DNA of 64,000 bases from Patescibacteria group bacterium (GTDB lineage Bacteria; Patescibacteriota; Doudnabacteria; UBA920). The DNA lies in the NCBI GenBank assembly GCA_013387205.1, contig WARV01000001.1, forward strand, positions 86-64,085, given 5' to 3'. The notes beneath the pieces were generated by a model. That model ran no database searches, was not told the origin of the DNA, and worked only from the letters and a program-made list of their open reading frames with translations. Shown here one piece after another: positions 1 through 64,000 of the stretch. The number at the start of each line of letters is the position of its first letter. Within the stretch, counting starts at the first letter, position 1. The position numbers were made by a program, and so were the translations under genes.

Positions 1-137
1 CGGCGGCGAGGTCGGCGGCGAGGTCGGCGGAGTCGGCGGAGTCGGCGGCGAGGTCGGCGGCGGCTAAAAAACAAATACTACAAGACTGCCATAACTGGAT
101 AGTTAAAAGAACTAAGCAGTTAGAGGAAATTAATTAA
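1..137 (+). CDS. 3' end of Ala-rich repeat phage protein (AARS/AES repeats)
   Basis: Frame 3 reads AARSAARSAESAESAARSAAAKKQILQDCHNWIVKRTKQLEEIN*; GC-rich 9-12 nt tandem repeats at 1-63. Confidence 0.65.
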   Translation, partial: AARSAARSAESAESAARSAAAKKQILQDCHNWIVKRTKQLEEIN

Positions 138-194
138 TCCAGGTGTTTGAAGGAAAGACCGCCTGGAGCCTAAAAACTAATAAACGTAACAACT

Positions 195-362
195 ATGGAA
201 CAAAATATAATTTTCTATTTAAACTTTCAGATAACCAACGATATTTACAAAGAATTGAATGGCCGTGATGTTGTTCCTGAATTAAGACGTACTGTAATGA
301 ATAGGTTTGCCGAAATACTACTTGAAGAAACTAGTAAGACCCCAGGGAAACATAAGGAATAA
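195..362 (+). CDS. Small hypothetical phage protein (55 aa)
   Basis: Manually translated ORF MEQNIIFYLNF...PGKHKE*. Confidence 0.5.
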   Translation: MEQNIIFYLNFQITNDIYKELNGRDVVPELRRTVMNRFAEILLEETSKTPGKHKE

Positions 363-413
363 ATTAGAATCATAATATTAACTCCGAGTTCCCCGCGCAA
401 CTCGTTAAAGAGC

Positions 414-905
414 GTGAAAAACATTATGGAAATAAAAGAATTAGATGTGTATACATTTAGCTATAACCCAGAAGAATATAAAAAGCGTTTTATGCCAAAC
501 CATTGCTTTGATGGGCAACTAATTGCCTGTAAACACGGTGACGGCTTGCGCTTGGAAGATACCTACTGGAACAGTGGTGACAACAGAGTATTTACATTAG
601 AAGAAGCGTTAAGGTTAGGAACGCTGGAGTTTGTTTGCAATCTAAACGACGTGGAGAAAAGCCACAAATCGGATTTAAAATATTACGACAACAAAGACAT
701 TTTTGATTTGAGCTATCAGCACCACTGTTATGAGTCCTACTATCGGAGAAAAGGCGCGAAGCGCAGCAAAACTAAGATGCTGGAAACGGTAAATAAGAAA
801 CTAGTAGAAGCGCAAAGAGAAGCTGAATACCAGATGAGAAAAATCGAGCAACTATCAGCTACTCGAACCAAGATAGAGCTGGATGACTTAACTGTTTATA
901 TTTAA
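414..905 (+). CDS. Hypothetical phage protein
   Basis: 163-aa ORF in co-directional phage gene run. Confidence 0.7.
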   Translation: MKNIMEIKELDVYTFSYNPEEYKKRFMPNHCFDGQLIACKHGDGLRLEDTYWNSGDNRVFTLEEALRLGTLEFVCNLNDVEKSHKSDLKYYDNKDIFDLSYQHHCYESYYRRKGAKRSKTKMLETVNKKLVEAQREAEYQMRKIEQLSATRTKIELDDLTVYI

Positions 906-907
906 AC

Positions 908-1208
908 CCTTAACCACCCCCACGCTCCGAACTAATAAAGAGCGTGGAAGAATGTATGAAGAAATCTATTGTAATAGTCCTACTAAGTATATTTATTACT
1001 TGGACGTGGATTATACCAACACTGCGTAATATTATTGGCATTATTTCCAATCCGCACTTTCCGGCGCTTGTGTCTATCCCGATGGCTCAGTTTGGAGTAA
1101 TGGTAGTAAACAATTAGGCTTTGACTGGCGAGATGGTTCTGTTAGTTACTTAACCAAATGCCCTATTAATCATCCTTAACCCACCCCACGCTCCGGGATT
1201 AGAGAGCG
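908..1208 (+). repeat. Two copies of an intergenic 22-nt motif with hairpin (908-929, 1174-1195)
   Basis: CCTTAACCACCCCCACGCTCCG vs CCTTAACCCACCCCACGCTCCG (20/22), each followed by GAGCG that pairs with CGCTC. Confidence 0.7.
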
Positions 1209-1214
1209 ACAATA

Positions 1215-1385
1215 ATGAAAGATTACATTAACGACACTAGCATAACAACTACGAGTTCAACAGGTGTAGACTGCCCTCATCATACAGGCTGGTTCTTTAC
1301 GGTAGAGTTTTGGATATTCTACAAGCGGATGTTTTGGTGCGAGCTGTGCCATTCCGCTTTACCTGCAAGCAATATTAAATCTTAA
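1215..1385 (+). CDS. Small hypothetical protein, Cys/His motifs
   Basis: MKDYINDTS...CPHH...CELCH...IKS* translated by hand. Confidence 0.5.
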   Translation: MKDYINDTSITTTSSTGVDCPHHTGWFFTVEFWIFYKRMFWCELCHSALPASNIKS

Positions 1386-1589
1386 CCTAAGCTCTACCAG
1401 CAAGGCTTTAAGTTGCTGGGAAACTTATTATCTAAACGGCTTGCCGTCCTACCGGCGAAACAATGGCAAAATATGGACATTGTGAAGATTGCGGAACCAC
1501 ATTAGAAACAGCAGGCTGTCCTAACTGTCAGGAACTTCTAGTAATACAATCTCAAAGCGAATACCCCTCTCTCGCCGACTAGCTTCGGC

Positions 1590-1693
1590 GGCTGGGGCGG
1601 GCAATAGATATGGGGCTTAACCCTATGCCGGAAAACGGCCTAAAGGTAGCGCTTGAAACATGATTCGCCTATGGTCTATTGTCCACCTTAGCC
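1590..1693 (+). ncRNA. Candidate structured RNA (multibranch)
   Basis: 20-bp closing stem with G-U pairs (1590-1609/1674-1693) enclosing small hairpins. Confidence 0.45.
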
Positions 1694-1715
1694 TTAATTA
1701 ACCATAAACAACAAT

Positions 1716-2288
1716 ATGAAATTAGAGAAACAAGTGGTCAGCCTAGAGCTGGCTAGAAGGCTTAAGGAACCCCTAGGTGCATCTAGTACCTGGGTAGATG
1801 TTAAGGGCTACAAGGGACTTTATCAAGTTAATGGATGTGGTTTCGTGCGCTCATTGAAACGCAGTAACGGGTACGGAAGTAGGCGGGCAAACCGCTTGTT
1901 GAGTTTGTACCTAAAGAAGGGTTATAAAGTCGTTGCATTAAGCAAACATAGGAAAACTAAATACTATACAGTCCATCAGCTTGTAGCTCGTGCCTTCCTA
2001 AAGAAGCCAGTCGGAACGGTTGAAGTGAACCACAAAGACGGCAACAAACTGAATTGTGGTTGGAGCAATCTTGAATGGTGTACGAAATCCTATAATCAGC
2101 AACACGCGAGACGTTTAGGCTTGCAAGGCGGTGAACATTCCAATACAGCAAAACTTACTATTAAGCAGGTACGGCAGATAAGGCGGCTTTACCCGAAAAT
2201 TAAGGCTTTGGCCCTCTCCAAGATGTTTGGCATACGAGAGAGTAGTATATACAAAATCCTTAAACGCCAAACTTGGAGGTATGTATGA
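1716..2288 (+). CDS. NUMOD4-HNH homing endonuclease
   Basis: W.DVKGYKGLYQVN (NUMOD4), VHQLVARAF, VNHKDGNKLNC..SNLEWCT..N (HNH), C-terminal HTH-like segment. Confidence 0.9.
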   Translation: MKLEKQVVSLELARRLKEPLGASSTWVDVKGYKGLYQVNGCGFVRSLKRSNGYGSRRANRLLSLYLKKGYKVVALSKHRKTKYYTVHQLVARAFLKKPVGTVEVNHKDGNKLNCGWSNLEWCTKSYNQQHARRLGLQGGEHSNTAKLTIKQVRQIRRLYPKIKALALSKMFGIRESSIYKILKRQTWRYV

Positions 2289-2650
2289 AGCTGGAAGACC
2301 AAGTAGTTTCATTAGAACTTGCGAAGAAGCTAAAAGCCTTAAATGTGAAGCAGGAGAGCCTATGGTTTTGGGGAAGACGCGGCAATGCTCCGGCGCGTAT
2401 CTATTCTGAGCCAATGTATGAGACTGAACCTGGTGAATGGCACGAATACCAAGATGTCTGTTCCGCCTTCACCGTTGCCGAGCTGGGAGAAATGTGGATA
2501 GAGTTAGAAATCGATGAACCGTTACCGCATATTGGTGTTGATGGGTGGTATTGGTATAAAGGCGAACGTGAGATGAAAGCAAGAACCGAAGCCGACGCTA
2601 GAGGTGCAATGTTAGTATATCTTTTAGAAAATAAACTTATAACTTTATGA
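2285..2650 (+). CDS. Hypothetical phage protein (MKLEDQVVSLELAKKLK family)
   Basis: GGAGGT RBS at 2275-2280; ATGA overlap with HNH stop. Confidence 0.75.
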   Translation: MKLEDQVVSLELAKKLKALNVKQESLWFWGRRGNAPARIYSEPMYETEPGEWHEYQDVCSAFTVAELGEMWIELEIDEPLPHIGVDGWYWYKGEREMKARTEADARGAMLVYLLENKLITL

Positions 2651-3027
2651 TACCCGAACAATGCATAAAAATAGCGATTGAGAATGGATATGACTTTTGG
2701 GGTTACAAAGACTTCAAAATGGATGATGAAAGAGTTGTCCTAATTTACAATGGCGACTGTATGGACGAAAGGCCGCTTTCTGATATAGCCCAAGACCCTG
2801 CTTTCTGGCAAGCCTTAGGCAAGGGGTTTGGGTGGGACGAAAAAGCATTTTGCAATCACTGTTACATTGACAAGCAAAGTTGGGAGGAGAAGCCGAGAAA
2901 GTGTGCAGGTGACTGGCTTAAACACGAATTTAATGACTGGCTCTACCACGCTCTCCGTTACTTTGAAACCCTCTTAACCGGCGGCAACCTGGAGCAGTTC
3001 TGGAAAAAATTATTACCAAAGGAGTAA
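2647..3027 (+). CDS. Hypothetical phage protein
   Basis: ORF coupled to upstream gene. Confidence 0.7.
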   Translation: MIPEQCIKIAIENGYDFWGYKDFKMDDERVVLIYNGDCMDERPLSDIAQDPAFWQALGKGFGWDEKAFCNHCYIDKQSWEEKPRKCAGDWLKHEFNDWLYHALRYFETLLTGGNLEQFWKKLLPKE

Positions 3028-3029
3028 AT

Positions 3030-3467
3030 ATGGAAAACTATGAACAGCTAAAGCAAGTCATCCAGGCAGCTAACCCCGGCATAGTAGATACAGCCAAACT
3101 AGAGAAACAGGTTCGCACCATAATAGCCACTCCTTGGCTTAACTATGCTAAACGAATTAAGGCTGATGACGCAGAGCTTGAAGTAATGCAAAAAATGATT
3201 GATATAAATACCATCCAGTTAATGGAAACCCTCGGTCGCCCCATCAGGCTTGCGGATGTGCTGGTGGCAATACAAAATACTGGCGTCGCTTGTGCTTTTT
3301 ATGGCGATAACAAACTTTGGTTGGTAGAGCCTGATTTGAAAGAGAACTTGCAGGGAAGAAAGAATTGTACTTGGAACCTCCTCCACGATTCCCTTGACTG
3401 GCACTACCACAACCAACCGGAGACGGTAAAGTTCCTTATAGAAGCATTAGTCCCTAAGAAAGGATAG
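3030..3467 (+). CDS. Hypothetical phage protein
   Basis: ORF with AGGAG RBS. Confidence 0.7.
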   Translation: MENYEQLKQVIQAANPGIVDTAKLEKQVRTIIATPWLNYAKRIKADDAELEVMQKMIDINTIQLMETLGRPIRLADVLVAIQNTGVACAFYGDNKLWLVEPDLKENLQGRKNCTWNLLHDSLDWHYHNQPETVKFLIEALVPKKG

Positions 3468-3470
3468 GCT

Positions 3471-3728
3471 ATGGAAAACAACATTGAGAAAAAAGAATGG
3501 CAAAAAGTGTTTTTAGAAGCAGGAACGAAAGAAGTCGGACTTGATTTGTCGATTATGATACCAGTAGTGTCCTCCCTCCTCACCGAAGCCCGTCAGCAAG
3601 TGATTACAGGGATAAGGGAGATGGTAACCGAACGGTTGCGGAACTTTGCCAATACTCCAATATTAGACCGGAAAAATGGTTACGAGGAACTAGCCGATTT
3701 CCTTAAAGCCTTAAACAAACTTAGCTAA
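3471..3728 (+). CDS. Hypothetical phage protein
   Basis: ORF in operon. Confidence 0.6.
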   Translation: MENNIEKKEWQKVFLEAGTKEVGLDLSIMIPVVSSLLTEARQQVITGIREMVTERLRNFANTPILDRKNGYEELADFLKALNKLS

Positions 3729-3881
3729 AAACAATTATGACTAATCACCAACTTTATTTATTAATATCAAACTTATTCTTAATAGCCTCTTTCATATCTA
3801 ACAAGAATGATGGAATATTACTAGTTATTAGTTTTATTTGGTTAATGTTATCAATATTATCTTTAATCTTTAAATAATAAT

Positions 3882-4142
3882 ATGAAAGAAATCGAACTAA
3901 ATCCAGACGGCACATTTCCACGGAAGTATGCAAAGGCACAATATGTGACTTATACAGCCACTACCAGTTTTAACCCTGACTGGAAACCCGAACCGAAAAA
4001 GCCAAAGACGTGGAAAGGGCGACGGAAAGAAGTTAAGGATTTCATTGTTTACTTGTGGATTATGTGGTGCTTGGTTAGTGGAAGTCTATTGTTACTCTGG
4101 CAAGTAATACGGGTAATAGTTTGGATAATTAAGAAATTTTAA
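3882..4142 (+). CDS. Small membrane protein
   Basis: C-terminal hydrophobic helix. Confidence 0.55.
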   Translation: MKEIELNPDGTFPRKYAKAQYVTYTATTSFNPDWKPEPKKPKTWKGRRKEVKDFIVYLWIMWCLVSGSLLLLWQVIRVIVWIIKKF

Positions 4143-4146
4143 CCCT

Positions 4147-4347
4147 ATGGAAATTAATCTTTGCTGTGACGACTGCGGTATTGAAGCCAACAGGCTGACA
4201 TGCCTTAAAAAATATGGACATGAGCCGCTTAAAAAGAAGTTTGACTGCTCGACCTACCACTTAGGGCAGTGCGACAAATGCAAGCAGGAAAAGTGGATTA
4301 CGGAGGTTAGGGATTTTTACCATCCTGATTTTGACCTTATAAGCTAA
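4147..4347 (+). CDS. Small Cys-rich phage protein
   Basis: CxxC pairs. Confidence 0.6.
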   Translation: MEINLCCDDCGIEANRLTCLKKYGHEPLKKKFDCSTYHLGQCDKCKQEKWITEVRDFYHPDFDLIS

Positions 4348-4364
4348 AACTAAAATTAATTATA

Positions 4365-4676
4365 ATGAAAAATAACCAGGAAAATTCACCATACTATCAC
4401 AGTGAACTAAAAGGATGCAAGTTAATAAAGCGTAAGATTTGGCCAAGTAAATCCTCTTCTGCAACGGATAAATACCGTTGGCTGGATGGAAGATACTGCC
4501 TTACCCACAAAACGGTTTGTTGCAGATGTGGTTGGCAGTTTGGTTATCATAACGGAGATTCCAGTGCGTGGTTGAATAAGATGTTTGCTAATTCTAAAAG
4601 AGATTATACAGTAACCCCGGAAATGAGAATAAAGCTTTTAAATAACTTAAGTAAAACTCCTAGTTGGCAAAAATGA
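4365..4676 (+). CDS. Hypothetical Cys-rich phage protein
   Basis: CLTH..CCRCGW motif. Confidence 0.55.
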   Translation: MKNNQENSPYYHSELKGCKLIKRKIWPSKSSSATDKYRWLDGRYCLTHKTVCCRCGWQFGYHNGDSSAWLNKMFANSKRDYTVTPEMRIKLLNNLSKTPSWQK

Positions 4677-4915
4677 AGATTTCATGTCCACATTGCAAAA
4701 GAATAGTTATGGAAACAGATGGAAAGGTCATGACCATACTTTTAAAACGTAACAAAGATTTTATTACCATACCATTCTCCAGTGGTCCATTTTACCATAG
4801 TTTATGCGGAAATTCCTTTGCAATGCCCTTGTCAGAAATCACAATTAGGAGTATAATCATAACAGACACAATCAAAGAGGCTGCTTGCGAAACATCAAGC
4901 GTAAACCAAAGATAA
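4673..4915 (+). CDS. Zn-ribbon-like hypothetical protein
   Basis: CPHC...HSLC; ATGA overlap with upstream stop. Confidence 0.5.
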   Translation: MKISCPHCKRIVMETDGKVMTILLKRNKDFITIPFSSGPFYHSLCGNSFAMPLSEITIRSIIITDTIKEAACETSSVNQR

Positions 4916-4998
4916 CCTCATAATCCGGCCAAAAGCCGCCAGAATGACTGGAAAAGTTTCTCTTACTTTGCTTAAGGGAAGTTTTTACAGTTTTTATT

Positions 4999-5184
4999 AT
5001 GATACTAAACCGACATAACTGCTCTAACCCCGCATTTTATGGTAAAGAACTAAGGTTTGTGATAGACGGGCAATTAATTAATGATCCAGAGCTAAGAATA
5101 GAAGTTCCGGCTGAATTTGATTTTATACAGGGCTTATTTCCTAAGGATTACAAAAATGCCAAAGATTACTTTAAGATGCGCTAA
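4999..5184 (+). CDS. Hypothetical phage protein
   Basis: ORF track. Confidence 0.45.
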   Translation: MILNRHNCSNPAFYGKELRFVIDGQLINDPELRIEVPAEFDFIQGLFPKDYKNAKDYFKMR

Positions 5185-5329
5185 ATGCTTTAATGAGATA
5201 AAGGAAAAACCGGTAATCGTGAATGCAGTAAAAGCATTCCATCCCGATTGTTATTACAAGAACATTGATGAAGTTGGACTAACTCCGGCACAAGTAAAGA
5301 AACTAAACAAAAAATGTGCAACAAGGTAG
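5156..5329 (+). CDS. Small Zn-finger-like protein
   Basis: CAKC...HPDC. Confidence 0.45.
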   Translation: MPKITLRCAKCFNEIKEKPVIVNAVKAFHPDCYYKNIDEVGLTPAQVKKLNKKCATR

Positions 5330-5550
5330 GGTTTGGGAAAAATAGGATAGGTAAGACATTACGGACTTTTAGTAAGTTTAAAGAAATGCGAGCATATAAA
5401 TGCGATAGATGTGGAAAGTATCATTTAACAAGCCAAACAAGATTTAATCCAGTATATAATAGGTGATTTATGTGGTATAAGATTTTGATTCCCATACTAG
5501 CAGTAATAATCGGATGGATATTAGGAAAATTAAGTTTAAAAAATTAGTTT

Positions 5551-5964
5551 ATGGCATATAGGAAGATAAAAAAGAACGGGGAAGCTGCAAAGCCAACTTT
5601 AGGGAAAGGAAAACAACCTAAAGTTTCTTTGGATGTATTTACTAAGGTTACGAACGAATATTTGGAATACTGCGAAAAGAATAAACAAATACCCCTTATT
5701 AAGAAATTGGCGGTTTTATTGGGAATTGACACGGATACGCTTGTGAATTATCGCAAAAAGCCGCATTATTCGGCGATTTTAAAAAGAATTGATGATTTGA
5801 CTGAAATTGCTCTTTTGGAGAAGGGAATTAATGAAAATAAGCCTGTATTTCCTATGTTTTTGTTGAAATCAAAGTTTGGCTACGTTGAACAGCAGTATGT
5901 TAAGGCTGATGTAAGTTTATCCGGTTCGTTAGGTTTTAGCCCTTTACCAAGTAAGAAACGCTAG
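5551..5964 (+). CDS. Terminase small subunit
   Basis: HTH-like LAVLLGIDTDTLVNY, MFLLKSKFGY motif, position upstream of terL. Confidence 0.75.
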   Translation: MAYRKIKKNGEAAKPTLGKGKQPKVSLDVFTKVTNEYLEYCEKNKQIPLIKKLAVLLGIDTDTLVNYRKKPHYSAILKRIDDLTEIALLEKGINENKPVFPMFLLKSKFGYVEQQYVKADVSLSGSLGFSPLPSKKR

Positions 5965-5986
5965 TATTTACAGGGGTTTTATATAC

Positions 5987-6014
5987 GCGTCGCATAAGGT
6001 GTCTTGGGCGACGC
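5987..6014. other. dif-like 28-bp Xer-type site (internal to phage)
   Basis: GCGTCGCATAA-GGTGTC-TTGGGCGACGC; 11-6-11 inverted arms; CGCATAA matches the XerC arm of canonical dif. Confidence 0.6.
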
Positions 6015-6213
6015 GGGATAATTTGCCCTAGGACAAGAGTAAATACCTGAAACGGCTAATGCATCAGCTTTAGGATAAACGCTTAACCTGGGGGCAAATA
6101 ACAACAATAGGGGGGTATACAAACGTTCACCGGGTGGGGGAACCCCGAATGTCCTTATAGGGACTCCAGTATATAAGTATCTGTCCCCAAATCTAATTTA
6201 ACCCCTAAAAGAT

Positions 6214-6388
6214 TGTAACGCAAGCGTAACAATGTAACGATTCCGTAACATATGGCGAATATCGATTGTGATAATTGTGGTAAGAAGCTAATTAAGACTG
6301 TATTTTGTTGCGATAAATGCCGAGTTTATTATTTCCGTAAAAACCATAGTTCCATTGTTGTAACAAAACGTAACGTTACAGAAGTAAC
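6214..6388 (+). repeat. GTAAC iteron cluster
   Basis: TGTAACG-N4-CGTAACA twice in tandem (6214-6250); further GTAAC/GTTAC copies at 6360-6388. Confidence 0.75.
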
Positions 6389-6464
6389 TGATTCATTCAA
6401 AGAGCGTAAACCATTGAAGGCTTGTAGTAAGCATGGAGGTTCATTCACCTGTGGCTGTTCCTGA
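6252..6464 (+). CDS. Small Cys-rich Zn-finger protein
   Basis: CDNCG...FCCDKCRVYYFR...CSKH...CGCS. Confidence 0.65.
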   Translation: MANIDCDNCGKKLIKTVFCCDKCRVYYFRKNHSSIVVTKRNVTEVTDSFKERKPLKACSKHGGSFTCGCS

Positions 6465-6561
6465 ATTTTTTTAAAAGCATAAAAAGGCTTTAACAATCTA
6501 ATCACCACATCAATTGGCAACCGTGTACACGTTGCGAATGTTGTGGTGACGTTCGCAGCAT

Positions 6562-6590
6562 ATACACCGTTATCAAGCGGTGTATTTTTT
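6562..6590 (+). terminator. Terminator-like hairpin plus U-tract immediately before terL ATG
   Basis: ATACACCG...CGGTGTAT followed by T run, then ATG at 6591. Confidence 0.5.
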
Positions 6591-8012
6591 ATGGCTAAAC
6601 GGAAGAAAATAGCAATTTGGGAACCCCAGCCAAGACAAGAAGCTGCTTTAGTAAGGGATGAATACGAAATTTTATATGGTGGCGCAAGAGGAGGGGGTAA
6701 GACAGACGCTGGAATTCACTGGCTCCGCTATCCATTAGAAAGCTTTGTTGAATCCTGGAAGAAGCGTTCCCCGCTAGTTAGCTCTTTGGCAAGATACAAG
6801 GCATTAGTTATTAGAAGGAATGTTAATGATTTAAGCGATTGGTTGGATAGGGCGGAGTATTGGTATAAGAAAATTTACGGGAATTTTGTTACTTTTACCG
6901 GCAAACCCGTAGAAATAAAGTTTTTTGAAGGAGTAGATCCTGCAGCTTGTCCGACAATAAAAACCGGACACTTAAAAGACGAAGACGCTTACCAGAAATA
7001 TCAGGGACACGAATACCAAAGGCAGGTTATCGAAGAATTGACGCAGATAGCGGATATTAGGAATTACGAAAACTTAATAATGTCCTGCCGTTCCACTATT
7101 CCAGAAATCCAGCCCCAAGTTTTTTCCACGACAAACCCCGATGGCCCAGGATTCTACTGGGTGAAAAAAAGATTTTCTATCCCCGATTATCCTGGTAACA
7201 ATCCGATTGAAACGGTTGAAGACGTAAAAATGCCCGATGGGTCAGTAAAACAAATAAGAAGGGTGTTTGTAAAGTCTTTACTTTCCGATAACCGCAAACT
7301 TGACGAAGCTAATCCGAGTTACCGGGTGAACCTGGCTTCCATGTCTGACGAAGCCAAAAAAAGAGCCTGGTTAGAAGGTTACTGGGGCGAACCGATTATC
7401 GAGGGAGTAATTTACGAGAAAGAAATGAAGCAAGCCAGGTTTGACGGACGAATAGGAGAAGTTCCCTGGGACACCACAAAACCTGTTTACACCTATTGGG
7501 ATATTGGACGTGATGCGACCCCGATTTGGTTTGTGCAGTTTGTAGGTCACGCCATCCATTTTATAGATTTTTACGAGGCCAGTAATCAGGATTTAGCACA
7601 TTTTGCACAAGTTTTAAGAAGCAAGCCTTACTGGTATGGCGGACATTTTGGGCCTCATGACCTTTCGCACAAGAACATGGCTGGGGCGTCAACCTGGAGT
7701 TTAGCCCAAGATTTTGGGATAGTTTTTCAAACCCCTTTAGGTAAGGATTCAATCTCCGACGGGATTGAGATGGTTAAGTCCAAGTTTTCTAGATTCAAAT
7801 TTGACGCTAATAAATGCGTTGAGGGGATTAAGCGATTAAGTGCTTACCGCCGGGAACACGACGACGAAAAGAATGTTTTTAAGGACATTCCCGTACACGA
7901 TTGGGCTTCTCACGCATCCGACGCTTTGAGGTATATGGCAATGGCTCCCGAACCATTGGAACCAGGAGCATTAGACCAAAATTTTAATTTATACACAACT
8001 AAGTATAACTAA
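6591..8012 (+). CDS. terL: Terminase large subunit
   Basis: Walker A GGARGGGKT, Walker B IEELTQ, TTNP motif, nuclease WDIG and HASDALRY. Confidence 0.95.
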   Translation: MAKRKKIAIWEPQPRQEAALVRDEYEILYGGARGGGKTDAGIHWLRYPLESFVESWKKRSPLVSSLARYKALVIRRNVNDLSDWLDRAEYWYKKIYGNFVTFTGKPVEIKFFEGVDPAACPTIKTGHLKDEDAYQKYQGHEYQRQVIEELTQIADIRNYENLIMSCRSTIPEIQPQVFSTTNPDGPGFYWVKKRFSIPDYPGNNPIETVEDVKMPDGSVKQIRRVFVKSLLSDNRKLDEANPSYRVNLASMSDEAKKRAWLEGYWGEPIIEGVIYEKEMKQARFDGRIGEVPWDTTKPVYTYWDIGRDATPIWFVQFVGHAIHFIDFYEASNQDLAHFAQVLRSKPYWYGGHFGPHDLSHKNMAGASTWSLAQDFGIVFQTPLGKDSISDGIEMVKSKFSRFKFDANKCVEGIKRLSAYRREHDDEKNVFKDIPVHDWASHASDALRYMAMAPEPLEPGALDQNFNLYTTKYN

Positions 8013-8013
8013 T

Positions 8014-9858
8014 ATGGCAGATTCAATGCCCGCTTGGAAAGCAAAAGCAATAGATATTGTCAGAAAAGAAGTTTTAGCTTGGGAACAGCCGATTTTTTGG
8101 ATTGTCCCCAAGGTGGCTTTTAACATGAGGCTGTTGATTGAACAGTTAATTAAAAATTACTGGGGCGTATTTGATGAACCCGTTGACCCGACTTCGGGAA
8201 AAGAAAAAATTTGGATGCACTTAACTAGGACGATGGTAGAATCCCAGGTTGAGGACACCATTATAAAATCTAAGGATGTTAATTTTAGGGCTAAAACTGA
8301 TATCGCAATCCCCTATAAGCCTTTAGTAAAGAACATTGTCAAAAACCACTTAGATAAAATTTATTTTGGCGATAAATTAAGGGATTTGGTTAGGGATATG
8401 GGCATGACCGGAACAGCAGTCTGGAAAATGCATCCTGACTTCGGCGACAAGCTTTTAAGAAGAGTGAGTGTCTTAAATTGTTACATTGACCCCTCAGTTG
8501 ATTCTATACAAGACGCCGAAAGGTTTACGGAACGCGCGGTGCAGACAATTGATGAAATAAAGGGGATGAAATCCTGGGAAGACACTGGTAAGTTAGCAGG
8601 CTCTAACCAAGTTCATAGGCAGGATTCTGTTGTATCAGGTGCTAACACTTCTCCTGAAGGATTGAAATTCGCAGAAGTCTTTGAAACCTGGGGAAAAATT
8701 CCGAAATGGGTTTTGAACAAGGAAGATAAGGGGGATGATTATGATATGGAAGAGGGACAGATTGTTTGTTCTAGGGATAACGGAACTTGGAATTTCCACT
8801 TTCTAAAAAAGAATACAACTAAAGATTCTACCGGGAGAATTATCAAGCCTTACGAAGAAGCGTGGTTTTCCAAGATTCCGGGCAGGTGGCATGGCGTTGG
8901 CCCTCCTGAAACTCTTTTACACCTACAGATTTGGTCAAATATTTCAGCAAACATTTACGTCAATCGGGAATTTATTTCTTCTCTTGGCTTGTTTCAGATT
9001 AGAAAAGGTTCAGGCATAACCCCGCAGATGATATCTAAGCTCGCCGCAAACGGAGCTATTCAGGTTAGTCAAATCGACCAGGACATTAAGCAGATACAAA
9101 TGGACGAACCTGGTCCGGCATTTTACAACAACCAGCAGTTTATTTACGAACAGGCGCAGAAGTGGACAAGGACATTTGAGATTGCCGGAGCTGACGATAT
9201 GCCAGCTTCCACTCCCGCAACCATAGGGGTAATCAAAAACCAATCCGCGCAAACCGCTTCTTCTCTTGTAAAAGAGGGGACTGGGATTTTCCTGCAACGC
9301 TGCCTTGGTCGCCATCTGATGCCAAATATTTTCAAGGATATAAAAATTGGAGATATCATCCACGCAACTGGGGACACATCCATGCTCCAGGCTTTGGACG
9401 ATGCGATCGTCTTTGACCTGTTAGCAAAACAACTGGATGAAATGGAAGCAAAGGGTGTAATAGTGACTCCGGAAAAGGTAGAACTTGAAGAACAAAGAAT
9501 TAGGCAGTTCTACCAAAAACAAGGTAATCAGAGGATTATTAAATATCTCAAAAACTTGGATTGGGCGGAATACGACGTAGAGCCATTTATTACCAACGAA
9601 GACTTTGACAAGGGAACAATGACGCAAAATCTCTTAACTGCCTTACAGATTGCCCCTGAATACAAAGACCAGATACTTAAAGAGTTGTTTGACTTAATGA
9701 ACCTTCCGCCATTGAAAGCCCCAACTCAAATGCAAGGGACGATGGCTGCACCGCAGCAGCAACCGATGATGAATCCAACTGAAAGGATGGCGCAGAACAA
9801 CACAATGGAACAGGGTGCGGCAGTTGGCAGGCCTATTGGGGGTGTAAATGTTAGATAA
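8014..9858 (+). CDS. Portal protein
   Basis: 614 aa directly after terL; Gln/Met-rich C-terminus typical of podoviral portals. Confidence 0.85.
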   Translation: MADSMPAWKAKAIDIVRKEVLAWEQPIFWIVPKVAFNMRLLIEQLIKNYWGVFDEPVDPTSGKEKIWMHLTRTMVESQVEDTIIKSKDVNFRAKTDIAIPYKPLVKNIVKNHLDKIYFGDKLRDLVRDMGMTGTAVWKMHPDFGDKLLRRVSVLNCYIDPSVDSIQDAERFTERAVQTIDEIKGMKSWEDTGKLAGSNQVHRQDSVVSGANTSPEGLKFAEVFETWGKIPKWVLNKEDKGDDYDMEEGQIVCSRDNGTWNFHFLKKNTTKDSTGRIIKPYEEAWFSKIPGRWHGVGPPETLLHLQIWSNISANIYVNREFISSLGLFQIRKGSGITPQMISKLAANGAIQVSQIDQDIKQIQMDEPGPAFYNNQQFIYEQAQKWTRTFEIAGADDMPASTPATIGVIKNQSAQTASSLVKEGTGIFLQRCLGRHLMPNIFKDIKIGDIIHATGDTSMLQALDDAIVFDLLAKQLDEMEAKGVIVTPEKVELEEQRIRQFYQKQGNQRIIKYLKNLDWAEYDVEPFITNEDFDKGTMTQNLLTALQIAPEYKDQILKELFDLMNLPPLKAPTQMQGTMAAPQQQPMMNPTERMAQNNTMEQGAAVGRPIGGVNVR

Positions 9859-10156
9859 CGAAACCAAACAGACAATCGCCGATACGTCACTTTTGGCAAC
9901 CTTGAAAGATAACGACGCATGGAATTTGGCTAAAGAAAAACTTTTAGAGAAACTGTCTTTGCTTAATTCTGTTCAGTCTATACCAGTAGCCAATCGGACT
10001 TTTGAAGCTATCGGACAAGACACGGCAAATCGCACCCATGTCATCTCTGTCGTATTGGAATGGCTGGATGAAGTTGAGAGTTCGCCTGAAGTAGCTAAGG
10101 CCAACCGTGACGCCATTACCCCAAAGGATTCATTAAAATTTGTGATTCGAACTTAG
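9848..10156 (+). CDS. Hypothetical head-assembly protein
   Basis: Position between portal and scaffold. Confidence 0.65.
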   Translation: MLDNETKQTIADTSLLATLKDNDAWNLAKEKLLEKLSLLNSVQSIPVANRTFEAIGQDTANRTHVISVVLEWLDEVESSPEVAKANRDAITPKDSLKFVIRT

Positions 10157-10249
10157 GAATTTTGGACTAACCCCTCTAACTGGGGGGTTTCCCCAAACTT
10201 CTTATGTAAAAGTCGAAAGAAGTTCTTAGCAAACGTAATCTAATTTCAC

Positions 10250-10807
10250 ATGGAAGAAGAAAACACACAAACCCCAGCGGCCAACCCTGGCGAAGAAGCT
10301 CCGACCAACGTTGCTTCACCAGAAGGCGCGCAGAATGGTGGTTCCAATCCAACTACCACCCCTGCCTTGAGTTTAGAGGAAATCAATTCTTTGACGGGTC
10401 ACAAGTATTCAAACCTTGATGACGCCAAAAAGGGATTGGTCAATCTGAAGTCTGCCGTTGGGAAAAAGGAAATACCAGTGGACAATCCTGCTTTGGTTAA
10501 GCAGGTCAAAACCCTGGAATTTTTCCTTGAGCATCCCGAATACAAGGATGCAAAATCTTTGATAACCAAATTCGGGGACGACCCGAACGAGGTGATTAAA
10601 GACCCGGTTTTCCAACAGGCTTATAAAGGCATACAGGCTGTGGTAGAAACTGAAAAACAGAAAACGACCATAACGTCCACCTCCCGTGTTGCCACTCCGC
10701 CGTCCGACGAAGCCCAAAAAGCTTTTAAGGCCGCGCAGGATTCAGGCCTCCCCGAAGATTGGGGAAGCGTGATTATGCAAAGATCGGGACTGGACATTAA
10801 GGAATAG
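10250..10807 (+). CDS. Putative capsid scaffolding protein
   Basis: Acidic, disordered N-terminus; directly before capsid. Confidence 0.7.
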   Translation: MEEENTQTPAANPGEEAPTNVASPEGAQNGGSNPTTTPALSLEEINSLTGHKYSNLDDAKKGLVNLKSAVGKKEIPVDNPALVKQVKTLEFFLEHPEYKDAKSLITKFGDDPNEVIKDPVFQQAYKGIQAVVETEKQKTTITSTSRVATPPSDEAQKAFKAAQDSGLPEDWGSVIMQRSGLDIKE

Positions 10808-10809
10808 CA

Positions 10810-12346
10810 ATGGCAATAGGTTTAGGTTAAATTAGACCTATTAAAATCGAGCCATATGCTGGAAAACCCTTAGAATCTTTAACCCTAACTATGGAACAGT
10901 TTAAAGAATTGGGCAATCAGCAGGAAAGGCTTTCTCTTGTCTCTTATCTCTTTGGAATTATAGACGGCGAAGGTAGTTATCAGCTAGCTTCTGACATAAA
11001 TAAACATGGCCGTAGATATTTTTCCCCACAACTTAATATAAGCAACGCAAATCCAGGAATAATTGATTATTGCATAAAGGCTTTCAAACGTTTAGACGTA
11101 GCATATTATGTCTGGACGCCAAAAAAACACGGCAAAGAAAAATGCGTTTTATATCGATTGTGCGTAAAGGGAATAAAGAGAATGGCAAAATTTTTAGCGG
11201 TTGCGGCTTATTTCCCTCACGCTAAAATACGCCAAGCAAAGTTGTTAAAGAATTTTTGTGACTTGCGATTATCAATTGACCCAAAGAAAAAAGCCAGTGG
11301 TCACGAAATCACATACACAAATGCAGAAGTCGGATTCAAGAATGAACTTGGCCGACTAAACAAGGAATACAACACAAGAGGAAGAATCCTCAGAGACTAT
11401 ACGCTCGACTCTCTAAAAGAGAGATGATATAGTCCGACCTTCCACGAAATTGGAAGATTAACAAAACGTAATTACCTACCAAGACCCTACCCGCCGGGAA
11501 GATTTGATTGATGTGGTAACCAACGTGTCCGTCCAGGATACTCCACTCTTGTCAAACTTGCCGATGGGAACTGCCGCTAAGTCAACTTTGCACGAATATG
11601 CTACCGACAGCTTCGCCGATTATACCGATTCAGCCACCGCTGAAGGTTCCGGTGCTTCCGTTGTCGATTTGACTGCTCCGACACGCTCTAACAATGTAAA
11701 CCAAATTTTCAAGGATGACGTCAATGTCTCCAATACGGAAATTGCGGTTAATGGAGTGGTTGAGCCGTTCAAATACCAGCTCGGCAAAGTCATGGTGCAA
11801 CAGGCGAAAAATATTGAATTGGCTTTCATGGCCGGTTCAAGAAACTCCGGTAACTCCGGTGTCGCCCGCCGCCTCCAGGGTGTCATTAACGCAATTACCA
11901 CCAACGCTACTACCAGAGCTTCTGGAACTAGCTTGGGTGAAGTTGCTTTAAACGACATCTTGCAGATGATTTGGACTGGCACAGGTAAAGTCGCTACTAA
12001 CATTTATGTCGGTGCGACCTTGAAGAGAGATATCACCTCTCTGTCCACCACTGTTACCCGTTTCCAAGACGCTGCTTCAAAGCGTTTAACCAAACCGGTT
12101 TCAGTGTACGAATCAGATTTCGGTGTCCATGAAATCTACCTCCACAGGAACGTGCCGACTGGCGCGAACAACCTGACGTTGGTAGCTATCAACCCCGAAT
12201 TCCACCGCAAGTCCTACTTGCGCCCGACCCAGACCGTGCAGTTGCCGCCTGATGGCGATAGAACTCGCGCGATGATTGTTACCGAAGTCACCCTTGAACA
12301 CAAGGGAGAAAAGACTGGTGCAGTAGTCGGTGGATTCACCTCTTAA
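10810..12346 (+). CDS. Major capsid protein (DUF5309/SU10-like), spliced: join(10810..10822,11469..12346), 296 aa
   Basis: Splicing gives MAIGLITYQDPTRREDLIDVVTNVSVQDTPL..., restoring the REDL.D..N.S..DTP capsid motif; VYESDFG motif near the C-terminus. Confidence 0.88.
10823..11468 (+). ncRNA. Group I intron (646 nt) in major capsid gene
   Basis: P1 with U10822-G10835 wobble; P4 TGCTGG/TCAGCA; R CAGAGACTAT (11391-11400); S GATATAGTCC; P3 CGAGC/GCTCG; P8; P9; terminal G11468; P10 AATTA/TAATT. Confidence 0.92.
10891..11427 (+). CDS. Intron-encoded LAGLIDADG homing endonuclease (single motif)
   Basis: YLFGIIDGEGSY motif; lies inside the intron. Confidence 0.9.
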   Translation: MEQFKELGNQQERLSLVSYLFGIIDGEGSYQLASDINKHGRRYFSPQLNISNANPGIIDYCIKAFKRLDVAYYVWTPKKHGKEKCVLYRLCVKGIKRMAKFLAVAAYFPHAKIRQAKLLKNFCDLRLSIDPKKKASGHEITYTNAEVGFKNELGRLNKEYNTRGRILRDYTLDSLKER

Positions 12347-12409
12347 TAACTTAGTTGTTATTTGTTCGCCCCCCTTATCCCAATTGAGGGGGACGACAAT
12401 TGGGAAACA

Positions 12410-12782
12410 AATGAAAGAACAAGTGATAGGGAAAGAGCATTGGAACGTTGATAACGGGGATTTTAAGGGATTATGGGCTATCAATCCGGAAATGGCTCAA
12501 GGTGCTGACATTTGGCAGAAGATTGATGAGATTGTGATTGCCTACTCAAAATTAAATCCTGGCGAAGTTTTCTTGACCATACTGGAGAATAAAGCAGAAT
12601 CCGCAAGGCTCATGCACGAAACAGGGAAAACCAAGGGCGGAACGATGAGGTACGGTGCAGCATGGCCTCTGGGATTGTGGGTAAAGATAAAGCAACTCGC
12701 GCCGGACTTGTTTTTAAACAAGAAAAACTTCCATAAACTCTTAAGGAAATATCCAGGATTTACTATCGCAAAAAAAATATGA
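12410..12782 (+). CDS. Hypothetical protein after capsid
   Basis: ORF coupled (ATGA) to the glycosyltransferase. Confidence 0.7.
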
Positions 12783-15109
12783 AAACACTCTCTCTTTGTT
12801 TAATAGTTACCGCTGAAGATTTTAAAAAAGCCCTACCTGCCATAGAACAAATTAAGCCATTTGTAAATGAAGTTTGCATTACGGTCACGGACAGGACGGA
12901 AGGGTACGAAGATGGTGATAAATTAAAATTTTCTTACTTCAAATGGATTAATGATTTTGCCGCCGCTAGAAATTATAATTTTTCCCAAAGTTCTTGTGAC
13001 TGGATATTGTGGCTTGACGCTGATGACACTTTGGCTAATCCCGAAAAACTAAAAGGGTTAGTCCAATATGCGGAAGATAATCGGGTAGAAGGATATTACT
13101 TTTTATACAAATACGATTTTGACGCAAGCGGAAAATGCATAAACGAACACTGGAAAGCGCAGCTTCTTAAAAACAACGGGCATTTTAAATGGAAAGGCGC
13201 GATACACGAAGACCCTATCCAGGAACGCCCTGCAAGATGGGCGAAAGCTTACGATTGTGTTCGTATTCACCACTCCGACCACAAAAGGGGGAAGGAATCA
13301 AGCGAGCGCAATATGCGGATTCTGCTAAAGGAAAGAGAACGCGACCCCAAAGAGCCGAGAACCCTATTTTATCTAGGACGTGGATATATTGAATTGGAAG
13401 AATACCAAAAAGCCATTGACTGTTTAACTGAATACTTAGCCTTATCGGGATGGGATGACGAAAGGTATGAGGCAAGGCTGTTGATTGGAAGCTGTTTCAT
13501 GAGGACAAAACAGCATGAAGAAGCCTTGGGTTGGTATAACTCGGCTATTTTGGAGAAGGAAGAGTATCCAGACGCCTATATCCAAAAGGGCATGGCCTAT
13601 TTAAAGCTTGAAAAATGGGGACAAGCGCTTTCAAATTTTAAAACTGCCTTGGGTATGAACATCCCGGACGCTTCCACTTATTTCAACCCCATGCTTTACA
13701 AACGTGACTTATTCCTTGGAATCGCTTTTGCGTATTTGCAGATTGCCGAACTCGACCAGGCTTTGCCAGCAGTGCTGCAAGCTGAAAAAGCTGACCCAAA
13801 ATACCAAGAAACTTTGGATTTAAAAAAGATAATAGTTGAATTGAAATTTAAACACGATACTTCTAACCATTACGCCCGGTTAGCAAAATATTTAAAAGAC
13901 AAGAACCAGGAAGACAAGATTTTACCCTTATTATCTTCTGCACCGAAAGAACTGTTAGACGACCCTATTCTTCTTTCCTTGAAGTTCGCTTACCAGAAAC
14001 AATACACTTGGCCGGAGAAGTCAATTGCCGTTTATTGCGGTCCAACGGCTGAAAGCTGGACACCGGATTCACAGAATAACGGAGGGATAGGCGGAAGCGA
14101 AACCGCAGTAATCGAACTGACGAACAGATTGGCGGAAGATGGCTGGAATATCACAGTTTATAACCAATGCGACGCCCCGCCGGAAGGAAAGAGATACAGC
14201 AAGGTTTTATATAAAAATTACTGGACGTTTAACGTAGATGATGAATTTGATGTTTTGTGGGTTTGGAGATTGCCAGAACTTTTTGACTACGACTTGAATG
14301 CCAGACTGAAAATCTTAGATTTACATGATACCATGTCACCGGCAGATTTTACGCCTGAACGGGTGGCGAAAATGGACAAGATTTTTGTTAAGACAAATTT
14401 TCACCGTTCACTATATCCGAAAATCGCTGATGACAAATTCGTAATTGTCGGAAACGGGATTGATTTGAAGAGGTTTGAAGGAAAAGCAGAAAAAGACCCG
14501 CACCGATTCATGTATTCTTCCACACCAAACAGGGGGCTTGATACTCTGTTAAAGATGTGGCCGAAGATTAAAGAAAAAATCCCCGAAGCGACCCTGCATG
14601 TTTACTACGGTTGGAACACCTTTTACAAACTGGAGAAAAATAACCCAGAACGGATGATGTGGATGAAAAAAGTGCAGGAAATGATGAAACAGGACGGGGT
14701 AGTAGATCACGGGCGAGTTGGACAAAAAGAACTTGCCCAGGATATGTTAAAAACTTCCTTTTGGCTCTACCCCACTGACTTTCCGGAAATTGACTGCATT
14801 ACGGCCAAGGAAATGCAGGCAGCGGGAGTATATCCCATAACTTCTGGTTACGCAGCATTAGAAGAAAGCCAGATAAGTGGCATGAAGGTCAGGGGCGACA
14901 CTTACGACCCTGAGTGGCAAAAAGAATACATCAAGGAAGTGGTTAGTTATAAGGATGCAGAAATTAACCACGAGCATATTAAAACATTAAGTAAACAATT
15001 TTCTTGGGACAATGTAGCCCAAGTATGGAAGGAGCAATTAAATGGCGAAAGTTACAATAAAGAACTTGGGCGAGATTCAGCAAGCACCGAAGGAGAAATT
15101 TCAAATTAA
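12779..15109 (+). CDS. Multidomain glycosyltransferase: GT2 + TPR repeats + GT4-like (GT-B) domain
   Basis: DFAAARN...WILWLDADD (GT2, SunS/flagellin-GT type); TPR-like helical repeats; GIGGSETAV and E-x7-E (EIDCITAKE). Confidence 0.9.
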   Translation: MKTLSLCLIVTAEDFKKALPAIEQIKPFVNEVCITVTDRTEGYEDGDKLKFSYFKWINDFAAARNYNFSQSSCDWILWLDADDTLANPEKLKGLVQYAEDNRVEGYYFLYKYDFDASGKCINEHWKAQLLKNNGHFKWKGAIHEDPIQERPARWAKAYDCVRIHHSDHKRGKESSERNMRILLKERERDPKEPRTLFYLGRGYIELEEYQKAIDCLTEYLALSGWDDERYEARLLIGSCFMRTKQHEEALGWYNSAILEKEEYPDAYIQKGMAYLKLEKWGQALSNFKTALGMNIPDASTYFNPMLYKRDLFLGIAFAYLQIAELDQALPAVLQAEKADPKYQETLDLKKIIVELKFKHDTSNHYARLAKYLKDKNQEDKILPLLSSAPKELLDDPILLSLKFAYQKQYTWPEKSIAVYCGPTAESWTPDSQNNGGIGGSETAVIELTNRLAEDGWNITVYNQCDAPPEGKRYSKVLYKNYWTFNVDDEFDVLWVWRLPELFDYDLNARLKILDLHDTMSPADFTPERVAKMDKIFVKTNFHRSLYPKIADDKFVIVGNGIDLKRFEGKAEKDPHRFMYSSTPNRGLDTLLKMWPKIKEKIPEATLHVYYGWNTFYKLEKNNPERMMWMKKVQEMMKQDGVVDHGRVGQKELAQDMLKTSFWLYPTDFPEIDCITAKEMQAAGVYPITSGYAALEESQISGMKVRGDTYDPEWQKEYIKEVVSYKDAEINHEHIKTLSKQFSWDNVAQVWKEQLNGESYNKELGRDSASTEGEISN

Positions 15110-15182
15110 ATATCATAGCGGAATTACAACCTTAGAAGATGTGATCAACCAGCTAAACGAACATTTTAAGGAAAATGCCTAA
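15042..15182 (+). CDS. Small hypothetical protein (46 aa)
   Basis: AAGGAG RBS; MAKVTIKNLGEIQQ...KENA*; overlaps both neighbours. Confidence 0.5.
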   Translation: MAKVTIKNLGEIQQAPKEKFQIKYHSGITTLEDVINQLNEHFKENA

Positions 15183-16059
15183 GCTAAAGATTTCTTTTTT
15201 GTGGGATGGAGTGCGACTGCATTACGGCCAGAGATTTAAAGACGGGCTGTTTATGGCTCTTCAACACCTTAAGGAAAAGCATGAAGTTCGGATGTTTGAA
15301 CCTGACGAGATTGATAAAATAAATGGCTTTCGACCTGACGTGTTGCTGTATTGGGGTGCGTTGTGTGAGAATTCTAAACCCCTAGTTGCCTCTTACCCTT
15401 ATAAAAAAGCGATTTGTTTTGCCGGTGGACCGATTGAGCCAGGTAATGTGGACGGATTTGACCTTTACTTTACCGAATCAGAACAAAATGAATGGGAGTT
15501 TAAGGCTCTGAATAAACCATACATGAGGGCGTTTGGGGTAAATGAGGAACTGTATAAACCTTTACCATTAGAGAAAAAATATGACGCAATTTTCTTCGGC
15601 ACTCATGCGCTTTGGAAAAGGAATGACTTGTTTGCTAAAGCGGTTAAAGACAAAGGCGTGTCGATTGGCATTTTCCAAGACCACGAAAAAGAATGTTACC
15701 AAATCCCGCAAGCCGAGGGTTGTGAAGTCCATGACGAATTACCGAGGGAAGAAGTCGTTACGTTCATCAATCAAAGTCATATTGCCTTAAATACTGCTAA
15801 TTTCTGGGATGGGGGACAAAGGATGACCCTTGAGGCTATGGCTTGCGACGTTCCGCCGATAGTGATGAGCGATTCACCAAAAAACATGGAATATGTGGAT
15901 GAATCAGGGGTGGGGTTAGTAGTTGAACCAAACATAGAAGCGATAAGGGAAGCCATCGGAAGATTAAAAGGAACACAGGCGGGAAGAAAATACATTTTAT
16001 CAAAATGGACATCTAAACATTACGCTCAAAATTTAGAAAAAGGGCTATTACAATTATGA
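15175..16059 (+). CDS. Glycosyltransferase, GT4-like
   Basis: DGGQRMTLEAMACDVP motif, GLVVEPN. Confidence 0.85.
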   Translation: MPKLKISFLWDGVRLHYGQRFKDGLFMALQHLKEKHEVRMFEPDEIDKINGFRPDVLLYWGALCENSKPLVASYPYKKAICFAGGPIEPGNVDGFDLYFTESEQNEWEFKALNKPYMRAFGVNEELYKPLPLEKKYDAIFFGTHALWKRNDLFAKAVKDKGVSIGIFQDHEKECYQIPQAEGCEVHDELPREEVVTFINQSHIALNTANFWDGGQRMTLEAMACDVPPIVMSDSPKNMEYVDESGVGLVVEPNIEAIREAIGRLKGTQAGRKYILSKWTSKHYAQNLEKGLLQL

Positions 16060-17126
16060 TTCCTATTTCCAAACCATCAGCCGACGACCAGACCAAACAA
16101 GATTTATTGGAAGTTTTAGATTCGGGCTGGTGGGGCAAGGGGCCAAAAGTTGAAGAATTTGAAAAAAAGTTTGCCGAATATGTTGGACAGCAATATGCCG
16201 TTGCTGTTAACTCCGCCACTTCTGCCCTGGATTTATGTTTAAAAGCTGCTGATATTTCCGGCGGCGAACTTTACACCACTCCATTGACTTTTGTTTCTGA
16301 CGCCATTGTGGGGGAGTGGAATAACATGACCGTGACGTTTGGAGATATCGACCCGGAAACACTCTGTTTAGACCCTAAAAGTTTTTATCCATCTAAAAAC
16401 ACTAAGGCGGTAATTGCAGTGGATTCTCATGGAAGGTTGGCTGACATTGATGGTTTTAGGAAAAAGTTTAACGGGTTGATTATTGAAGACGCCGCCCATG
16501 CCATGTACACCCCAGGAGCAGGAAAAGGTGATATGACCGTTTGGTCTTTCCAGGCAGTAAAGACTTTGCCTTGCGGTGACGGCGGCATGATTACCACTAA
16601 CAATAAGAAATATTACGACAAGTTAAAATCCTTAACTTGGTTAGGAATTGAAAAGCCAACATTCTCCCGTGTTTCAGACAAAGGCTACCAATGGGATTAC
16701 GATATTTTCCAATCAGGCATAAAAGCCTATATGAATGATTTAACGGCGGTAATTGGCCTTGGACAACTTAGAAGACTTGATGAAATGAACGCCTGGCGCA
16801 GGGGCATACAAGACCAATATAACGAAGCGTTTAAAAACCATCCACATATCAAGATTCCTGCTTATTCCCATACAGTTCAATATTATACGCCAAGATTTAA
16901 AGACCGTGACGAGCTATGCCAATACTTAGCTAGTAAAGGGATATGCAGCTCTGTCCATTTTAAACCTTTAACAGAGATGGATTACTGGCGCAAGCATTCC
17001 CGATCTGCTCCCATTCCTAATGTCTATCGAATTTGGCCTGAATTATTATCCCTGCCTGTGTATTACGGTTTAACTGGAGATGAAGTTAATCACATTATTA
17101 AAACAGTTCTTGATTTCTATGGCTAA
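16056..17126 (+). CDS. DegT/DnrJ/EryC1/StrS sugar aminotransferase
   Basis: AVNSATSAL, IEDAAHA, SFQAVK (PLP Lys), GDGGM. Confidence 0.95.
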   Translation: MIPISKPSADDQTKQDLLEVLDSGWWGKGPKVEEFEKKFAEYVGQQYAVAVNSATSALDLCLKAADISGGELYTTPLTFVSDAIVGEWNNMTVTFGDIDPETLCLDPKSFYPSKNTKAVIAVDSHGRLADIDGFRKKFNGLIIEDAAHAMYTPGAGKGDMTVWSFQAVKTLPCGDGGMITTNNKKYYDKLKSLTWLGIEKPTFSRVSDKGYQWDYDIFQSGIKAYMNDLTAVIGLGQLRRLDEMNAWRRGIQDQYNEAFKNHPHIKIPAYSHTVQYYTPRFKDRDELCQYLASKGICSSVHFKPLTEMDYWRKHSRSAPIPNVYRIWPELLSLPVYYGLTGDEVNHIIKTVLDFYG

Positions 17127-17700
17127 ACTGTCGGTCATTATTCCTCATTACCCATACGGTGACGAAATTAATAATAAGTTGGATGAATGTAGGAGCAAAC
17201 TGGAAAATTACGACGAACTTGTATTAGTTGTTAATCAGGGAATTGGTTTTGCAAAAGCAGTGAATTTGGGTTTTAAGATGGCAAAAGGTGATTTTCTGCT
17301 TTTAGTGAGTAATGACGTAATTTATACGGGCGGTGATATTCGGGATTTATGTGACCCAGAAGCAGTGACTTGTCCAGTAGTGAACGGAAGAAGGCAGGAA
17401 TTTTACGGATGCACCTTTTGCTTGCCGAGATGGGTATATGAAAAGATATGTGCCTTAAGAGGTGGAAAACAATTTTTAGATGAACAATTTGATATTGGTT
17501 TTTTTGAAGATGACAATCTAATTATGGAACTTCGCCAACTAAATATTCCTATGCGCTCAGTTAAAACAGTTTCCGCCGTAACCCAAGGCAGCCAGACTAT
17601 GAAGATTTTTGGTTCCGCTGACCCTTATAACAACAACCGCGCGAGATTTATTAAGAAATGGGGTGTAAGCAGTTCTAACCCGATTAAATATGAAGATTAG
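17119..17700 (+). CDS. Glycosyltransferase family 2
   Basis: SVIIP, GFAKAVNLG, LVSNDV, FFEDD. Confidence 0.85.
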   Translation: MAKLSVIIPHYPYGDEINNKLDECRSKLENYDELVLVVNQGIGFAKAVNLGFKMAKGDFLLLVSNDVIYTGGDIRDLCDPEAVTCPVVNGRRQEFYGCTFCLPRWVYEKICALRGGKQFLDEQFDIGFFEDDNLIMELRQLNIPMRSVKTVSAVTQGSQTMKIFGSADPYNNNRARFIKKWGVSSSNPIKYED

Positions 17701-18349
17701 CGTAATTTGTGTTACCAACCGTAAAGGCGCAATAGCTTTCTTAAAGAAGCAGTTAGATAAACAGACCTTCAAAGACTTTGATGTTATCGTAGCAGATGAT
17801 AGTGGTGACGAAGATTTTTTCGAGCAGTTCAAGCCACGCCAAAAAAACGAAGGCGATGTTTGGAACTTAAACAAGGCATATAACGACTGCTTGAGCAAAG
17901 TAACTGGGGAACTAATTGTTTTTTTACAAGATTTTATTGAAATTCCCGCTAACGGATTAGAAAGATTTTGGGAACTTTATCAACTTTACCCAAATGATTT
18001 AATTACAGGTTGCGGACATAAATACGAAAACGGCAGGATTGCAGAAACGGACAGTAGGTGCTTTGGCGACAGAAAACTTGTTTCTTCTGACTGGACTTTT
18101 TATGAACTAAATTGGGCTTCTTGTCCCGCAAAAATTGCGCCAAGGTTTGAAGAAGATATGGACAAATTCTACGGTGGGGAAAATATCGTGTTTGCTTTAA
18201 AAGCCCATTTAAAAGGTTCGGAAATCTGGCTAGACCGGATAAACGAATGCAAGGGGCTTGCCCATAACGACAGGCCAAGTGACTGGGAAGATTTACACCA
18301 TAATAAGAATAATCGTTTAAATGACAAAATTAAGAGTTTAATTATATGA
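17690..18349 (+). CDS. Glycosyltransferase family 2
   Basis: ISVICVT, QTFKDFDVIVADD, GELIVFLQD, YGGEN. Confidence 0.85.
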   Translation: MKISVICVTNRKGAIAFLKKQLDKQTFKDFDVIVADDSGDEDFFEQFKPRQKNEGDVWNLNKAYNDCLSKVTGELIVFLQDFIEIPANGLERFWELYQLYPNDLITGCGHKYENGRIAETDSRCFGDRKLVSSDWTFYELNWASCPAKIAPRFEEDMDKFYGGENIVFALKAHLKGSEIWLDRINECKGLAHNDRPSDWEDLHHNKNNRLNDKIKSLII

Positions 18350-19077
18350 ATTTTTCAGACATCCTCAATGAAATAACGTTTTTTACAGGAGCAGACAAGG
18401 GAAACAACACCCCTGCTAGTTTTGTTGATTACCCGATCACTGACCGGACGGCGCATGTTAACAATGCTTTAGAGGAAACTGTCACTGAAATACTGGACTC
18501 CCAGGATGGATGGGATTGGGATGACACAAACAACACCGATTATCCGATTGCGACCACCAATTTAGTTGCCAATCAACAAGATTATTCTTTCCCGGCTTCA
18601 CTGAAGATTTTAAAAATTAAGAGGGTGGAAGTCTGTTTTGATGGGGTGAATTGGAAAGTTGCTCAGCCGTTCGATATCAGCCAAAGACAGCTAGCGACAG
18701 ATACCACTTCCATATCTAATGATTTTTCCACGTTATCGCCCTTTTACGACCCACAGGCTAACTCAGTCTTTCTTTACCCGATTCCGGCCACTAACGTAAC
18801 GGGCGGGTTAAAGGTCTGGTTTTCCCGTGAACCTAGTTTATTTATTACCACCGACACCACCAAAATTCCTGGAATTGATACTCCTTGGCACTCCCGTTTA
18901 TCAATGAAGGCATCTTTGAAATACGCAGTAGCTAAAAACCTACCCCACTTAATAAATACTTTAAAACCACTTTTGGACGAGCAGGAAATGAAGATGAGGG
19001 TTTACTATGGTTCAAAAGAAAAAGACAGAAAATATCAATTTACTTCAGCTTATAACAATAATACTTATGGAAGATAA
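18346..19077 (+). CDS. Head-tail adaptor-like protein
   Basis: LVANQQDYSFP, LYPIP motifs; position. Confidence 0.65.
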   Translation: MNFSDILNEITFFTGADKGNNTPASFVDYPITDRTAHVNNALEETVTEILDSQDGWDWDDTNNTDYPIATTNLVANQQDYSFPASLKILKIKRVEVCFDGVNWKVAQPFDISQRQLATDTTSISNDFSTLSPFYDPQANSVFLYPIPATNVTGGLKVWFSREPSLFITTDTTKIPGIDTPWHSRLSMKASLKYAVAKNLPHLINTLKPLLDEQEMKMRVYYGSKEKDRKYQFTSAYNNNTYGR

Positions 19078-20828
19078 TGGCTAAAACTGACTTAACAATT
19101 CATAACTGGCAACTTGGCATCAGCGAATCGCCGCATACGGGATTTACTGACATGAGAAACGTGGATGTGATTACCCGTCCTGGCTCAGTGCGGCTCCAAC
19201 CAAAACTTCACCGAGTTATTCCAAATCCGACTACGAGTACTTTTACCGCCGACGCTTCTACTGATATTTTGACTGGAACAAATTTATCTACAACAATTAA
19301 CGGAGTTGGGTATTTTGGTGTTAGGGCTGTTACCTTTTCTTCTACCGGCACGTTACCGGCTGGTTTGTCACCAGCAACCCCGTACCACCTGACAATTGCA
19401 GGAGATGTAACGCATTACAAGGTTTCTACCACACTAGCTAACGCTAATTCCGGGGTTTATGTAAACATAACTGACGCGGGAACAGGAACGCATACCTTAA
19501 CTACGATTGACCCTGGCACAATGCAGTACATTAAGGATGACGGCACTGGCAATAACGTTTATGCGGTAGATAATAATTGTCGGGTATGGCAAAAAAACTC
19601 TGATTTATGGTATCTGGTGTCTGGTAATACGTTGACCTTAGGTTCTGGAAACGGGTTGGCTGTTTATAAAGGTTATTTATTAGTATTTCGCAATAACGCG
19701 ATTGACGCGTTAAATTTGTCTACCTTAGCTTGGACTAACTCAGGAACAGGCACTTGGAACAATCCTTTAAACGGCGGAACAGGAATACACCGAACTTGCG
19801 TTGGTCAGGACGATATCCTGTATTGGGGGGATGCTGACAGTTCTAGTAATCCATATATCGGAAGTTTGCAGCAAAACTCCGGAAAGGTTTTCGACCCAAC
19901 TGACGCAACCACTTACACCATAACCGCCAAGGCATTGTATCTGCCAATATACAAAACCGTAAACTGGCTGGCAGAACTTGGGACAAATTTAATGATAGCA
20001 ACGGCAGGAAAAGAAATTTATCCTTGGGACAGGCACTCGGCTACTTTTGGACTGCCAATTCTTTGCGCTGAACAAAACATATCCACCATAACCAATATTA
20101 ATAATGAGTTATACGTCACCGCTGGGAACAGGGGAAATGTTTATAAATACAACGGTTATTTATTGCAACCATTTAAAATTTTTCCAAAACATCTTTTAGC
20201 GACTGATTCAAGTACGGTTTCTGTTGGTGCTGCCGTGTCCCATAACCGAGAACTGCTATTTACTATACAAGCTGTTGGGGTTTCAGGGGTGTGTAGTCTA
20301 GACACCATAACAGGGGCGTTGGTCATAAAAAATTCTATTTCCACTAATTCGTACGGAACACTTAACGCCATAACACTTCCCGCTCTTTATTCAGATGGAG
20401 TGACTTATTTGGTTAGTTCTTGGGATAGGGATGTCTCAACTCCTAATGATCGGGGGCTTGATTCTTCCACGGCTGGCTCATCATATATTTTCCCTTCCGG
20501 ATATATTGGTTACGTTATTGGGCCATTAATTGACGTAGGTAATGCAAAACAGAAACGGACTTTTACAGAAACAGAGGTCATGTTCGACAAATTCTTGGCA
20601 ATGGGCGAGGGAGCCAAGGTATATCACCGCACTAATTCTACAACAACTTGGAATTTGCTTGGCACGTTTGATTACTCAACCTACGGGGCTGATGATTCTA
20701 TGAACTTGGTTAAAAACGCTTCCAATTGTGATTCCATCCAGAACAAAATCGAGTTGACTGCTAATTCCAATCAATCAACGCCTAACGTGAAATCTGTAAC
20801 CTTACGAGGAGGAGCTGTCGATGCCTAA
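19077..20828 (+). CDS. Nozzle/tail stabilisation (beta-propeller-like) virion protein
   Basis: Size, beta-rich composition, position after adaptor. Confidence 0.6.
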   Translation: MAKTDLTIHNWQLGISESPHTGFTDMRNVDVITRPGSVRLQPKLHRVIPNPTTSTFTADASTDILTGTNLSTTINGVGYFGVRAVTFSSTGTLPAGLSPATPYHLTIAGDVTHYKVSTTLANANSGVYVNITDAGTGTHTLTTIDPGTMQYIKDDGTGNNVYAVDNNCRVWQKNSDLWYLVSGNTLTLGSGNGLAVYKGYLLVFRNNAIDALNLSTLAWTNSGTGTWNNPLNGGTGIHRTCVGQDDILYWGDADSSSNPYIGSLQQNSGKVFDPTDATTYTITAKALYLPIYKTVNWLAELGTNLMIATAGKEIYPWDRHSATFGLPILCAEQNISTITNINNELYVTAGNRGNVYKYNGYLLQPFKIFPKHLLATDSSTVSVGAAVSHNRELLFTIQAVGVSGVCSLDTITGALVIKNSISTNSYGTLNAITLPALYSDGVTYLVSSWDRDVSTPNDRGLDSSTAGSSYIFPSGYIGYVIGPLIDVGNAKQKRTFTETEVMFDKFLAMGEGAKVYHRTNSTTTWNLLGTFDYSTYGADDSMNLVKNASNCDSIQNKIELTANSNQSTPNVKSVTLRGGAVDA

Positions 20829-21072
20829 TATGATACCTGACAATCCCCTTAATAATCCACCGCAACCACGTTCCGACATAATGCCTTTACATAATCACGA
20901 CGGACAGACTTCGCCACGCATTAGTCCTGAAAATTTATTGGGCTTTCCTCTTATGACAGCCGTACCAACCGACAACGCACCAGACAATATTATTCGCTTA
21001 GCATACATTTCTGGCACTTATTATTTATACGCAAGAATTAATAAAACCTGGAAACGGGTAACATTAACTTAA
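20821..21072 (+). CDS. Small virion protein
   Basis: HNHDG motif, WKRVTLT end. Confidence 0.6.
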   Translation: MPNMIPDNPLNNPPQPRSDIMPLHNHDGQTSPRISPENLLGFPLMTAVPTDNAPDNIIRLAYISGTYYLYARINKTWKRVTLT

Positions 21073-21077
21073 ATTTT

Positions 21078-23279
21078 ATGGCCAATCGGTTTACAAACTT
21101 TTTTACTCAAACCATTCCTAGCATTGGCAAGGCCATTAGTACTGCTTGGAATGCCCCCAGCAATATCGGAAGTACTATAGGTGCTACGGCTAAAGATTAT
21201 TTCTTTAACCCATCACAGCCATCACTAGGGCAATCTTACCAGCAAGCGACAGCTAAGCCAATGTCTTTTCCAGTTACTCTCAATCAACAAGGGGGTTTTG
21301 TAAGCCCAAACCAACAGCCTACTGGTGGTGTTTCTGGCCCGCCAAGGTTATATTCCACGATTAACGGCCAAAATTTTGACCAATACGGTGAACCTTTTAA
21401 TAATGGCAATACTGGGAATATACAAACCGCTTCCCAAAATACGCAAACTGCTAATTTAGGAAGTAACGCCGGACAATCTATTAACTTTAACGGCCAAACA
21501 GTCGGGGGGTATGATTCTTCCGGTTCTCCTTTTGTGTTCGGTGGAGTACAACAAACAAGTCCTGCCACAAATTTTGGAGGAACTCCGTTAAACAGCACAA
21601 TTGATTCAACATCACTAGGCAATTCCACTACTAGGGCAGATATTAACTCCAGGATAAGTAAAAACCTAAATTCTTTAGATACGATGTTTTCCAGCCTTTC
21701 ATCCTTGGGTACGGTTCCCCAAGCAGAATTGGATATGCAACAGAAAGCCGCCCAATCAGCAGCAGCGGTTACTGGATTAAACGCCCAGGCCGCAGGGCTT
21801 TACAATCCTGATAATCAGGCAATTGCCTTACCTTTTCTACAGGGGCAAGCCCAAAGTAAATTAGTATCAGCACAATTACAAAACCAAATTAATCAAGCCC
21901 AACTTGCTTATATGCAAGGGAATAGGCAGTTTGCTTTTAACTCTGCTTCTACAATTTACAATGCGGCAAGGCAGAACCTGATGGACACTTTACAGATTTA
22001 CACTCAAACCGCACCACAGAATTTAGCTACAAATTACAACCCGACTACTGGTGCTTTAAACGCAGTGATGCGTAATCCTTTAACCGGCGAGCAATATACT
22101 GCTAATTTAGGAAATATTGGCGCACAAAGGACATTTACATCTACCAATATCGCAACTGACACTTACACTGGCGCATTGACTTTTGTTGGCACAATGTCAG
22201 ATGGAACGGTTGTTCAGCAACCCATTGGCGGCGGTGCTTCGTCTTTCCAGGGTGGTTCTTACAATATGGGTCAATCTATGCAGGGTGGATTTGGTAATAA
22301 TATAACGGGACTGACTACTCCGGCTGCCGTAAATAATAACCCTGGTAATTTGCGCGACCCACAAACTGGAGCATGGCAGGTCTTTAGTTCACCGCAAGAG
22401 GGATTCCAGGCTTTAATGAGTGACATCCAAGGCAAGCAAACAGGAAACACCAGGACTGGTTTAAATGGAAATTCCACCTTAGCACAGTTTACTTCGGTTT
22501 ACGCACCTGCTTCTGACGGCAATAATCCTGCTGGTTACGCACAGTCTATCGCCAAACAATTAGGAGTTTCGGTTAATACTCCAATAGGGCAAATCCCATC
22601 TGCTTCTTTGGCTGCTGCCGTAGCACAGCATGAGGACGGAAGATACTGGAACGCTATTACATCCGGCGTATCTAATGTTTCAGCTAACGTTCCTCCGGTA
22701 GTGCAGAAATATTTGGAAACTTTAAATAATATTCCTAATAGTGAATATATAAATTCCAATCGCGTCCCGGATAATTTGAAAAATGCAATTAAGAATATGG
22801 CTGGCGGTGTTGTTCCAGTTTTAACCGATGCGGAAGTATCTTCAGTTAAGAGTATAGCCACTACTGCCACGAACCTGGAAACCATGAGGGATTTGTCCAA
22901 CAAAGTTCTGGGTTCTGGTGCTTTGGGCAGGGTAGGGTCTTCATTTACTAATTGGTTTGATAAAACTTTCCAACCCAATACTCCCGATTCTCAGACAGTA
23001 GCAAGATTCAGGTCGTTTAGGGAAACCGCCGTAAAAAACATTCAGGCTTTAGCTGCTGGTGGGTCTGGGTTAAGAATAAACCAGGCTGAAATTGATACTG
23101 CCACAGCCAATCTTCCTACAATTTACGATAGTAAGGAAGTAGCTAATGCAAAAATAGACCAAGTGTTGTCATTCTTGCAAAATACCTTACAGCAAGTTTT
23201 ACCACATGCGGCCTTGGCAAGTAACCAAACACAAAACTCTACTCAAATTTTAGACGCCATCTTATCTCAATATAAATAA
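21078..23279 (+). CDS. Putative ejection/internal virion protein with lysozyme-like domain
   Basis: Q/N/S/T-rich; NNNPGNLR...YAPASDGNNPAGYA motif. Confidence 0.65.
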   Translation: MANRFTNFFTQTIPSIGKAISTAWNAPSNIGSTIGATAKDYFFNPSQPSLGQSYQQATAKPMSFPVTLNQQGGFVSPNQQPTGGVSGPPRLYSTINGQNFDQYGEPFNNGNTGNIQTASQNTQTANLGSNAGQSINFNGQTVGGYDSSGSPFVFGGVQQTSPATNFGGTPLNSTIDSTSLGNSTTRADINSRISKNLNSLDTMFSSLSSLGTVPQAELDMQQKAAQSAAAVTGLNAQAAGLYNPDNQAIALPFLQGQAQSKLVSAQLQNQINQAQLAYMQGNRQFAFNSASTIYNAARQNLMDTLQIYTQTAPQNLATNYNPTTGALNAVMRNPLTGEQYTANLGNIGAQRTFTSTNIATDTYTGALTFVGTMSDGTVVQQPIGGGASSFQGGSYNMGQSMQGGFGNNITGLTTPAAVNNNPGNLRDPQTGAWQVFSSPQEGFQALMSDIQGKQTGNTRTGLNGNSTLAQFTSVYAPASDGNNPAGYAQSIAKQLGVSVNTPIGQIPSASLAAAVAQHEDGRYWNAITSGVSNVSANVPPVVQKYLETLNNIPNSEYINSNRVPDNLKNAIKNMAGGVVPVLTDAEVSSVKSIATTATNLETMRDLSNKVLGSGALGRVGSSFTNWFDKTFQPNTPDSQTVARFRSFRETAVKNIQALAAGGSGLRINQAEIDTATANLPTIYDSKEVANAKIDQVLSFLQNTLQQVLPHAALASNQTQNSTQILDAILSQYK

Positions 23280-23280
23280 T

Positions 23281-24981
23281 ATGCCTTATTCAGAAGTACA
23301 ACAAAATACACAAATCCCAACCAGTTTTAATACTGCCCAGTTTATCCAGCAAGCCAGGCAATCGGGAGTTTCCGATGACCAGACTTTACAATATTTACAG
23401 AGCAAAGGCCTAGTTCCGGCTTCTACTAACGTGCAAAACAACGTAGAAGGCGCACAATTACACGATACAGGTTCATTTGCAGGGAACGTGGTCAATAGCG
23501 CAGGAAACTTGCTTAGTGGCGTTGGCCAAGCGATTGTTCATCCGATTGACACTGTTACTAATATCGGTAAGGGGATTATCGGCACAGGGGAATATTTAGG
23601 CGCAGCCGTTACGGGTGGACCAAAACCAACTGGTGAAGCCGCGGATGTTGCTGCTAATATTGGAAACTTTATTAAGCAAAGGTATGGTTCTTTAGAAGCA
23701 GCTAAGACTACTGCTTATCAAGACCCAATCGGGTTTTTAGCCGACGCTTCTTTGGTGTTAGGTGGTGCTGGCGGTGCAATAGGGAGAGCTGGAGAAGTTT
23801 CAAAAGTCGGAGAGATTGCTAAAGCTGGGGAAATGATTGGCAGAGCAGGGGATGTAGCTAATCCGTTTACAATCGCTGGAAAAGTTTCCACACCTATCTT
23901 GCGACCAGTCGGTGAGTTCTTGGGTAATCAAGTCGCTAATATGCTAGGAACAACTACGGGAGTTGGTGGTAGTTCCATTCGTGGTGTATTTAATGCAGCC
24001 AAAGAAGGCAATCCAGAAGCTATGCAAGCGGTCAGGGGTAGTGTCGGTGCTGACCAAATTATTGAAGATGCCCAAAATGCTTTCAATAAGTTAAAGCAGA
24101 ATAAAAATATAACCTACCAGCAGCAGTTGCAAAAAGTTAAAAGTGTTGCCGGTGAAGTTGATTACCAACCAGCAGTAGAAGAATTTAGAAAGCAACTTAC
24201 AAATAACGGAATTACGGTAAAATCTGGAGAATTACAGTTTGAAAACGCTCGCGGTTTTCAGTCGTCGGGCGAACAAGCTATTTTGCAGAATGTTTACGAT
24301 AAAATGGAACGTTGGGGCGATATGCCTTCTAATACTACTCTTTATGGATTAGATACCTTAAAGCAACAACTGGGGGAATTTGTGGAAATGTCAAATGGCA
24401 AGTCTAAAGCTTTGATAGCTTCCACGAAAACCGCATTGTCCGATATTTTAAAACAAAGTGATGAATACAAGAACCTTGTCGAACCTTACGAATCCACCAG
24501 TAGACTAATTGATGAGATTAGAACTGATTTAATGAGTAAAAATCCCGAAACGGCATTAAAAAAACTCACTCAAGCAGTTAAGCAAGATAATGAGTATAGG
24601 CAATCGTTAATCGAGGAACTAAATAAGGTTTCTCAACAGGATATTATGGCAGAGTTGTCAGGTTTGAATATGTCTAAACTGGTGAATACAGGAAAGTTGT
24701 CTACTTTTTTAGAAATGGGAACAGCATTTTTACATCCTCATTTGTGGCCTATTCTATTAGCTTCGTCCCCAAGGATAGTAGCAGAATTTATGAATACATT
24801 AGGTTATTCTGCAAAACAAATTGACGCAGGGTTATCGGTTATCAAAACGATGAAGCTCGCTCAAGTAGCAACTGGTGCAAGCAGGATTACCTCTTCCCAA
24901 CAAAATACTGCCAAAAAGAAACAGGGGTCTTCGTCCGAGCCTGGTATTTTGAATAATCGTGTTCAACCGCAAAAGCAATGA
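23281..24981 (+). CDS. Putative ejection/DNA-transfer protein
   Basis: Gly/Ala-rich helical protein, SSPRIVAE motif; position. Confidence 0.6.
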   Translation: MPYSEVQQNTQIPTSFNTAQFIQQARQSGVSDDQTLQYLQSKGLVPASTNVQNNVEGAQLHDTGSFAGNVVNSAGNLLSGVGQAIVHPIDTVTNIGKGIIGTGEYLGAAVTGGPKPTGEAADVAANIGNFIKQRYGSLEAAKTTAYQDPIGFLADASLVLGGAGGAIGRAGEVSKVGEIAKAGEMIGRAGDVANPFTIAGKVSTPILRPVGEFLGNQVANMLGTTTGVGGSSIRGVFNAAKEGNPEAMQAVRGSVGADQIIEDAQNAFNKLKQNKNITYQQQLQKVKSVAGEVDYQPAVEEFRKQLTNNGITVKSGELQFENARGFQSSGEQAILQNVYDKMERWGDMPSNTTLYGLDTLKQQLGEFVEMSNGKSKALIASTKTALSDILKQSDEYKNLVEPYESTSRLIDEIRTDLMSKNPETALKKLTQAVKQDNEYRQSLIEELNKVSQQDIMAELSGLNMSKLVNTGKLSTFLEMGTAFLHPHLWPILLASSPRIVAEFMNTLGYSAKQIDAGLSVIKTMKLAQVATGASRITSSQQNTAKKKQGSSSEPGILNNRVQPQKQ

Positions 24982-25012
24982 TTATTAAGATAACTAATGA
25001 AGCTAGTGGCAT
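24887..25012 (-). CDS. Small membrane peptide (41 aa), antisense to end of ejection gene
   Basis: MPLASLVILIIIAFAVEHDYSKYQARTKTPVSFWQYFVGKR*. Confidence 0.45.
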   Translation of the reverse strand: MPLASLVILIIIAFAVEHDYSKYQARTKTPVSFWQYFVGKR

Positions 25013-25032
25013 AAATTTAGTTACTAAATACC

Positions 25033-25752
25033 TTAATTATTAACTGGTATTACTTGGTTAGTGATAGTATTGATGAACTTAAAATTTCTCAAGATAATTT
25101 GTGCGTCGGTAATTCCCGTGTAGTTTGGTATCATTGGCAATCTGACTTCACCAGAAAGCTTGTCAGTAGTAACGACAACCTTTTGATTTAAATTGTTTAC
25201 TGGTGCGATATCAATATTTGCTTGAATGAAATTATTATTCTGTATTCCATTAACCAGTACATACGGATTAGGCAAAATACCGGGTTTTAAACTAACCAAT
25301 GCATCAAAAGTTAAAGTGTTGTAACCCTCGGTATTTTCTTTGTTACTGGAGCAAGTATAAGTTCCGCCAACATTAAAATATGTAGTCTGACAATGGAATA
25401 CTAAAGGAGTAGTGACTGGCGTGGTGGTCTGGTTGGATGACGGAGTTTCAACTGTACCTGCCGGTTGAGGAACATACACAGGGACATAAACAGTTTCGGG
25501 TGTTGATTGCGGAACAGGAGATTGTCCAGAAGTTTGAGGTAGAGAACCTAAGCCTAAAGCTTGCCTAGTAGTAACTGTACCATCTTTCTTTAAGCACTCG
25601 CTATTCATAAAACAGATATATTGCGGTTCGGTAATTGAAACAGTAGTGTCAAAGATATTTCCGTCCAAAAATCCCATTAAAGCAGCTTTCGCAGGAGTAT
25701 ATATAGTGAAACCTAAAATAGCAAAAACCGCATAAAACAATGTTTTTTTCAT
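25033..25752 (-). CDS. Secreted protein (moron-like)
   Basis: Signal peptide MKKTLFYAVFAILGFTIYTPAKA; P/T-rich linker; opposite strand. Confidence 0.75.
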   Translation of the reverse strand: MKKTLFYAVFAILGFTIYTPAKAALMGFLDGNIFDTTVSITEPQYICFMNSECLKKDGTVTTRQALGLGSLPQTSGQSPVPQSTPETVYVPVYVPQPAGTVETPSSNQTTTPVTTPLVFHCQTTYFNVGGTYTCSSNKENTEGYNTLTFDALVSLKPGILPNPYVLVNGIQNNNFIQANIDIAPVNNLNQKVVVTTDKLSGEVRLPMIPNYTGITDAQIILRNFKFINTITNQVIPVNN

Positions 25753-25780
25753 AAATTTGTTTTAGTTAATTGACAATTTA

Positions 25781-25809
25781 GTTATAGACCCAATTAATTA
25801 TTTTGTCAA
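25781..25809 (-). promoter_or_regulatory. Sigma70 promoter for moron
   Basis: TTGACA-17-TATAAC on - strand. Confidence 0.65.
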
Positions 25810-25917
25810 ATTTAAAAGGGGCCTCTCGCTGAGTAAGCAGCGATTAGCCCATAAGACTAACCCATCTGCTTACTCAGACGTTACCCATAACTTATACCTA
25901 ATTAAATTTCTTGTCAA

Positions 25918-26178
25918 ATGGCAAACTTTACCACCCAAACTAAATCCGCATCTGTTTTTACAGGACAAGCCAAATCTTCTGCTCCGACTTTTGCCAATGC
26001 CACCAAAAATTCGGCATCGTTTTCCATAGTTGACAAATTGGTTTTGCTACTTCAGGAAATGGGCGATTTTCTTTTAATGGAAAATGGGGATTTTATTCTA
26101 GTTCGTGGTGTTAGCGATTACGGTTTTGCAAATCCTTCTAAAAACAACAGTTCATTTACCAATTTAACTAAAAACTAA
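25918..26178 (+). CDS. Small virion-associated protein
   Basis: F-T-x-x-x-K-N/S repeats; LLQE.GDFLL.E.GD motif. Confidence 0.6.
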   Translation: MANFTTQTKSASVFTGQAKSSAPTFANATKNSASFSIVDKLVLLLQEMGDFLLMENGDFILVRGVSDYGFANPSKNNSSFTNLTKN

Positions 26179-27203
26179 TGGCAAATAAGAAAATATCAGA
26201 ATTAACAACTGGAACACCCCAAAATACTGATTGGGTTCCTTTTGTTGACATAGCAGCCGGAGAAACAAAAAAAGCCACCAAGTCTGATTTGAAAGGTGAT
26301 AAGGGTGACACCGGAAACGCCGCCACTGTAAATGTCGGCTCAACCACTACAGGGGCAGCAGGCACTTCGGCTTCCGTTACCAATTCCGGCACGACTTCTG
26401 CCGCTATCCTAAACTTTACTATTCCAAGGGGAGATACAGGGGCAACCGGAGCGACAGGGGCAACTGGCCCACAAGGGGCAAAAGGAGACACTGGAAATAC
26501 AGGTGCAACAGGGCCACAGGGTATCCAAGGCATTAAAGGTGATAAGGGCGTAAACTGGAAAGGCGCATATAGCGGTTCAACTGCCTATATTATCGACGAC
26601 GCTGTTTCTTACAATGGCAGTTCTTATGTTTGTATATTAGCTTCCACCGGAAACTTACCTACCAATACGACTTATTGGAATTTGATGGCGCAAAAGGGTG
26701 CGGATGGCTCAGGTTCCGGTTCCGGCGACGTTACCGGCCCCGCTTCCTCCACAGATAACGGCATAGTTAGATTTGACGGCTTGACAGGCAAGATAATCCA
26801 AAACTCTACTAACGTTGTGATTGATGATTCAGGCAACGTCGGGATTGGGACGACGAATCCGAGCGAAAAATTAGATGTAAATGGCAACATCACGAATGAA
26901 TATTTGACTTTAGCGGGAAACCAATTCAATGCGGTGGGAACTTCCAATGAAATCGCCGTAAATTATGCTAATAAAACAAAAGATTTGCATGTTTATACAA
27001 ATGTGGGAAACGGATTTTTGGTACAAGGAAGCAGCGGCAACGTCGGCATTGGGACGACTACACCAACAGCCTACCTCCATTTAAAGGCCGGTACAGCCAC
27101 GGCAAACACCGCTCCGATTAAATTAACCGCAGGTGTTGTGAATACTACCCCAGAAACAGGAACTATTGAATTTGATGGGACAGATTTCTATTTAAACATT
27201 TAA
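26178..27203 (+). CDS. Collagen-like tail fibre protein
   Basis: G-x-y repeats; WKGAYSGSTAYIIDDAVSYNGSSY module; GNVGIGTT repeats. Confidence 0.85.
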   Translation: MANKKISELTTGTPQNTDWVPFVDIAAGETKKATKSDLKGDKGDTGNAATVNVGSTTTGAAGTSASVTNSGTTSAAILNFTIPRGDTGATGATGATGPQGAKGDTGNTGATGPQGIQGIKGDKGVNWKGAYSGSTAYIIDDAVSYNGSSYVCILASTGNLPTNTTYWNLMAQKGADGSGSGSGDVTGPASSTDNGIVRFDGLTGKIIQNSTNVVIDDSGNVGIGTTNPSEKLDVNGNITNEYLTLAGNQFNAVGTSNEIAVNYANKTKDLHVYTNVGNGFLVQGSSGNVGIGTTTPTAYLHLKAGTATANTAPIKLTAGVVNTTPETGTIEFDGTDFYLNI

Positions 27204-27221
27204 TAAACTAACTAAACTAAT

Positions 27222-27491
27222 ATGGAATATATCAAGCAGGACGACAACACTTTAAAAGTTGTCACCCAGGTAGAAGTGCCTCAGACAGAAGAAAAGACTT
27301 ACGACTATGATTTTTTAAAGTCGCAAGAAGTTAGCATCTTAAAAAGCAAGAATGACTTTATCCAGGCCAGGGACAAGGAACTCGATGAAGTAAGGGGACT
27401 TTTAGCCCAGTGTGAGGCTTTGGGGATTAAGAGCAAGGTAGAAAGCGAATTGGCAGAGCAACAGGCGATTGAGCAACAATTAACAAAATAA
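27222..27491 (+). CDS. Hypothetical (fibre chaperone-like)
   Basis: Position, coiled-coil character. Confidence 0.55.
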   Translation: MEYIKQDDNTLKVVTQVEVPQTEEKTYDYDFLKSQEVSILKSKNDFIQARDKELDEVRGLLAQCEALGIKSKVESELAEQQAIEQQLTK

Positions 27492-27493
27492 CT

Positions 27494-27643
27494 ATGACTT
27501 TAAACGACTTAAAAGCCAGGGCTTATGACCTATTAGCGGCCATGCAGTCTATCCAAAACCAGCTTAATGAAGTCAACGGCCAGATAGCTAACTTTAAAGA
27601 AGAAGTAAAGGAGAATAACGATGGCGACAAGATACAAAATTAG
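27494..27643 (+). CDS. Small coiled-coil protein
   Basis: MTLNDLKARAYDLLAAMQSIQNQLNEVN... translated by hand. Confidence 0.55.
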   Translation: MTLNDLKARAYDLLAAMQSIQNQLNEVNGQIANFKEEVKENNDGDKIQN

Positions 27644-28163
27644 AACCAGCAGGGATATTACCGATGCGGCTTTGACTGTGTTGGGGAACACTTCAGGGAC
27701 AAATACCGGCGACCAGACCATTACCCTAACCGGCGACGTGACCGGTTCGGGGACAGGTTCGTTTATCACGACCTTAACTGGCAAGCCTACTGGTGCGATT
27801 GTCGGCACGTCCGACACTCAAATATTGACCAATAAACGCTTCACTGCCCGCATCGGCACGGAAACCTCTTCTGCCACTTCTACCCCCACTGCCGATACGG
27901 TTGACCAGTGGAACGTTACGGCCTTGGCAGCGGCTGATACCGTGGCTGCGCCGAGTGGCACTCCCACGGACGGGCAGATGCTGATCTTGCGGATAAAGGA
28001 CAACGGAACAGCGAGAACTTTAACATGGAACGCTATCTATCGAGCTTCTAGTGATTTAGCTTTACCCACTACTACCGTGATTTCCAAGACTATGTATCTT
28101 GGGTTTGTATACAATGTGGCTGACAGCAAATGGGACTTTTTAGCATTTTTAAATAACTTCTAA
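27621..28163 (+). CDS. Tail fibre-related protein
   Basis: SGTNTGDQT, TGDVTGSG, DGQMLILRIKDNGTARTLTW motifs. Confidence 0.7.
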   Translation: MATRYKIRTSRDITDAALTVLGNTSGTNTGDQTITLTGDVTGSGTGSFITTLTGKPTGAIVGTSDTQILTNKRFTARIGTETSSATSTPTADTVDQWNVTALAAADTVAAPSGTPTDGQMLILRIKDNGTARTLTWNAIYRASSDLALPTTTVISKTMYLGFVYNVADSKWDFLAFLNNF

Positions 28164-28165
28164 TT

Positions 28166-29620
28166 ATGGCAAATCTCTATGTTCGCAAAGCAGGGTCTGA
28201 TTCCAATAACGGGTCTACTGCTGCTTTGGCAAAACTGACGATTGGCTCAGCAGTCACAGCGGCTTCCGCTGGTGACAATGTTTATGTTGGCGCGGGTGTC
28301 TACAAGGAAGCCATCTCCGCCGCCGCCAAGCAGATAAACATCATTGGGGACATAACCGGAGCCAGCACGGGCGACGCTGGGGAGGTTATCCTCTCTGGAC
28401 TTAATGCTACGGATGACGGTTTTGGTGCGAATTTCACGCATGACTTAAGCTCTGGCGGTTCTCTGCAAAATCTGATTTTTTCTGATTGGTATACCAATAC
28501 AGGCACTTCTCTCATTTACTGCAATACACCGTCTAATGCCTTTTCGGTCACTGACTGCAAGTTTGTTAACATCATGTTTGGTACGGGCTTACAAGTTTTT
28601 GTCTTTAACTGGAATAGTGGCACGGGAGCCTTAACCCTCAAGCGGTGCGGTTTTTACAACTGCTGGCAGTATGGTAATAACAACTTTGCTGTAGTGCGGA
28701 TTTGGGACGGAGCGTCAGCTACCAAGCCGGTTATCGAAAACGTTGAGGTGGCTTTCTGTGGTGTTGCTCAAAATAATACCTCTGCCACAGTTTTCGGGTT
28801 TCGGCTGCTTACAGGGTCGGCTGGAACCTGGTCTATAAAAAACTGTTCTGTTCATGACTGTTCCTGGTTTGATTACGCCAGCAACGGCTCTGCGACTATT
28901 GCCTTTTCTATTGAAGGCTCTTTCATGCCCAGCGCCTATAACTGCTCGGTTTACAATATCCTATCCTATAATTTTGCTACTAATTACGGGTTTAAAGCTG
29001 ATAACAGCTGCACGGCCTATAACTGCAACGTGTTTAATACGAAGAGTGCTGGTAGTGGAACAAACACTGCGTATTCGACTATAACTAACAGTGGTGGAGT
29101 AGCTAAAAGTCCTTATCCCCTGCCGCCAGTCGCCTTGTTCTCTCGTTTTTCACCTTTGGCAGGCGCGGGTAACGCCACGGGCGCATCAGATGACATCTTT
29201 GGTAATCCTCGCCCTGCCTACGGCAACACCAATGGCAGTATTGGCACGGTTGAAGCAACCTTTAACAACGTCCAAAGAGACACCGTCGCTCCTGATGCGG
29301 GAACTTATGACTTAAGGGTTAACCCTCCCCAATACTTCAAGCGGACATTCCAAATACCGGTGACAGCTTCCACCGCGCGCACTGTGACAGTAAAAATCCG
29401 GATTGATGGCACTTGGCCTGCGGGAAGTCGCCCTAAAGTAACTCTTTCTGGGCAGGGGATGACTCTTTCAATCGCAACCAAAAACTCCACGACTGGGAGT
29501 TATGAACAATTGAGCGTATCAGGAACACCGTCCACAACCGGTCTGGCAACTTTAACTATCGAAGCGCACGCTACCAACACTGACGCTGATATGCACGTTG
29601 ATACAATAGCGTTATCTTAA
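28166..29620 (+). CDS. Beta-helix receptor-binding/tailspike-like protein
   Basis: YVRKAGSDSNNGS...AGDNVYVGAGVYKE start; N/C-rich parallel beta-helix periodicity; DIFGNPRP. Confidence 0.7.
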   Translation: MANLYVRKAGSDSNNGSTAALAKLTIGSAVTAASAGDNVYVGAGVYKEAISAAAKQINIIGDITGASTGDAGEVILSGLNATDDGFGANFTHDLSSGGSLQNLIFSDWYTNTGTSLIYCNTPSNAFSVTDCKFVNIMFGTGLQVFVFNWNSGTGALTLKRCGFYNCWQYGNNNFAVVRIWDGASATKPVIENVEVAFCGVAQNNTSATVFGFRLLTGSAGTWSIKNCSVHDCSWFDYASNGSATIAFSIEGSFMPSAYNCSVYNILSYNFATNYGFKADNSCTAYNCNVFNTKSAGSGTNTAYSTITNSGGVAKSPYPLPPVALFSRFSPLAGAGNATGASDDIFGNPRPAYGNTNGSIGTVEATFNNVQRDTVAPDAGTYDLRVNPPQYFKRTFQIPVTASTARTVTVKIRIDGTWPAGSRPKVTLSGQGMTLSIATKNSTTGSYEQLSVSGTPSTTGLATLTIEAHATNTDADMHVDTIALS

Positions 29621-29622
29621 CT

Positions 29623-29805
29623 ATGGCTTATACTGACTTAGGCACATTTGAAAATTGGCAGGACGCATCTACTCCCCCAAGTGGTTTTGTTTCGAATGAC
29701 TTCAACACATTTGAGCTTTGGCAGAACGCATCTACTCCCCCTCTAGTCTTTAACGAAGTAGGCACATCTCCGCGCAACTCCAACTTCTTCCTCTTTTTTA
29801 AGTAA
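29623..29805 (+). CDS. Small protein with internal duplication
   Basis: TFExWQxASTPP twice, 63-nt period. Confidence 0.6.
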   Translation: MAYTDLGTFENWQDASTPPSGFVSNDFNTFELWQNASTPPLVFNEVGTSPRNSNFFLFFK

Positions 29806-29880
29806 AACCCCCGTCCTCTGCCTGGTAAGAGGCAGGAACGAGGGTAAAACAATCTTAACACTTACCGGGAATTAAGCAAT

Positions 29881-30111
29881 ATGCAAGAAGAATCATTGGA
29901 GGTAAAACTCGCAAGATTAGACGAAAAATTAGATTTTGTCCTTAGAGATATAAAGGAATTAAAAGACGATACAAAATTGCGGGTAGATAAGCTTGAAACA
30001 CGGGTGGATAGGTTGGAAAAATCAGCCGGATTGTTTAAGGTTGTGGCCTGGGGCTATTACGTTATTGGTGCCGGTGTTATTGGTTTGCTCATTTATCATA
30101 TAGCGAAATAA
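29881..30111 (+). CDS. Holin/XhlA-like coiled-coil plus TM protein
   Basis: Coiled coil then C-terminal TM; start of lysis block. Confidence 0.65.
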   Translation: MQEESLEVKLARLDEKLDFVLRDIKELKDDTKLRVDKLETRVDRLEKSAGLFKVVAWGYYVIGAGVIGLLIYHIAK

Positions 30112-30113
30112 TT

Positions 30114-30983
30114 ATGATTACAGGATGTTTACCAGATGAATTTGATAGTCGAGATTTTAAAGCCGAACCGCTTTTAGGCGCTTCTCCGGCTGTTGATTTT
30201 GAAAATAACCCATTATTTTTACCTAAGCCTCCGCTTTGGAATCAACAATCTTCCGATTCTTGCGTGGCTGCGGCTTGGAGTTATTACAAGTGGCAGTTAA
30301 GGAATAAAAGTTATTGCCGCAAGTCTATTTTTGCTTACATCGCGCAACAGTACGGGGCTTACATTCGGGACGGGGGACTAAGGGTAGTTAAATATGGAGT
30401 AGAAACCACGGACGAAACTCCAGACCCGGAGATTAGGACACCGGAAACAATGAGGGACAAGACTGGGCTTAATGAAAAGGACGCCTTAGACGACAGGGAA
30501 TTAGATAGTAAGATTGTCCCTAATAATATTGACGACACGGCTAAGGCTATTAGGGATTATAAAGGTGTTGTATTCGGAGTTACCGGACACAATGAGGGGT
30601 GGATAGATAAATCTAATCCTACGCCCCCGCCGCCGACCACGATGTCTGATAAGTTATGGGGACACGCTTTGTATTTATATGGCTACCACCTCCACGACGG
30701 GCAGAAGTGCGTTTTAGCCCGTTCTTCCTGGGACGAGTTAGACCATCACATTAAAGAGGAATATTTTTCCAGCGGAAATACTTTTTCGCCTTGGACACTT
30801 ATTCCGAGAAAGGACAACATGATAAAAAAGTTTATAGTGCAGGACGGTTCAAAATTAGGAGTGATGCTATTAGAGGGTGAAACCGGCATAGTGCAGTTTG
30901 CGCCGGATATGGATTCCTTTAAGAAACTTAGCGAAGTCGCTAAACTAGACACCCAAACTAAGACCATCGCCATACCGGAGTAG
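30114..30983 (+). CDS. Papain-like (C1) cysteine peptidase, putative lysis enzyme
   Basis: NQQSSDSCVA (Gln/Cys), GHALYLYGY (His), RSSW. Confidence 0.8.
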   Translation: MITGCLPDEFDSRDFKAEPLLGASPAVDFENNPLFLPKPPLWNQQSSDSCVAAAWSYYKWQLRNKSYCRKSIFAYIAQQYGAYIRDGGLRVVKYGVETTDETPDPEIRTPETMRDKTGLNEKDALDDRELDSKIVPNNIDDTAKAIRDYKGVVFGVTGHNEGWIDKSNPTPPPPTTMSDKLWGHALYLYGYHLHDGQKCVLARSSWDELDHHIKEEYFSSGNTFSPWTLIPRKDNMIKKFIVQDGSKLGVMLLEGETGIVQFAPDMDSFKKLSEVAKLDTQTKTIAIPE

Positions 30984-30984
30984 A

Positions 30985-31436
30985 ATGCGAAATTTTTAAA
31001 AGGCTGTCTGCTTTTGGGATTCGGGATTAGCTTGCTAGTCGTGTTTCCAGAAAAAGCCGTTAGCCTGACAACGCCTCCGCCTGAATTTCCAGTATTAGTC
31101 GCTGATCCAAATATAACCGATAGGTTATATGACGAATGGCGGATGGTAAGAAAAAAGGTTAATAGTGATTACTGTTCCTGTGTCGATACCGCCCGTGCCT
31201 TGTCGGGAATAAATGTCGGACCAATAGGGTATGCTAAAAATCATCCTATTAATTCCAATACCCCAAATGTAGGAGCGATAATCGTAACAAGCGAAAGTTA
31301 TTACGGACACCTAGGAGTGGTGATTGCTATAAACGGTGATACTCTCACAATTCAAGAAGGAAATTATTTCAAATGCCAATTATCCAGCCGAAAAATAAGC
31401 ACAAACTACGACAAGATTATTGGCTATTACCATTAA
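30985..31436 (+). CDS. CHAP-like amidase/peptidase with signal peptide; start ambiguous (possible -1 slip)
   Basis: SCVDTAR, GHLGVV, QEGNY motifs. Confidence 0.7.
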
Positions 31437-31488
31437 TTTATTTAGCAACATTAATCTATTGGCTGTTTATTTATACAGCCCTAAACCA

Positions 31489-31656
31489 ATGAACACTAAA
31501 CTCAAATTAGCCTTTCACTTATTGGCTCAAATCTTAGTGCAGGGAGCCGTGGCCGCTTTAGTTCCGCAAGGCGGGGAAAAGTATTATGCCGCAGTAGTTG
31601 CCATTGTCGGAGTCGTCGTTGCTTTCTACGACAACCAAACTGCCCAACAGCCGTAG
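31489..31656 (+). CDS. Holin-like two-TM protein
   Basis: Two hydrophobic segments in lysis block. Confidence 0.55.
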   Translation: MNTKLKLAFHLLAQILVQGAVAALVPQGGEKYYAAVVAIVGVVVAFYDNQTAQQP

Positions 31657-31675
31657 CTTTTAGCTACGGTTTTTT
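31651..31675 (+). terminator. Rho-independent terminator
   Basis: CCGTAGCT-TTT-AGCTACGG followed by T6. Confidence 0.75.
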
Positions 31676-31777
31676 GGCGGAAGGCGGAACCATTGGCGTC
31701 GCAATTCTTTCAAAGCCAGTAAGTCCTTTGGTCAATCCGCTTTCCACCTAAGAATTAATTGGTAAGAATTAATTTCA

Positions 31778-32536
31778 ATGAAGTATTTAGAAAGTGCCAT
31801 TGACCAACCAGAGGCGTATATTATCCCAATAGGGGACTGCCATATTGGAGATAGGGCTTTTGGGAAAAGAGGATTAAAACTATTACAGGGGTATCTTGAT
31901 TGGGTTAAGGAACATAAAAACGCCAGGATATTCTTAAACGGAGATATTTTTAATTGCGCTTCCAGGAATTCCAAGACTTCACCTTTTGAAACTGATAGTG
32001 ACGAATACCAAAGAGCCATAGATATATTTAAGCCTTACGCTTCGCAGATTATTGGGGCAAATGACGGAAACCATGAAGCCCGGATGTTCGACGAGTTCGG
32101 CGTTTCCCCTTTAGCATTTTTCTGCCGGGAGCTATCCATACCTTATTGCAAATATTCAGCGGTAGTTAGGTTGATGGTTGGAAAGCGTAACACGCAAGGA
32201 TATAGGGAAGATTACTATTTATATTTTCACCACACGACAGGGGGCGGTGGTAGCCTTGGCAGTAAACTCAATAGGGTCGTTAAATTGAGGGATATTGTCG
32301 AGGGGATAGATGTTTATGTCGGCTCGCATAACCACACTTTAATTACTGCACCACAAGAAGTATATTATCCAACGCAACACGGGGTTCAGAAAAGGCAAAT
32401 TTGGCACGTTGACGCCGGTTCATTTTTGGAATACGAAGACACTTATGCGGAAAAGGGGATGTTGCCGCCATCAAAATTAGGAAGTCCCCGCTTAAGGTTT
32501 GATAGCAAAAAGCATGACGTTCACGTTTCAATATAA
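31778..32536 (+). CDS. Calcineurin-like metallophosphoesterase
   Basis: GDCH, NGD, GNHE, HH, SHNH motifs. Confidence 0.9.
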   Translation: MKYLESAIDQPEAYIIPIGDCHIGDRAFGKRGLKLLQGYLDWVKEHKNARIFLNGDIFNCASRNSKTSPFETDSDEYQRAIDIFKPYASQIIGANDGNHEARMFDEFGVSPLAFFCRELSIPYCKYSAVVRLMVGKRNTQGYREDYYLYFHHTTGGGGSLGSKLNRVVKLRDIVEGIDVYVGSHNHTLITAPQEVYYPTQHGVQKRQIWHVDAGSFLEYEDTYAEKGMLPPSKLGSPRLRFDSKKHDVHVSI

Positions 32537-32631
32537 ATTTATGGAAGATTCACCACTACATTTTAAACTTACAGACCACGACCCGATTACGGAAGAAGAT
32601 TTAAAATTTGAACCATTAAACGAAGGAGAGG

Positions 32632-33120
32632 ATGATTAATATGGAAGAAAAATTTTTACATTCCAAAGCTCTTTCACCCAATCCCAAAGACTTGCTTGGC
32701 ATGAAAAAGGTATCTATTACCAAAGTTCCAGCTACCGCACTTGCTCATTGCGCTCATGCCATGATGAATGGGGCTGATAAGTACGGAGCGTATAATTGGC
32801 GTGACAAAGCTGTATATGCTTCTATTTACGTTGACGCCTGTTTCCGTCACCTAACGGCCTGGTTTGAAGGTGAAGAAATTGCAACTGATTCCAAAGTTCA
32901 CCATTTAGGACACGCTATGGCTTGTCTGGCAATTATTCTTGACGCCAAAGAAACTGGCAACTTAATTGACGACAGGCCGGTAAACGACCAATCGCGCGGC
33001 GCATATACCAAGGTTTTAGCTGGAATGAATGAAAAGTTTACAGCTAACAAGGACTTAAAAGAGCAAATTATGGAAGAATGGGCTGACAGTGAAGCCTGCC
33101 AAAAACTAGCGGATAAATAA
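32632..33120 (+). CDS. dATP/dGTP diphosphohydrolase N-terminal domain (DUF5664-like)
   Basis: NPKD..G.KK, GADKYGAYNWR, RHL.AWFEGE, HHLGHA.ACLAI. Confidence 0.85.
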   Translation: MINMEEKFLHSKALSPNPKDLLGMKKVSITKVPATALAHCAHAMMNGADKYGAYNWRDKAVYASIYVDACFRHLTAWFEGEEIATDSKVHHLGHAMACLAIILDAKETGNLIDDRPVNDQSRGAYTKVLAGMNEKFTANKDLKEQIMEEWADSEACQKLADK

Positions 33121-33238
33121 ATGCCGGAAAACGACATCTGGAATGGTTCGTTTTCTCTTTTTGCCACTGTAATAGGGGATGATTGGGACGACGAAGATGA
33201 AGAATGACTACCACGATTGTGGTGAATTCTCACTACGA

Positions 33239-33385
33239 TTCCTTTTTAGCCAGCAGGCGTGGGGTTGCCATCCCATACAAAACGATTGCGGCTTATGGAT
33301 AAGAGGCAACTGATTCCATAACCCAACAAATTTCAAGCAGACGAGGTGTCGTTTCCTTTTCTGCCGCCTGCTGGTTGAAAGGGAA
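33239..33385 (+). ncRNA. Candidate structured RNA with possible kissing loop
   Basis: 21-bp closing stem with G-U pairs; internal hairpins; GTTGCC/GGCAAC complementarity. Confidence 0.5.
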
Positions 33386-33465
33386 ATATAACCTATAGAG
33401 AATATTCTTTTTTTAAGCGGTCATACAAGCCCTAGGAAATTGCATGACCACTTTAAGGAGGAGCT

Positions 33466-33651
33466 ATGGAGCTGGCAGTCGGACTTCAAGTATTTAAAAA
33501 TGGCGTCCCTGTCCGGCTTCTATACAGGGTTGCCCAACTGGAGGGAAAAGAAATTTGGCACACAAAACCACTTTTTGTAAAGCAACCTGAAAGGGATGAA
33601 GTATTTGAGCCACACGACAGGATAACAAAACTACACACCCAAAAGGAGTGA
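33466..33651 (+). CDS. Small hypothetical protein
   Basis: AGGAGG RBS. Confidence 0.6.
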   Translation: MELAVGLQVFKNGVPVRLLYRVAQLEGKEIWHTKPLFVKQPERDEVFEPHDRITKLHTQKE

Positions 33652-33718
33652 TTATGATACGTTACAACCGTAAACGTTGCAAAAGGAAGAAATGGCCAAA
33701 ACACAAATAACCATGCCC

Positions 33719-33743
33719 GCCGGAGCTATAATCCGGCTTTTTT
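33719..33743 (+). terminator. Rho-independent terminator
   Basis: GCCGGA-7-TCCGGC followed by T6. Confidence 0.7.
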
Positions 33744-34020
33744 ACTGAAACATAAAAGTTTTTTTGACGTTTTAATATACGATTTGACAGCTTTTTAAAA
33801 TAGGCGTATACCTAAGACATAATAAACTAAATAACCACTTATAACCTGTTAAATCGGGTTGCCCCAAATAAAGGGGGCTTGCGGATAAGTGATCAGACTA
33901 AAGGCCATTATTTGTGATACAATAAGAGCCTAGCCCTAAGTTTGGAAACAAAAATAGTGGCCAAAATTCTGTCTGTCACCATAAAGCCCGCAAGCTGAGT
34001 GGTTGGCAGGCAGTTTTTTT

Positions 34021-34890
34021 ATGAACAACGCGATTGTTACTTATTTGGAGTGGAAGGGGATAGCCCATGAGAGAGCATCTAAAGCCTATATAAAACCATT
34101 ACACAGGCTGGCTGAATATTTAAACAAAAAAGTTAGTGAACTTACTACGGATGATGTAAAAAAGTTCCTCAAATATTTAAAAGAGGAGCTTCCCAAGCTG
34201 TCTACAAGGGGGGATTGGCGCACAAACTTTTATTTCCATACGAATGTCATCCGTGATTTTATTAAACATTGGAATGATGAGGGGGTGTGTAATGTAAGGC
34301 CAGGAATTATCGAGGTTCCCAAGTACAGTTTCAACCCTTACCCATCGGTTACTATTGAAGAATTTGAGATGATGGATGATTATCTAGCCACCGAGCCAGA
34401 CAATTTTGCCAATCTTCAGAAACGGATGATTATACACTTTTTATGGTGGACGGGCGTTAGGGTATCAGAGCTTACCGATTTAAGATGGACTATTATTAAC
34501 CAATCCGAGCAGGGATTACCAATAAAAAATAAAAAGAACGGTGATATCAGATATATATTTTGGCCACCCCAAACCCACTTACTGCTTTTAAGATTTATCA
34601 GGGAAAGAAAACAGTTTACTGGGAATAGCCTATTAGTGACTTACCTGGGGAAAATGCACCCTCGCTGTGTCCAAAGGTTTTTAGAAAATTTAGGGAAAAA
34701 ACTGGGGATAACTTACCACCTATCACCACACTGTTTTCGTCAGGGTTGGGCAAAATATAGGTTGGAAAAGGGGGCGGATCTAAAACTAATAAAAGACGGA
34801 TTAGGCCACACTTCTTACGATTCTACGGACAGATACTTAATACTAAATTATAAACTGCAAAGGGAAAGAGCGGTGAAATATTTGACATAA
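34021..34890 (+). CDS. Tyrosine recombinase/integrase (XerC/D-like)
   Basis: TGVRVSE (R), KNG (K), HCFR, LGH, DRY catalytic residues intact; no long arm-binding domain. Confidence 0.92.
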   Translation: MNNAIVTYLEWKGIAHERASKAYIKPLHRLAEYLNKKVSELTTDDVKKFLKYLKEELPKLSTRGDWRTNFYFHTNVIRDFIKHWNDEGVCNVRPGIIEVPKYSFNPYPSVTIEEFEMMDDYLATEPDNFANLQKRMIIHFLWWTGVRVSELTDLRWTIINQSEQGLPIKNKKNGDIRYIFWPPQTHLLLLRFIRERKQFTGNSLLVTYLGKMHPRCVQRFLENLGKKLGITYHLSPHCFRQGWAKYRLEKGADLKLIKDGLGHTSYDSTDRYLILNYKLQRERAVKYLT

Positions 34891-34910
34891 GGTGTTAGTG
34901 GTATTATGAT
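34882..34910 (+). promoter_or_regulatory. Sigma70 promoter with TGTTAGTG box in spacer
   Basis: TTGACA-17-TATGAT. Confidence 0.7.
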
Positions 34911-34919
34911 TAGGTTAAT

Positions 34920-35075
34920 ATGGCTTATCCAAAAAACGAAGAACGAAATAAAGACTTGGTGAAGAAGCGTAAAAAAGACCCTAAGAAATGGACGTGGGGA
35001 GCTTTAGCTAAACATTTCCGAGTGGCTCGCCCTACCGCTGTTCAAATTTATAAGCGATGGGAGCATATTTATTAA
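34920..35075 (+). CDS. Small basic HTH-like protein (51 aa)
   Basis: MAYPKNEERNKDLV...WTWGALAKHFRVARPTAVQIYKRW. Confidence 0.65.
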   Translation: MAYPKNEERNKDLVKKRKKDPKKWTWGALAKHFRVARPTAVQIYKRWEHIY

Positions 35076-35100
35076 TTGTTAGTGCTTGTGGATAACTTTC

Positions 35101-35129
35101 TTGACAAGTGTTAGTGCTTGGTATATAAT
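35101..35129 (+). promoter_or_regulatory. Consensus sigma70 promoter facing the prophage end
   Basis: TTGACA-17-TATAAT; TGTTAGTGCTTG direct repeats at 35077 and 35109; DnaA-box-like TGTGGATAA at 35087-35095. Confidence 0.8.
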
Positions 35130-35272
35130 ATAAATACCACTGAAAAAAATCCCTCGAACCTTGAAAATCCCATATCAATAAACAGTCTGGTTGGTTTAAC
35201 CCCTAGAACCTTGTTTATTGCTTAAAAACGCCTTACCCCGCCCCTTTTGTGGCGGGGAATGAGAATAATATC

Positions 35273-35300
35273 GCGTCGGACAATGTATGTTGCGCGACAT
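35273..35300. other. dif-like 28-bp site at the prophage/host junction (candidate attR/dif)
   Basis: GCGTCGGACAA-TGTATG-TTGCGCGACAT; spacer resembles canonical TGTATA; gene strand bias flips here. Confidence 0.65.
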
Positions 35301-35625
35301 GGAAGATAAATAAAGCGCACGGGGAGTGCGCTTTTAATTTTTTTGATATCCGATACTTTTTGATTAATTGATTAAATGATTATCTGATTTGCTGATTATT
35401 ATTTTCTACTGATCTTAAATGTCATTGTTAACCACTATTCTCTTTAATTATGTATGGTTAAATATGCTAATACTGTTAATTACAGCAATACGCCATAAAT
35501 AAAGAGTATTTGTCAAATGTGTATAGCCTCTCCCCTATATTCAATGTAAAAATATATAAATAAAAATCCTGCGTTACCATTTGGTAACGCAGGGTTGATT
35601 TAAGACTGGCATTTGGTTCATGGTA

Positions 35626-35820
35626 TTACAAACCAATTCTTAAAAATTCTCCCTGAACTTTGGAAACCGAAACCTGGTTCCATTCGCCGGGTTGATTCCG
35701 CTGGGAAATTTCCATTCCCGAATCAGGCAGAAAGCGCTCCAGCCTGAACACTCCGACGGTGGTCCGAAAGACTGTACCCGGGTTGAATACCCTGATAATG
35801 TTGTAAAGCTTTGGGTCCAT
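35626..35820 (-). CDS. Small hypothetical protein
   Basis: AGGAGG RBS, downstream hairpin. Confidence 0.55.
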   Translation of the reverse strand: MDPKLYNIIRVFNPGTVFRTTVGVFRLERFLPDSGMEISQRNQPGEWNQVSVSKVQGEFLRIGL

Positions 35821-35932
35821 TTTTCCTCCTACTGGTAGATGAACGACAGATTAAGACTATCAAAATATGTATATGCTGTAAAGAAGCTTGTGCAAATAAA
35901 AAACTCCCCAGATGGGGAGTTTTTTATTTGAT

Positions 35933-37123
35933 TTAATTTCCACCATTTTGTTTATAGCATCCTAAAATTTTAGGCGCATAGTTTCTTGTTTCGTTATAGC
36001 CAGTATTACACGTAGCAGTGGATCCTTGTGGGCCATTATAGAGACATTCCCATTTCTTTGTCGGCTGTCCTGCGCAGTCGTTTTGCCCTGCGCAAGTGAC
36101 GCTGTTTTGGCAGGCCATGCTGCCTCCGTTGTATCCAGCGGCGATATTTCTAACGTCGTTGCCGCAGCCATTGCGGCTAAGCAACTCTAAATATTTTGCT
36201 CCGATGCAAATGCTCTTGGTCGCGTTATTTGGGTTATTAAGCCATGCGCATGTTATGTTATCTGTCACTCCGCATGATGATTTTAAGTTGTTTGCCGTCT
36301 GGGGCAAAAGCTGCATAAGTCCGCACGAACCTGCATTAGATGTTGAATTTATATTACAACTCGATTCATTAACCATAATGGATTTAATTAGCGCTTCAGT
36401 ATTAATTCCTGGGATGCTGATTGCCGCAGCTGCATCCTTTATTGCAGTCCCATAATTGTTGCAATTGCTGTTCCAGCAAGTTACGTTTGCTGCTTGGCAC
36501 AAGTTGGCTGCTGTCATACTACTTACATTGGAACATGACCCATTGACTGAATTAACGCCAGCCTGATCGCGGGCAACGCCCTGGTATAAATTGGCAGTCG
36601 GAGCTTCCATTAACTCCAATCTTACACTCTGCGGCTGGATATTTTGGAATTTGACCAGGTCAGGATTAATAGCTCTTAGGAAGATAAAGCCAATGAATAA
36701 AATGATTAAGGATGTTACGGTACTGACTAATATGTTTTTCGCTTTGTCTACCGATTCCTGGCTGCCATCTGCAGACATATAAATATATCCGGCTATAACA
36801 ATAAAAAATACGCCGATTATGGAAGCTAAGATTATGGAAAAGCGATAAAGCCTGTTGATGCAGGTGTAAAGGTCGTTTTGGGCAGCATTATTTGCACCTA
36901 CTTGGCTGTCTGACCCGGTACCGAAAAAACTGCCGTTTTGGCTCCAATATTTTCCTTGGTTATTTTCAGTCGGCGCGCACAAATATTGTTTAATTTGGTC
37001 AGACACATGGTACTGGGTGTAATTTGGCGAGCTGCTAGTTTGTGCAAAAGCTAAATTTGCATAAGACAAAATAACTTGGACAAGAAGAAATGCCAAAAGA
37101 TATGTTTTTAATTTATTGGTCAT
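35933..37123 (-). CDS. TrbC/VirB2-type pilin domain fused to SLT lytic transglycosylase
   Basis: IIGVFFIVIAGYIYMSADG...KAKNIL...INPDL; SLT motifs NESS, GLMQL, AAGYNGG, ETRNY. Confidence 0.85.
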   Translation of the reverse strand: MTNKLKTYLLAFLLVQVILSYANLAFAQTSSSPNYTQYHVSDQIKQYLCAPTENNQGKYWSQNGSFFGTGSDSQVGANNAAQNDLYTCINRLYRFSIILASIIGVFFIVIAGYIYMSADGSQESVDKAKNILVSTVTSLIILFIGFIFLRAINPDLVKFQNIQPQSVRLELMEAPTANLYQGVARDQAGVNSVNGSCSNVSSMTAANLCQAANVTCWNSNCNNYGTAIKDAAAAISIPGINTEALIKSIMVNESSCNINSTSNAGSCGLMQLLPQTANNLKSSCGVTDNITCAWLNNPNNATKSICIGAKYLELLSRNGCGNDVRNIAAGYNGGSMACQNSVTCAGQNDCAGQPTKKWECLYNGPQGSTATCNTGYNETRNYAPKILGCYKQNGGN

Positions 37124-37164
37124 TTTATTTAAAACGATCTTTTAATTTTTATTTCAAAAAAATA

Positions 37165-38460
37165 TTATTGTAGGAAATCTAAAGGATTATAAGTGTAGCC
37201 ATACGGGATCTTGTAAGGCCCGTAAATTCTGCCGTAGGCACCGTCGGATACCCCGAAGCCTTCTGCGTCGTAAACGCCAAAATGGATGTGGTAGCCTCTC
37301 TCCGGACCGTAAAGCTTTTTGGTTGTATTGCCGGTATTGCCTTCGTAACCGATCAAATCTCCTTGCTGCACTTTTTGCCCTGGTTTTACAATAAAGCTCC
37401 TGAAATGAGCGTATAATGTAATAATTTCTCTTGTACCGGTTTTTGTCGAAATGGAATGCTTAATTGCCACCCAGTTGCCGTAAGAAGCATCGGACCTGTC
37501 AGTATACAAAACCGTGCCGTCAGCTGCCGCATAAATCGGCTGGGCAGCCGGAGCCGCCACGTCAATACCGTTGTGGAAGTTGTATCCTAAGGCGGTAAAG
37601 CCCGTATTGCCGTATTTTTGCGTCAAAACGCCATCCATAGGCCAGGCAATAACGCCTTTTGACGGATTAATAGACCTGTTGCCGAGCTTGGTTCTGATTT
37701 TGCTATCCAAGTCTTCTATCTCTTTTTGCAAATTTTGTTCTTCTGTTTTACTGACAGATAGAAGTTTTTGGTAATTGCTTTCCAAACCGCGTGTCTGGTT
37801 TAAAAGCGTTTGCTTTTGGCCGCGCTGCTGGTTTAAGGAATCTTGGGTGATTTGCAGCTGGTTTTTCAGCTCCATCATTTTATCCATGTTAACCTGTAAT
37901 TCGTGCTGCTGCTGTTCCATCTTGGCTTTTAAATCTTTGATCTTTTGGGTCAGTTGGAAAATTTTATCCTGATAGCTTTGCGTGTATTGGACCTGGTCCA
38001 AAAATTGCGATAGGTTTTCGCTGCCAACTGTCGTCCTTAAAGCGTATTCGCCGTCAAATTCGTTTAATTCCTTAATCAGCTGGGCTAGGATTTTTTTATT
38101 TTCCTGAATGTCCGCAGCTTTTTGCTCAATCATTTTTTGCAGCTCGCTGATTTGCAACTTGGTATCTTCAATCTGGGTTTCTTTGGCTTGGATTTGCAGC
38201 TCAGTTGCGGCTATTTGATTATCGTAAATGGCTATTTCATTTTTTAAAGTGTTCGATTTTTTCCTGGTTTCGTCAATCTGCTGGGTGTATTGTTTAATCT
38301 GCTTGTTCAAACTGTCCAATTTCTTTTGCGTTTCGGATTTTTGTGCGTTAAGCTGGTCAACTGTGGAATCTGCCAGGGCATTATAAAAACCCAAGCTGCC
38401 AATTAAAAGTACAGCCAATAAACTCAAGGCTTTTGTTTTTATTTCTTTTCGGTATTTCAT
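37165..38460 (-). CDS. Coiled-coil M23 peptidase (EnvC/CwlO-like)
   Basis: Signal peptide, long coiled coil, HNGIDV, YAH, HIHF. Confidence 0.9.
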   Translation of the reverse strand: MKYRKEIKTKALSLLAVLLIGSLGFYNALADSTVDQLNAQKSETQKKLDSLNKQIKQYTQQIDETRKKSNTLKNEIAIYDNQIAATELQIQAKETQIEDTKLQISELQKMIEQKAADIQENKKILAQLIKELNEFDGEYALRTTVGSENLSQFLDQVQYTQSYQDKIFQLTQKIKDLKAKMEQQQHELQVNMDKMMELKNQLQITQDSLNQQRGQKQTLLNQTRGLESNYQKLLSVSKTEEQNLQKEIEDLDSKIRTKLGNRSINPSKGVIAWPMDGVLTQKYGNTGFTALGYNFHNGIDVAAPAAQPIYAAADGTVLYTDRSDASYGNWVAIKHSISTKTGTREIITLYAHFRSFIVKPGQKVQQGDLIGYEGNTGNTTKKLYGPERGYHIHFGVYDAEGFGVSDGAYGRIYGPYKIPYGYTYNPLDFLQ

Positions 38461-38535
38461 TGCTATTATTATACCACAAATTGCTGTTTTTTCGTAGATA
38501 ATGCGCAAAATCAAAATAGTATGCGAATTATGCGA

Positions 38536-38563
38536 AAAACCCCGCCTCTTAAAGAGGCGGGGT
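38536..38563. repeat. Repeated hairpin/terminator (copy 1)
   Basis: AAAAACCCCGCCTCTTAAAGAGGCGGGGT; near-identical copy at ~63491. Confidence 0.7.
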
Positions 38564-38573
38564 AAAATATTTA

Positions 38574-40088
38574 TTATAATTTATCCATCCCTGTCTGTAG
38601 CCGCTTTATCACTTCGTCTTTACCGTATCCCAAAGCCAGGACGGCTGCCACGTCAAACGGGGGCGGGCTGGCCTGCATGCCGGTTAGAGCCGCGCGCATT
38701 GGCCAAAGAACCGATCCGTTATCAAAATTATTATTTGCAATGAAATCTTTAATTTCTTTTTCCAATTCAGCTTTTATAAATTTATTTTCAGAAAAGCCTG
38801 ACAATAAGTCTGTAAGCATTGATAATTTATTTTTAGCATCTGTTGCATCAGCTTTTTTCCAAACCAGCAGGGAAGCGTCGTATTCCGGAAGTGCAAAAAA
38901 ATATTTCGTCCTCTCCCCTATCTCAGAAAGTTTTTTTAGCCTCTCTTTTTCCAGGACAGTAATCGCTTCCAAAAACCCGCGTTTAAATTTTTGCGTGTCA
39001 ACTCCACTCTTTTGCCAGTATGGAATGAGTAAATCCGTAAGCTCCCTATCCGTTCTGCTGCGGATATACAAGCCGTTCATCCAATCCAGTTTGTTAGTAT
39101 CGAAAATCGCGGCGGCTTTGTTGATTTTTGCCAAATCGAACTGGGAAATTAAATCCTGCATGGAGAAAATTTCCTGCTCAGTCTTTGGGTTCCATCCCAA
39201 AAACGCGACAAAGTTAACGAGTGCTTCCTTCAGGTAGCCTTTATTCAAAAAGTCTTCCACCGCCACGTCGCCCTGGCGCTTGGATAATTTAGTTTTGTCA
39301 GGATTAACAATAAGCGGGATGTGCGCCATTAGCGGAATTTGCCAGTTGAATGCCTGGTAAAGCAAAACATGCTTTGGCGTAGACGGCATCCATTCCTCGC
39401 CGCGGATTATGTGGGAGATTTGCATGAAGTGGTCGTCGATCACTACTGCCAAATGGTAGGTCGGAAAACCGTCGGACTTCAACAGAACATGGTCGTCCAA
39501 TATTTTGTTTTCGTAGGTAATGTCGCCGTAAATTAAATCGTGGATGACTGTTTGCCCTTCCAGTGGTATAGCGAATCGAACAACAGGGTTTCGTCCTTGC
39601 TCGCGGATTTTCGCCATTTCTTCTTCAATTTGCTCTTTGGTCAAATTGCGGCATTTTCTGTCATACATCGGCGGTTTTTTAAGCGCTACCTGCTCTTTGC
39701 GCACTTCTTCGAGCCGCTCTTCGCTACAAAAACAATAGTAGGCATGGCCTTTGCTGATAAGCTCTAACGCATGCTTCTGGTAGAGAGGCAAGCGCTGCGA
39801 TTGCAGGTATGGGGCAAGCTCCCCTCTTTCTTTAACCTGATTGTTTTCGTCTAAATAAAATCCTTCATCGAATTCAATCCCGAGCTGCTTCATAACCTTC
39901 AAAAGATTGTCTACCGCGCCTTCCACGAGCCTTGTCCTGTCCGTATCCTCAATGCGCAAAACCAGCTTGCCGTTATTTTTCCTGGCAAACAAAAATTCAA
40001 ACAGCGCTGTCCGCAAAGATCCAATGTGGACATACCCTGTCGGGCTCGGCGCAAAACGCACGCGGATTTGTGAGGTCGTATCAGTCAT
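38574..40088 (-). CDS. gltX: Glutamate--tRNA ligase
   Basis: RFAPSPTGYVHIG (HIGH), LRIEDTD, KLSKR. Confidence 0.97.
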   Translation of the reverse strand: MTDTTSQIRVRFAPSPTGYVHIGSLRTALFEFLFARKNNGKLVLRIEDTDRTRLVEGAVDNLLKVMKQLGIEFDEGFYLDENNQVKERGELAPYLQSQRLPLYQKHALELISKGHAYYCFCSEERLEEVRKEQVALKKPPMYDRKCRNLTKEQIEEEMAKIREQGRNPVVRFAIPLEGQTVIHDLIYGDITYENKILDDHVLLKSDGFPTYHLAVVIDDHFMQISHIIRGEEWMPSTPKHVLLYQAFNWQIPLMAHIPLIVNPDKTKLSKRQGDVAVEDFLNKGYLKEALVNFVAFLGWNPKTEQEIFSMQDLISQFDLAKINKAAAIFDTNKLDWMNGLYIRSRTDRELTDLLIPYWQKSGVDTQKFKRGFLEAITVLEKERLKKLSEIGERTKYFFALPEYDASLLVWKKADATDAKNKLSMLTDLLSGFSENKFIKAELEKEIKDFIANNNFDNGSVLWPMRAALTGMQASPPPFDVAAVLALGYGKDEVIKRLQTGMDKL

Positions 40089-40120
40089 AAATTTGGGGTT
40101 AACTTTATAATTTTACCATT

Positions 40121-41473
40121 TCATGCGGTTTTTATCAATTCGGGCATCTGGGACAAATCGCTTAAAACCAATTTAATAAGTTCAGATTTTTGTTCGGTTA
40201 TGCTCTCTTTTAAATTCTGCCAGGGAACCCATTTGTATTCCACAAACTCATCCCAATCCAAGACGACTTCTTTTTCCTGCCCGAAAAATTTAAAATATGC
40301 AATTTTTTGTTCTTGGCCTTTGTAGTGATATCTCTTCCCAATGAACAGCGGCCTTTTGCCCATATCCTTCCAAAGGTACGCATGGGAATGGTTGGATATT
40401 TTAATCAAGTTGACGCTTCTCATTGCCGTTTCTTCCCAAAGCTCACGCTTTGCTCCTTCTGCAACATCTTCCCCAGGCTCAATCCCGCCCTGCGGCAACT
40501 GCCAATAATTTTCAAAATAATTTTTTGGATAGCCTAAAACATTAATCACTCCTTTTTCAGGATTGAACTTGCCAATAAAAATTTCGTTTTTGTCGTTCAG
40601 TACAACACTTACTACATTGGGCCTATAGGGCAGGCTTAAAAATACTTTGGTTTTGATTAATGCCCAAATTAGGCCAAAGGTGGCATTAAAGATGCGTTTA
40701 ATTCTGTAAGGCTGGGTAAATAGCCTAAATAGCCATTCTAGGCCCATTTTACGCATAAATTTGGGCGGATTTAGGCGTTTTCCTGCCAGATAATCAAAGG
40801 TACCGCCTAGGCCGATAATCATTTTTACAGGCAAATTTTCAAGGTTGGCCGCTATCCAGCGCTCCTGCTTAATTGGCCCGTATGCGACAAATAACAGGTC
40901 GGGTCGGGCTTTTTTTATGTCCTCGATTATACTGGGATCGTCTGGATTTTTGCCTGAAAAAAACAAGGACTGATTTTGACGGCCGTTTAAATTGGTCATA
41001 TGCGAAGAGAGTTTGTTTGCGGCCAGTTTTGCCGTATCGCCAAAACCTCCAAGCAAATAAATTGACCAGTTATTTTTGGCAGCCATCTTTGCCAAATCCA
41101 AAACCAGAGACGAGCCGGGAATGGTTTCTTTGATTTCAGATTTCACCCAGGAAGGCTTGAACAAAATTGCAGCCACACTGTATTTGGCTTGCCAGATCGC
41201 CTGGATAATTTTTGTGTAATATTTTTTCGCGGTAAGCGGGATAGTCACGTACTTGGCAGCCCAGATAATTCCCATGCCATCAGCAACCGCTATGTCTGCT
41301 TTGTTGAGCATGTCCAAAATTTTGCGGTCATTTAAAGCCGCCAGCAGAAATTCGGAATATAAAGTTGTCATCCAGGTTTTTTGGTTTTGCCTGATGCGAT
41401 TTTCTAAATTTTCAAGCAGTTCATTTTTACTAAGCTCGTCTACCTTTAACCCGGCAATATCTATCTTATTCAT
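40121..41473 (-). CDS. WecB/TagA/CpsF glycosyltransferase fused to RppH-like NUDIX domain
   Basis: ADGMGI, VAYGPIKQE, GLGGTFD, GLEWLFRL; YRPNV, WQLPQGGI, RELWEET. Confidence 0.88.
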   Translation of the reverse strand: MNKIDIAGLKVDELSKNELLENLENRIRQNQKTWMTTLYSEFLLAALNDRKILDMLNKADIAVADGMGIIWAAKYVTIPLTAKKYYTKIIQAIWQAKYSVAAILFKPSWVKSEIKETIPGSSLVLDLAKMAAKNNWSIYLLGGFGDTAKLAANKLSSHMTNLNGRQNQSLFFSGKNPDDPSIIEDIKKARPDLLFVAYGPIKQERWIAANLENLPVKMIIGLGGTFDYLAGKRLNPPKFMRKMGLEWLFRLFTQPYRIKRIFNATFGLIWALIKTKVFLSLPYRPNVVSVVLNDKNEIFIGKFNPEKGVINVLGYPKNYFENYWQLPQGGIEPGEDVAEGAKRELWEETAMRSVNLIKISNHSHAYLWKDMGKRPLFIGKRYHYKGQEQKIAYFKFFGQEKEVVLDWDEFVEYKWVPWQNLKESITEQKSELIKLVLSDLSQMPELIKTA

Positions 41474-41542
41474 ATATAATAGTATAACTGATTTTAACAT
41501 TTTTAGGTATCCAAAATTAAAAAAATAAGTTATAATGTACAC

Positions 41543-41833
41543 ATGGAAAGTATAGGAAAAATTGTTAAAATTAAGGGCAAATCGGAAAGGCAAAAGGTTA
41601 AAGTTAACCCTTACCTTCACTCCCCTGCCCACCTTTTGGCCGACGAGTTGTGCCTGAAATTTAATGATAAAAAGCACTTCGGGTTTTACTTGAAAATGGC
41701 CACTCTGTATGACCATAATTTTTTAAGGAATTTGGCCGGGCAAGTGTTGGAAGGCAAAAACGTCAAAACCCCGGGGAAGCTGTTCGCATATTTGATTAAG
41801 AAAAACAATCAGGAGAAGAAAATTTTTAATTGA
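41543..41833 (+). CDS. Hypothetical protein
   Basis: ORF track. Confidence 0.65.
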   Translation: MESIGKIVKIKGKSERQKVKVNPYLHSPAHLLADELCLKFNDKKHFGFYLKMATLYDHNFLRNLAGQVLEGKNVKTPGKLFAYLIKKNNQEKKIFN

Positions 41834-41987
41834 CCTAATTATTCTAAAGAGTTTTGTCAATATAAATCCTAATGGCTAATGTCAAATTTTTAGAAATTGT
41901 GGTTTGGGATTTGTTTAGAGCCTGTCCCGTGCCTGACACGGGGTCAATTAGAAATTAGAGTAATTAGAATAATTTGATCGCTAAACT

Positions 41988-42491
41988 ATGGTTTTACCTA
42001 TTGTAACCTATCCGAATAAGATTCTTAGACAGCCGACTGAGCCGGTGACTTTTCCATTGTCCAAGGAAATGAAAAAACTGACTTTGGATATGATCGATAC
42101 TGTCAGGAAAGCTGATGGTATTGGCTTGGCCGCTCCCCAGGTCGGCAAATCGGTAAAATTAATTGTCATAAATTTGGAAAAAGAAGGCGTGAATATTTTT
42201 CCGCTTTATAACCCTAAAATAAAATCCAAGTCATTAAAAAAGATTGAAGTTGAAGAGGGGTGCCTTTCTGTTCCCCATGTTTTTGGGATGGTAAAGCGGC
42301 CGAAAAAAGTGACTGTTCAGGCGCAAAATTTTAACGGCGAGATTGTTGAAATTACCGACGACGGCTGGATAGCCAGGATTGCCCAGCACGAGATAGACCA
42401 CATTAACGGCAAGCTGATTATCGATCTGGCAAAAAAATACACCCAGGGAGAAGAAATTGTTAAAGAGTGGAAGAAGAAAAAGTACATATAA
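41988..42491 (+). CDS. def: Peptide deformylase
   Basis: GIGLAAPQVG, EGCLS, QHEIDH. Confidence 0.97.
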   Translation: MVLPIVTYPNKILRQPTEPVTFPLSKEMKKLTLDMIDTVRKADGIGLAAPQVGKSVKLIVINLEKEGVNIFPLYNPKIKSKSLKKIEVEEGCLSVPHVFGMVKRPKKVTVQAQNFNGEIVEITDDGWIARIAQHEIDHINGKLIIDLAKKYTQGEEIVKEWKKKKYI

Positions 42492-42578
42492 TTCGAATTA
42501 CCCGAATCTTATCCAAATGACCCGAAAGGGAATTGTTTGGGGTATTCGGATGGTAATTCGGGGCATTAGGATTATAGA

Positions 42579-43115
42579 ATGAAGTTCATCAAAGACCTTT
42601 TATTTTTTGAAATAGAAACCACGGGGCACGATTCGGACAAAGACAATATTATCCAATTGTCTGCTGTACTGCTCGATAAAGACAATTTGCTGGAAAAAAA
42701 CAATTTTAACACATATGTCAGGGTCAGCTATTTGGACAGCGTGATTTTACAGCACTCTAAGCTGCTGCATACCGATTACGAAACGATAAAGAAAAGCCCG
42801 AAAGTTTATGACGCAATAAAAAAATTCAAGGACAAGTTCGGCAAAGATTTGCTGCTTGCCACCCACAGTGTGGGTAATATTTTGTTTTTGAAAAATGCGT
42901 TTAAAAAAGCTGTGGTTCCTTTTGAATACGACATGCACGTGATTGATTTGTGGACTTTGGGTTATATTTATACTTTGAACTACGGGCTGAAAAAGATGCC
43001 GACTTTCAACACTTTTGTAGATTATTTTAAGTTAAAACAAAAATATCCGCAGAATGCTATGGAGAAAGTCCGGCTCGAAGCGGAGATTTTTAGAAAGATA
43101 ATTAAAGAAGCATAA
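42579..43115 (+). CDS. DEDD exonuclease-like protein, degenerate active site
   Basis: EIETTG instead of DxETTG; HxAxxD motif replaced by QNAMEK. Confidence 0.75.
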   Translation: MKFIKDLLFFEIETTGHDSDKDNIIQLSAVLLDKDNLLEKNNFNTYVRVSYLDSVILQHSKLLHTDYETIKKSPKVYDAIKKFKDKFGKDLLLATHSVGNILFLKNAFKKAVVPFEYDMHVIDLWTLGYIYTLNYGLKKMPTFNTFVDYFKLKQKYPQNAMEKVRLEAEIFRKIIKEA

Positions 43116-43233
43116 AACCGCGGAACAAACGCGGATAGCGACGCAGATAACACGCGGAATGCGGTTATCAGCGAGAAATCCGCCACAAAGTGGCCCCTTT
43201 GGGGCGTAATAATCCGCGAGTAATCAGCGATGT

Positions 43234-43800
43234 ATGGATTTTAAAAAAGACCTTTTGGTTATAGACACGGAATTTTCCGGGTTCGACTTGAAAAAACACG
43301 ATTTGCTGCAGTTGGCAGCCGTGTTGCTCGACAGAAAAACTTTAAAGGAAAAAGCGCATTTTAACAGCTACATAAAACCAAAGCATTGGAGAACCAGGGA
43401 TAAGGCATCTATGGCCGTAAACAAGATTTCTTGGCAGCAGGTAAAGGATGCGCCTTCTTTGGAAAAAGTCATAAAGGAATTTGACCAGGCGTTTGATGCC
43501 GATAAGGTTATGCTTACTTCTTATGTCGGTTTTGCGGACAAGCGCTACCTGCTACATGCTTTCAGCGAGGCTGGGGTAAAATTTAAGTTCGATTACCATT
43601 ATTTCGACATCTGGTCTTTTTGCTACGCACATTTAGCCAGGCAAGGGAAACTTATAACCAAAAAAGATTTTGCCGGTTTTGGCATAGAAAGCATGCTAAA
43701 GATGTTTAAGATCAAGTCGACGGGAAAAATGCACGACGCATTAGCTGACTGCCGCATTGAAGCTGAGATATTAAGAAGAGTAATTAAAATTTATAACTAA
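43234..43800 (+). CDS. DEDDh 3'-5' exonuclease
   Basis: IDTEFSG, FAD, HDALAD. Confidence 0.85.
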   Translation: MDFKKDLLVIDTEFSGFDLKKHDLLQLAAVLLDRKTLKEKAHFNSYIKPKHWRTRDKASMAVNKISWQQVKDAPSLEKVIKEFDQAFDADKVMLTSYVGFADKRYLLHAFSEAGVKFKFDYHYFDIWSFCYAHLARQGKLITKKDFAGFGIESMLKMFKIKSTGKMHDALADCRIEAEILRRVIKIYN

Positions 43801-43913
43801 TCTACAAATTTAACGAATAAAACGAATGACAACTAATGCGTACTAAGAAAGAATTAGTTGTCATTAGTTATTATTAGTATGTATTCGTTGATTAGTTAAT
43901 TATATTCGTAATT

Positions 43914-44837
43914 ATGAAGATTGTTTTTTTTGGGACATCGAATTTCGCCTTACCTATTTTGGAAGCTTTGGTTTCAAAGCATGATGTTGCGGCGGTGGTG
44001 ACATCTCCTGACGCGCCGGTTGGACGCAAGCGGGAATTTTCGGAAAGCCCGGTTTCGGCACTTGCTACGGATTTGAAACTAAAAACATTAAAGCCGGCCA
44101 GCCTTAAAGGCAATGACCTATTTCGTTTAGAGCTCGCAGATTTGAAAGCCGACATGTTTGTTGTGGCTGCTTACGGCCGGATTATCCCAAAAGATATTAT
44201 CGAACTGCCGCCGCATAAAACTTTGAATGTCCACCCGTCTAAGCTTCCCAAATACAGAGGTGCTTCCCCTATCCAATACGCGCTCTTAAATGGCGATACT
44301 GAAACCGGCATCAGTATAATGCAGATAGATGAAGAAATGGACCATGGCCCAATTTTGACAATGGAAAAAGCTGCCATAGACAGTGATGATAATTTTATCA
44401 CGTTGTCTGACAGATTGGCGCGAGCTTCGGCCAAATTGCTTTTGGCGGTTTTAGATGAATACGCAAATGGCAGGCTTACCCTTAAGGAGCAGGACCATAA
44501 AAGCGCAAGTTTTACAAAAATTATTACCAAACAGGATGGAAAAGTCGATTGGAATAAAACCGGCCAGGAAATTTTCAACCAGTTCCGCGCCTTTTACCCT
44601 TGGCCGGGATTATGGACGACATGGAACGGCAAAAAGATAAAAATCACCGGCTGTTCGCTGTCGGATTTGAATTTTCCAGACCAGCAGCCCGGTACGGTAA
44701 ATGCTAACGGAGTTGTTGTTTGCGGCAAGGATACGGCTGTTGAAATTTCCAGGCTGCAGATGGAAGGAAAAAACGAGGCTGGAATTTTAGATTTTTTGAA
44801 CGGTTATCCGCAGATTATAGGCAGTAAGTTGGAATAA
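43914..44837 (+). CDS. fmt: Methionyl-tRNA formyltransferase
   Basis: FFGT, NVHPSKLPKYRGASPI, MDHGPI. Confidence 0.97.
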   Translation: MKIVFFGTSNFALPILEALVSKHDVAAVVTSPDAPVGRKREFSESPVSALATDLKLKTLKPASLKGNDLFRLELADLKADMFVVAAYGRIIPKDIIELPPHKTLNVHPSKLPKYRGASPIQYALLNGDTETGISIMQIDEEMDHGPILTMEKAAIDSDDNFITLSDRLARASAKLLLAVLDEYANGRLTLKEQDHKSASFTKIITKQDGKVDWNKTGQEIFNQFRAFYPWPGLWTTWNGKKIKITGCSLSDLNFPDQQPGTVNANGVVVCGKDTAVEISRLQMEGKNEAGILDFLNGYPQIIGSKLE

Positions 44838-44921
44838 TAAACGCTCAAAAAACAACCCTGGACAAACCTAGGGTTGTTTTGTTAAAATTATAAGCCAATA
44901 CGGAAAGAGGAGGAAGTTTAA

Positions 44922-45236
44922 ATGATTATAGAGTCTGTGATGCGTTTTGAGCAGTCTGGGAGAGTCGAGGTTTTTTTAGGGAAACCGGGTTGTGTGCGTT
45001 GGGTGCTTCTTGCTTATATCGAGAAACAATCTCGGGATAAGTATAAGTATAAATATGTAGAAATTACTGTCGTGGAATCGACCTTTGTTAAGGGGGATCG
45101 CCGGATCACTTTCAAACACGCAAGAGGCCGATCAATGGCCATTAAATGTTACAAAATCGTATCGATCCAAAAGGTGTCGGGTGCGTTGGTGACGATGAAA
45201 TTTCCACCTTTAGTTTCAGATGCAAAGCAAGACTAG
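44922..45236 (+). CDS. Hypothetical protein
   Basis: GAGGAGG RBS. Confidence 0.5.
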   Translation: MIIESVMRFEQSGRVEVFLGKPGCVRWVLLAYIEKQSRDKYKYKYVEITVVESTFVKGDRRITFKHARGRSMAIKCYKIVSIQKVSGALVTMKFPPLVSDAKQD

Positions 45237-45347
45237 CAAGCGCCGTATCCTACAACAATTTTGGGATACGGTGTGCTTTTTAACATCTAGCGAATACCTC
45301 AACCGTCGGTTGAGGTATTCATACGCCTATAAACATTGGTTAAATTT

Positions 45348-45387
45348 AATTCCCGGAAAACGAGCGATCGCTCGTTTTCCGGGAATT
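45348..45387. repeat. Perfect 40-bp palindrome
   Basis: AATTCCCGGAAAACGAGCGA|TCGCTCGTTTTCCGGGAATT. Confidence 0.85.
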
Positions 45388-45415
45388 GTGCTATCTGCTA
45401 ATCGCTATGAAAGGA

Positions 45416-47632
45416 TTACGGAATATAGATGTCTATTGGCGTTTGCCCAAGAAGGTTGCCGCTGAAATCTTTGGCGAGGAAATTTAAGTGATATGGGCCG
45501 CTGCTGTTCCAATTCCAGCTTGCCAAATCGACCCAGGCTTCCTTGTGTGGCGCGTCCTGCTGGCTGTCGCCCATCTGGTTCAACTGGTCGCCATCAACTT
45601 GCCAATACATGTTATAAGCGTTCAAATCCGTATCGCTTAGCACTGCCTTGAATGGCTGGGCGCCTGATACATGAGATCCGAAAGTCGGCCACCATATGCT
45701 TACTGTTTTGTTAGCCGGAGGATTAACCTGCAGCGTGGTTCCCCCGCCTTGCCGGCTCCAGCTTACTTTAGCCACCGCATTTACGGTGTGTTCGTAATAC
45801 TCTATCTTGACCAGGTGAGTTCCAGCCGTAAGATTTTTTGTCGCGTTATAAGTAGTCGCCGGCTGGTCAAAGAATTTGTCTATGACTGGAGTACCATCCA
45901 CCAAAACCCTTATGCCGTCATCGGCGGTAGCTGCAAAATTATAGTTATCTGCACTGAACTGGAAATTGCCTTGCCAGACCGCGGAGAAATTGTCAGACGG
46001 CACCTTAGGGTCGGGCGAACCCGCGCCCCAATCAAAATTAATCGAAGGGTCATTCCTGCTTAAGATGAAATTGTCAAAATTTCTGCCTGAATAATAGCAT
46101 CCGGTAAAGCTGTTGTTTGACGCAGTCGGGCAAGAGCCCTGTGACGGATTAATGCTACCGTTTTGGGCCCAGGACAACTTAGCAACCGCGCCGCCAGTGT
46201 GCTCATAATATTCCATTTTGACTAAATGCGTACCCGCAGCTAAAGTTATCGTGCCTGTGTAAGTTGTCGGGGGTTGGTCGATAAATTTATCGATTACCGG
46301 GATGCCGTCTACGAACACCCTGACTCCGTCATCAGCTGTCGCGGTAAAAGTGTAGTTGCCGGCGTTGAAACTGAAGTTCCCTTGCCAAACAGCCGAAAAA
46401 TTATCAGATGGCATTTTAGGGTCTGGAGATCCTGTTCCCCAATCGAAATTCATTGTCGGATCTATCCTTGTCATTACGAGGTTGGTAAAATTTTTGTCTG
46501 CGTAGTAGCATCCGGTAAAGGCATTGGTGGCAGGACCAGGACAGACAATCGTTGAAGTCAGGTGTGCCGAAGATTCACCTTCGGAAAACCAGTTTGTCAT
46601 TATCTGCTGGGCTTTCTTATTTTGGGGTGTGTATCCTGTATCCCCTTGTCCGCCTGCGTTTGGATCACTGCTCCAATCCCACAGCATCACGCCGTTTATG
46701 AAGCTTTGGCTGTTCCAGTATGAGAACAAGGCTTCGTAAGCATTGGCTTGCGTGGTTTCATCAAACCCTCCGCCCATGTTGTAATCCCACGGATGGTTAA
46801 ATGAATTCGGCACGCTTTTATAACCAATTTCCGTAAACATAATCGGCTTGTTCCATTTCTGGGCCAAGGGCTGAATGTCTGACATGTTATAGTTGTTCCA
46901 GGCGTTGGTCAGGCTCTGCGCTGAATTGTCCGTAAACATGTCATAATAAGCCGATATGCCTATAAAATCCAAAGCGTCCCAAAATTGTATATTGTTTTTT
47001 TCATCGACCATGCCGTTGTTCGGCGGCCCCCAGTTGGCACTGTAGGTCAGCTTGCCTGAATACAGTTTCCTGACGTTGCTGATCATGTTTCTCCACTGCT
47101 GGGTGTTGTCGTAGTTTTGGTCCGCGCCTGCCATGGAAGCCAGCTCTGCGCCGACACAATAAGATTCCGCCCCGTTCTGCTGGGCAATGGTCGCGTAGTG
47201 GGCAAGCATGCTATTGTAATTCGCAAACCAAGTTTGGCGGTCGGACGGGCGGATATTAGCCCTCCATTCCCCGGTGTAGCTTTGCAGGTGAGGCTTGACC
47301 ATAACCTTTAATCCCAATGAGTGGGCATATTTTATCGCTGCTACCAGCGAATCATCTGTTGGCGTGTTCCAGCCTTTTTGGATGTCAGTGGAATACAGGT
47401 TGGACTGGTAATAAGGTATTATCAGCGCCACGTAATTGGCTTTGGCCGCCGCTAAATTTTTTAAGGACTGCTGGAAAGTCTGGCTAGAAAAATCCGTATC
47501 CCAGCGCGGTTCAATAGAAGCGCCCTTTTGCCAATTTGAAACCGCAGCGGATGCGGTTTTAATTCCAATAAATGAAACAAACAGCCCCAAAAACGCCCCA
47601 ATTACGGTTAGTGTTAGGATTTTTTTTCTCAT
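45416..47632 (-). CDS. Secreted glycoside hydrolase (GH113-like) with two PA14 domains
   Basis: GLKVMVKPH, VGAEL, YSANW, FWDALDFIGISAY, FTEIGY; two FDWG.GSP...ADDG.RV.VDG...EYYE repeats. Confidence 0.85.
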   Translation of the reverse strand: MRKKILTLTVIGAFLGLFVSFIGIKTASAAVSNWQKGASIEPRWDTDFSSQTFQQSLKNLAAAKANYVALIIPYYQSNLYSTDIQKGWNTPTDDSLVAAIKYAHSLGLKVMVKPHLQSYTGEWRANIRPSDRQTWFANYNSMLAHYATIAQQNGAESYCVGAELASMAGADQNYDNTQQWRNMISNVRKLYSGKLTYSANWGPPNNGMVDEKNNIQFWDALDFIGISAYYDMFTDNSAQSLTNAWNNYNMSDIQPLAQKWNKPIMFTEIGYKSVPNSFNHPWDYNMGGGFDETTQANAYEALFSYWNSQSFINGVMLWDWSSDPNAGGQGDTGYTPQNKKAQQIMTNWFSEGESSAHLTSTIVCPGPATNAFTGCYYADKNFTNLVMTRIDPTMNFDWGTGSPDPKMPSDNFSAVWQGNFSFNAGNYTFTATADDGVRVFVDGIPVIDKFIDQPPTTYTGTITLAAGTHLVKMEYYEHTGGAVAKLSWAQNGSINPSQGSCPTASNNSFTGCYYSGRNFDNFILSRNDPSINFDWGAGSPDPKVPSDNFSAVWQGNFQFSADNYNFAATADDGIRVLVDGTPVIDKFFDQPATTYNATKNLTAGTHLVKIEYYEHTVNAVAKVSWSRQGGGTTLQVNPPANKTVSIWWPTFGSHVSGAQPFKAVLSDTDLNAYNMYWQVDGDQLNQMGDSQQDAPHKEAWVDLASWNWNSSGPYHLNFLAKDFSGNLLGQTPIDIYIP

Positions 47633-47719
47633 ATATTTACAATATTATTGTTAAGGCAGTTGACTGCCAATGGTTCGTTGGTTTTTCATTATTGTTAGTT
47701 TGGTTTGATTTGATATCTC

Positions 47720-47980
47720 CTATTTAATGTCGTGAGTGCCGCCGCGGATTGCCCGGCTTATCCAAATTAAAATAATGGCTCCTAAAATCGCCACTAAGAT
47801 GCTAGGCAGGTTAAAACCGGTGATCCCCCTCCCTCCAAGAAGGGACACCACCCATCCGCCTAAAAGACCTCCAAGGATGCCGAGAATAATATCTCCCAAA
47901 AGGCCCCTTGAATTTCCAGTGGCCAAAGAGGCAACCCATCCGGCTATGCCCCCGAGAATTATCCATAGAAAAATATTCAT
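47720..47980 (-). CDS. GlsB/YeaQ/YmgE transglycosylase-associated membrane protein
   Basis: WIILGGIAGWVAS...IILGILGGLLGG. Confidence 0.9.
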   Translation of the reverse strand: MNIFLWIILGGIAGWVASLATGNSRGLLGDIILGILGGLLGGWVVSLLGGRGITGFNLPSILVAILGAIILIWISRAIRGGTHDIK

Positions 47981-48089
47981 AATATTTTTGTCCAATTTTA
48001 TGCATTTATAGGGACGATTCCTATTGTTTTAACTTACGACAATAAAAAAGCCGCCCTTTTGCGCATGTTTGCGGGCGGCTGACAACCTG

Positions 48090-48968
48090 TTATTTTAGGT
48101 ATTTATTTTTATTTTTAACATGTTCTTCAAAGGTTTTGCTGTATACCGGCTCCCCTGACGGCTGTTTATGGAGAAAATAAAAATAGTCGGTGCTGGCAGG
48201 TTCAAGAGCTGCCTGGATTGATGACAGCGAAGGGTTACAGATTGGACCCGGAGGCAGGCCTTTGTATTTATAAGTGTTGTAAGGCGAATCAATCTGCAAA
48301 TCGTCAGCTGAAGCGGTCGGGGTGTTTTTTTTGGTGATGTAATTTATAGTTGCGTCGCTTTGCAGCGGCTGGCCGGTATTTAGGCGGTTGTAAAAAATTC
48401 CGGCAATTATCTTCCTTTCATCAGCCAGCTGCTGTTTTGCTTCAAGAGTTGCCGCGTTCCTGCCGGTTTCTCTTTCTATAATGGATGCCAAGGTGAGAAT
48501 TTCGTAAACCGACATATGCCTTTTTCCAGCCTGGCCCTGCATCTCTTCCGTGAATTTTTGGGAAAAATTTTCCAGCATTTTTTTGATGATCAAAGAACTT
48601 TCCGCAACGTTGGATTCTTTGCTGGAGCCTGAATTTTTCGGGACACGGTATGTGTCAGGAAATAAGAAACCTTCAAGACTGGCTCCCGAAGGCTTGGAGC
48701 CAAGGAAAGGATATTTATCCGCCCTAAAATCCTTTTGCGCGGATATGAAGCTTTTTGCGTCAGTCAGGCCCTTTTTTTGCAAATAGCCGGCTATATCGTC
48801 CGTGGTCCAGCCTTCTATTATCGTAATGGTATCTTCCGGAGCCTTGGCTAACTGTTTTTGCAATCTTTCCAATTTTTTTTGCTGAGTAAATTTAAAAACG
48901 GCAAAGGAACCCAATGCCAAAAACACGATGAAGGAAACCAATAGCCAGATTGTAAATTTTTTTATCAT
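48090..48968 (-). CDS. mltG: Endolytic transglycosylase MltG
   Basis: LEGFLFPDTY, LASIIERE, LQSDAT, SPYNTY, GLPPGPICNP. Confidence 0.95.
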   Translation of the reverse strand: MIKKFTIWLLVSFIVFLALGSFAVFKFTQQKKLERLQKQLAKAPEDTITIIEGWTTDDIAGYLQKKGLTDAKSFISAQKDFRADKYPFLGSKPSGASLEGFLFPDTYRVPKNSGSSKESNVAESSLIIKKMLENFSQKFTEEMQGQAGKRHMSVYEILTLASIIERETGRNAATLEAKQQLADERKIIAGIFYNRLNTGQPLQSDATINYITKKNTPTASADDLQIDSPYNTYKYKGLPPGPICNPSLSSIQAALEPASTDYFYFLHKQPSGEPVYSKTFEEHVKNKNKYLK

Positions 48969-49039
48969 TGTAGGATAGGCAAGCCAAAATCACTTGGAAA
49001 TTTTTAAGGCAGCCAATGAGTTGCTTTGAAAATAAAATT

Positions 49040-49480
49040 TTACTCGCCGATAATTTTTACCCAAATTTCCCTGTTTCGGCCTCCGTCGAATTCCAAGAAA
49101 AACAAGCTTTGCTTTCCGCCTAAAAGCATGTTTCCCTGCTCAATTATCACTTCCTGGGACGATCCCATGAGGAATGTTTTTATATGGGCGTGGCCGTTAG
49201 ACCTTTCGTTAGGGGCAACCTGTTGCCTGACTTCAAATAAATCATGGCTGTAGCTGATATCAATGGGAACCAAACGGTACATGGTTTTCATTAGGTCCTG
49301 GATTAGCAAAGGTTCGTTATGGTTCAGGCGGATGGCTGCTGTGGTGTGCGGAGAATAGACGACCGCAATGCCGCTTTTTACCATGGATTCGGAAACCGCG
49401 TGTCTGACCTGTTCTGTAACGTCTAAAATTTCAAATTGTTTTTTTGATTCAAGGCTGATTTTTTTAAAAAAAGTTTTCAT
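49040..49480 (-). CDS. yjbQ: YjbQ/UPF0047 family protein
   Basis: PHTTAA, NGHAH, EFDG motifs. Confidence 0.88.
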   Translation of the reverse strand: MKTFFKKISLESKKQFEILDVTEQVRHAVSESMVKSGIAVVYSPHTTAAIRLNHNEPLLIQDLMKTMYRLVPIDISYSHDLFEVRQQVAPNERSNGHAHIKTFLMGSSQEVIIEQGNMLLGGKQSLFFLEFDGGRNREIWVKIIGE

Positions 49481-49705
49481 TTTACATCTCAACTTTTTGT
49501 TCCAAAAAATTTTAATAATTTTGGAAGTATAATAATTTTTATTTTAAATTTTTATATTGCAGATTAAACAATTGATTTTCTGGTTGCACTTGCGAAATTC
49601 GTATAAAACTTTACGCACCTGTGTAATCTGTGAACAATATAATTATACTACAAATATCGCAAAACAAAAACCCGCTTCCGGACATGCCGGATTAGCGGGT
49701 TTTTT

Positions 49706-49868
49706 GAAGTAGTCTCAAAACCTCATTTTGGCTGCAATCCCAGAATTTTAGCTGCAAACTTTTCATCGAAACTCACCGTAGCCTTAAGGCTACGCCATCG
49801 TTTCTCTTCAAAGTTTTCGCTTAAAAATTCTGGGATTTCGCCACAAAAGCACGTTTTGAGACTACTTC
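49706..49868. repeat. MITE-like long palindromic element
   Basis: Perfect 16-bp terminal inverted repeat GAAGTAGTCTCAAAAC with nested inner stems. Confidence 0.75.
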
Positions 49869-49877
49869 TGACTTCAA

Positions 49878-50150
49878 TTACAGGATGGCGTCTTTTGCCT
49901 GTTTGGCTACGCGGAATTTTATAACGGTCTTGGCCGGGATTTGGATTTGTTCGCCGGTGGCCGGGTTCCTGCCCATTCTGGCATCGCGATGCTTTTTAAC
50001 CAACTTGCCCAATCCAGGAATGGTGAATTCGCCGTTCTTTTTGGTTTCGTTATAAGCTAATTCCACAACGGCTTCGAGCATTTCGCTTACTTCTTTGCGA
50101 GTCTTTCCCAGCTTGTCGGCCAGGGCTTGCAAAAGTTCTGACTTGGTCAT
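49878..50150 (-). CDS. hup: HU family DNA-binding protein
   Basis: MTKSEL...GLGK...ARMGRNPATGE.IQIPAK. Confidence 0.95.
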   Translation of the reverse strand: MTKSELLQALADKLGKTRKEVSEMLEAVVELAYNETKKNGEFTIPGLGKLVKKHRDARMGRNPATGEQIQIPAKTVIKFRVAKQAKDAIL

Positions 50151-50463
50151 ACTTTTTTTGTCTCCCTTTTCCTTTTCCCTCCCCTCTTTGGGAGGGTAAG
50201 GATAAGTACTTGCTTAAGTTAATTTCATAATAAATATAGCAAAAACCCTAATAAAATCAAGGGTTTTTAAAATAATGTCAAGGGTTAAGCATCGTTTATA
50301 ACCTTTAATTTTTAAAGAAAAATTTAATAAATGGCTTAATTAAGCGAAAAATAATAATTTTTTACAATTTTACCTTAAAAATAAATATCCACAAGCAAAT
50401 CAAAAACACATAGTTTTTATTTATCCTATGACGTTTTTATACTGATTTTAAGCAATGAAACTA

Positions 50464-50612
50464 ACCCCTCTGCTAGCAGAGGGGTATCGGGGTAGTTTCC
50501 TTATCAAAGTGGAAGCTCAAAAGCTATGTATTGGGCAAAGCCCAAGACAAGCTAGTTCCGCTTCCTCACTTAATTCGGCCTCATCCCCGCAGCAAGCTGC
50601 GAAGGATTCGGC
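50464..50612. mobile_element. Possible non-autonomous IS200/IS605-type remnant (paired subterminal hairpins)
   Basis: ACCCCTCTGCTAGCAGAGGGGT and CCCCGCAGCAAGCTGCG hairpins ~100 nt apart, no ORF. Confidence 0.4.
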
Positions 50613-50629
50613 CTTCCATAAATAAATCT

Positions 50630-51664
50630 TTATAATATCACCATTCCGTCGCCGAATGAAAATAGCCGGAATTTTTTATCAATTGCCTGTTTGTATAATC
50701 TTAAAATGTTATTCCTGCCGGCAAAAGCAGACACGAGCATGAGCAGGCTGGATTTTGGCACATGAAAATTAGTGATAATGCCATCGACAAAATTAAATTC
50801 GTACCCTTCTTTAATAAACAAATCAGTGTTTCCAGAAAGCATTCTGATTTTGCTGTTTTTGCAGGAAGATTCCAAAGTTCTCACTGCGGTGGTGCCTACG
50901 GCTATAATAGGCCGGCCTTGCGCTTTGGCTTGGTTTAAAAAAACGGCTGTTTTTTTATCAATCTCAAAAAATTCTTCGTGCAATCTGGATTTTTCCAAAT
51001 TTTCTTGTTTTAAAGGAGCAAAGGTTCCAAGCCCTACATTTAAATTAATAAAGCAGCTGTCAAATCCCAGTTTTTTTAAATTTTGTAAAAGGGTTTTGGT
51101 AAAATGCAGGCTCGCAGTAGGCGCGGCAACGGAAAGGCCGGTCTTGGCAAAAACTGTTTGGTATTGTTTGCGCAATTCTTTTTCAGATAAAGGAGAGTGC
51201 TTGATATAAGGTGGGAGCGGTGTTATTCCGCGCTGCTTTAAGACTTTGGTTATTTGCGAAGAGATAAATAAAGGCTTTAAAATATAAAAATTATTTTTTT
51301 GGGAACTAACTTTGAATTTGATTTTTTTTGACAAGGTTAGCTCGTCCCCGATTTTTAATTTTCTATCAGAAAGTACGGTTATTAAATCATTTTTGTGGTT
51401 TATATACAATAATCTTGCCAAGCCGCCGGAAGGTTTTGTTATAACTAGCCTGGCCGGCACAACGGTAGTGTGGTTAAAAACCAGCACTGCGTCTTTTGGA
51501 AGATAAGCCCCGAGGTTTTTGAAAGTATCAAGAAAAGTTTTTTTGGTTTTTTTATTGAAAACCAAAAGCCTGGCGCCATCTCTCGGAGAAACCGGTTTTT
51601 GGGCAATGAGTTCTTTGGGAAAGCTGTAATCGTATTTTTTCAGAGTTTGTTCAAGATTTTCCAT
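50630..51664 (-). CDS. queA: S-adenosylmethionine:tRNA ribosyltransferase-isomerase
   Basis: LIAQKP, PLPPYI, SVAAPTASLHF, AVGTT, TNFHVPKS, FSFGD. Confidence 0.96.
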   Translation of the reverse strand: MENLEQTLKKYDYSFPKELIAQKPVSPRDGARLLVFNKKTKKTFLDTFKNLGAYLPKDAVLVFNHTTVVPARLVITKPSGGLARLLYINHKNDLITVLSDRKLKIGDELTLSKKIKFKVSSQKNNFYILKPLFISSQITKVLKQRGITPLPPYIKHSPLSEKELRKQYQTVFAKTGLSVAAPTASLHFTKTLLQNLKKLGFDSCFINLNVGLGTFAPLKQENLEKSRLHEEFFEIDKKTAVFLNQAKAQGRPIIAVGTTAVRTLESSCKNSKIRMLSGNTDLFIKEGYEFNFVDGIITNFHVPKSSLLMLVSAFAGRNNILRLYKQAIDKKFRLFSFGDGMVIL

Positions 51665-51696
51665 GGAAAGATTATAGCAGGTTTTAAAGCTTATAA

Positions 51697-51785
51697 ACAA
51701 GGATGCCCCTTGCAAGGGGCATCCTTGTTCTGTTTATAAAAACCTTGGATTAAAAAGGACACCCCGATGAATCGGGGTGTCCTTT
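51697..51785. repeat. Two related REP-like hairpins
   Basis: ACAAGGATGCCCCTTGCAAGGGGCATCCTTGT and AAAGGACACCCCGATGAATCGGGGTGTCCTTT. Confidence 0.7.
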
Positions 51786-51795
51786 GAGATTTTTT

Positions 51796-51897
51796 CTAAT
51801 CGCTGTCAGCGTCATCCATTCCGCCCATGCCTTTGTCCATTCCTCCCTTGCGGCGGTCCATGCCTTCACCGGTGTCTTGCATGATGAATTTTTCCAT
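51796..51897 (-). CDS. Met/Gly/Asp-rich micropeptide (33 aa)
   Basis: GGGAGGTG RBS; MEKFIMQDTGEGMDRRKGGMDKGMGGMDDADSD*. Confidence 0.5.
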   Translation of the reverse strand: MEKFIMQDTGEGMDRRKGGMDKGMGGMDDADSD

Positions 51898-52098
51898 AAT
51901 TAGCACCTCCCTTCGACTGGGGTTAAATTATCTCCCCTCCATAATTATCGTCTTAATGCTCAAACTTGGAGTAAGAGACGGCAGATTCTTAGTCAACTTA
52001 CCCAATGCTGCTTCGGGTATTCTTTTTTCGGGATAACCAAAACCAACTATCAAAATTCGCATGATAGTATGCCGAAAGTTTCCTCTTCTTTTATAAGC

Positions 52099-52968
52099 CT
52101 AAAAAAAATAATGCAAAAAGATTTTTACAACTTCCACCAGCCCCCAAATTCCTAAGCCAATGAATGCCAGTGTGCCGAAAAAAGATACCCATTGGTTCCT
52201 AACCCATTCCACGGTTTTATTTGGGTTTAAAAACAAAGCGATATTTAATATCATATGCCCGCCCAAAACCCCTAAACTGAATCCGAAAACATTGACGATG
52301 CTGAACAGAGGTACGTATCCGGCAAAATCATCCAGGCCCAAAATAAAAGGGACGGTGAGGGAGAAAAATAAAAGGCTTTTCCAGGGCAGGCTGTCCCTCC
52401 CCCGCATTTTCGAGCCGAGGTCGGGTAAAATTTTTGACAAAATCGGCCGGATGAATTTTAGCGTAGCGCTTAAAAATTTATCAAGTCCCAGGTAAAAATA
52501 TTTTTTGGCGCTCTTTTCGCCTTCCCAGTTTTCAAAATGCTCCAACCCGGAAAAAGCCAGTTCAAACAATACGAGCGATGCGATTAAAATCATTAGCCCC
52601 AGTAAGATATCCAATTCCTTAAAAAAGCTCCATAATACCAGAATTGCCATTGTACCGAGCCCGTTGCCCACGGCTGTACCGACTTCAATCGCTATCCGGT
52701 TTTTCCAGCCTGGATTTCCGCTCATCAGCCTGCCCATGAAAATAGCAAAATCAACGGAAGTCTTTAAATAAATAGTCAGTCCGATTATTATATCGACCCA
52801 TCGCAACCGCATGCTTATCTGTTCCATGTTCGGAAGTAAATTCAACAGGCGAATTATGTAATAGACAATAACGCCCAGGACGAAAAAAACTACCATTGTC
52901 AGTGCCAGTGGAATTAGTTGTTCATAAATTAATCCTTTTTTGTTTTGTGCGGTTGAACTGGTTTCCAT
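52099..52968 (-). CDS. Multi-pass membrane protein (CadD/LysE-like)
   Basis: TSVDFAIF and GLDDFAGYVPLF motifs; multiple TM segments. Confidence 0.6.
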   Translation of the reverse strand: METSSTAQNKKGLIYEQLIPLALTMVVFFVLGVIVYYIIRLLNLLPNMEQISMRLRWVDIIIGLTIYLKTSVDFAIFMGRLMSGNPGWKNRIAIEVGTAVGNGLGTMAILVLWSFFKELDILLGLMILIASLVLFELAFSGLEHFENWEGEKSAKKYFYLGLDKFLSATLKFIRPILSKILPDLGSKMRGRDSLPWKSLLFFSLTVPFILGLDDFAGYVPLFSIVNVFGFSLGVLGGHMILNIALFLNPNKTVEWVRNQWVSFFGTLAFIGLGIWGLVEVVKIFLHYFF

Positions 52969-52979
52969 GGTTCAATATT

Positions 52980-53513
52980 TTAATTAAATATTTCAGAGGA
53001 CAATTGTTTATAAATATTATAATCCCCACTGCTAAAACAGACAAAAATAATTTCAGTGATATTTGTCAAAGGGCGTGCTTTTATATATTCTTGGGTTGTC
53101 TCTAGGGCAATTGGCGCGGCTTCTTCTATAGGATAACCGTACGCGCCGGTTGAGATGGAAGGAAAAGCAATGCTTGTAATTTTATGCTTATCGGCAAGCT
53201 CCAGGCTATTTTTATAGCAATCTTCCAAATATGAAGCCGCGTAATCGCCCTGCTCTTTATATACCGGCCCGACAGTGTGGATGACAAACTTGGCAGGCAA
53301 ATTGTAACCCATGGTGATTTTTGCTTCGCCGGTTTTGCAGCCGCCTAAAGCCATACAGGACCTAAGCAGATCCGGCCCGGCAGCTTTGTGGATAGCTCCG
53401 TCTACTCCCCCGCCGCCCATAAGCTTGTTGTTAGCCGCATTTACTATCGCATCAACAGCAAGTTTGGTTATGTCGCCTTGGATAATTTTTATTTCTGTTT
53501 CATTTACTTTCAT
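52980..53513 (-). CDS. Macro domain O-acetyl-ADP-ribose deacetylase (YmdB-like)
   Basis: GDIT, AIVNAAN, GGGGVDGAIH, AFPSISTGAYG. Confidence 0.95.
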   Translation of the reverse strand: MKVNETEIKIIQGDITKLAVDAIVNAANNKLMGGGGVDGAIHKAAGPDLLRSCMALGGCKTGEAKITMGYNLPAKFVIHTVGPVYKEQGDYAASYLEDCYKNSLELADKHKITSIAFPSISTGAYGYPIEEAAPIALETTQEYIKARPLTNITEIIFVCFSSGDYNIYKQLSSEIFN

Positions 53514-54142
53514 GGAAAAATTTATTTATTGCCGGAATGATTTTGCTTCGGTCTTTAATTATTATTGCCGGTTTGCCTTTTTGCAGAATGGATTTTGGAT
53601 GAAAGCCGTCAATTACCGCCAAGGATTTTACCCTGCATTTTTCCGCCTCGATAATGTCACCTAAAGTATCAGTGATAAACAGGCAGTTTTTAGGACCAGC
53701 CTTGTATTTTTTTATAATCTTTCTTATTTTTTCTATTTTGCTGGTATGAGAGTCATATCCTAAAATATCATTAAAATATTTTATAACCTTATGCTTTTTA
53801 AGAAATTTCTTGATTGTTTTGTCTTTGGCGGACGAAATTATTGTTAAATGATATTTTGCGGCAAGTCTTCTTACTATTTCCGGCATGCCGGAAATTATTG
53901 GAAGTTCGTGCAGCCTTGGCTCATAAAGTTTCCAGTATTTTTTTTTGGTCTGCCATGCAAAATTTCGGAGTGAGCTTTAAAAATTCATAAATGTTCCCCA
54001 TAAACATTTTTTGGAACGTCTTTTTGCTTATTTTAAACCCTTGTATTTGCTCGTTGCATTGGTGGACGATTTTTGTCGAATCAACCAGGACTCCGTCAAA
54101 ATCAAACATCAGGATTTTATTGGACAAGGTTTTCTTTTTCAT
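53500..54142 (-). pseudogene. HAD-family hydrolase split by frameshift in an A9 run
   Basis: FDFDGVLVDS in upstream ORF, FITDTLGDI in downstream ORF; A8 at 53938-53946 would give continuous DQKKYWKLYEPRLHELPIISGMPE. Confidence 0.85.
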
Positions 54143-54150
54143 TTAACCGA

Positions 54151-55287
54151 TTATTCTCTTTTTAAATATTTTTTTCCTTTAATTTTTTCCGGTAAGTAGC
54201 TTTCTTTGTCGTATTTTTCGTAACCCGTGCCGTAGCCCAATTCGTCCATGAGTTTCGTAGGCGCGTTGCGGATCTTAAGCGGTATGGGCAGGTTGCCGAA
54301 TTTTTTTACGTCTTCAAGCGCTTTAAAATACGCATAGTACGCGCTTCTGTCTTTTTTACACAAGCAAAGATAGGTTACTCCGTGTGCCAGGTTAATTTGG
54401 CATTCGGGCAGGCCAATTGTTTCGCAGGCGCGGAAAACTTCGTTGGCTACCACTAAAGCCGTGGGCTGGGCCAGGCCGATGTCCTCGCTGGCAAAAATCA
54501 CCATCCTGCGGGCAATGAATTTCGGGTCCTCGCCCGAGTCTATCATTCTTGCCAGATAATACAGGGCAGCATCAGGCTGGCTGGCGCGCATGGATTTGAT
54601 GAACGCGGAAATGGTATTATAATGTTCCTCGCCCTGCTTGTCGTATCTTAAAAATTTTGACTGCAGCGTATCTTTTAGCGTTTCTACCGTAACTTTGCTG
54701 TAAAGTTTGATTGTGTTTTCAATCATGGTAATGGCTTGACGCGCGTCGCCGTTGGCCATATTGGCCAGCCACTCCTTGGCGTCTTTTTTCATCTTGATGC
54801 CGGTTTGTTGGATAATTTTTTCCATGTCCTGCGTCGGTAATTCGTTTAAAGTAAAAACCCGGCAGCGCGATAGCAGCGCCGGGATAACTTCAAAGGAAGG
54901 ATTTTCCGTGGTCGCGCCGATTAAGGTCAATCGGCCCGATTCCACGAAAGGCAGTAAAAAATCCTGCTGTGCTTTGTTAAAGCGGTGGATTTCATCCAAA
55001 AACAAAACTTTAGGCCGCAAAGTGGGCTGCCTATCCTCTACAATTTTCCTAATATCGTCTTTCCCCGCCGAAACCGCGGACAGTTCATACATCTCCGCAT
55101 TTAACGCATTAGCGTAAATCCTAGCCAGAGTGGTTTTGCCGACGCCTGGCGGCCCCCATAGTATAAAAGAGAACAGGTGTTTCTGTTCTATGGCAACCTT
55201 TAAGGGTTTGTATTCCCCTACCAAATGCCCCTGCCCCACAAAACTTTCCAGGTTTTTGGGTCGAATTTTATTAGCTAGCGGTTCCAT
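54151..55287 (-). CDS. rarA: Replication-associated recombination protein A
   Basis: WGPPGVGKTT, LDEIHRFNKAQQD, ISAFIKS.R.S.PDAALYY, ASEDIG. Confidence 0.95.
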   Translation of the reverse strand: MEPLANKIRPKNLESFVGQGHLVGEYKPLKVAIEQKHLFSFILWGPPGVGKTTLARIYANALNAEMYELSAVSAGKDDIRKIVEDRQPTLRPKVLFLDEIHRFNKAQQDFLLPFVESGRLTLIGATTENPSFEVIPALLSRCRVFTLNELPTQDMEKIIQQTGIKMKKDAKEWLANMANGDARQAITMIENTIKLYSKVTVETLKDTLQSKFLRYDKQGEEHYNTISAFIKSMRASQPDAALYYLARMIDSGEDPKFIARRMVIFASEDIGLAQPTALVVANEVFRACETIGLPECQINLAHGVTYLCLCKKDRSAYYAYFKALEDVKKFGNLPIPLKIRNAPTKLMDELGYGTGYEKYDKESYLPEKIKGKKYLKRE

Positions 55288-55607
55288 ATGATAAGTGTAA
55301 CAAGCCCAAAATCCGCTGGCAAGATGAAAGTATGGATAGCTACTGTAATTTCTGCGTAGGTAGAAATTAATATTTTGATTATTATCAATGTTCTGGATCC
55401 CAGACTCTATCTGGGATGGAACAAAATGAATGGCTCAACTTAACCCCGTCAAATTGTATTCTTATTTGACTGGGGCGGTTGAGCCATTCATTTTGCCTAA
55501 TTTGGGCACTTCGATACATCGATGTATCGAAGTGGGGCTGGCTTGACTTTAGGAGATAATAACCATAAAATGAGATGAAACTGTTGTACCCGAGAAAAGG
55601 AGGGATA

Positions 55608-56468
55608 ATGATAGAGTATGGACTAGGAAATGGCGGATTGAAGCATTTGCTGATAAATAGCAAGTCGGCAACAGCTGAAATTTATTGCCAAGGAGCCCAC
55701 CTTATCCGCTGGCAGCCAAAGAGCTGTCCGCATCCGGTTTTTTGGATTAGCAAGAAGAGTTTGTTTGAACCAGGGAAGCCTATTCGCGGCGGCAGTCCAA
55801 TTTGTTTTCCCAAAGTCGGGCTAGCCCAGGGCAATGCCAAGTATCCCATGCACGGGCCTGTGAGGTTTGAAGAGTGGAATTCGGTACCCCCTGCCCCGCA
55901 GAATGACGACACGGTCCAAGTCGGCTTTAAGCTGGCAAGTAACCAGCGCACTCTTGCTGTCTGGTCGCACAAGTTTGAGCTGGAGACGTGTTTTGTCATC
56001 AATCCCGAGCTTAAACGCGTTGTTACCATCCGAAATACGGGCGACGCGCCGTTTTCTTGCGAAATTCTTCTTCACGACTATTTCGCGATTGGCAATCTCA
56101 GGAGAGCGCGAATTTTCGGGCTGAAAGACTCTTTGTATTTCAACAAGCCGACTGGAGAAATCTTCAGTGAGGGAAACGAGTGGGTTTCAATTGCCGGTGA
56201 GACCGACCGGGTTTACTCAAGCGATGGTCCGGTGATTTTGGATGACCCTGGTTTTCGGCGGAGAATCAACATCGAAAAAACCAACTCTAAGTCAACAGCA
56301 GTCTGGAACCCATGGGTCGAGAAGTCCAAAGCCATGCCTGATTTCGGCGACGATGAATACCTGGAAATGATTTGCGTTGAGTCCGGCAACGCCCTTAATG
56401 GCGCAATAACCGTGGAACCCGGCAAGGAGTTTACCATGAGTGTTGTTGTCAGGGTCGAGATGTACTGA
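55608..56468 (+). CDS. D-hexose-6-phosphate mutarotase (aldose 1-epimerase family)
   Basis: IRGG.PICFP, HG, LHDYF, VWNPW, MICVE. Confidence 0.9.
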   Translation: MIEYGLGNGGLKHLLINSKSATAEIYCQGAHLIRWQPKSCPHPVFWISKKSLFEPGKPIRGGSPICFPKVGLAQGNAKYPMHGPVRFEEWNSVPPAPQNDDTVQVGFKLASNQRTLAVWSHKFELETCFVINPELKRVVTIRNTGDAPFSCEILLHDYFAIGNLRRARIFGLKDSLYFNKPTGEIFSEGNEWVSIAGETDRVYSSDGPVILDDPGFRRRINIEKTNSKSTAVWNPWVEKSKAMPDFGDDEYLEMICVESGNALNGAITVEPGKEFTMSVVVRVEMY

Positions 56469-56538
56469 GGCGCAAAATGCGCGCTACAAAACACCTCAGG
56501 CGGCAGTAATGTTGCTTGAGGTGTTTTTTATTGCTAAA

Positions 56539-57489
56539 TTATTTCAAATTTTTATCCGTATAAACCAAAGCTGGTTCAATGGTTCTTCCCCACTCGCTCC
56601 AGGTGTGGCTGCCTTTGCCTATCACGAATTCATGACTAATATTTTTTTGTGTAAGCAAACTGTCGAACTTTTTGTTTTCATCTTTCAGGCTTGGCAAGTC
56701 AATTTTACCGACTGATAAAAATATATGGGTATTAGGGTCAAGCTTTAAGTTATTTATATACTGAACTGGCATGTTTTCGTTTAAAGCCTGCTGGTTTTTG
56801 TCCAATGTTTTGTTTAGAATTCCTTTCCAGTTATCGAAATACCCGCCGAATGACAAAATAATACTGAACAAATCGTTGTGCCTTAATCCCAAATTCATCG
56901 CCGCGTATGCCCCGGAAGATATACCGCCAATGCCGCGGCTGCTGCGGTCATTTTTAGTTCGGTATCTTTTTTCTGCTTCGCTTATCGTGTCTTTTATAAT
57001 GTAATCTTCCATTTTCTGGTCAACGGTTGTCGCGTTGACATACATAGACGCTTTGATTTTCGGCCCGTTGCCGTCGGGAAAGACAACCAGCATCGGCTTG
57101 ATTTGTTTTTCCGATATCATTTTATCCAGCTTTGCCTGGATGTCGGTGTTTATTATCCAATCCAAATCATTGCCCGGGTCGCCATGAAGCAAATATAATA
57201 CGGGAAATTTTTCGTTAGGATTTTCATCATAAGCTTTTGGGACGTAAACCCTGAATTCCTTGGGTGCTTCTTTAAGCGAGGGGCTGTTAAAATACACCAC
57301 ATCGATCCTGCTTTCAAACGAAGCAGGAGTTTTTTTGGTGATTTTGTAATAGTTTTTGTAAACCCATTGTTGGCTTGGTACAAAGATATCCAAAATCTGC
57401 TGCCAAAACACGGCAATAATTACCCCAGCTAAAGCGGTAATTATCAAGATTTTTAAAATAGTAGGCATAGATTTAATTTTATTTATCAT
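56539..57489 (-). CDS. Membrane-anchored esterase (alpha/beta hydrolase, Fes-like)
   Basis: PVLYLLHG, GISSG nucleophile, HTW. Confidence 0.85.
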   Translation of the reverse strand: MINKIKSMPTILKILIITALAGVIIAVFWQQILDIFVPSQQWVYKNYYKITKKTPASFESRIDVVYFNSPSLKEAPKEFRVYVPKAYDENPNEKFPVLYLLHGDPGNDLDWIINTDIQAKLDKMISEKQIKPMLVVFPDGNGPKIKASMYVNATTVDQKMEDYIIKDTISEAEKRYRTKNDRSSRGIGGISSGAYAAMNLGLRHNDLFSIILSFGGYFDNWKGILNKTLDKNQQALNENMPVQYINNLKLDPNTHIFLSVGKIDLPSLKDENKKFDSLLTQKNISHEFVIGKGSHTWSEWGRTIEPALVYTDKNLK

Positions 57490-59137
57490 ATTTAATTTCT
57501 TCGCCTGTGTGAACTTGGGCGAGGGCCAGTGCAATTTTCGGCAGGTCGGCATCGCTTTGGTAAGCCAAATACCTGGGCTGCCATGAAGGGTTGAATTTAA
57601 TTTTAAAGGCAGCCAGCGACTGGTAGTTGTAAAAGCTATTTATGTTTTTGTAAATAAAGTCCAAAGCTTTTTGCGCCATTGGCGAATCGGAAATATAATT
57701 TTCGGAAATCGATGCCGTTGCCAAACCTAAACTGGCTTGGGTTAGTCCTTCTGATTTAAATTTCAGCAAGGCTTCGGTTAAACACGTGTCAACCAGGCCG
57801 CTTGGCGCGTTTTGCGACCTTAACATTAAATCCAGCGTGCGGCCTCTGCCTTGGTTAAACGGAAAGAACGAAAAGCATCCAACCAGGTTATTATTTTCAT
57901 CTTGCGCTGTTAATATTAATCCTTCCTTGTCGGGAGGAAACGGGAAAAAATCCATGGAAAAAGTCATGGGCGCGGATTTGCGGGTTTTAAGCCAGCTTTC
58001 GTAAAGTTTCTGGATTTTTACCAATTCTTTCCAGGGCAATTCTTCCATGTTATGCCAAATATACCTGATATTTTTTTTCTTTATGTGATTGTAGCTGTTG
58101 CGGACATTTTTCATTTCCGGAGTGTTTAAATCGAATTTCGACAAGTCTATAATCGCGTCCTCCCCCACCCTGATCATCTTTAGCCCCATTTTTTTATAGA
58201 TATCCTTAGAGCCATCAGTCGTCTGGTAAAACACCGTAGTCATTCCGTGCTTTTGGATTTTTTCAAAGAATTCTTTGGAAAAATTTTCCAGTTCTTCCTT
58301 TGGCCCCATTGGGTCGCCGAGTACCGTAACTATCCCGGTTTTAATTTTATACGCTATTAAGCAATTGCCGGATTCTGAAATAAAATATCTTTTGTCATCC
58401 ATCAGGCTTAAGTAAGAAACAGGATGGGCGCCGAAATTCCCCACAATGTCTTTTGCTTTTTCCAAAGATTCTTCCGTAGGCTGGTCTTTGAAAATTTCCG
58501 GGGCGAACAAAACAACAAGCACTGAAATTAACGCTGCCGCACCGACCGTGGATATGGAATCTTCAAACCACCTGGCTCTCCTTGTTGTCGAAATAAGCGT
58601 GTTCTGCCCGATGCCGAATATCGAGTATTCGTAATCTTTATAAACATTAGGCCAGGTGACTTGCCTGGTGAACTGCCTTGGCAGCAAAAAGAACCCTATG
58701 GTGGAATAAGCCAAAAGCAGCAGCAAGACAGCCGCCGCTAGCGCCATTCTTTTATATAACCTAAGCGTGGCACTCCTTACAGAAAATTCCGCCTTGAAAA
58801 TTATCAGTAAGATTAGCGGTATTAGCAACACCACGACTGCATCCAAATCGAAATTTTTTGTGACATTAAAAAAAACGGCAAAGGATAACACCAAACAAGA
58901 AATCCACCACGCGCGGTATTTGCGGTTTTTTAGTCCCCAGGCCAAAAAGATCAAGCCAAAGCCGGCCAAAATCGCTCCAGTTCTGGAGATGTGCCTTATG
59001 CCTAACGGCAACAGCTCTTCCAAAATAAGCATTCTTCCCGGATGTATGCGGAAAAAAGCGGAATAGATGGTAAGTATTCCGGAAAGGAAAACTATTATAG
59101 CAACAACTGCCGCGGCATTAATCTTAAGTTTTTTCAT
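57479..59137 (-). CDS. MprF-like aminoacyl-phosphatidylglycerol synthase (DUF2156) with short TM region
   Basis: DKRYF, LGDPMG, VGEDA, LDLM, SLGLA, YNYQSL..FK.KFNP.W.PRYL. Confidence 0.88.
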   Translation of the reverse strand: MKKLKINAAAVVAIIVFLSGILTIYSAFFRIHPGRMLILEELLPLGIRHISRTGAILAGFGLIFLAWGLKNRKYRAWWISCLVLSFAVFFNVTKNFDLDAVVVLLIPLILLIIFKAEFSVRSATLRLYKRMALAAAVLLLLLAYSTIGFFLLPRQFTRQVTWPNVYKDYEYSIFGIGQNTLISTTRRARWFEDSISTVGAAALISVLVVLFAPEIFKDQPTEESLEKAKDIVGNFGAHPVSYLSLMDDKRYFISESGNCLIAYKIKTGIVTVLGDPMGPKEELENFSKEFFEKIQKHGMTTVFYQTTDGSKDIYKKMGLKMIRVGEDAIIDLSKFDLNTPEMKNVRNSYNHIKKKNIRYIWHNMEELPWKELVKIQKLYESWLKTRKSAPMTFSMDFFPFPPDKEGLILTAQDENNNLVGCFSFFPFNQGRGRTLDLMLRSQNAPSGLVDTCLTEALLKFKSEGLTQASLGLATASISENYISDSPMAQKALDFIYKNINSFYNYQSLAAFKIKFNPSWQPRYLAYQSDADLPKIALALAQVHTGEEIKYDK

Positions 59138-59323
59138 GGCAGAAAAGCTAAAATTTATATTTCTAACCTAATAATGAAATTATATCATTCTTAAACAAAA
59201 AAGCGCCAGGTATAGCGATTTGCGCTAAGTATTTGCCTCTATATGAACTTCGGTGCAGGGTTTGTTTTTCTTCCGTTTGATAGTTGTCCAAGGATCTAAT
59301 GATTATATTTAACATTTAAAGCA

Positions 59324-59941
59324 CTAGTATGTGATCGTGGGGGTCTTGTGCAGGTAGGTGTCATCGGTCAGTGCTTTAAGCATGAAATCTGCCGTGTCGG
59401 CACGGGAAATGGTCGGCCAAAAACCGGTTTTGATATTTTCTCCGGCGCGATATCTTCCCGTTTTTGATTTATTGGTAAGCGCGACAGGCCTGACAATTAC
59501 CCAGTCAATCTTACTGCTTGCTACTATCATTTCCATTCTTTCTTTGTCTTGCATATTGCTTTTAACAACCCACCAAAGGGTCTTGCTATAAAATTTTTGC
59601 CTGGTGTCATAAACCCCATAAGCTGATTCCACTACAAATTTTTTAATTCGATGCCTTTCCATGGCATTGATAATATTTTCCGCACCTTCAGAGCAAATAG
59701 TTTTATTCTTTGAGCCGGCAGAATTACCTAAAGCAGAAAGCACTGCTTCGTGGCCTTTGACCGCCAAATTGACCTGGGCAGGGTTCAGTACGTTACCCTG
59801 GTACAGCTGCAAATTTTTATGCTTAAAAGGAGATCTTAGAACGTCACGCACAAATGCCGTCACGTTATGGCCTTGTTCCAGGGCCTGTTTGACCAGTTCT
59901 TTTCCTGTTCTGCCCGTCGCTCCAAAAACGATAATATCCAT
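59324..59941 (-). CDS. NAD(P)-binding atypical SDR (flavin reductase-like)
   Basis: VFGATGRTG, WVIVRP, ISRAD. Confidence 0.9.
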   Translation of the reverse strand: MDIIVFGATGRTGKELVKQALEQGHNVTAFVRDVLRSPFKHKNLQLYQGNVLNPAQVNLAVKGHEAVLSALGNSAGSKNKTICSEGAENIINAMERHRIKKFVVESAYGVYDTRQKFYSKTLWWVVKSNMQDKERMEMIVASSKIDWVIVRPVALTNKSKTGRYRAGENIKTGFWPTISRADTADFMLKALTDDTYLHKTPTITY

Positions 59942-59953
59942 AACTAATAAATA

Positions 59954-60709
59954 CTATTTTACTTTTGGAAATTTTTGGTGATAATGCCTAATCCTAATTG
60001 ATGACGTTTGCAGATACCTTTTCCTTGTAGTTTCGGGAAATCTTTCTATGGCGTAGCGGAGCATGGTGCGCGGCATGGTTTTGCAGTGTTTTTGCAAAAA
60101 CTTTTCTTCGATTTCCTGGCTGCACCTTTTGCCCACTTCCCTGAGCATCCAGCCAACGGCTTTGTGGATAAGATCGTGCTTATCTTTTACAAGCTTCTCC
60201 GAAATTTTTATGGCCCATTCCGGCCGGCCGTAATAAGTGAAATAAAGCGTGGCAAGAATGGCAATGCGCTTCTCCCACAAACTTTTGGATTTAGCAAGTT
60301 TAATAAGAACGCTTTTATCCTTTTCAAATAAATATCCGCCAATAATATGCGGCGCGGTCAAATCCACCAAATCCCAGTTGTTGATATATTTAGTGTTCTT
60401 TAAATACAACCTGTAGATTTTTTCCTGCAAATCTTCGAATTTTTTAAATTTCAAAACCAGGATAATCAAGGCAATTAACCTTTCTTCGTGGAATTTGCCG
60501 TGCAATAACTTTTCAGTGTCAGATAGCGTTATATCGTTGAAATATTTTTTTGCCAATATCCGCTGCTTGGGTACGACTATTCCTAAAAATAAATCCCCTT
60601 CCCCATATTGTCCTTTGCCGGTTTTAAAGAAACGCTGTAAGACTATGGCTTTTTGCGGGTCAGCGAGTTTTTTTAGGTCTGTCTGCAAACTTTTCAAATT
60701 GTTTTGCAT
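59954..60709 (-). CDS. DNA alkylation repair protein (AlkD-like)
   Basis: FFKTGKGQYGEGD, NNWDLVD, IHKAVGWMLRE, MPRTMLRYAIE. Confidence 0.9.
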   Translation of the reverse strand: MQNNLKSLQTDLKKLADPQKAIVLQRFFKTGKGQYGEGDLFLGIVVPKQRILAKKYFNDITLSDTEKLLHGKFHEERLIALIILVLKFKKFEDLQEKIYRLYLKNTKYINNWDLVDLTAPHIIGGYLFEKDKSVLIKLAKSKSLWEKRIAILATLYFTYYGRPEWAIKISEKLVKDKHDLIHKAVGWMLREVGKRCSQEIEEKFLQKHCKTMPRTMLRYAIERFPETTRKRYLQTSSIRIRHYHQKFPKVK

Positions 60710-60824
60710 TATATTGAAATTTTCTTTTGGAGGCGTTGAGACAGCCGGCAGGCTGTTTTGTCCAGGCAGGTTCATTCAACTGGCTTTAAGTTTAATGTGC
60801 ATTAATTATAGCATTTCTGGGTTG

Positions 60825-62510
60825 CTATTGTTCAAATGATTGAACGCGTTTTGGAAAGGTTTCGGTGGATGGGGTAGTCATAACATTAATTTTTGGACTG
60901 CCTAAAATTGAAACGTTGCTGGAAGAATTTTTTTGGTAAGTGACTGAACCTGTGGCAAACACCTTGGCCCTGGAAGCGCCGCTGGCATTGATATTGGCGT
61001 CTTTAGCCGCTAATTCGCTTGCGTCAAGCTGTGATACTCCGGCAAGCTCAGCTTTTATGGAATCGGCAGTTCCTGTTAGGCTTAACCTGCTGACGCCATC
61101 TATTTGGACAGTGATATTTTTGCTTTCCATATTTACATTACCTTCGCTGGCTCCGCTTAAAGAAATTTCGGTTGATGTCGAAATTATTTTATCCGAAAAG
61201 ACATTGGAAATGCCGGATGCCGTAATTTTGGAAAATTCCGGCGCTGTAATTTCAAAGTCGATTTTCCTGCTTACGCAGAAAAGGCAGATTTTTTTTGTTG
61301 TTTTTTTGCCTACAGTCAAAGTATTATTTTTGCTTTCAACCAAAGCCCTGTCCAAGTCCCTCATTCTACCGGTAGCCCTTATTGAATAAGTATTTCCCTG
61401 GACAAGTTTGTAATTATTCATTCCTGCTAAATCCAGATTGCTGAAATTTCCAATGCCGGAAAATTCCCTGGTGGTAATTTGGTTGTCCGGGGCGGAATGG
61501 ATTTTATTTACGAAATCCGGCACGGATTGGATGGCAAGCACACCTCCGGCAATTAATGTCGCCAGCCATACGCCGAGCAGGCTTAAGCCCAGTCCCGAAG
61601 AAACTGTTTTGCGTTTGTTTAATACGGCCATTCCCAGAAGGAATAAAAACAATACTGGTATAAATACTGCCACATATATTGCTATCACCAAAGCGTAGTA
61701 AGCCGGGCTGCTGGCTAAGATGGCAAATGAGGGGTTCAGGTAAGGCGAATGGATATTGAATATGCTTGATGCGGCCACGAATGTCAGCCCGCTTAAAAAC
61801 AAGATTGAAATAATGACAACAACCAATCCGGCCAGCCTGCCGATTGTGCCAAAAAGTATTTTGGCCGCCTTGCCTAAGCCAGCCGCCATATGGCTAACAA
61901 ACGGTTTCATTTTTTTTGTCGAATCTTTTGCTTCCAAAGCCTTTTCTTTTATAGTCTGGCTAATGGAATTTATATTCAAGGACTGTCCCTTCATTTGCAT
62001 TTTTTCCGTGGGGGTTTTTGCTTCCGGGATGATTATCCATAAAACAATGTAAATCGGGATTATTGTCCCCCAAGCAAAAAGCAAAATTAAAAACGCCAGC
62101 CTGACCAAAGTCGAGTCTATATCAAAATACGCGGCAATTCCAGAACAGACGCCGGCGATTATTTTATCGTCCGAATTCCTGTAAAATCTTTTGCCGGCCA
62201 GTTCTTCTCTTTGCGTATTTCCGTTGTTGTTTTTTTCCAGGTTCCCTTCGGATAAATCTTCAATGGTGCCTAATTCCTTAATGATGTTGTCTACATTCTG
62301 CTTGGTTATTACGGTTTGAGTATCCCCTTTGGAGTTTTCTATGAATTTTTCGGCAATCCTTGCTTCCATGTCGGAAATTATTTCCGCACTGCCGGGGTAC
62401 TCAGCAAAGTGGGCTTTAATGGCGCTCAAATAGGCGTATAGTTTTTCGAAAGCCGGTTCTTCCACAAAAAAGTTCCTGCCGCCTATGTTTATGCTAATTG
62501 TTTTATTCAT
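60825..62510 (-). CDS. PspC-domain membrane protein with C-terminal DUF2807-like domain
   Basis: YR..DDKIIAGVCSGIAAYF; SGAS repeats. Confidence 0.88.
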   Translation of the reverse strand: MNKTISINIGGRNFFVEEPAFEKLYAYLSAIKAHFAEYPGSAEIISDMEARIAEKFIENSKGDTQTVITKQNVDNIIKELGTIEDLSEGNLEKNNNGNTQREELAGKRFYRNSDDKIIAGVCSGIAAYFDIDSTLVRLAFLILLFAWGTIIPIYIVLWIIIPEAKTPTEKMQMKGQSLNINSISQTIKEKALEAKDSTKKMKPFVSHMAAGLGKAAKILFGTIGRLAGLVVVIISILFLSGLTFVAASSIFNIHSPYLNPSFAILASSPAYYALVIAIYVAVFIPVLFLFLLGMAVLNKRKTVSSGLGLSLLGVWLATLIAGGVLAIQSVPDFVNKIHSAPDNQITTREFSGIGNFSNLDLAGMNNYKLVQGNTYSIRATGRMRDLDRALVESKNNTLTVGKKTTKKICLFCVSRKIDFEITAPEFSKITASGISNVFSDKIISTSTEISLSGASEGNVNMESKNITVQIDGVSRLSLTGTADSIKAELAGVSQLDASELAAKDANINASGASRAKVFATGSVTYQKNSSSNVSILGSPKINVMTTPSTETFPKRVQSFEQ

Positions 62511-62847
62511 GTTTTTTTATTAAAGAGTTAATTGAGTTTGATAAGTTCGACCAGCTTTTTTCATGGCTTTTCAGGCTTTCTTTGCCTTTGCTTGTTAGGC
62601 GGTAATATTTTCTGGGAGGGCCGGATTTAGATTCTATCCAGGTGTATTCCAGCACTTGCAAACTTTTGAGCCTGGATAGCAGCGGGTACAAAGTCCCCTC
62701 GACAATTATCAGGTTGTTCTCCTTTAGTTCTTTAATGATGTCCGAAGGATAAATTTCGCCTTTGGAAATTATAAGCAATACGCAGAATTCCAATACTCCC
62801 TTGCGCATTTGGACAGTCGCGTTTTCCGCATTGGTTTCTTGTGGCAT
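62503..62847 (-). CDS. PadR family transcriptional regulator
   Basis: QMRKGVLE, EGTLYPLL.RL, GPPRKYY.LT. Confidence 0.93.
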   Translation of the reverse strand: MPQETNAENATVQMRKGVLEFCVLLIISKGEIYPSDIIKELKENNLIIVEGTLYPLLSRLKSLQVLEYTWIESKSGPPRKYYRLTSKGKESLKSHEKSWSNLSNSINSLIKKHE

Positions 62848-63000
62848 AGGTATAGGTTAAGTGTCTTAGGTATATTATATACTATACTACCTTGTATAGC
62901 AAGGTATTAGGCTGTGGATAATTTCCAGCCAAAAAAAAGACGGTATGATGCAAAACTTTCTAAGTTTAAGCGAATCATGGTCCGTCTTAAGATTGTCGGG

Positions 63001-63408
63001 CTAAGGTGTGCTGTTTGTATTGTCTTGTTCCAGTAAACCCATAATCACCTGTTTGACTTCTATCATGAAATCGGGTTCTTTAAATACAAAAGCATGGCAC
63101 ATGGCCTCAAATTCATGGATTACAGAAGTGGCGTAGCCGATTATTTTTATGGCCTGGTCTATTTCCCTGATTTTATTGGCTAACAGAATTCCTTCAACGC
63201 TCCCAATCATCCCCTTACTGAGATTGCCGTCTATCAACGCAATCCTTATTCCCAATTTTGGCAGATTGGGAACCGCTTCGTAAGCTTCTGAAAGACTAGA
63301 AGCCATGAGGGGGACTTCAAAGCCCCACTTTTCCAGAAAATTTTTGGCGTATAACCTGATTGAGTCAGTGTCTTCCGCCAAAAAAACCTTAATGCCCTTT
63401 TGCAGCAC
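63001..63408 (-). CDS. Single-domain response regulator receiver
   Basis: FLAED, ALIDGNL, FKEP; AGGAGG RBS. Confidence 0.7.
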   Translation of the reverse strand: MLQKGIKVFLAEDTDSIRLYAKNFLEKWGFEVPLMASSLSEAYEAVPNLPKLGIRIALIDGNLSKGMIGSVEGILLANKIREIDQAIKIIGYATSVIHEFEAMCHAFVFKEPDFMIEVKQVIMGLLEQDNTNSTP

Positions 63409-63490
63409 CTTGTTATTTCCTCCTTTAAGATGTTTTGTGTTGCATTATATTATACGACGAATTGGCCTTTTAATATTAACTAGCTATTTA

Positions 63491-63520
63491 AAAAACCCCG
63501 CCTCTTAAAAAGGCGGGGTT
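63491..63520. repeat. Repeated hairpin/terminator (copy 2)
   Basis: AAAAAACCCCGCCTCTTAAAAAGGCGGGGTT. Confidence 0.7.
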
Positions 63521-63529
63521 GTTGTGCCG

Positions 63530-63907
63530 TTATTGCCGGTTTTCTGGTTCAGCCTGGTTGACTTTTTTAAACTTTACGCTGAAGATGGGTTCGTATTGGT
63601 TTCTGTCTTCGTCTTCCACTTTTACCGTCTCCCCTTTCATCAGCGTGGATATGGCCAGGTCCGCCAAAAGTTCCTTATCCAGTTCCAAATCTTTTTTTAA
63701 GGCTTCTATTTTTTCCTGGGTTTGCCCGAGTTCGGCTTTGGTTTCATTTTCTATCTGCAGTTTTCTCAATTTATATCCGCGCAGTTTTTCCATTGTCTCT
63801 TTGTATTCTTTGGATACAGACAAGGCATCTTTGTATTGCTGCTGGATATTTTTTCTTTCTTTTTTTGTGCTTCGCACGCGGTTGAAAACGTCCTGTATGT
63901 TTTGCAT
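63530..63907 (-). CDS. Hypothetical coiled-coil protein
   Basis: ORF track; YEPIFSVKFKK C-terminal motif. Confidence 0.7.
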   Translation of the reverse strand: MQNIQDVFNRVRSTKKERKNIQQQYKDALSVSKEYKETMEKLRGYKLRKLQIENETKAELGQTQEKIEALKKDLELDKELLADLAISTLMKGETVKVEDEDRNQYEPIFSVKFKKVNQAEPENRQ

Positions 63908-64000
63908 TTATATTTTTAGGGTTGGTTAAATATTTAACAAGCAGGCCGGAAAACATTTTCCGGCCTGCTTTAAAATGGCAAACCGGTTATTCCTGCTTTT

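Follow-up and report, generated by a model that had tools for sequence, protein, structure and literature searches.

Capsid introns with LAGLIDADG-like genes are already part of the published record. In the mycobacteriophage LittleE, the capsid gene is interrupted by an intron that holds the LAGLIDADG-like gp14, the splicing of which was demonstrated by RT-PCR, and a capsid intron in Tuc2009 is mentioned in the same report (Pope et al. 2013, PMC3706429). In crAss-like phages, several group I introns may occupy a single major capsid protein gene, one of which is found in five fragments (Yutin et al. 2021, PMC7886860). Outside of phages, rRNA introns of subgroup IB4 that contain single-domain LAGLIDADG genes have been described in CPR bacteria and archaea, and I-ShaI was found to dimerise and to cut its own insertion site (PMC11270868, PMC6125680); IB4 introns at LSU/1931 have likewise been published (PMC6125680). 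The T4 td intron contains the I-TevI ORF in its P6 loop, reaching into P6/P7, and has an in-frame stop just past the 5′ splice site; overlap of an ORF with the intron core has been termed “core creep”, and for other introns such overlap has been described at both ends (Edgell et al. 2011, PMC3073962). For td, both the early intronic stop and the clearing of exon-intron traps by ribosomes are on record (PMC3073962, PMC3017892, PMC3984707). Subgroup IA2 accounts for more than half of the group I introns of viruses (PMC11835236), and LAGLIDADG proteins are not the usual phage intron enzyme (PMC3984707); Jug phages carry many introns and 17 LAGLIDADG genes (PMC12880540), and group II introns are treated elsewhere (PMC12350094).

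Here, we examined a capsid locus within a 64,000-nucleotide stretch of Patescibacteria DNA, the whole of which we call the window and in which all features given below lie on the forward (+) strand. As in LittleE, the phage is temperate and its major capsid gene is interrupted by a group I-type intron; the exon before it ends in U, the intron itself in G, and a LAGLIDADG-like ORF of some 177 aa lies within. In LittleE, however, the ORF is on the bottom strand, whereas ours is in the sense orientation and overlaps the core, and our intron is inserted 13 nt into an SU10-family capsid gene in a Patescibacteria host. With crAss-like phages it shares a capsid gene split by group I introns, although there the introns are hosted by large gut phages. 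As in td, the ORF sits in the P6 loop and runs into the core, and a stop lies just inside the intron; td differs in its GIY-YIG enzyme and long first exon, against a LAGLIDADG enzyme and a 13-nt exon 1 here. The IB4 rRNA introns resemble ours in their compact core, in the placement of the ORF in L6 and in their single-motif enzyme, but our intron resides in an mRNA and the endonucleases fall on separate long branches. A literature search confined largely to main texts from non-subscription journals returned neither a capsid intron in a Patescibacteria phage nor a phage intron so close to a start codon. The cluster of start-adjacent sites and the CPR host are modest additions.

The capsid gene belongs to a phage structural module with genes for the small and large terminase subunits (5551 and 6543), a 614-aa portal-like gene, a probable scaffold gene and the capsid. 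The scaffold candidate (10250–10807, 185 aa) has no Pfam or PHROG match, and its function is assigned from its position between the portal-like and capsid genes; its TAG stop precedes the capsid ATG by 2 nt. Beyond an integrase gene (34003–34890) the genes are cellular, among them those for GluRS, deformylase and QueA, from which we read the region as a prophage, the left end of which is cut by the contig start; no att site was found. The host genome measures 1.30 Mb and is 98% complete.

The capsid reading frame starts at 10810, 6 nt after a Shine-Dalgarno-like AAGGA (10799–10803), and if left unspliced ends after six codons at a TAA (10828–10830), as the sequence-only reading had stated. That reading had assigned positions 10810–11506 to a group I intron with a LAGLIDADG endonuclease, inserted 13 nt into the capsid gene. 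The insertion and exon 1 (10810–10822, 13 nt) hold; the intron itself spans 10823–11468 and does not extend to 11506. Homologue N-termini place the 5′ splice site after U10822, the first base of codon 5. Exon 2 (11469–12346) encodes an SU10-type major capsid protein (PF17236, E 1e-64, 218.9 bits against a cut-off of 24.1) that also matches phrog_1328. Once spliced, the frame is 296 aa long and continues into the ORF called at 11504, so that the ORF track indeed truncates the capsid: the database product of this gene (P0001) has 260 aa, and automatic calls in general 260–280 aa. When all U|...G| combinations were tried against intronless capsids, 10822/11468 was the best-scoring splice (107, with the next at 97). 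The homologue set comprised 119 proteins besides the window’s own, drawn from the best 120 of 408 matches. Homologues beginning at 11504 had been named as the outcome that would speak against an intron; in sequence comparison, the segment upstream of this position is present in 110/119, with eight of the others N-truncated and one a variant, and 83/119 start with M[AP]IGLI[TS]. Because this N-terminal motif is restored only by the splice, we conclude that the capsid gene is split by an intron. The gene model is corrected accordingly, to a capsid of 296 aa and an endonuclease gene that is intron-borne instead of free-standing.

The intron has 646 nt and an IB-like core that includes neither P2, P5abc nor P7.1/7.2. 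By direct pairing we found all of the core elements that had been proposed, P3, P4, P7, P8, P9 and the terminal G11468, and the helices pair as expected of a group I intron. P1 (10815–10842) is an 11-pair helix of 10815–10825 with 10832–10842, including the U10822.G10835 wobble (pair probability 0.98–1.0), and the in-frame TAA lies in its loop. P10, between the IGS (10830–10834) and the 3′ exon (11469–11473), is confirmed with 5/5 pairs. The 5′ strands of P3 (10847–10852, partner 11403–11408; 6 pairs and a terminal C.C mismatch), P4 (10857–10861; 5 pairs) and P5 (10867–10869; 3 pairs) occupy 10847–10869. The 3′ strands of P5 and P4 (the Q element) and the 5′ strands of P6 (3 pairs) and P6a follow at 10911–10939, a stretch that also codes for the conserved peptide at the N-terminus of the ORF. 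P6a pairs 10/10 across 435 nt. Its 3′ strand and that of P6, P7, the P3 3′ strand and P8 (11409–11423; 6 pairs) make up 11375–11435; P7 has 6 pairs with G11395–C11434 and a bulged A11394. The P9 hairpin (11439–11456) pairs 6/6, P9.0 only 1/2. In 7/8 parsed introns (two of them near-copies) the six pairs of P3 are kept with differing letters, the eighth having 5/6, and P3 thus covaries.

The window has no match to Rfam RF00028 that reaches the gathering score of 50: the 3′ core scores 35.5 bits (E 3e-7) and the P4-P5 piece has an E of 0.16, the match being split by the ORF. A short related intron at another locus, L064, scores 70.9. The folding z of the 3′ core is −4.9, reached as a non-native variant that omits the pseudoknot. 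A P7.1/P7.2 extension between P7 and P3 is a feature of subgroup IA2, to which the td intron belongs. Here the 5′ strand of P7 ends at 11399 and the 3′ strand of P3 starts at 11402–11403, which leaves the IA-type extension absent and speaks against IA2, the usual phage type, for the capsid intron. The intron is likely to self-splice.

The ORF within the intron (10891–11427, 178 aa) starts in L5 and passes through P5, P4, P6 and P6a; its main part lies in L6, and its TGA stop (11425–11427) falls in J8/7. Both ends thus overlap the core, as had already been recognized from sequence. Its start may instead be the TTG at 10909, where relatives carry ATG. It has no Pfam match at 0.01; LAGLIDADG_3 is sub-threshold for the window ORF (E 0.023) and is matched by 19/24 members of the endonuclease family at E up to 0.1. 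The proposed LAGLIDADG identity is supported by an AlphaFold model (pLDDT 78, pTM 0.74), the top Foldseek matches of which are I-CreI and I-Vdi141I (E about 3e-6, TM 0.53) and which has a DSSP order of alpha-beta-beta-alpha-beta-beta-alpha. Further, ESM clusters for the ORF are named LAGLIDADG (score 0.94), while solved structures gave no clear sequence match (best E 0.45). The nearest PHROG family carries an HNH label, with which the predicted fold disagrees. There is a single LAGLIDADG motif (residues 19–29) with an acidic E27 at its catalytic position; K112 is invariant in 24/24 family members and N52 nearly so, and we take E27, N52 and K112 to be the equivalents of I-CreI D20, Q47 and K98. 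The ORF is thus predicted to fold as an I-CreI-like single-motif protein. Its 11 close homologues (47–73% identity) are all intact, and 2023 distant relatives were found at E up to 0.001. Model confidence is low at residues 1–8 and 165–178, and in nine or more relatives, L001 among them, the terminal peptides lie in a different frame; together, the low pLDDT and the other reading frame indicate that these peptides are driven by the RNA. In contigs from DNA runs, two short-sided joints from other introns replace 10932–11382, which weakly points to L6 as a variable site. The exon junction is not clearly symmetric for a homodimer: 5/9 positions match at offsets −4, 0 and +5, where chance would give about 2, and the three offsets tie.

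Close endonuclease relatives with available DNA are found at four loci (L001, L002, L003 and L183), all of them at capsid codon 5. The insertion is at +13 in L001, L003 and L183 and at +14 in L002, with L001 and L003 being near-copies and L183, which is without its 3′ end, read from the 5′ side only. This LAGLIDADG lineage, apparently uncatalogued and at capsid codon 5 in all four mapped loci, may be a source of nucleases with new specificity. Second introns occur near codon 28 in L001 and L003 and near codon 45 in L002; at the site shared by L001 and L003, the L001 intron has 783 nt and includes a short ORF of zinc-finger-like type, against 265 nt in L003. Of 382 viral capsid loci we examined the 80 that ranked best, by a ranking that disfavours split genes, and three of these bear introns: L020 at +14, with a different endonuclease; L010, with one at +22 and another near codon 224; and L064, with three introns near codons 45, 120 and 219, the second only roughly placed. 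In this phage group, the SU10-type capsid genes thus have introns at eight sites, of which three (+13, +14 and +22) are at most 22 nt from the start codon and five lie further in. The family is thereby a compact natural test of the way in which initiation and P1 folding make use of a single piece of RNA. At L010 the capsid start seems to be a TTG (L010:1852), with the intron at +22. A further protein, P0139, has an N-terminal extension that reads through a capsid start and P1; its own start is probably mis-called, which would make it one more case of a capsid intron at codon 5. In L001, the end of the scaffold coding sequence (L001:2769-2782) looks like a group I P7 (R) element, but no S element follows and the likeness is probably due to chance.

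In the capsid tree, in which we disregarded the L003 row (branch of 3.1, probably a frame slip) and L002 contributed only 39 aa, intron-bearing members are scattered among intronless ones. In the endonuclease tree, built by a quick method and unrooted, the window (+13) and L002 (+14) fall in a 15-row group with a support of 97 that is without L001 and L183 (+13), and the L020 and L010 endonucleases fall elsewhere. One endonuclease lineage therefore occupies adjacent sites: the window and L002 enzymes are 47% identical and their introns one base apart (10822 and L002:356), which could reflect either a shift of the intron or an exchange of endonucleases between introns. A single-protein scan of viral contigs gave no match, neither the genome contigs nor annotated phages held an endonuclease relative, two sequence-pattern matches (L168, L169) proved false, and a different pattern matched nothing. 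The capsid search gave no match in the relatives’ genomes (0/40) and was positive in 4/145 genomes of the host class, of which only G055 was strong, with a single match over profile positions 1–295 and no stop.

We consider it very probable that this is a self-splicing group I intron that arrived in the capsid gene by homing into a conserved N-terminal motif. We infer splicing and cleavage by this system from known group I biology. In such a course, the intron would be excised from the capsid mRNA by guanosine attack at the U.G pair, and ligation of the exons would be guided by P10. The predicted LAGLIDADG protein would dimerise as a homodimer and cut intronless capsid alleles near the insertion site, at the codons for Gly4-Leu5-Ile6-Thr7-Tyr8, and repair of the cut allele would copy the intron across, possibly during co-infection or superinfection of a lysogen. 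As the ORF starts and ends inside core helices, the endonuclease would presumably be translated at a low level. The distribution of sites, at +13, +14 and +22 and at five places further in, is best read as homing into the conserved N-terminal motif, and the proximity to the start codon would follow from this motif being a conserved target and not from a regulatory role. These comparisons give no evidence of recent homing: the nearest intronless capsids among the matches listed are at most 68% identical to that of the window, and four DNA runs contained no near-identical intronless allele.

These last observations also bear on the possibility that the element is degenerating, with an intron that splices while its endonuclease is inactive or acts as a maturase only, or with a defective prophage that leaves the intron unexpressed. 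We regard this as unlikely. The intron was seen in a single copy, no close intronless target turned up in the four DNA runs, no joint skipping 10823–11468 was found in their four shallow assemblies with patchy cover, the exon junction is not clearly symmetric, the left end of the prophage is cut by the contig start, and LAGLIDADG maturase activity is on record (PMC3984707). On the other hand, every core helix is intact, as is the ORF with its conserved motif residues, and the 11 close relatives are intact too. Practically no credence is due to the reading in which there is no intron, but a free-standing endonuclease gene between the scaffold gene and a capsid gene that starts with TTG at 11504, or an assembly artefact. 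The length of the automatic capsid calls and the Rfam score under the cut-off would agree with it; it is refuted by the homologue N-termini, the motif of which only the splice recovers, and is at odds with the covariation of the full core and with public DNA-run contigs (X1–X3) that span both exon-intron junctions with zero differences, albeit from one study that is possibly the source campaign.

The sequence-only reading had further suggested that P1 touches the start codon and that splicing could gate capsid production. P1, however, begins at +6 and leaves the start codon outside. That unspliced RNA makes no capsid is correct but trivial, since it is true of any intron in a gene, and regulatory gating of the capsid is not supported. 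What could speak for it is a predicted rival fold (10805–10861) of the folding model, in which P1 is extended outward, 10810–10814 pairing with 10851–10855 and 10805–10809 with 10857–10861 to the exclusion of P3 and P4. It is the basis of a quite improbable reading in which the scaffold stop and the capsid start are sequestered by the 5′ strands of P3 and P4, so that neither initiation nor splicing can proceed before a ribosome reaches the end of the scaffold gene and frees them; the dependence of capsid output on scaffold translation would then be a product of selection. In ViennaRNA the rival pairs have probabilities of 0.98 and 0.89 in the full precursor, where this fold is more stable by 6.5 kcal/mol than the best nested native structure; the probability that the start codon is free of pairing is 0.02 in the precursor and 0.69 after splicing, and among 300 shuffled leaders 4% conceal the start equally well. 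The scaffold stop lies within 2 nt of the capsid ATG, and ribosomes are known to relieve exon-intron traps in T4 td (PMC3017892, PMC3073962). Against this, 22–32% of the shuffles reach as many pairs with the core, and when leaders of intronless genes were placed before the window intron, 5/14 (two of them identical) brought the unpaired probability of the start to 0.05 or below. The complement of AUGGC is largely the P3-J3/4 consensus, and the model that favors the trap omits the P7 pseudoknot and tertiary contacts. Moreover, the trap is absent from the four other distinct start-proximal introns that we folded (L001/L003, L002, L020 and L010; start unpaired 0.47–0.98), the distance between the upstream stop and the capsid start varies among relatives, from 2 nt up to about 87 nt, and five of the insertion sites lie far from the start. 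We therefore read the rival fold as incidental, although in the window copy it could slow or impair splicing. Were the ribosome-dependent trap real, capsid would be tied to scaffold synthesis in the phage of an ultra-small bacterium; unless it holds, knowledge of group I introns is unchanged by this locus.

Weak matches to the endonuclease profile (E 1e-11 to 1e-5) were found in 37/400 other genomes of the host phylum, and 29 loci were examined. Nine of them have a 5′ exon that we take to be 23S position 1931. The cores of these presumed 23S introns are 72–87% identical to that of the window over 85 motif-picked bases, a figure inflated by the picking, and their ORFs lie in the same loop (L6). 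The phage intron thus appears to have a core type in common with the 23S introns of its host phylum, and the rRNA-type core of Patescibacteria would occur in that phylum’s phages too. A recent transfer from host rRNA was rejected: the endonucleases are far apart, with those of the host phylum on long separate branches of the quick unrooted tree, and the host’s own 23S and tRNA introns differ from the phage intron. Of these two, the tRNA-Asn gene has a 299-nt group I intron of 87.6 bits (L174, G000:C24:52105-52478), the core of which is 67% identical to that of the window and the P8 region of which contains a second copy of the tRNA 3′ end sequence. The 23S rRNA gene carries a group I-like intron of 33 bits (L176, G000:C12:25675-25977) with a core unlike that of the phage intron and no match to the window endonuclease family.

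Some minor observations concern the remainder of the prophage and its host. Between capsid and adaptor (12779–18349) there are glycosyltransferase genes, one of them TPR-fused (776 aa), together with a DegT-type aminotransferase, a block that suggests virion glycosylation. A free-standing NUMOD4-HNH endonuclease gene (1716–2288) is situated among the early genes. The host genome has a PF18895 pilin match just below threshold. Near the prophage end, a dATP/dGTP diphosphohydrolase N-terminal domain (PF18909, 32632–33120) is encoded beside a metallophosphoesterase and may point to base modification.

Follow-up and report, generated by a model that had tools for sequence, protein, structure and literature searches.

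Why does a phage carry glycosyltransferase (GT) genes inside the operon that builds its head? In the 64,000-nucleotide stretch of DNA analysed here (the window), a run of overlapping sugar-handling genes occupies the interval between the major capsid and head–tail adaptor genes of a prophage (Table 1), and the original prediction took them for a system that places an amino-sugar-containing glycan on virion proteins. A check of the open reading frames (ORFs) found every named ORF at the predicted position on the forward strand, with the overlaps as described, and the five predicted GT domains are confirmed (two, GT2 and GT-B, in the 776-aa lead enzyme and one each in the 294-aa GT4, GT2 a and GT2 b). 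We suggest, with a probability of roughly 0.65, that the cassette glycosylates the phage's own virion proteins.

Table 1 Features of the prophage (window coordinates)
Feature	Position	Strand	Basis
SU10-type major capsid protein gene, intron-split (exon 1, 10810-10822; exon 2, 11469-12346; 296 aa if spliced)	10810..12346	+	PF17236 (SU10_MCP) E 1.3e-62
Probable group I intron in capsid gene	10823..11468	+	RF00028 35.5 bits, E 2.8e-7; gathering score 50
Stem-loop 3' of capsid stop codon, without U run	12350..12404	+	Folds at -21.6 kcal/mol
X123, conserved 123-aa protein, first gene of the region	12411..12782	+	Synteny, HMM
Lead enzyme, 776 aa (GT2-TPR-GT4); conserved core	12779..15109	+	Pfam, predicted model, PDB matches
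46-aa ORF, without family	15042..15182	+	Weak conservation in three close relatives
GT4 glycosyltransferase, 294 aa; variable cassette member	15175..16059	+	PF00534 E 5.5e-9
DegT/DnrJ sugar aminotransferase, 356 aa; accessory	16056..17126	+	PF01041 E 6.5e-74
GT2 glycosyltransferase a, 193 aa from ATG 17119 (longest ORF from 17080)	17119..17700	+	PF00535 E 2.4e-5
GT2 glycosyltransferase b	17690..18349	+	PF00535 E 2.6e-6
SU10-type head–tail adaptor; right border of cassette	18346..19077	+	PF24175 (SU10_adaptor) E 1e-7
Tail-fibre-like protein with collagen triplets	26178..27203	+	PF01391, PHROG tail fibre
Tyrosine integrase at phage–host boundary	34003..34890	+	PF00589 E 3e-19

Prophage setting and the capsid border

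Judged from its sequence, the element is an integrated, temperate, podovirus-type prophage of the SU10/LUZ24 type, and host genes begin at 35933, beyond the integrase. The host is a small-genome bacterium, its genome probably Patescibacteria-like. Its replication (left) arm lies off the contig, no attachment site was found and, among contigs from three DNA runs, no single piece spans the whole phage–host junction. Gene overlaps join the cassette to the head operon at either end, and scans of the region returned no excess of promoters (20 found, 20.8 expected) and terminators at chance level.

Two features at the capsid border, the capsid intron and the X123 gene, had been overlooked in the original prediction. 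Computational splicing of the capsid gene yields one open frame whose start resembles that of intact relatives; the probable intron contains a 178-aa homing-endonuclease-like ORF (10891-11427; PHROG 5046, E 1.5e-6), a hairpin covers its predicted 5' splice site, and no intron-less allele was present in contigs of the three DNA runs. The stem-loop behind the capsid stop codon, which is absent from the terminator scan output, is a possible attenuator. X123 sits between the capsid and lead-enzyme genes in 77 of 81 SU10-type loci and has relatives in 1468 clusters. Its HMM matched PaP3 orf8 (E 1.3e-5 in a 7-sequence test; hhalign 54.6%), two single-sequence hhalign tests were negative, the best fold match in the PDB reached a Z of only 3.3, no consistent PHROG emerged and small unnamed phage proteins matched weakly (E 0.02). 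X123 is probably a generic morphogenesis protein of the LUZ24-like kind, distantly related to the gene of ~105 aa that separates capsid and adaptor in LUZ24-like phages, and is not specific to glycosylation.

A conserved lead enzyme related to protein glycosyltransferases

The lead enzyme consists of a GT2 domain (about residues 1-190; PF00535), a TPR region (about 190-405, with Pfam matches at 189-292) and a GT4-type GT-B domain (about 412-762), and its predicted model (pLDDT 93.4) shows helical repeats after the GT2 domain. The solved structures that best match the GT2 domain are those of glycosyltransferases acting on proteins or peptides: GmaR (E 1e-30), SunS (E 6e-22) and ThuS (E 1e-19); the top Foldseek match of the lead enzyme is SunS, and its score against the SunS family TIGR04195 is 41.7 bits versus a cut-off of 350. 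The GT2 motifs D80-x-D82-D83 and H143-E144, which align to GmaR and SunS, are invariant in 76 of 76 lead enzymes. The C-terminal GT-B domain gave no Pfam match at E 1e-4 and no match by sequence in the PDB; it is supported by PHROG 2170, by a fold search (Z 30.5, rmsd 2.8 A over 325 residues to GT4-type enzymes) and by an E-x7-E motif (E670 in 76/76, E678 in 73/76).

GmaR (PDB 22AO), a flagellin O-GlcNAc transferase that is the best solved GT2 match, shares the order of an N-terminal GT2 domain and TPRs, but has an antirepressor domain where the lead enzyme has its GT4 domain, and the lead enzyme is encoded in a phage head operon with no flagellin. The S-glycosyltransferases SunS and ThuS (PDB 7MSN, 7MSP, 7MSK) share the GT-A plus TPR fold (Z 24.2, rmsd 2.5 A over 266 residues), whereas the cassette shows no glycocin precursor or exporter. 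Excerpts of the literature describe GmaR of Listeria as transferring GlcNAc onto flagellin (PMC9638930) and SgtA of the Clostridioides difficile SgtA-BclA3 pair, to which the lead enzyme is likened by description and not by alignment, as putting the first GlcNAc on Thr of collagen repeats (PMC7157674).

The lead-enzyme family comprises at least 607 proteins, and 470 stretches of the viral collection match it. Among 50,697 phage records, 20 match the lead enzyme, none of them a mycobacteriophage; no cultured phage encodes it at full length, and the three full-length matches are metagenomic.

Capsid linkage and a hypervariable cassette

At least 2 kb of sequence upstream of the lead enzyme was available for 103 non-redundant loci. 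In 86 of these a capsid gene lies within 2 kb upstream of the lead enzyme, and the linkage spans two capsid lineages (77 SU10-type capsids and nine of a second type, PF25209). The second lineage forms one clade, in which the lead enzyme has an inserted methyltransferase-like domain; the 17 loci without a recognised capsid gene in that range include cellular or rearranged ones. The gene order recurs in dozens of relatives, which are kin and not independent events, and the arrangement exceeds chance. Searching in the opposite direction, from the capsid, was largely circular, in that 10 of the 11 contigs it turned up were known beforehand, and a capsid search with one protein as query found nothing.

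The lead enzyme is the conserved core of the system: in the closest relatives it retains 54-59% identity (portal, 34-41%; adaptor, 33-47%). The cassette downstream of it is hypervariable and swappable, with 26 layouts of GTs, methyltransferases and NDP-sugar enzymes among 36 complete cassettes, in which the 294-aa type of GT4 occurs 18 times and the GT2 a and GT2 b families 23 and 24 times, respectively. Given that the lead enzyme stands alone in one locus (L198) and with a methyltransferase only in another (L011), the extension enzymes are optional, and in other lineages (L235, MW202711) different GTs fill the same slot. The 46-aa ORF has weak tblastn matches (E 1.6e-4 to 0.023) at the corresponding position in three loci (L122, L085, L087).

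The cassette is likely a soluble system. Across the 36 cassettes, a single ORF out of 257 is predicted to contain two or more membrane helices (10 in a host flippase-like control), and no protein in the prophage part of the window has as many, which upholds the predicted absence of a flippase or GtrA/B.

Possible supply of an amino sugar

The aminotransferase is a clear DegT family member (PF01041, 249.7 versus a cut-off of 19.8 bits) with an intact PLP-site Asp144 and Schiff-base Lys169, both invariant in 40 of 40 sequences. Its best solved relative is ArnB (E 1.2e-45, aligned), yet it falls below every NCBIfam cut-off that would assign it a substrate (PseC, ArnB, WecE, DesI, LegC; best PseC, 223 versus 423.5). 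It is the only DegT in the 98%-complete genome, the host itself having none, and this completeness allows the donor supply to be reasoned. The original prediction had looked elsewhere for the keto-sugar precursor, and the host indeed encodes RmlABCD in an rmlCBDA operon on another contig (RmlB passes TIGR01181, 474.8 versus 365.1), together with GalE; on this gene inventory, host RmlABCD could supply a keto-sugar for DegT.

The original prediction had also named the system after the amino sugar, which is not its defining feature, because DegT is accessory: it is present at 12 of 117 loci, and 6 of the 36 complete cassettes have it. DegT is also scattered on the lead-enzyme tree, which excludes 17 of the 117 loci because their enzymes are split or very long. 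Of 31 viral loci carrying this DegT subfamily, 19 have it in the vicinity of head genes and 15 close to a capsid gene; on the host side, one of 400 genomes of the phylum matched (E 1e-90, 47%), and the locus there is of a polysaccharide type and lacks a recognised dehydratase. A short RmlD-like reductase accompanies 20 of the 31 DegT relatives and is absent from this locus and from the genome, so that this DegT may yield another product or be idle.

Proposed mechanism and candidate acceptors

What stands of the original prediction is its core: soluble, capsid-linked, protein-directed glycosylation best fits the synteny, the kinship with GmaR and SunS and the scarcity of membrane helices, whereas the amino sugar as its definer does not stand. 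Such a system would act in the cytoplasm on structural proteins during particle assembly. The TPR region may hold the virion protein while the GT2 domain adds the first sugar to Ser or Thr (as GmaR does on flagellin), the GT4 domain would attach a second sugar, and the separate GT4 and two GT2 enzymes would lengthen or cap the chain. If this reading is right, we consider it fairly probable that DegT aminates an NDP-keto-sugar of the host (most simply dTDP-4-keto-6-deoxyglucose from host RmlB) and that a GT installs the resulting amino sugar. Exchange of the cassette would then give each phage a different surface glycan.

The capsid protein and the Thr-rich collagen fibre are candidate acceptors. 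In 12 of 16 close relatives the capsid protein ends in Ser, a residue lost in most distant ones; the acceptor expected in virion glycosylation of the mycobacteriophage type is a Ser or Thr at the capsid C-terminus. Enrichment in Ser plus Thr was rejected as a sign of a capsid acceptor, as the capsids of cassette phages (median 18%, range 14-21%, n 74) are no richer in these residues than GT-less controls (13.6-21%, n 7). The fibre has 14 collagen triplets, seven of which end in Thr. As an acceptor shared by the whole family, collagen fibres were rejected: of the 54 loci for which 8 kb or more of downstream sequence was available, 3 showed such a fibre, although this survey was too short-ranged given that the fibre here lies 11 kb from the cassette.

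Relation to known virion glycosylation

The excerpted literature already shows phage virion glycosylation in mycobacteriophages and virus-made amino sugars on giant-virus particles. The former was reportedly described by Freeman et al. in 2023 for Che8 and other phages. As excerpted, PMC12619734 and PMC11256854 propose that mycobacteriophage GTs modify capsid and tail proteins, with glycans at C-termini; unlike the present case, these excerpts report no DegT, and those of PMC11256854 place the GT genes of the F1 phage Maravista near the genome 3' end and not in the head operon. The fibril clusters of Megavirinae (Mimivirus R141/L136/L142), which in excerpts of PMC10117803 put amino sugars on the particle, are alike by description in that the virus itself encodes an aminotransferase, GTs and methyltransferases, in a cluster that varies between clades, but these giant eukaryotic viruses, in the same excerpts, have their own dehydratase, whereas this phage has none and would borrow its keto-sugar. 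The present system, deduced from genes, likely resembles both with different enzymes. PaP3 and phiM5 share the LUZ24/SU10-type order of portal, scaffold, capsid, ~105-aa gene and adaptor, but none of the cultured members examined carries a GT in the interval from the small gene to the adaptor.

Alternative explanations

The alternative that survives best is a sub-case of virion glycosylation and does not exclude it: DegT may be a passenger, idle after losing its partner reductase, leaving a virion glycosylated without an amino sugar. The missing reductase and the rare, scattered occurrence of DegT fit this notion; nevertheless, we consider it rather unlikely, as the ORF is full-length with its PLP site intact, three relatives (L259, L261, L265) keep DegT in the absence of the reductase, and host RmlB is a plausible source of substrate.

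Less likely still is conversion of the host surface, in which a pilin or adhesin is glycosylated or a host glycan edited such that attachment changes or superinfection is blocked. The phage is integrated, the nearest named DegT relatives belong to Patescibacteria assemblies, GmaR-type enzymes modify cell appendages (PMC9638930, in excerpt) and surveys of CPR viruses, as excerpted, class such genes as auxiliary and related to host attachment (PMC11310336, PMC12647753). However, the gene overlaps that tie the cassette to the head operon at both ends, the promoter count, which is not raised, and the lack of a flippase or membrane GT speak against it, as do the correlation between lead-enzyme and capsid identity (Spearman 0.58, n 80, kin and not independent) and the presence of the full-length lead enzyme in 0 of 60 related genomes.

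We regard as improbable a target outside the virion (X123, the scaffold, or a protein by which the host defends itself or regulates its genes), with the TPR region serving assembly or counter-defence. TPR glycosyltransferases such as GmaR can moonlight as regulators (PMC9638930, in excerpt), and GroEL-like genes are inserted beside the lead enzyme in several relatives (L105, L113, L136, L178), but such a target leaves the hypervariable sugar-tailoring genes unexplained, X123 stays by the capsid gene when the lead enzyme relocates (L088, L097, L105), and the second capsid lineage has the lead enzyme without X123. The prophage also encodes, at 32632-33120, a dATP/dGTP diphosphohydrolase, a family that occurs in base-modification loci. 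Decoration of phage DNA bases ahead of packaging is nonetheless very improbable: DNA-modifying phage GT-A and GT-B enzymes exist (PMC12619734, in excerpt), a base-hydroxylating gene could lie unseen in the off-contig replication arm and T4 alpha-glucosyltransferase is in the fold list (Z 21.4), but there it is 40th of the 50 listed, far under GT4 members, the GT2-TPR architecture fits protein enzymes, and neither 85 cluster representatives nor the annotation of the complete relative MW202524 include a TET/JBP enzyme or hydroxymethylase.

Implications

Returning to virion glycosylation, we tentatively propose that a large group of uncultured tailed phages, temperate phages of Patescibacteria among them, has in a fixed slot behind the capsid gene an O-antigen-like 'glycan serotype' locus (that is, a two-headed priming enzyme followed by exchangeable sugar genes), which here may tap the host rhamnose pathway with a single aminotransferase for a particle sugar beyond the host's own ability. 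The value of the present copy lies in its 98%-complete genome and in a host that has RmlABCD and GalE and no DegT of its own, and the lead enzyme, being soluble and two-domain, can be assayed without phage culture. The host-attachment reading of CPR-virus glycosyltransferases is put in doubt; if the proposal is true, many of those classed as 'auxiliary metabolic' would be misread morphogenesis genes. The size of the lead-enzyme family suggests a widespread and modular trait, and on this proposal glycosylation would be common among natural virions.

Lead enzyme and its gene neighbourhood

The cassette between the capsid and adaptor genes is real and conserved. All of the open reading frames (ORFs) named in the original prediction are present and overlapping, with domain searches confirming the domains stated for them, and the gene run from the capsid into the cassette is as listed, except that two features had been overlooked, that is, the small gene X123 between the capsid gene and the lead enzyme, and a probable intron in the capsid gene (see table). 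Excision of the intron in silico gives a 296-amino-acid capsid frame resembling intact relatives. Of the 143 non-redundant loci, 7 (the window locus and 6 others) have a related endonuclease ORF at the capsid gene, and capsid-gene introns have already been published (PMC3706429).

Coordinates of features in the window and in related loci
Feature	Position	Strand	Remarks
Probable group I intron	10823-11468		646 bases; close to capsid gene start; contains endonuclease-like ORF
X123	12411-12782	+	123 aa
Lead enzyme	12779-15109	+	776 aa; GT2-TPR-GT4
Lone ORF	25033-25752	-	239 aa, amid virion genes; hydrophobic N-terminus; moron-like, no family
Fibre	26178
dATP/dGTP diphosphohydrolase (PF18909)	32632-33120		With metallophosphoesterase-like gene, close to lysis genes
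Tyrosine integrase	34003-34890		At phage end, then host genes
RmlD-like reductase, locus L212	9109-9723
RmlD-like reductase, locus L256	9107-9718
Lead enzyme with intein-like insertion, locus L014	9986-13315
Locus L085	OY969418.1:5374285-5396519		Chromosome labelled Acidobacteriota

The lead enzyme has at least 607 relatives and a confidently predicted structure (pLDDT 93.4). The closest solved structures to its GT2 domain are GmaR (E 1e-30), which transfers GlcNAc onto flagellin (PMC9638930), SunS and ThuS, and SunS also heads the Foldseek ranking; the catalytic motifs of both GT domains are invariant or almost so across 76 sequences. We predict that it works like GmaR/SunS-type enzymes without being a SunS member, because it does not reach the SunS family cut-off. 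Among relatives, the enzyme is split mid-GT-B with its second half fused to GT2b in six loci (L067, L102, L110, L115, L116 and L197), carries intein-like insertions in L014, P0008, P0085 and P0120 (PF14890, precomputed domains), and has a GroEL-like gene inserted next to it in the head module of L105, L113, L136 and L178.

Viral, metagenome and genome collections were scanned, with up to 80 loci retained from each scan (two scans had 470 and 507 positives), which gave at least 196 loci with the lead-enzyme cluster, 143 after 90% duplicate removal; both GT domains are present in 117, and 103 of these have at least 2 kb of upstream DNA. Of the 103, 86 have a capsid gene (77 SU10-type, 9 PF25209-type) no more than 2 kb upstream of the lead enzyme, and 90 have one at any upstream distance. 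DegT is found in only 12 of the 117 loci and is scattered over the lead-enzyme tree. The PF25209-type loci (L024, L026, L028, L029, L044, L059, L063, L064 and L076) form one clade whose lead enzyme has a methyltransferase-like insert, this version (GT2-TPR-methyltransferase-GT4, about 1000 amino acids) standing immediately 3' of the capsid gene.

Among the closest relatives, the lead enzyme is more conserved than the portal or adaptor. Its companions come in 26 layouts among 36 complete cassettes (GT2b in 24, GT2a in 23, methyltransferases in 21, GT4 in 18, SDR in 10 and DegT in 6), and one locus (L198) has the lead enzyme with no further cassette genes. In 77 of 81 SU10-type loci, X123 separates the capsid gene from the lead enzyme, and it remains with the capsid gene where the lead enzyme has moved. 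Its family spans 1468 clusters, and X123 itself is weakly similar to an approximately 105-amino-acid gene of LUZ24-like phages; the positional counterpart in phiM5 is not flagged among the proteins found in particles. X123 probably has a general role in morphogenesis.

Searching from the capsid instead gave 29 loci. In 11 of them the capsid identity is 44% or more and the downstream DNA is sufficient, and the lead enzyme follows in every one (10 already known); L223 (58% identity) ends too early to show the downstream gene. Of the six distant loci with flanking DNA, five showed no detected GT in the slot, which L235 fills with other GTs. PaP3, phiM5, MW202710 and MW202462 have no GT between the small gene and the adaptor, and MW202711 has one putative GT in the slot. 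SU10-type capsids occur in 5 of 400 other genomes of the phylum: on a 3.1-kb contig of G253 the capsid is followed by X123 and the lead enzyme, and the four divergent capsids show no such continuation within the 20 kb read. The latter (G117:C1, G009:C2, G342:C2 and G129:C1; L336-L339) sit in prophage-like head modules lacking a GT cassette. As GTs occupy the slot in only part of these sets, the cassette is lineage-specific, inserted into a common capsid–small gene–adaptor module. No cultured phage was found to carry a full-length lead enzyme.

Sugar supply

The DegT is intact and the only one in the genome; NCBIfam family scores allowed no substrate to be assigned, and its named closest relatives are from Patescibacteria assemblies. 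In 31 non-redundant viral loci of its subfamily (at least 55% identity), it has head genes nearby in 19, a capsid gene nearby in 15, and a long GT2-TPR enzyme as neighbour in only 7, so that sugar genes seem to pass from one phage lineage to another at the capsid–adaptor slot. A short RmlD-like reductase (about 205 amino acids, active-site motifs intact) adjoins the DegT in 20 of the 31 (L212, L256 and 18 others) and is absent from the window phage. No RmlB orthologue accompanies it in these loci, their SDRs having at most 31% identity to the host RmlB. The host has rmlC, rmlB, rmlD, rmlA and galE, and dTDP-4-keto-6-deoxyglucose would therefore be available to DegT; a 3-keto route is also possible, given that in two relatives the partner of DegT is a Gfo/Idh/MocA dehydrogenase in place of the reductase. 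It is conceivable, if doubtful, that virions are glycosylated while the DegT itself is idle.

Prophage and host

The host is probably one of the Patescibacteria: the surrounding genome (1.30 Mb, 24 contigs, 98% complete) has related genomes of 0.6-1.8 Mb and lacks a detectable ribosomal L30, L30 absence being a CPR marker, and a pilin-SLT gene lies downstream of the prophage. The prophage fills the first 35 kb of the window, its left arm lying off the contig end, and encodes small and large terminase, portal, a scaffold-like gene, SU10-type capsid, adaptor, fibres, a CHAP protein and the integrase; host genes follow. No attachment site was found. In three DNA runs from one study (which may be the source data), short contigs of similar depth tile the integrase–host boundary, with no single one bridging it. 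One close relative (L085, 59% identity in the lead enzyme) sits on a 9.5-Mb chromosome labelled Acidobacteriota, which is at odds with hosts confined to the CPR or else stems from misassembly.

Proposed role in virion glycosylation

We propose, with a probability of roughly 0.65, that the lead enzyme would place the first sugar on Ser/Thr of a structural protein and lengthen the glycan while the particle assembles, the variable cassette genes completing it. The capsid protein and the fibre are candidate acceptors. Among 16 close relatives, 12 have Ser as the C-terminal capsid residue, although this does not hold family-wide, and cassette-bearing phages do not stand apart from controls in capsid Ser+Thr content; of the 14 collagen triplets in the fibre, 7 end in Thr, and SgtA modifies sites of this kind (PMC7157674). 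Two surveys of CPR viruses place genes of this kind among auxiliary genes that help in attaching to the host (PMC11310336, PMC12647753), but conversion of the host surface is unlikely: 1 of 257 cassette ORFs has at least two predicted membrane helices. A non-virion protein as target is rather improbable. DNA modification is very improbable, the modelled C-terminal domain matching a GT4-type fold (Z 30.5) above T4 alpha-glucosyltransferase (21.4).

A GT has been noted in a Paceibacteria prophage (PMC12455944), and we found no published description of a head-operon GT2-TPR-GT4 family in a search that covered mostly the main texts of open-access papers. Mycobacteriophages have been reported to glycosylate virions with their own enzymes (PMC12619734, PMC11256854), and in Megavirinae amino sugars made by the virus sit on particles (PMC10117803). 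The function of the cassette is probably virion glycosylation.

Follow-up and report, generated by a model that had tools for sequence, protein, structure and literature searches.

We analyzed a window of 64,000 nucleotides (G000:C1:86-64085; by the window we mean this whole stretch of DNA) from a 1.30-Mb genome that is held in 24 contigs and is 98% complete. We take the host to be a CPR bacterium, since one record of its order bears the label Patescibacteria. The window contains the right-hand part of a prophage and the host genes beyond it (Table 1). We found genes for both terminase subunits, a major capsid protein, an adaptor, and a tail fiber, which place the phage in the Caudoviricetes; a CHAP match also falls in the prophage region (1 to ~35.3 kb). 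Neither Pfam nor PHROGs named a portal. No tail tube or sheath was matched, so the phage is likely short-tailed. Within the virion module, a TPR-glycosyltransferase, three more glycosyltransferases, and a DegT aminotransferase lie at 12779-18349, and this block possibly serves in capsid glycosylation. The recombinase gene is preceded by a metallophosphoesterase gene (31778-32536), a dATP/dGTP diphosphohydrolase-like gene (32632-33120), and a 61-aa ORF without a family (33466-33651). By eye, an ORF similar to the last is present in the prophage of G047 (L206:13395-13580).

Table 1. Features of the prophage and its surroundings (positions are those of the window unless another contig is given).
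Feature	Coordinates	Strand	Remarks
Right-hand 35 kb of prophage	1..35284	+	Part inside the window
Left 7.5 kb of prophage	G000:C5:1-7538	minus	Outside the window
Terminase small subunit (terS)	5551-5964	+	Pfam/PHROGs matches
Internal dif mimic between terS and terL	5987..6014	+	26.7 bits, dif profile
Terminase large subunit (terL)	6543-8012	+	Pfam/PHROGs matches
Virion module, including glycosyltransferase/DegT block	11504..27203	+	
SU10-type major capsid	11504-12346	+	
SU10 adaptor	18346-19077	+	
Tail fiber	26178-27203	+	
Phage Xer-like tyrosine recombinase	34021..34890	+	289 aa; core-binding and catalytic domains only; ATG start
51-aa basic ORF with helix-turn-helix look	34920..35075	+	Between recombinase and att
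16-bp core common to attL and attR	35269..35284	+	Contiguous identity: 4 flanking bases, 11-bp left arm, first spacer base
attR	35273..35300	+	Exact 28-mer: phage left arm, host spacer, host right arm; intact dif regenerated
Host genes right of dif: SLT/T4SS-pilin, M23 peptidase, GluRS, WecG-NUDIX	35933..41716	-	

The 51-aa ORF had no family match. A promoter-like site lies upstream of it (34882-34910), and small ORFs that appear similar by eye hold the same position in G047, L300, L301, and L219. We regard this ORF as a candidate directionality factor or repressor. Closer to attR, a DnaA-box-like 9-mer stands ahead of a promoter that fits sigma-70 at 12 of 12 positions and is aimed at attR (35087-35129). 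A terminator follows on the host side of attR (35312-35334), and in the phage circle this transcript would stop at a T-tailed hairpin that we noticed by eye ~30 to 60 bp inside attL on G000:C5.

A preliminary description of this DNA had placed a dif-like site of 11-6-11 geometry at 35273-35300, ~380 bp after an XerC/D-sized recombinase gene, at the point where phage genes stop and the coding strand flips. We confirmed that this 28-bp site is the right end of the prophage. Its position proved exact, the arms form an inverted repeat at 7 of 11 positions, the spacer TGTATG agrees with the E. coli TGTATA at 5 of 6 bases, the recombinase stop codon lies 382 bp before attR, and host minus-strand genes follow. 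A genome-wide mismatch search returned four other 28-mers within 9 mismatches of attR, two of which keep the 11-6-11 geometry. The left partner of attR is at C5:7538 (minus strand), with a host ferredoxin gene on one side and phage early genes (NinG and a DNA methylase) on the other. We also looked for a different att duplication and found no other repeat of at least 14 bp common to both junctions within 1.5 kb of either one.

From attL to attR the element measures 42,895 bp plus a small gap between C5 and C1, giving a prophage of ~43 kb. The facing ends of C5 and C1 both break inside one ORF with an Ala/Ser repeat. We searched for an exact sequence overlap between these contig ends and found none, and thus the join rests on the shared Ala/Ser ORF and on synteny. 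The assembly is broken by several families of short dispersed palindromic repeats, which occupy contig ends and intergenic gaps. We compared the junctions with read contigs (contigs only) from three soil runs of a single study that possibly include the source sample. One read contig spans attR with zero differing letters. Another, at a depth of 3.5, starts precisely where the shared core does (35269), which hints at the fork expected with an empty site. Among the loose ends listed for the read contigs of these three runs, no attP junction was present.

We then asked what the site is to the host. From the sites in the window and a single relative, we derived a dif-type palindromic pattern. It occurs in 87 of the 146 genomes in the order, mostly at one site each, and its reversed control matched 8 genomes. 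The commonest spacer among the matches listed was TGTATC. With a dif profile made from 28 loci, mainly from relatives and with attR itself included, three sites in the genome scored above 13 bits (26.7, 26.5, and 18.0), all in or at the prophage, and the next best scored 12.6. In four relatives (G005, G016, G091, and G099), the empty site stands uninterrupted in the order cysteine desulfurase, dif, SLT/pilin, M23, GluRS, and the genes beside it are the same ones that flank the two prophage ends in G000. A first search of relatives had given matches in 16 of 41 genomes, mostly by chance, with only G013 informative. G005 has two sites, but we rejected the idea that they enclose a further prophage, and likewise that the second sites in G016, G067, G059, and G033 are prophage ends, because these second matches fall inside or among host genes.

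Polar 8-mers learned on 19 other contigs were centered on GGGGA, and from seven words tried we used RGGGGAD. On C1 alone, without scaffolding, the change point of this word falls at 34293-35621, and the site is at C1:35358; we counted 19 forward and 6 reverse copies to the left versus 3 forward and 23 reverse copies to the right (p 3.5e-6). On the scaffold with the prophage removed, the change point is at 93153-94024 and the site is at 93760. All 8 relatives tested, chosen from the 87 for their long contigs, show the same reversal of this word at the site (p 1.7e-9 to 7.5e-3). Inside the phage we counted 27 forward and 9 reverse copies, a bias confounded by gene strand. The suggestion of a tailed phage integrated at the chromosome terminus is supported by the related site at the left boundary, by the empty site in relatives, and by the flip of the polar word. 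The objection of a distant skew switch applies by half: cumulative GC skew, computed on a four-contig scaffold (C3-C5-C1-C23) joined through repeats, rises to the site, flattens, and peaks ~87 kb further on (7% of the genome), so that skew alone does not put the terminus there. The host carries an FtsK gamma domain and one tyrosine recombinase besides that of the phage, on C17. We infer that FtsK reads an RGGGGAD-type, KOPS-like word and that the 28-bp site works as the host dif with FtsK. The site is most likely where the host unlinks its chromosomes, and the prophage is almost certainly integrated at this dif.

A second site of this kind lies inside the prophage, between terS and terL, and its spacer has 4 of 6 bases as in the consensus of the order. 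The exact CPR-type motif occurs in 93 viral stretches, versus 11 for the reversed pattern. A TerL match is present at 26 of the viral motif loci, and the site lies upstream of terL in 25 of them, although these 26 are a biased set, since the TerL of the window and nine of the viral motif loci went into the profile used. The spacers at viral sites of the terS-terL type are more host-like, with a mean of 3.5 of 6 bases. We rejected convergence of the polar word on such sites, as the trend is opposite (86 towards and 146 away, at 76 distinct loci). The internal site is likely one at which the host Xer resolves phage multimers. We also rejected the idea that the prophage is really two elements in tandem that meet at the internal site, since terS would then be parted from terL.

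The phage recombinase begins at an ATG, although the ORF finder had placed its start at an upstream TTG (34003). It matches Phage_integrase (PF00589) and a PHROG integrase. The catalytic set R147, K171, H237, R240, H263, and Y272 is present in full, and 30 relatives show no variation at R147, H237, R240, H263, or Y272; judged by these residues, the enzyme is catalytically complete. It is a tyrosine recombinase of the simple type (R-K-H-R-H/W-Y), and the mark of the lambda and Tn916 types, an N-terminal arm-binding domain, is absent: the protein aligns with XerC/D from its first residues, and its AF2 model (pLDDT 94.5; best Foldseek match, archaeal XerA 5hxy) opens with the core-binding helices. 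Its scores are below the NCBIfam cutoffs for XerA (121.5/220), XerC (90.6/335), XerD (89.3/330), and XerS (39.8/267), and it is 25% identical to the host Xer. In a FastTree tree of 137 rows (SH-like support, no one-clade test), it falls in a clade of 97 rows (support, 98), whereas 15 host Xers group separately (support, 100). We rejected the possibility that this gene is the host's own xer beside dif, as in XerS systems, because it lies inside the att ends, a separate host Xer is encoded on C17, and the two belong to different clades.

The 16-bp core shared by attL and attR has 2 copies in the 1.30-Mb genome, where ~0.0005 would be expected by chance. The identity extends 15 bp to the left of the spacer and ends one base into it. 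The whole phage spacer (TTCAGC) is in attL and the whole host spacer (TGTATG) is in attR; they are the same only at positions 1 and 4 and differ at 4 of 6 positions. By eye, weak conserved AT-rich motifs lie ~6 to 12 bp outside both dif arms in L022-L051. The phage flank of attR resembles these AT-rich motifs, and the dif-type site may extend beyond 28 bp.

Ordinary Xer recombination requires matching spacers. The reading that we prefer, with a little more belief than doubt, is that the phage's own Xer-like recombinase integrates this tailed prophage at dif by one strand exchange followed by host replication, in the manner of VGJ. According to this model, the phage recombinase, alone or in a mixed synapse with the host Xer, would do the cutting, and one pair of strands is predicted to be exchanged where the left arm meets the 6-bp spacer. 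Host replication would then likely resolve the junction, leaving attL with the phage spacer and attR with the host spacer. One exchange at the left spacer edge plus replication yields exactly the attL and attR that we found. The mismatched spacers would keep the host Xer and FtsK from excising the prophage, an intact dif would stay at attR, the direction of recombination would be set by the small ORF next to attR, and the terS-terL site would let the host Xer resolve multimers of the phage. The homology beside the predicted cut is 1 bp only, and the 15 bp of identity to the left of the spacer, which exceeds the need of an edge exchange, counts against this model, as does an initial A in 3 of 8 viral attP spacers, since neither end of the common host spacer has that base to match it. 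VGJphi, with an attP that differs from its target at four central positions, is described as taking the same route (PMC5357621, PMC4246890).

Evidence on the enzyme itself comes from its relatives. Scans with the single recombinase protein or with a 4-row alignment found nothing; four scans gave 174 loci, from which we removed near-duplicates and loci with less than 700 bp downstream. With thresholds of 170 bits for the clade and 9.5 for the arm, both set after the data had been seen, and with kin that are not independent, a dif arm lies within 700 bp downstream of 71 of 90 distinct in-clade genes (median distance, 194 bp) and is below threshold in the other 19. By comparison, an arm was present upstream in 2 of 75 cases, in the second 700 bp downstream in 7 of 78, and downstream of 3 of 22 genes outside the clade. 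In 7 of the 9 viral contigs that we looked at, recombinase, site, and recombination or replication genes follow one another; this order is that expected of attP, and the circle rebuilt from the prophage has it too. At clade attP loci the RGGGGAD-type word points towards the site 36 times and away 18 times, which is confounded by gene strand. Outside the clade, generic XerC-like genes lie by a near-perfect CPR-type dif palindrome in viral contigs L075, L105, and L144.

Two clade members lie in CPR genomes. In G047, which belongs to another family, tail and lysis genes are followed by a clade member, a small ORF, two dif half-sites separated by a 10-N scaffold gap, and then M23, GluRS, and WecG, the genes that also lie right of dif in G000. 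In L253, with gene names read by eye, RadC and HicAB-like genes precede a clade member, a site, and then rpmA. We looked for the left ends of both elements and found neither, which leaves one attL/attR pair in all.

We consider it probable that the phage enzyme is involved in integration. An unlikely alternative is that the element is a true IMEX, integrated in VGJ style by the host's single Xer, with the phage recombinase kept only for excision or some other task. The attP has two host-type arms that are symmetric at 9 of 11 positions, and the same arm occurs near host xer genes (23 of 28 loci versus 37 of 320 background stretches). In G000, a dif half-site lies 137 bp upstream of the host xer gene (C17; L002:980). 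Elsewhere in the order, host xer genes (L178-L205) have a half-site nearby, often upstream. Such half-sites suggest autoregulation, and a host Xer that recognizes this arm would likely bind attP too. This alternative also draws on the viral loci with the exact CPR-type motif, since 77 of the 80 fetched contain no tyrosine recombinase in the fetched DNA (≤4 kb on each side) and none of the 3 that do has one from the clade. It has a precedent in LME-1, a short-tailed phage described as an IMEX of the host XerL (PMC9765430, PMC12407071).

Against the IMEX alternative, the catalytic residues are kept in all 30 sequences, the distance from recombinase to att is conserved, and the clade retains the arm in Bacteroidota, where Xer arms differ. 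In-clade genome loci are labeled Bacteroidota in 47 of 52 cases, isolates included. In two chromosome-level Bacteroidales (G146 and G147), the arms of the host dif are of a different sequence, and 0.9 and 2.1 Mb separate it from the element; the arm there is therefore not a mimic of the host dif but travels with the enzyme. For the same reason, we rejected the view that the Bacteroidota elements sit at the host dif with a hybrid XerD arm, and a hybrid left end sought in the 80 kb around each of these two elements was not found. The earlier suggestion that the phage possibly used its own Xer gains comparative support from the coupling of clade and arm, but the separate host Xer, which has a half-site of this arm upstream of its own gene, may have acted instead.

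Conjugative-transposon integrases of the Tn916/Tn1549 type exchange both pairs of strands despite mismatches in the coupling sequence. If the phage enzyme did the same and the heteroduplex were sorted by replication or repair, the end product would be identical to that of a single exchange. We think this quite unlikely. It would account for attP spacers that look random: beside clade recombinases (8 viral contigs and the window, n = 9), spacers agree with the host spacer at a mean of 2.3 of 6 bases, where random agreement is 2.1, a result that fits the single exchange as well. It would also fit the 11 of 75 clade loci in which an inward-facing arm lies upstream of the gene as well, with unrelated spacers and degenerate outer arms, as in elements with relaxed targets. 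However, with two exchanges the host spacer should often enter attP, and only 1 of 9 attP-type spacers is host-like, on a contig that stops 124 bp past the site. Which base opens the spacer depends on the type of arm (38 C/T and 19 A/G of 73), as a short homology test would give, and the enzyme is without an N-terminal arm-binding domain.

In the bracketed recombinase genes (L255, L327, L365, L352, L360, and others), the arms are ~1.3 to 1.5 kb apart. From this arrangement, the bracketed genes could possibly be like a minimal mobile unit, or the arms like an autoregulatory operator. Several arm-bracketed clade loci in Bacteroidota adjoin RadC and defense-like genes.

Very unlikely, in our judgment, is integration between identical spacers, or by a crossover inside the 16-bp repeat, with attL altered later so that the spare dif was silenced in the style of LME-1 and the GGI: the 16 bp of exact identity include an arm variant that is rare in the order, and LME-1 is stabilized by a dif copy with three altered bases (PMC9765430, PMC12407071), but four spacer changes would be needed while the attL arms remained 9/11 symmetric, free-phage attP spacers of the clade are equally unlike the host's, and the only good dyad in the rebuilt attP (8/9) and attB (7/9) is centered on the 6-bp spacer, whereas a dyad inside the repeat reaches 5/9 at best, which argues against an ordinary overlap there.

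Integration by the phage's own recombinase through one strand exchange has parallels and differences among known systems. VGJphi, a 7.5-kb filamentous phage that represents the VGJ-type IMEX of Vibrio cholerae, has no recombinase and uses the host XerC and XerD (PMC5357621, PMC4246890). Like VGJphi, this phage has a double-stranded attP that mimics dif, with four central differences on one side; an intact dif is restored at one end, and the att ends fit one strand exchange completed by replication. Unlike VGJphi, it has a tail, a length of 43 kb, and a gene for a recombinase, and its host has a single Xer and near-symmetric arms. A tailed phage at dif is already known in Legionella, where the 22-bp att of LME-1 is identical to dif, central region included (PMC9765430, PMC12407071). 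Both are tailed phages at the dif of a single-recombinase host, with an intact dif at one end; here, however, the spacers differ at 4 of 6 positions and a dedicated recombinase lies beside att.

The host resembles the single-recombinase systems XerS/difSL, XerH/difH, XerL, and archaeal XerA (PMC5357621) in having one Xer, a palindromic 11-6-11 site, and FtsK. A polar word converges on the site, and the phage protein folds like XerA. In contrast to those systems, dif and the host xer lie on separate contigs, and neither the consensus of the arms nor the polar word is the same; the gene beside the site is that of the phage and is below every curated Xer cutoff. The Tn916/Tn1549 integrases (6en2 and 6emy are fold matches only) likewise yield a product that contains the entire spacer of the target as well as that of the element, and they tolerate central mismatches. 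Those integrases have an arm-binding domain and relaxed targets, whereas the phage protein is without that domain and lands at dif in CPR bacteria. Prophages of Vibrio that target dif are described as being without an integrase (PMC12715192). Our element shares with IMEXs integration at dif through a dif-like attP but, unlike them, carries an integrase of its own; from its att geometry, it appears to work like an IMEX of the VGJ type. In a literature search that covered few subscription journals, we found no Patescibacteria dif and no tailed phage with its own dif-reading recombinase, nor did we find this recombinase clade described.

We tentatively put forward a wider joint reading, in which our doubt somewhat exceeds our belief. 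A widespread clade of compact Xer-like integrases would read the Patescibacteria dif arm and recombine 28-bp sites with almost no spacer homology, and it would serve two uses: tailed CPR phages would land at dif with it, and Bacteroidota islands would use it off dif at relaxed targets, while the mimic between terS and terL would be read by the host.

For an order of CPR bacteria without cultured members, these data pin down the dif site and supply a KOPS-like word, together with a complete temperate phage with both att ends, and they indicate that dif is a recurring landing site for the tailed phages of CPR bacteria. The elements described at dif borrow the host Xer; a phage recombinase that itself reads dif and tolerates mismatches would, if true, be a different solution. 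Such phages would hide from excision by the host Xer and FtsK while landing at dif unaided, and one phage genome would run two Xer-type sites with different enzymes and different jobs. If the phage enzyme does read dif, it could serve as a landing-pad tool in CPR genetics.
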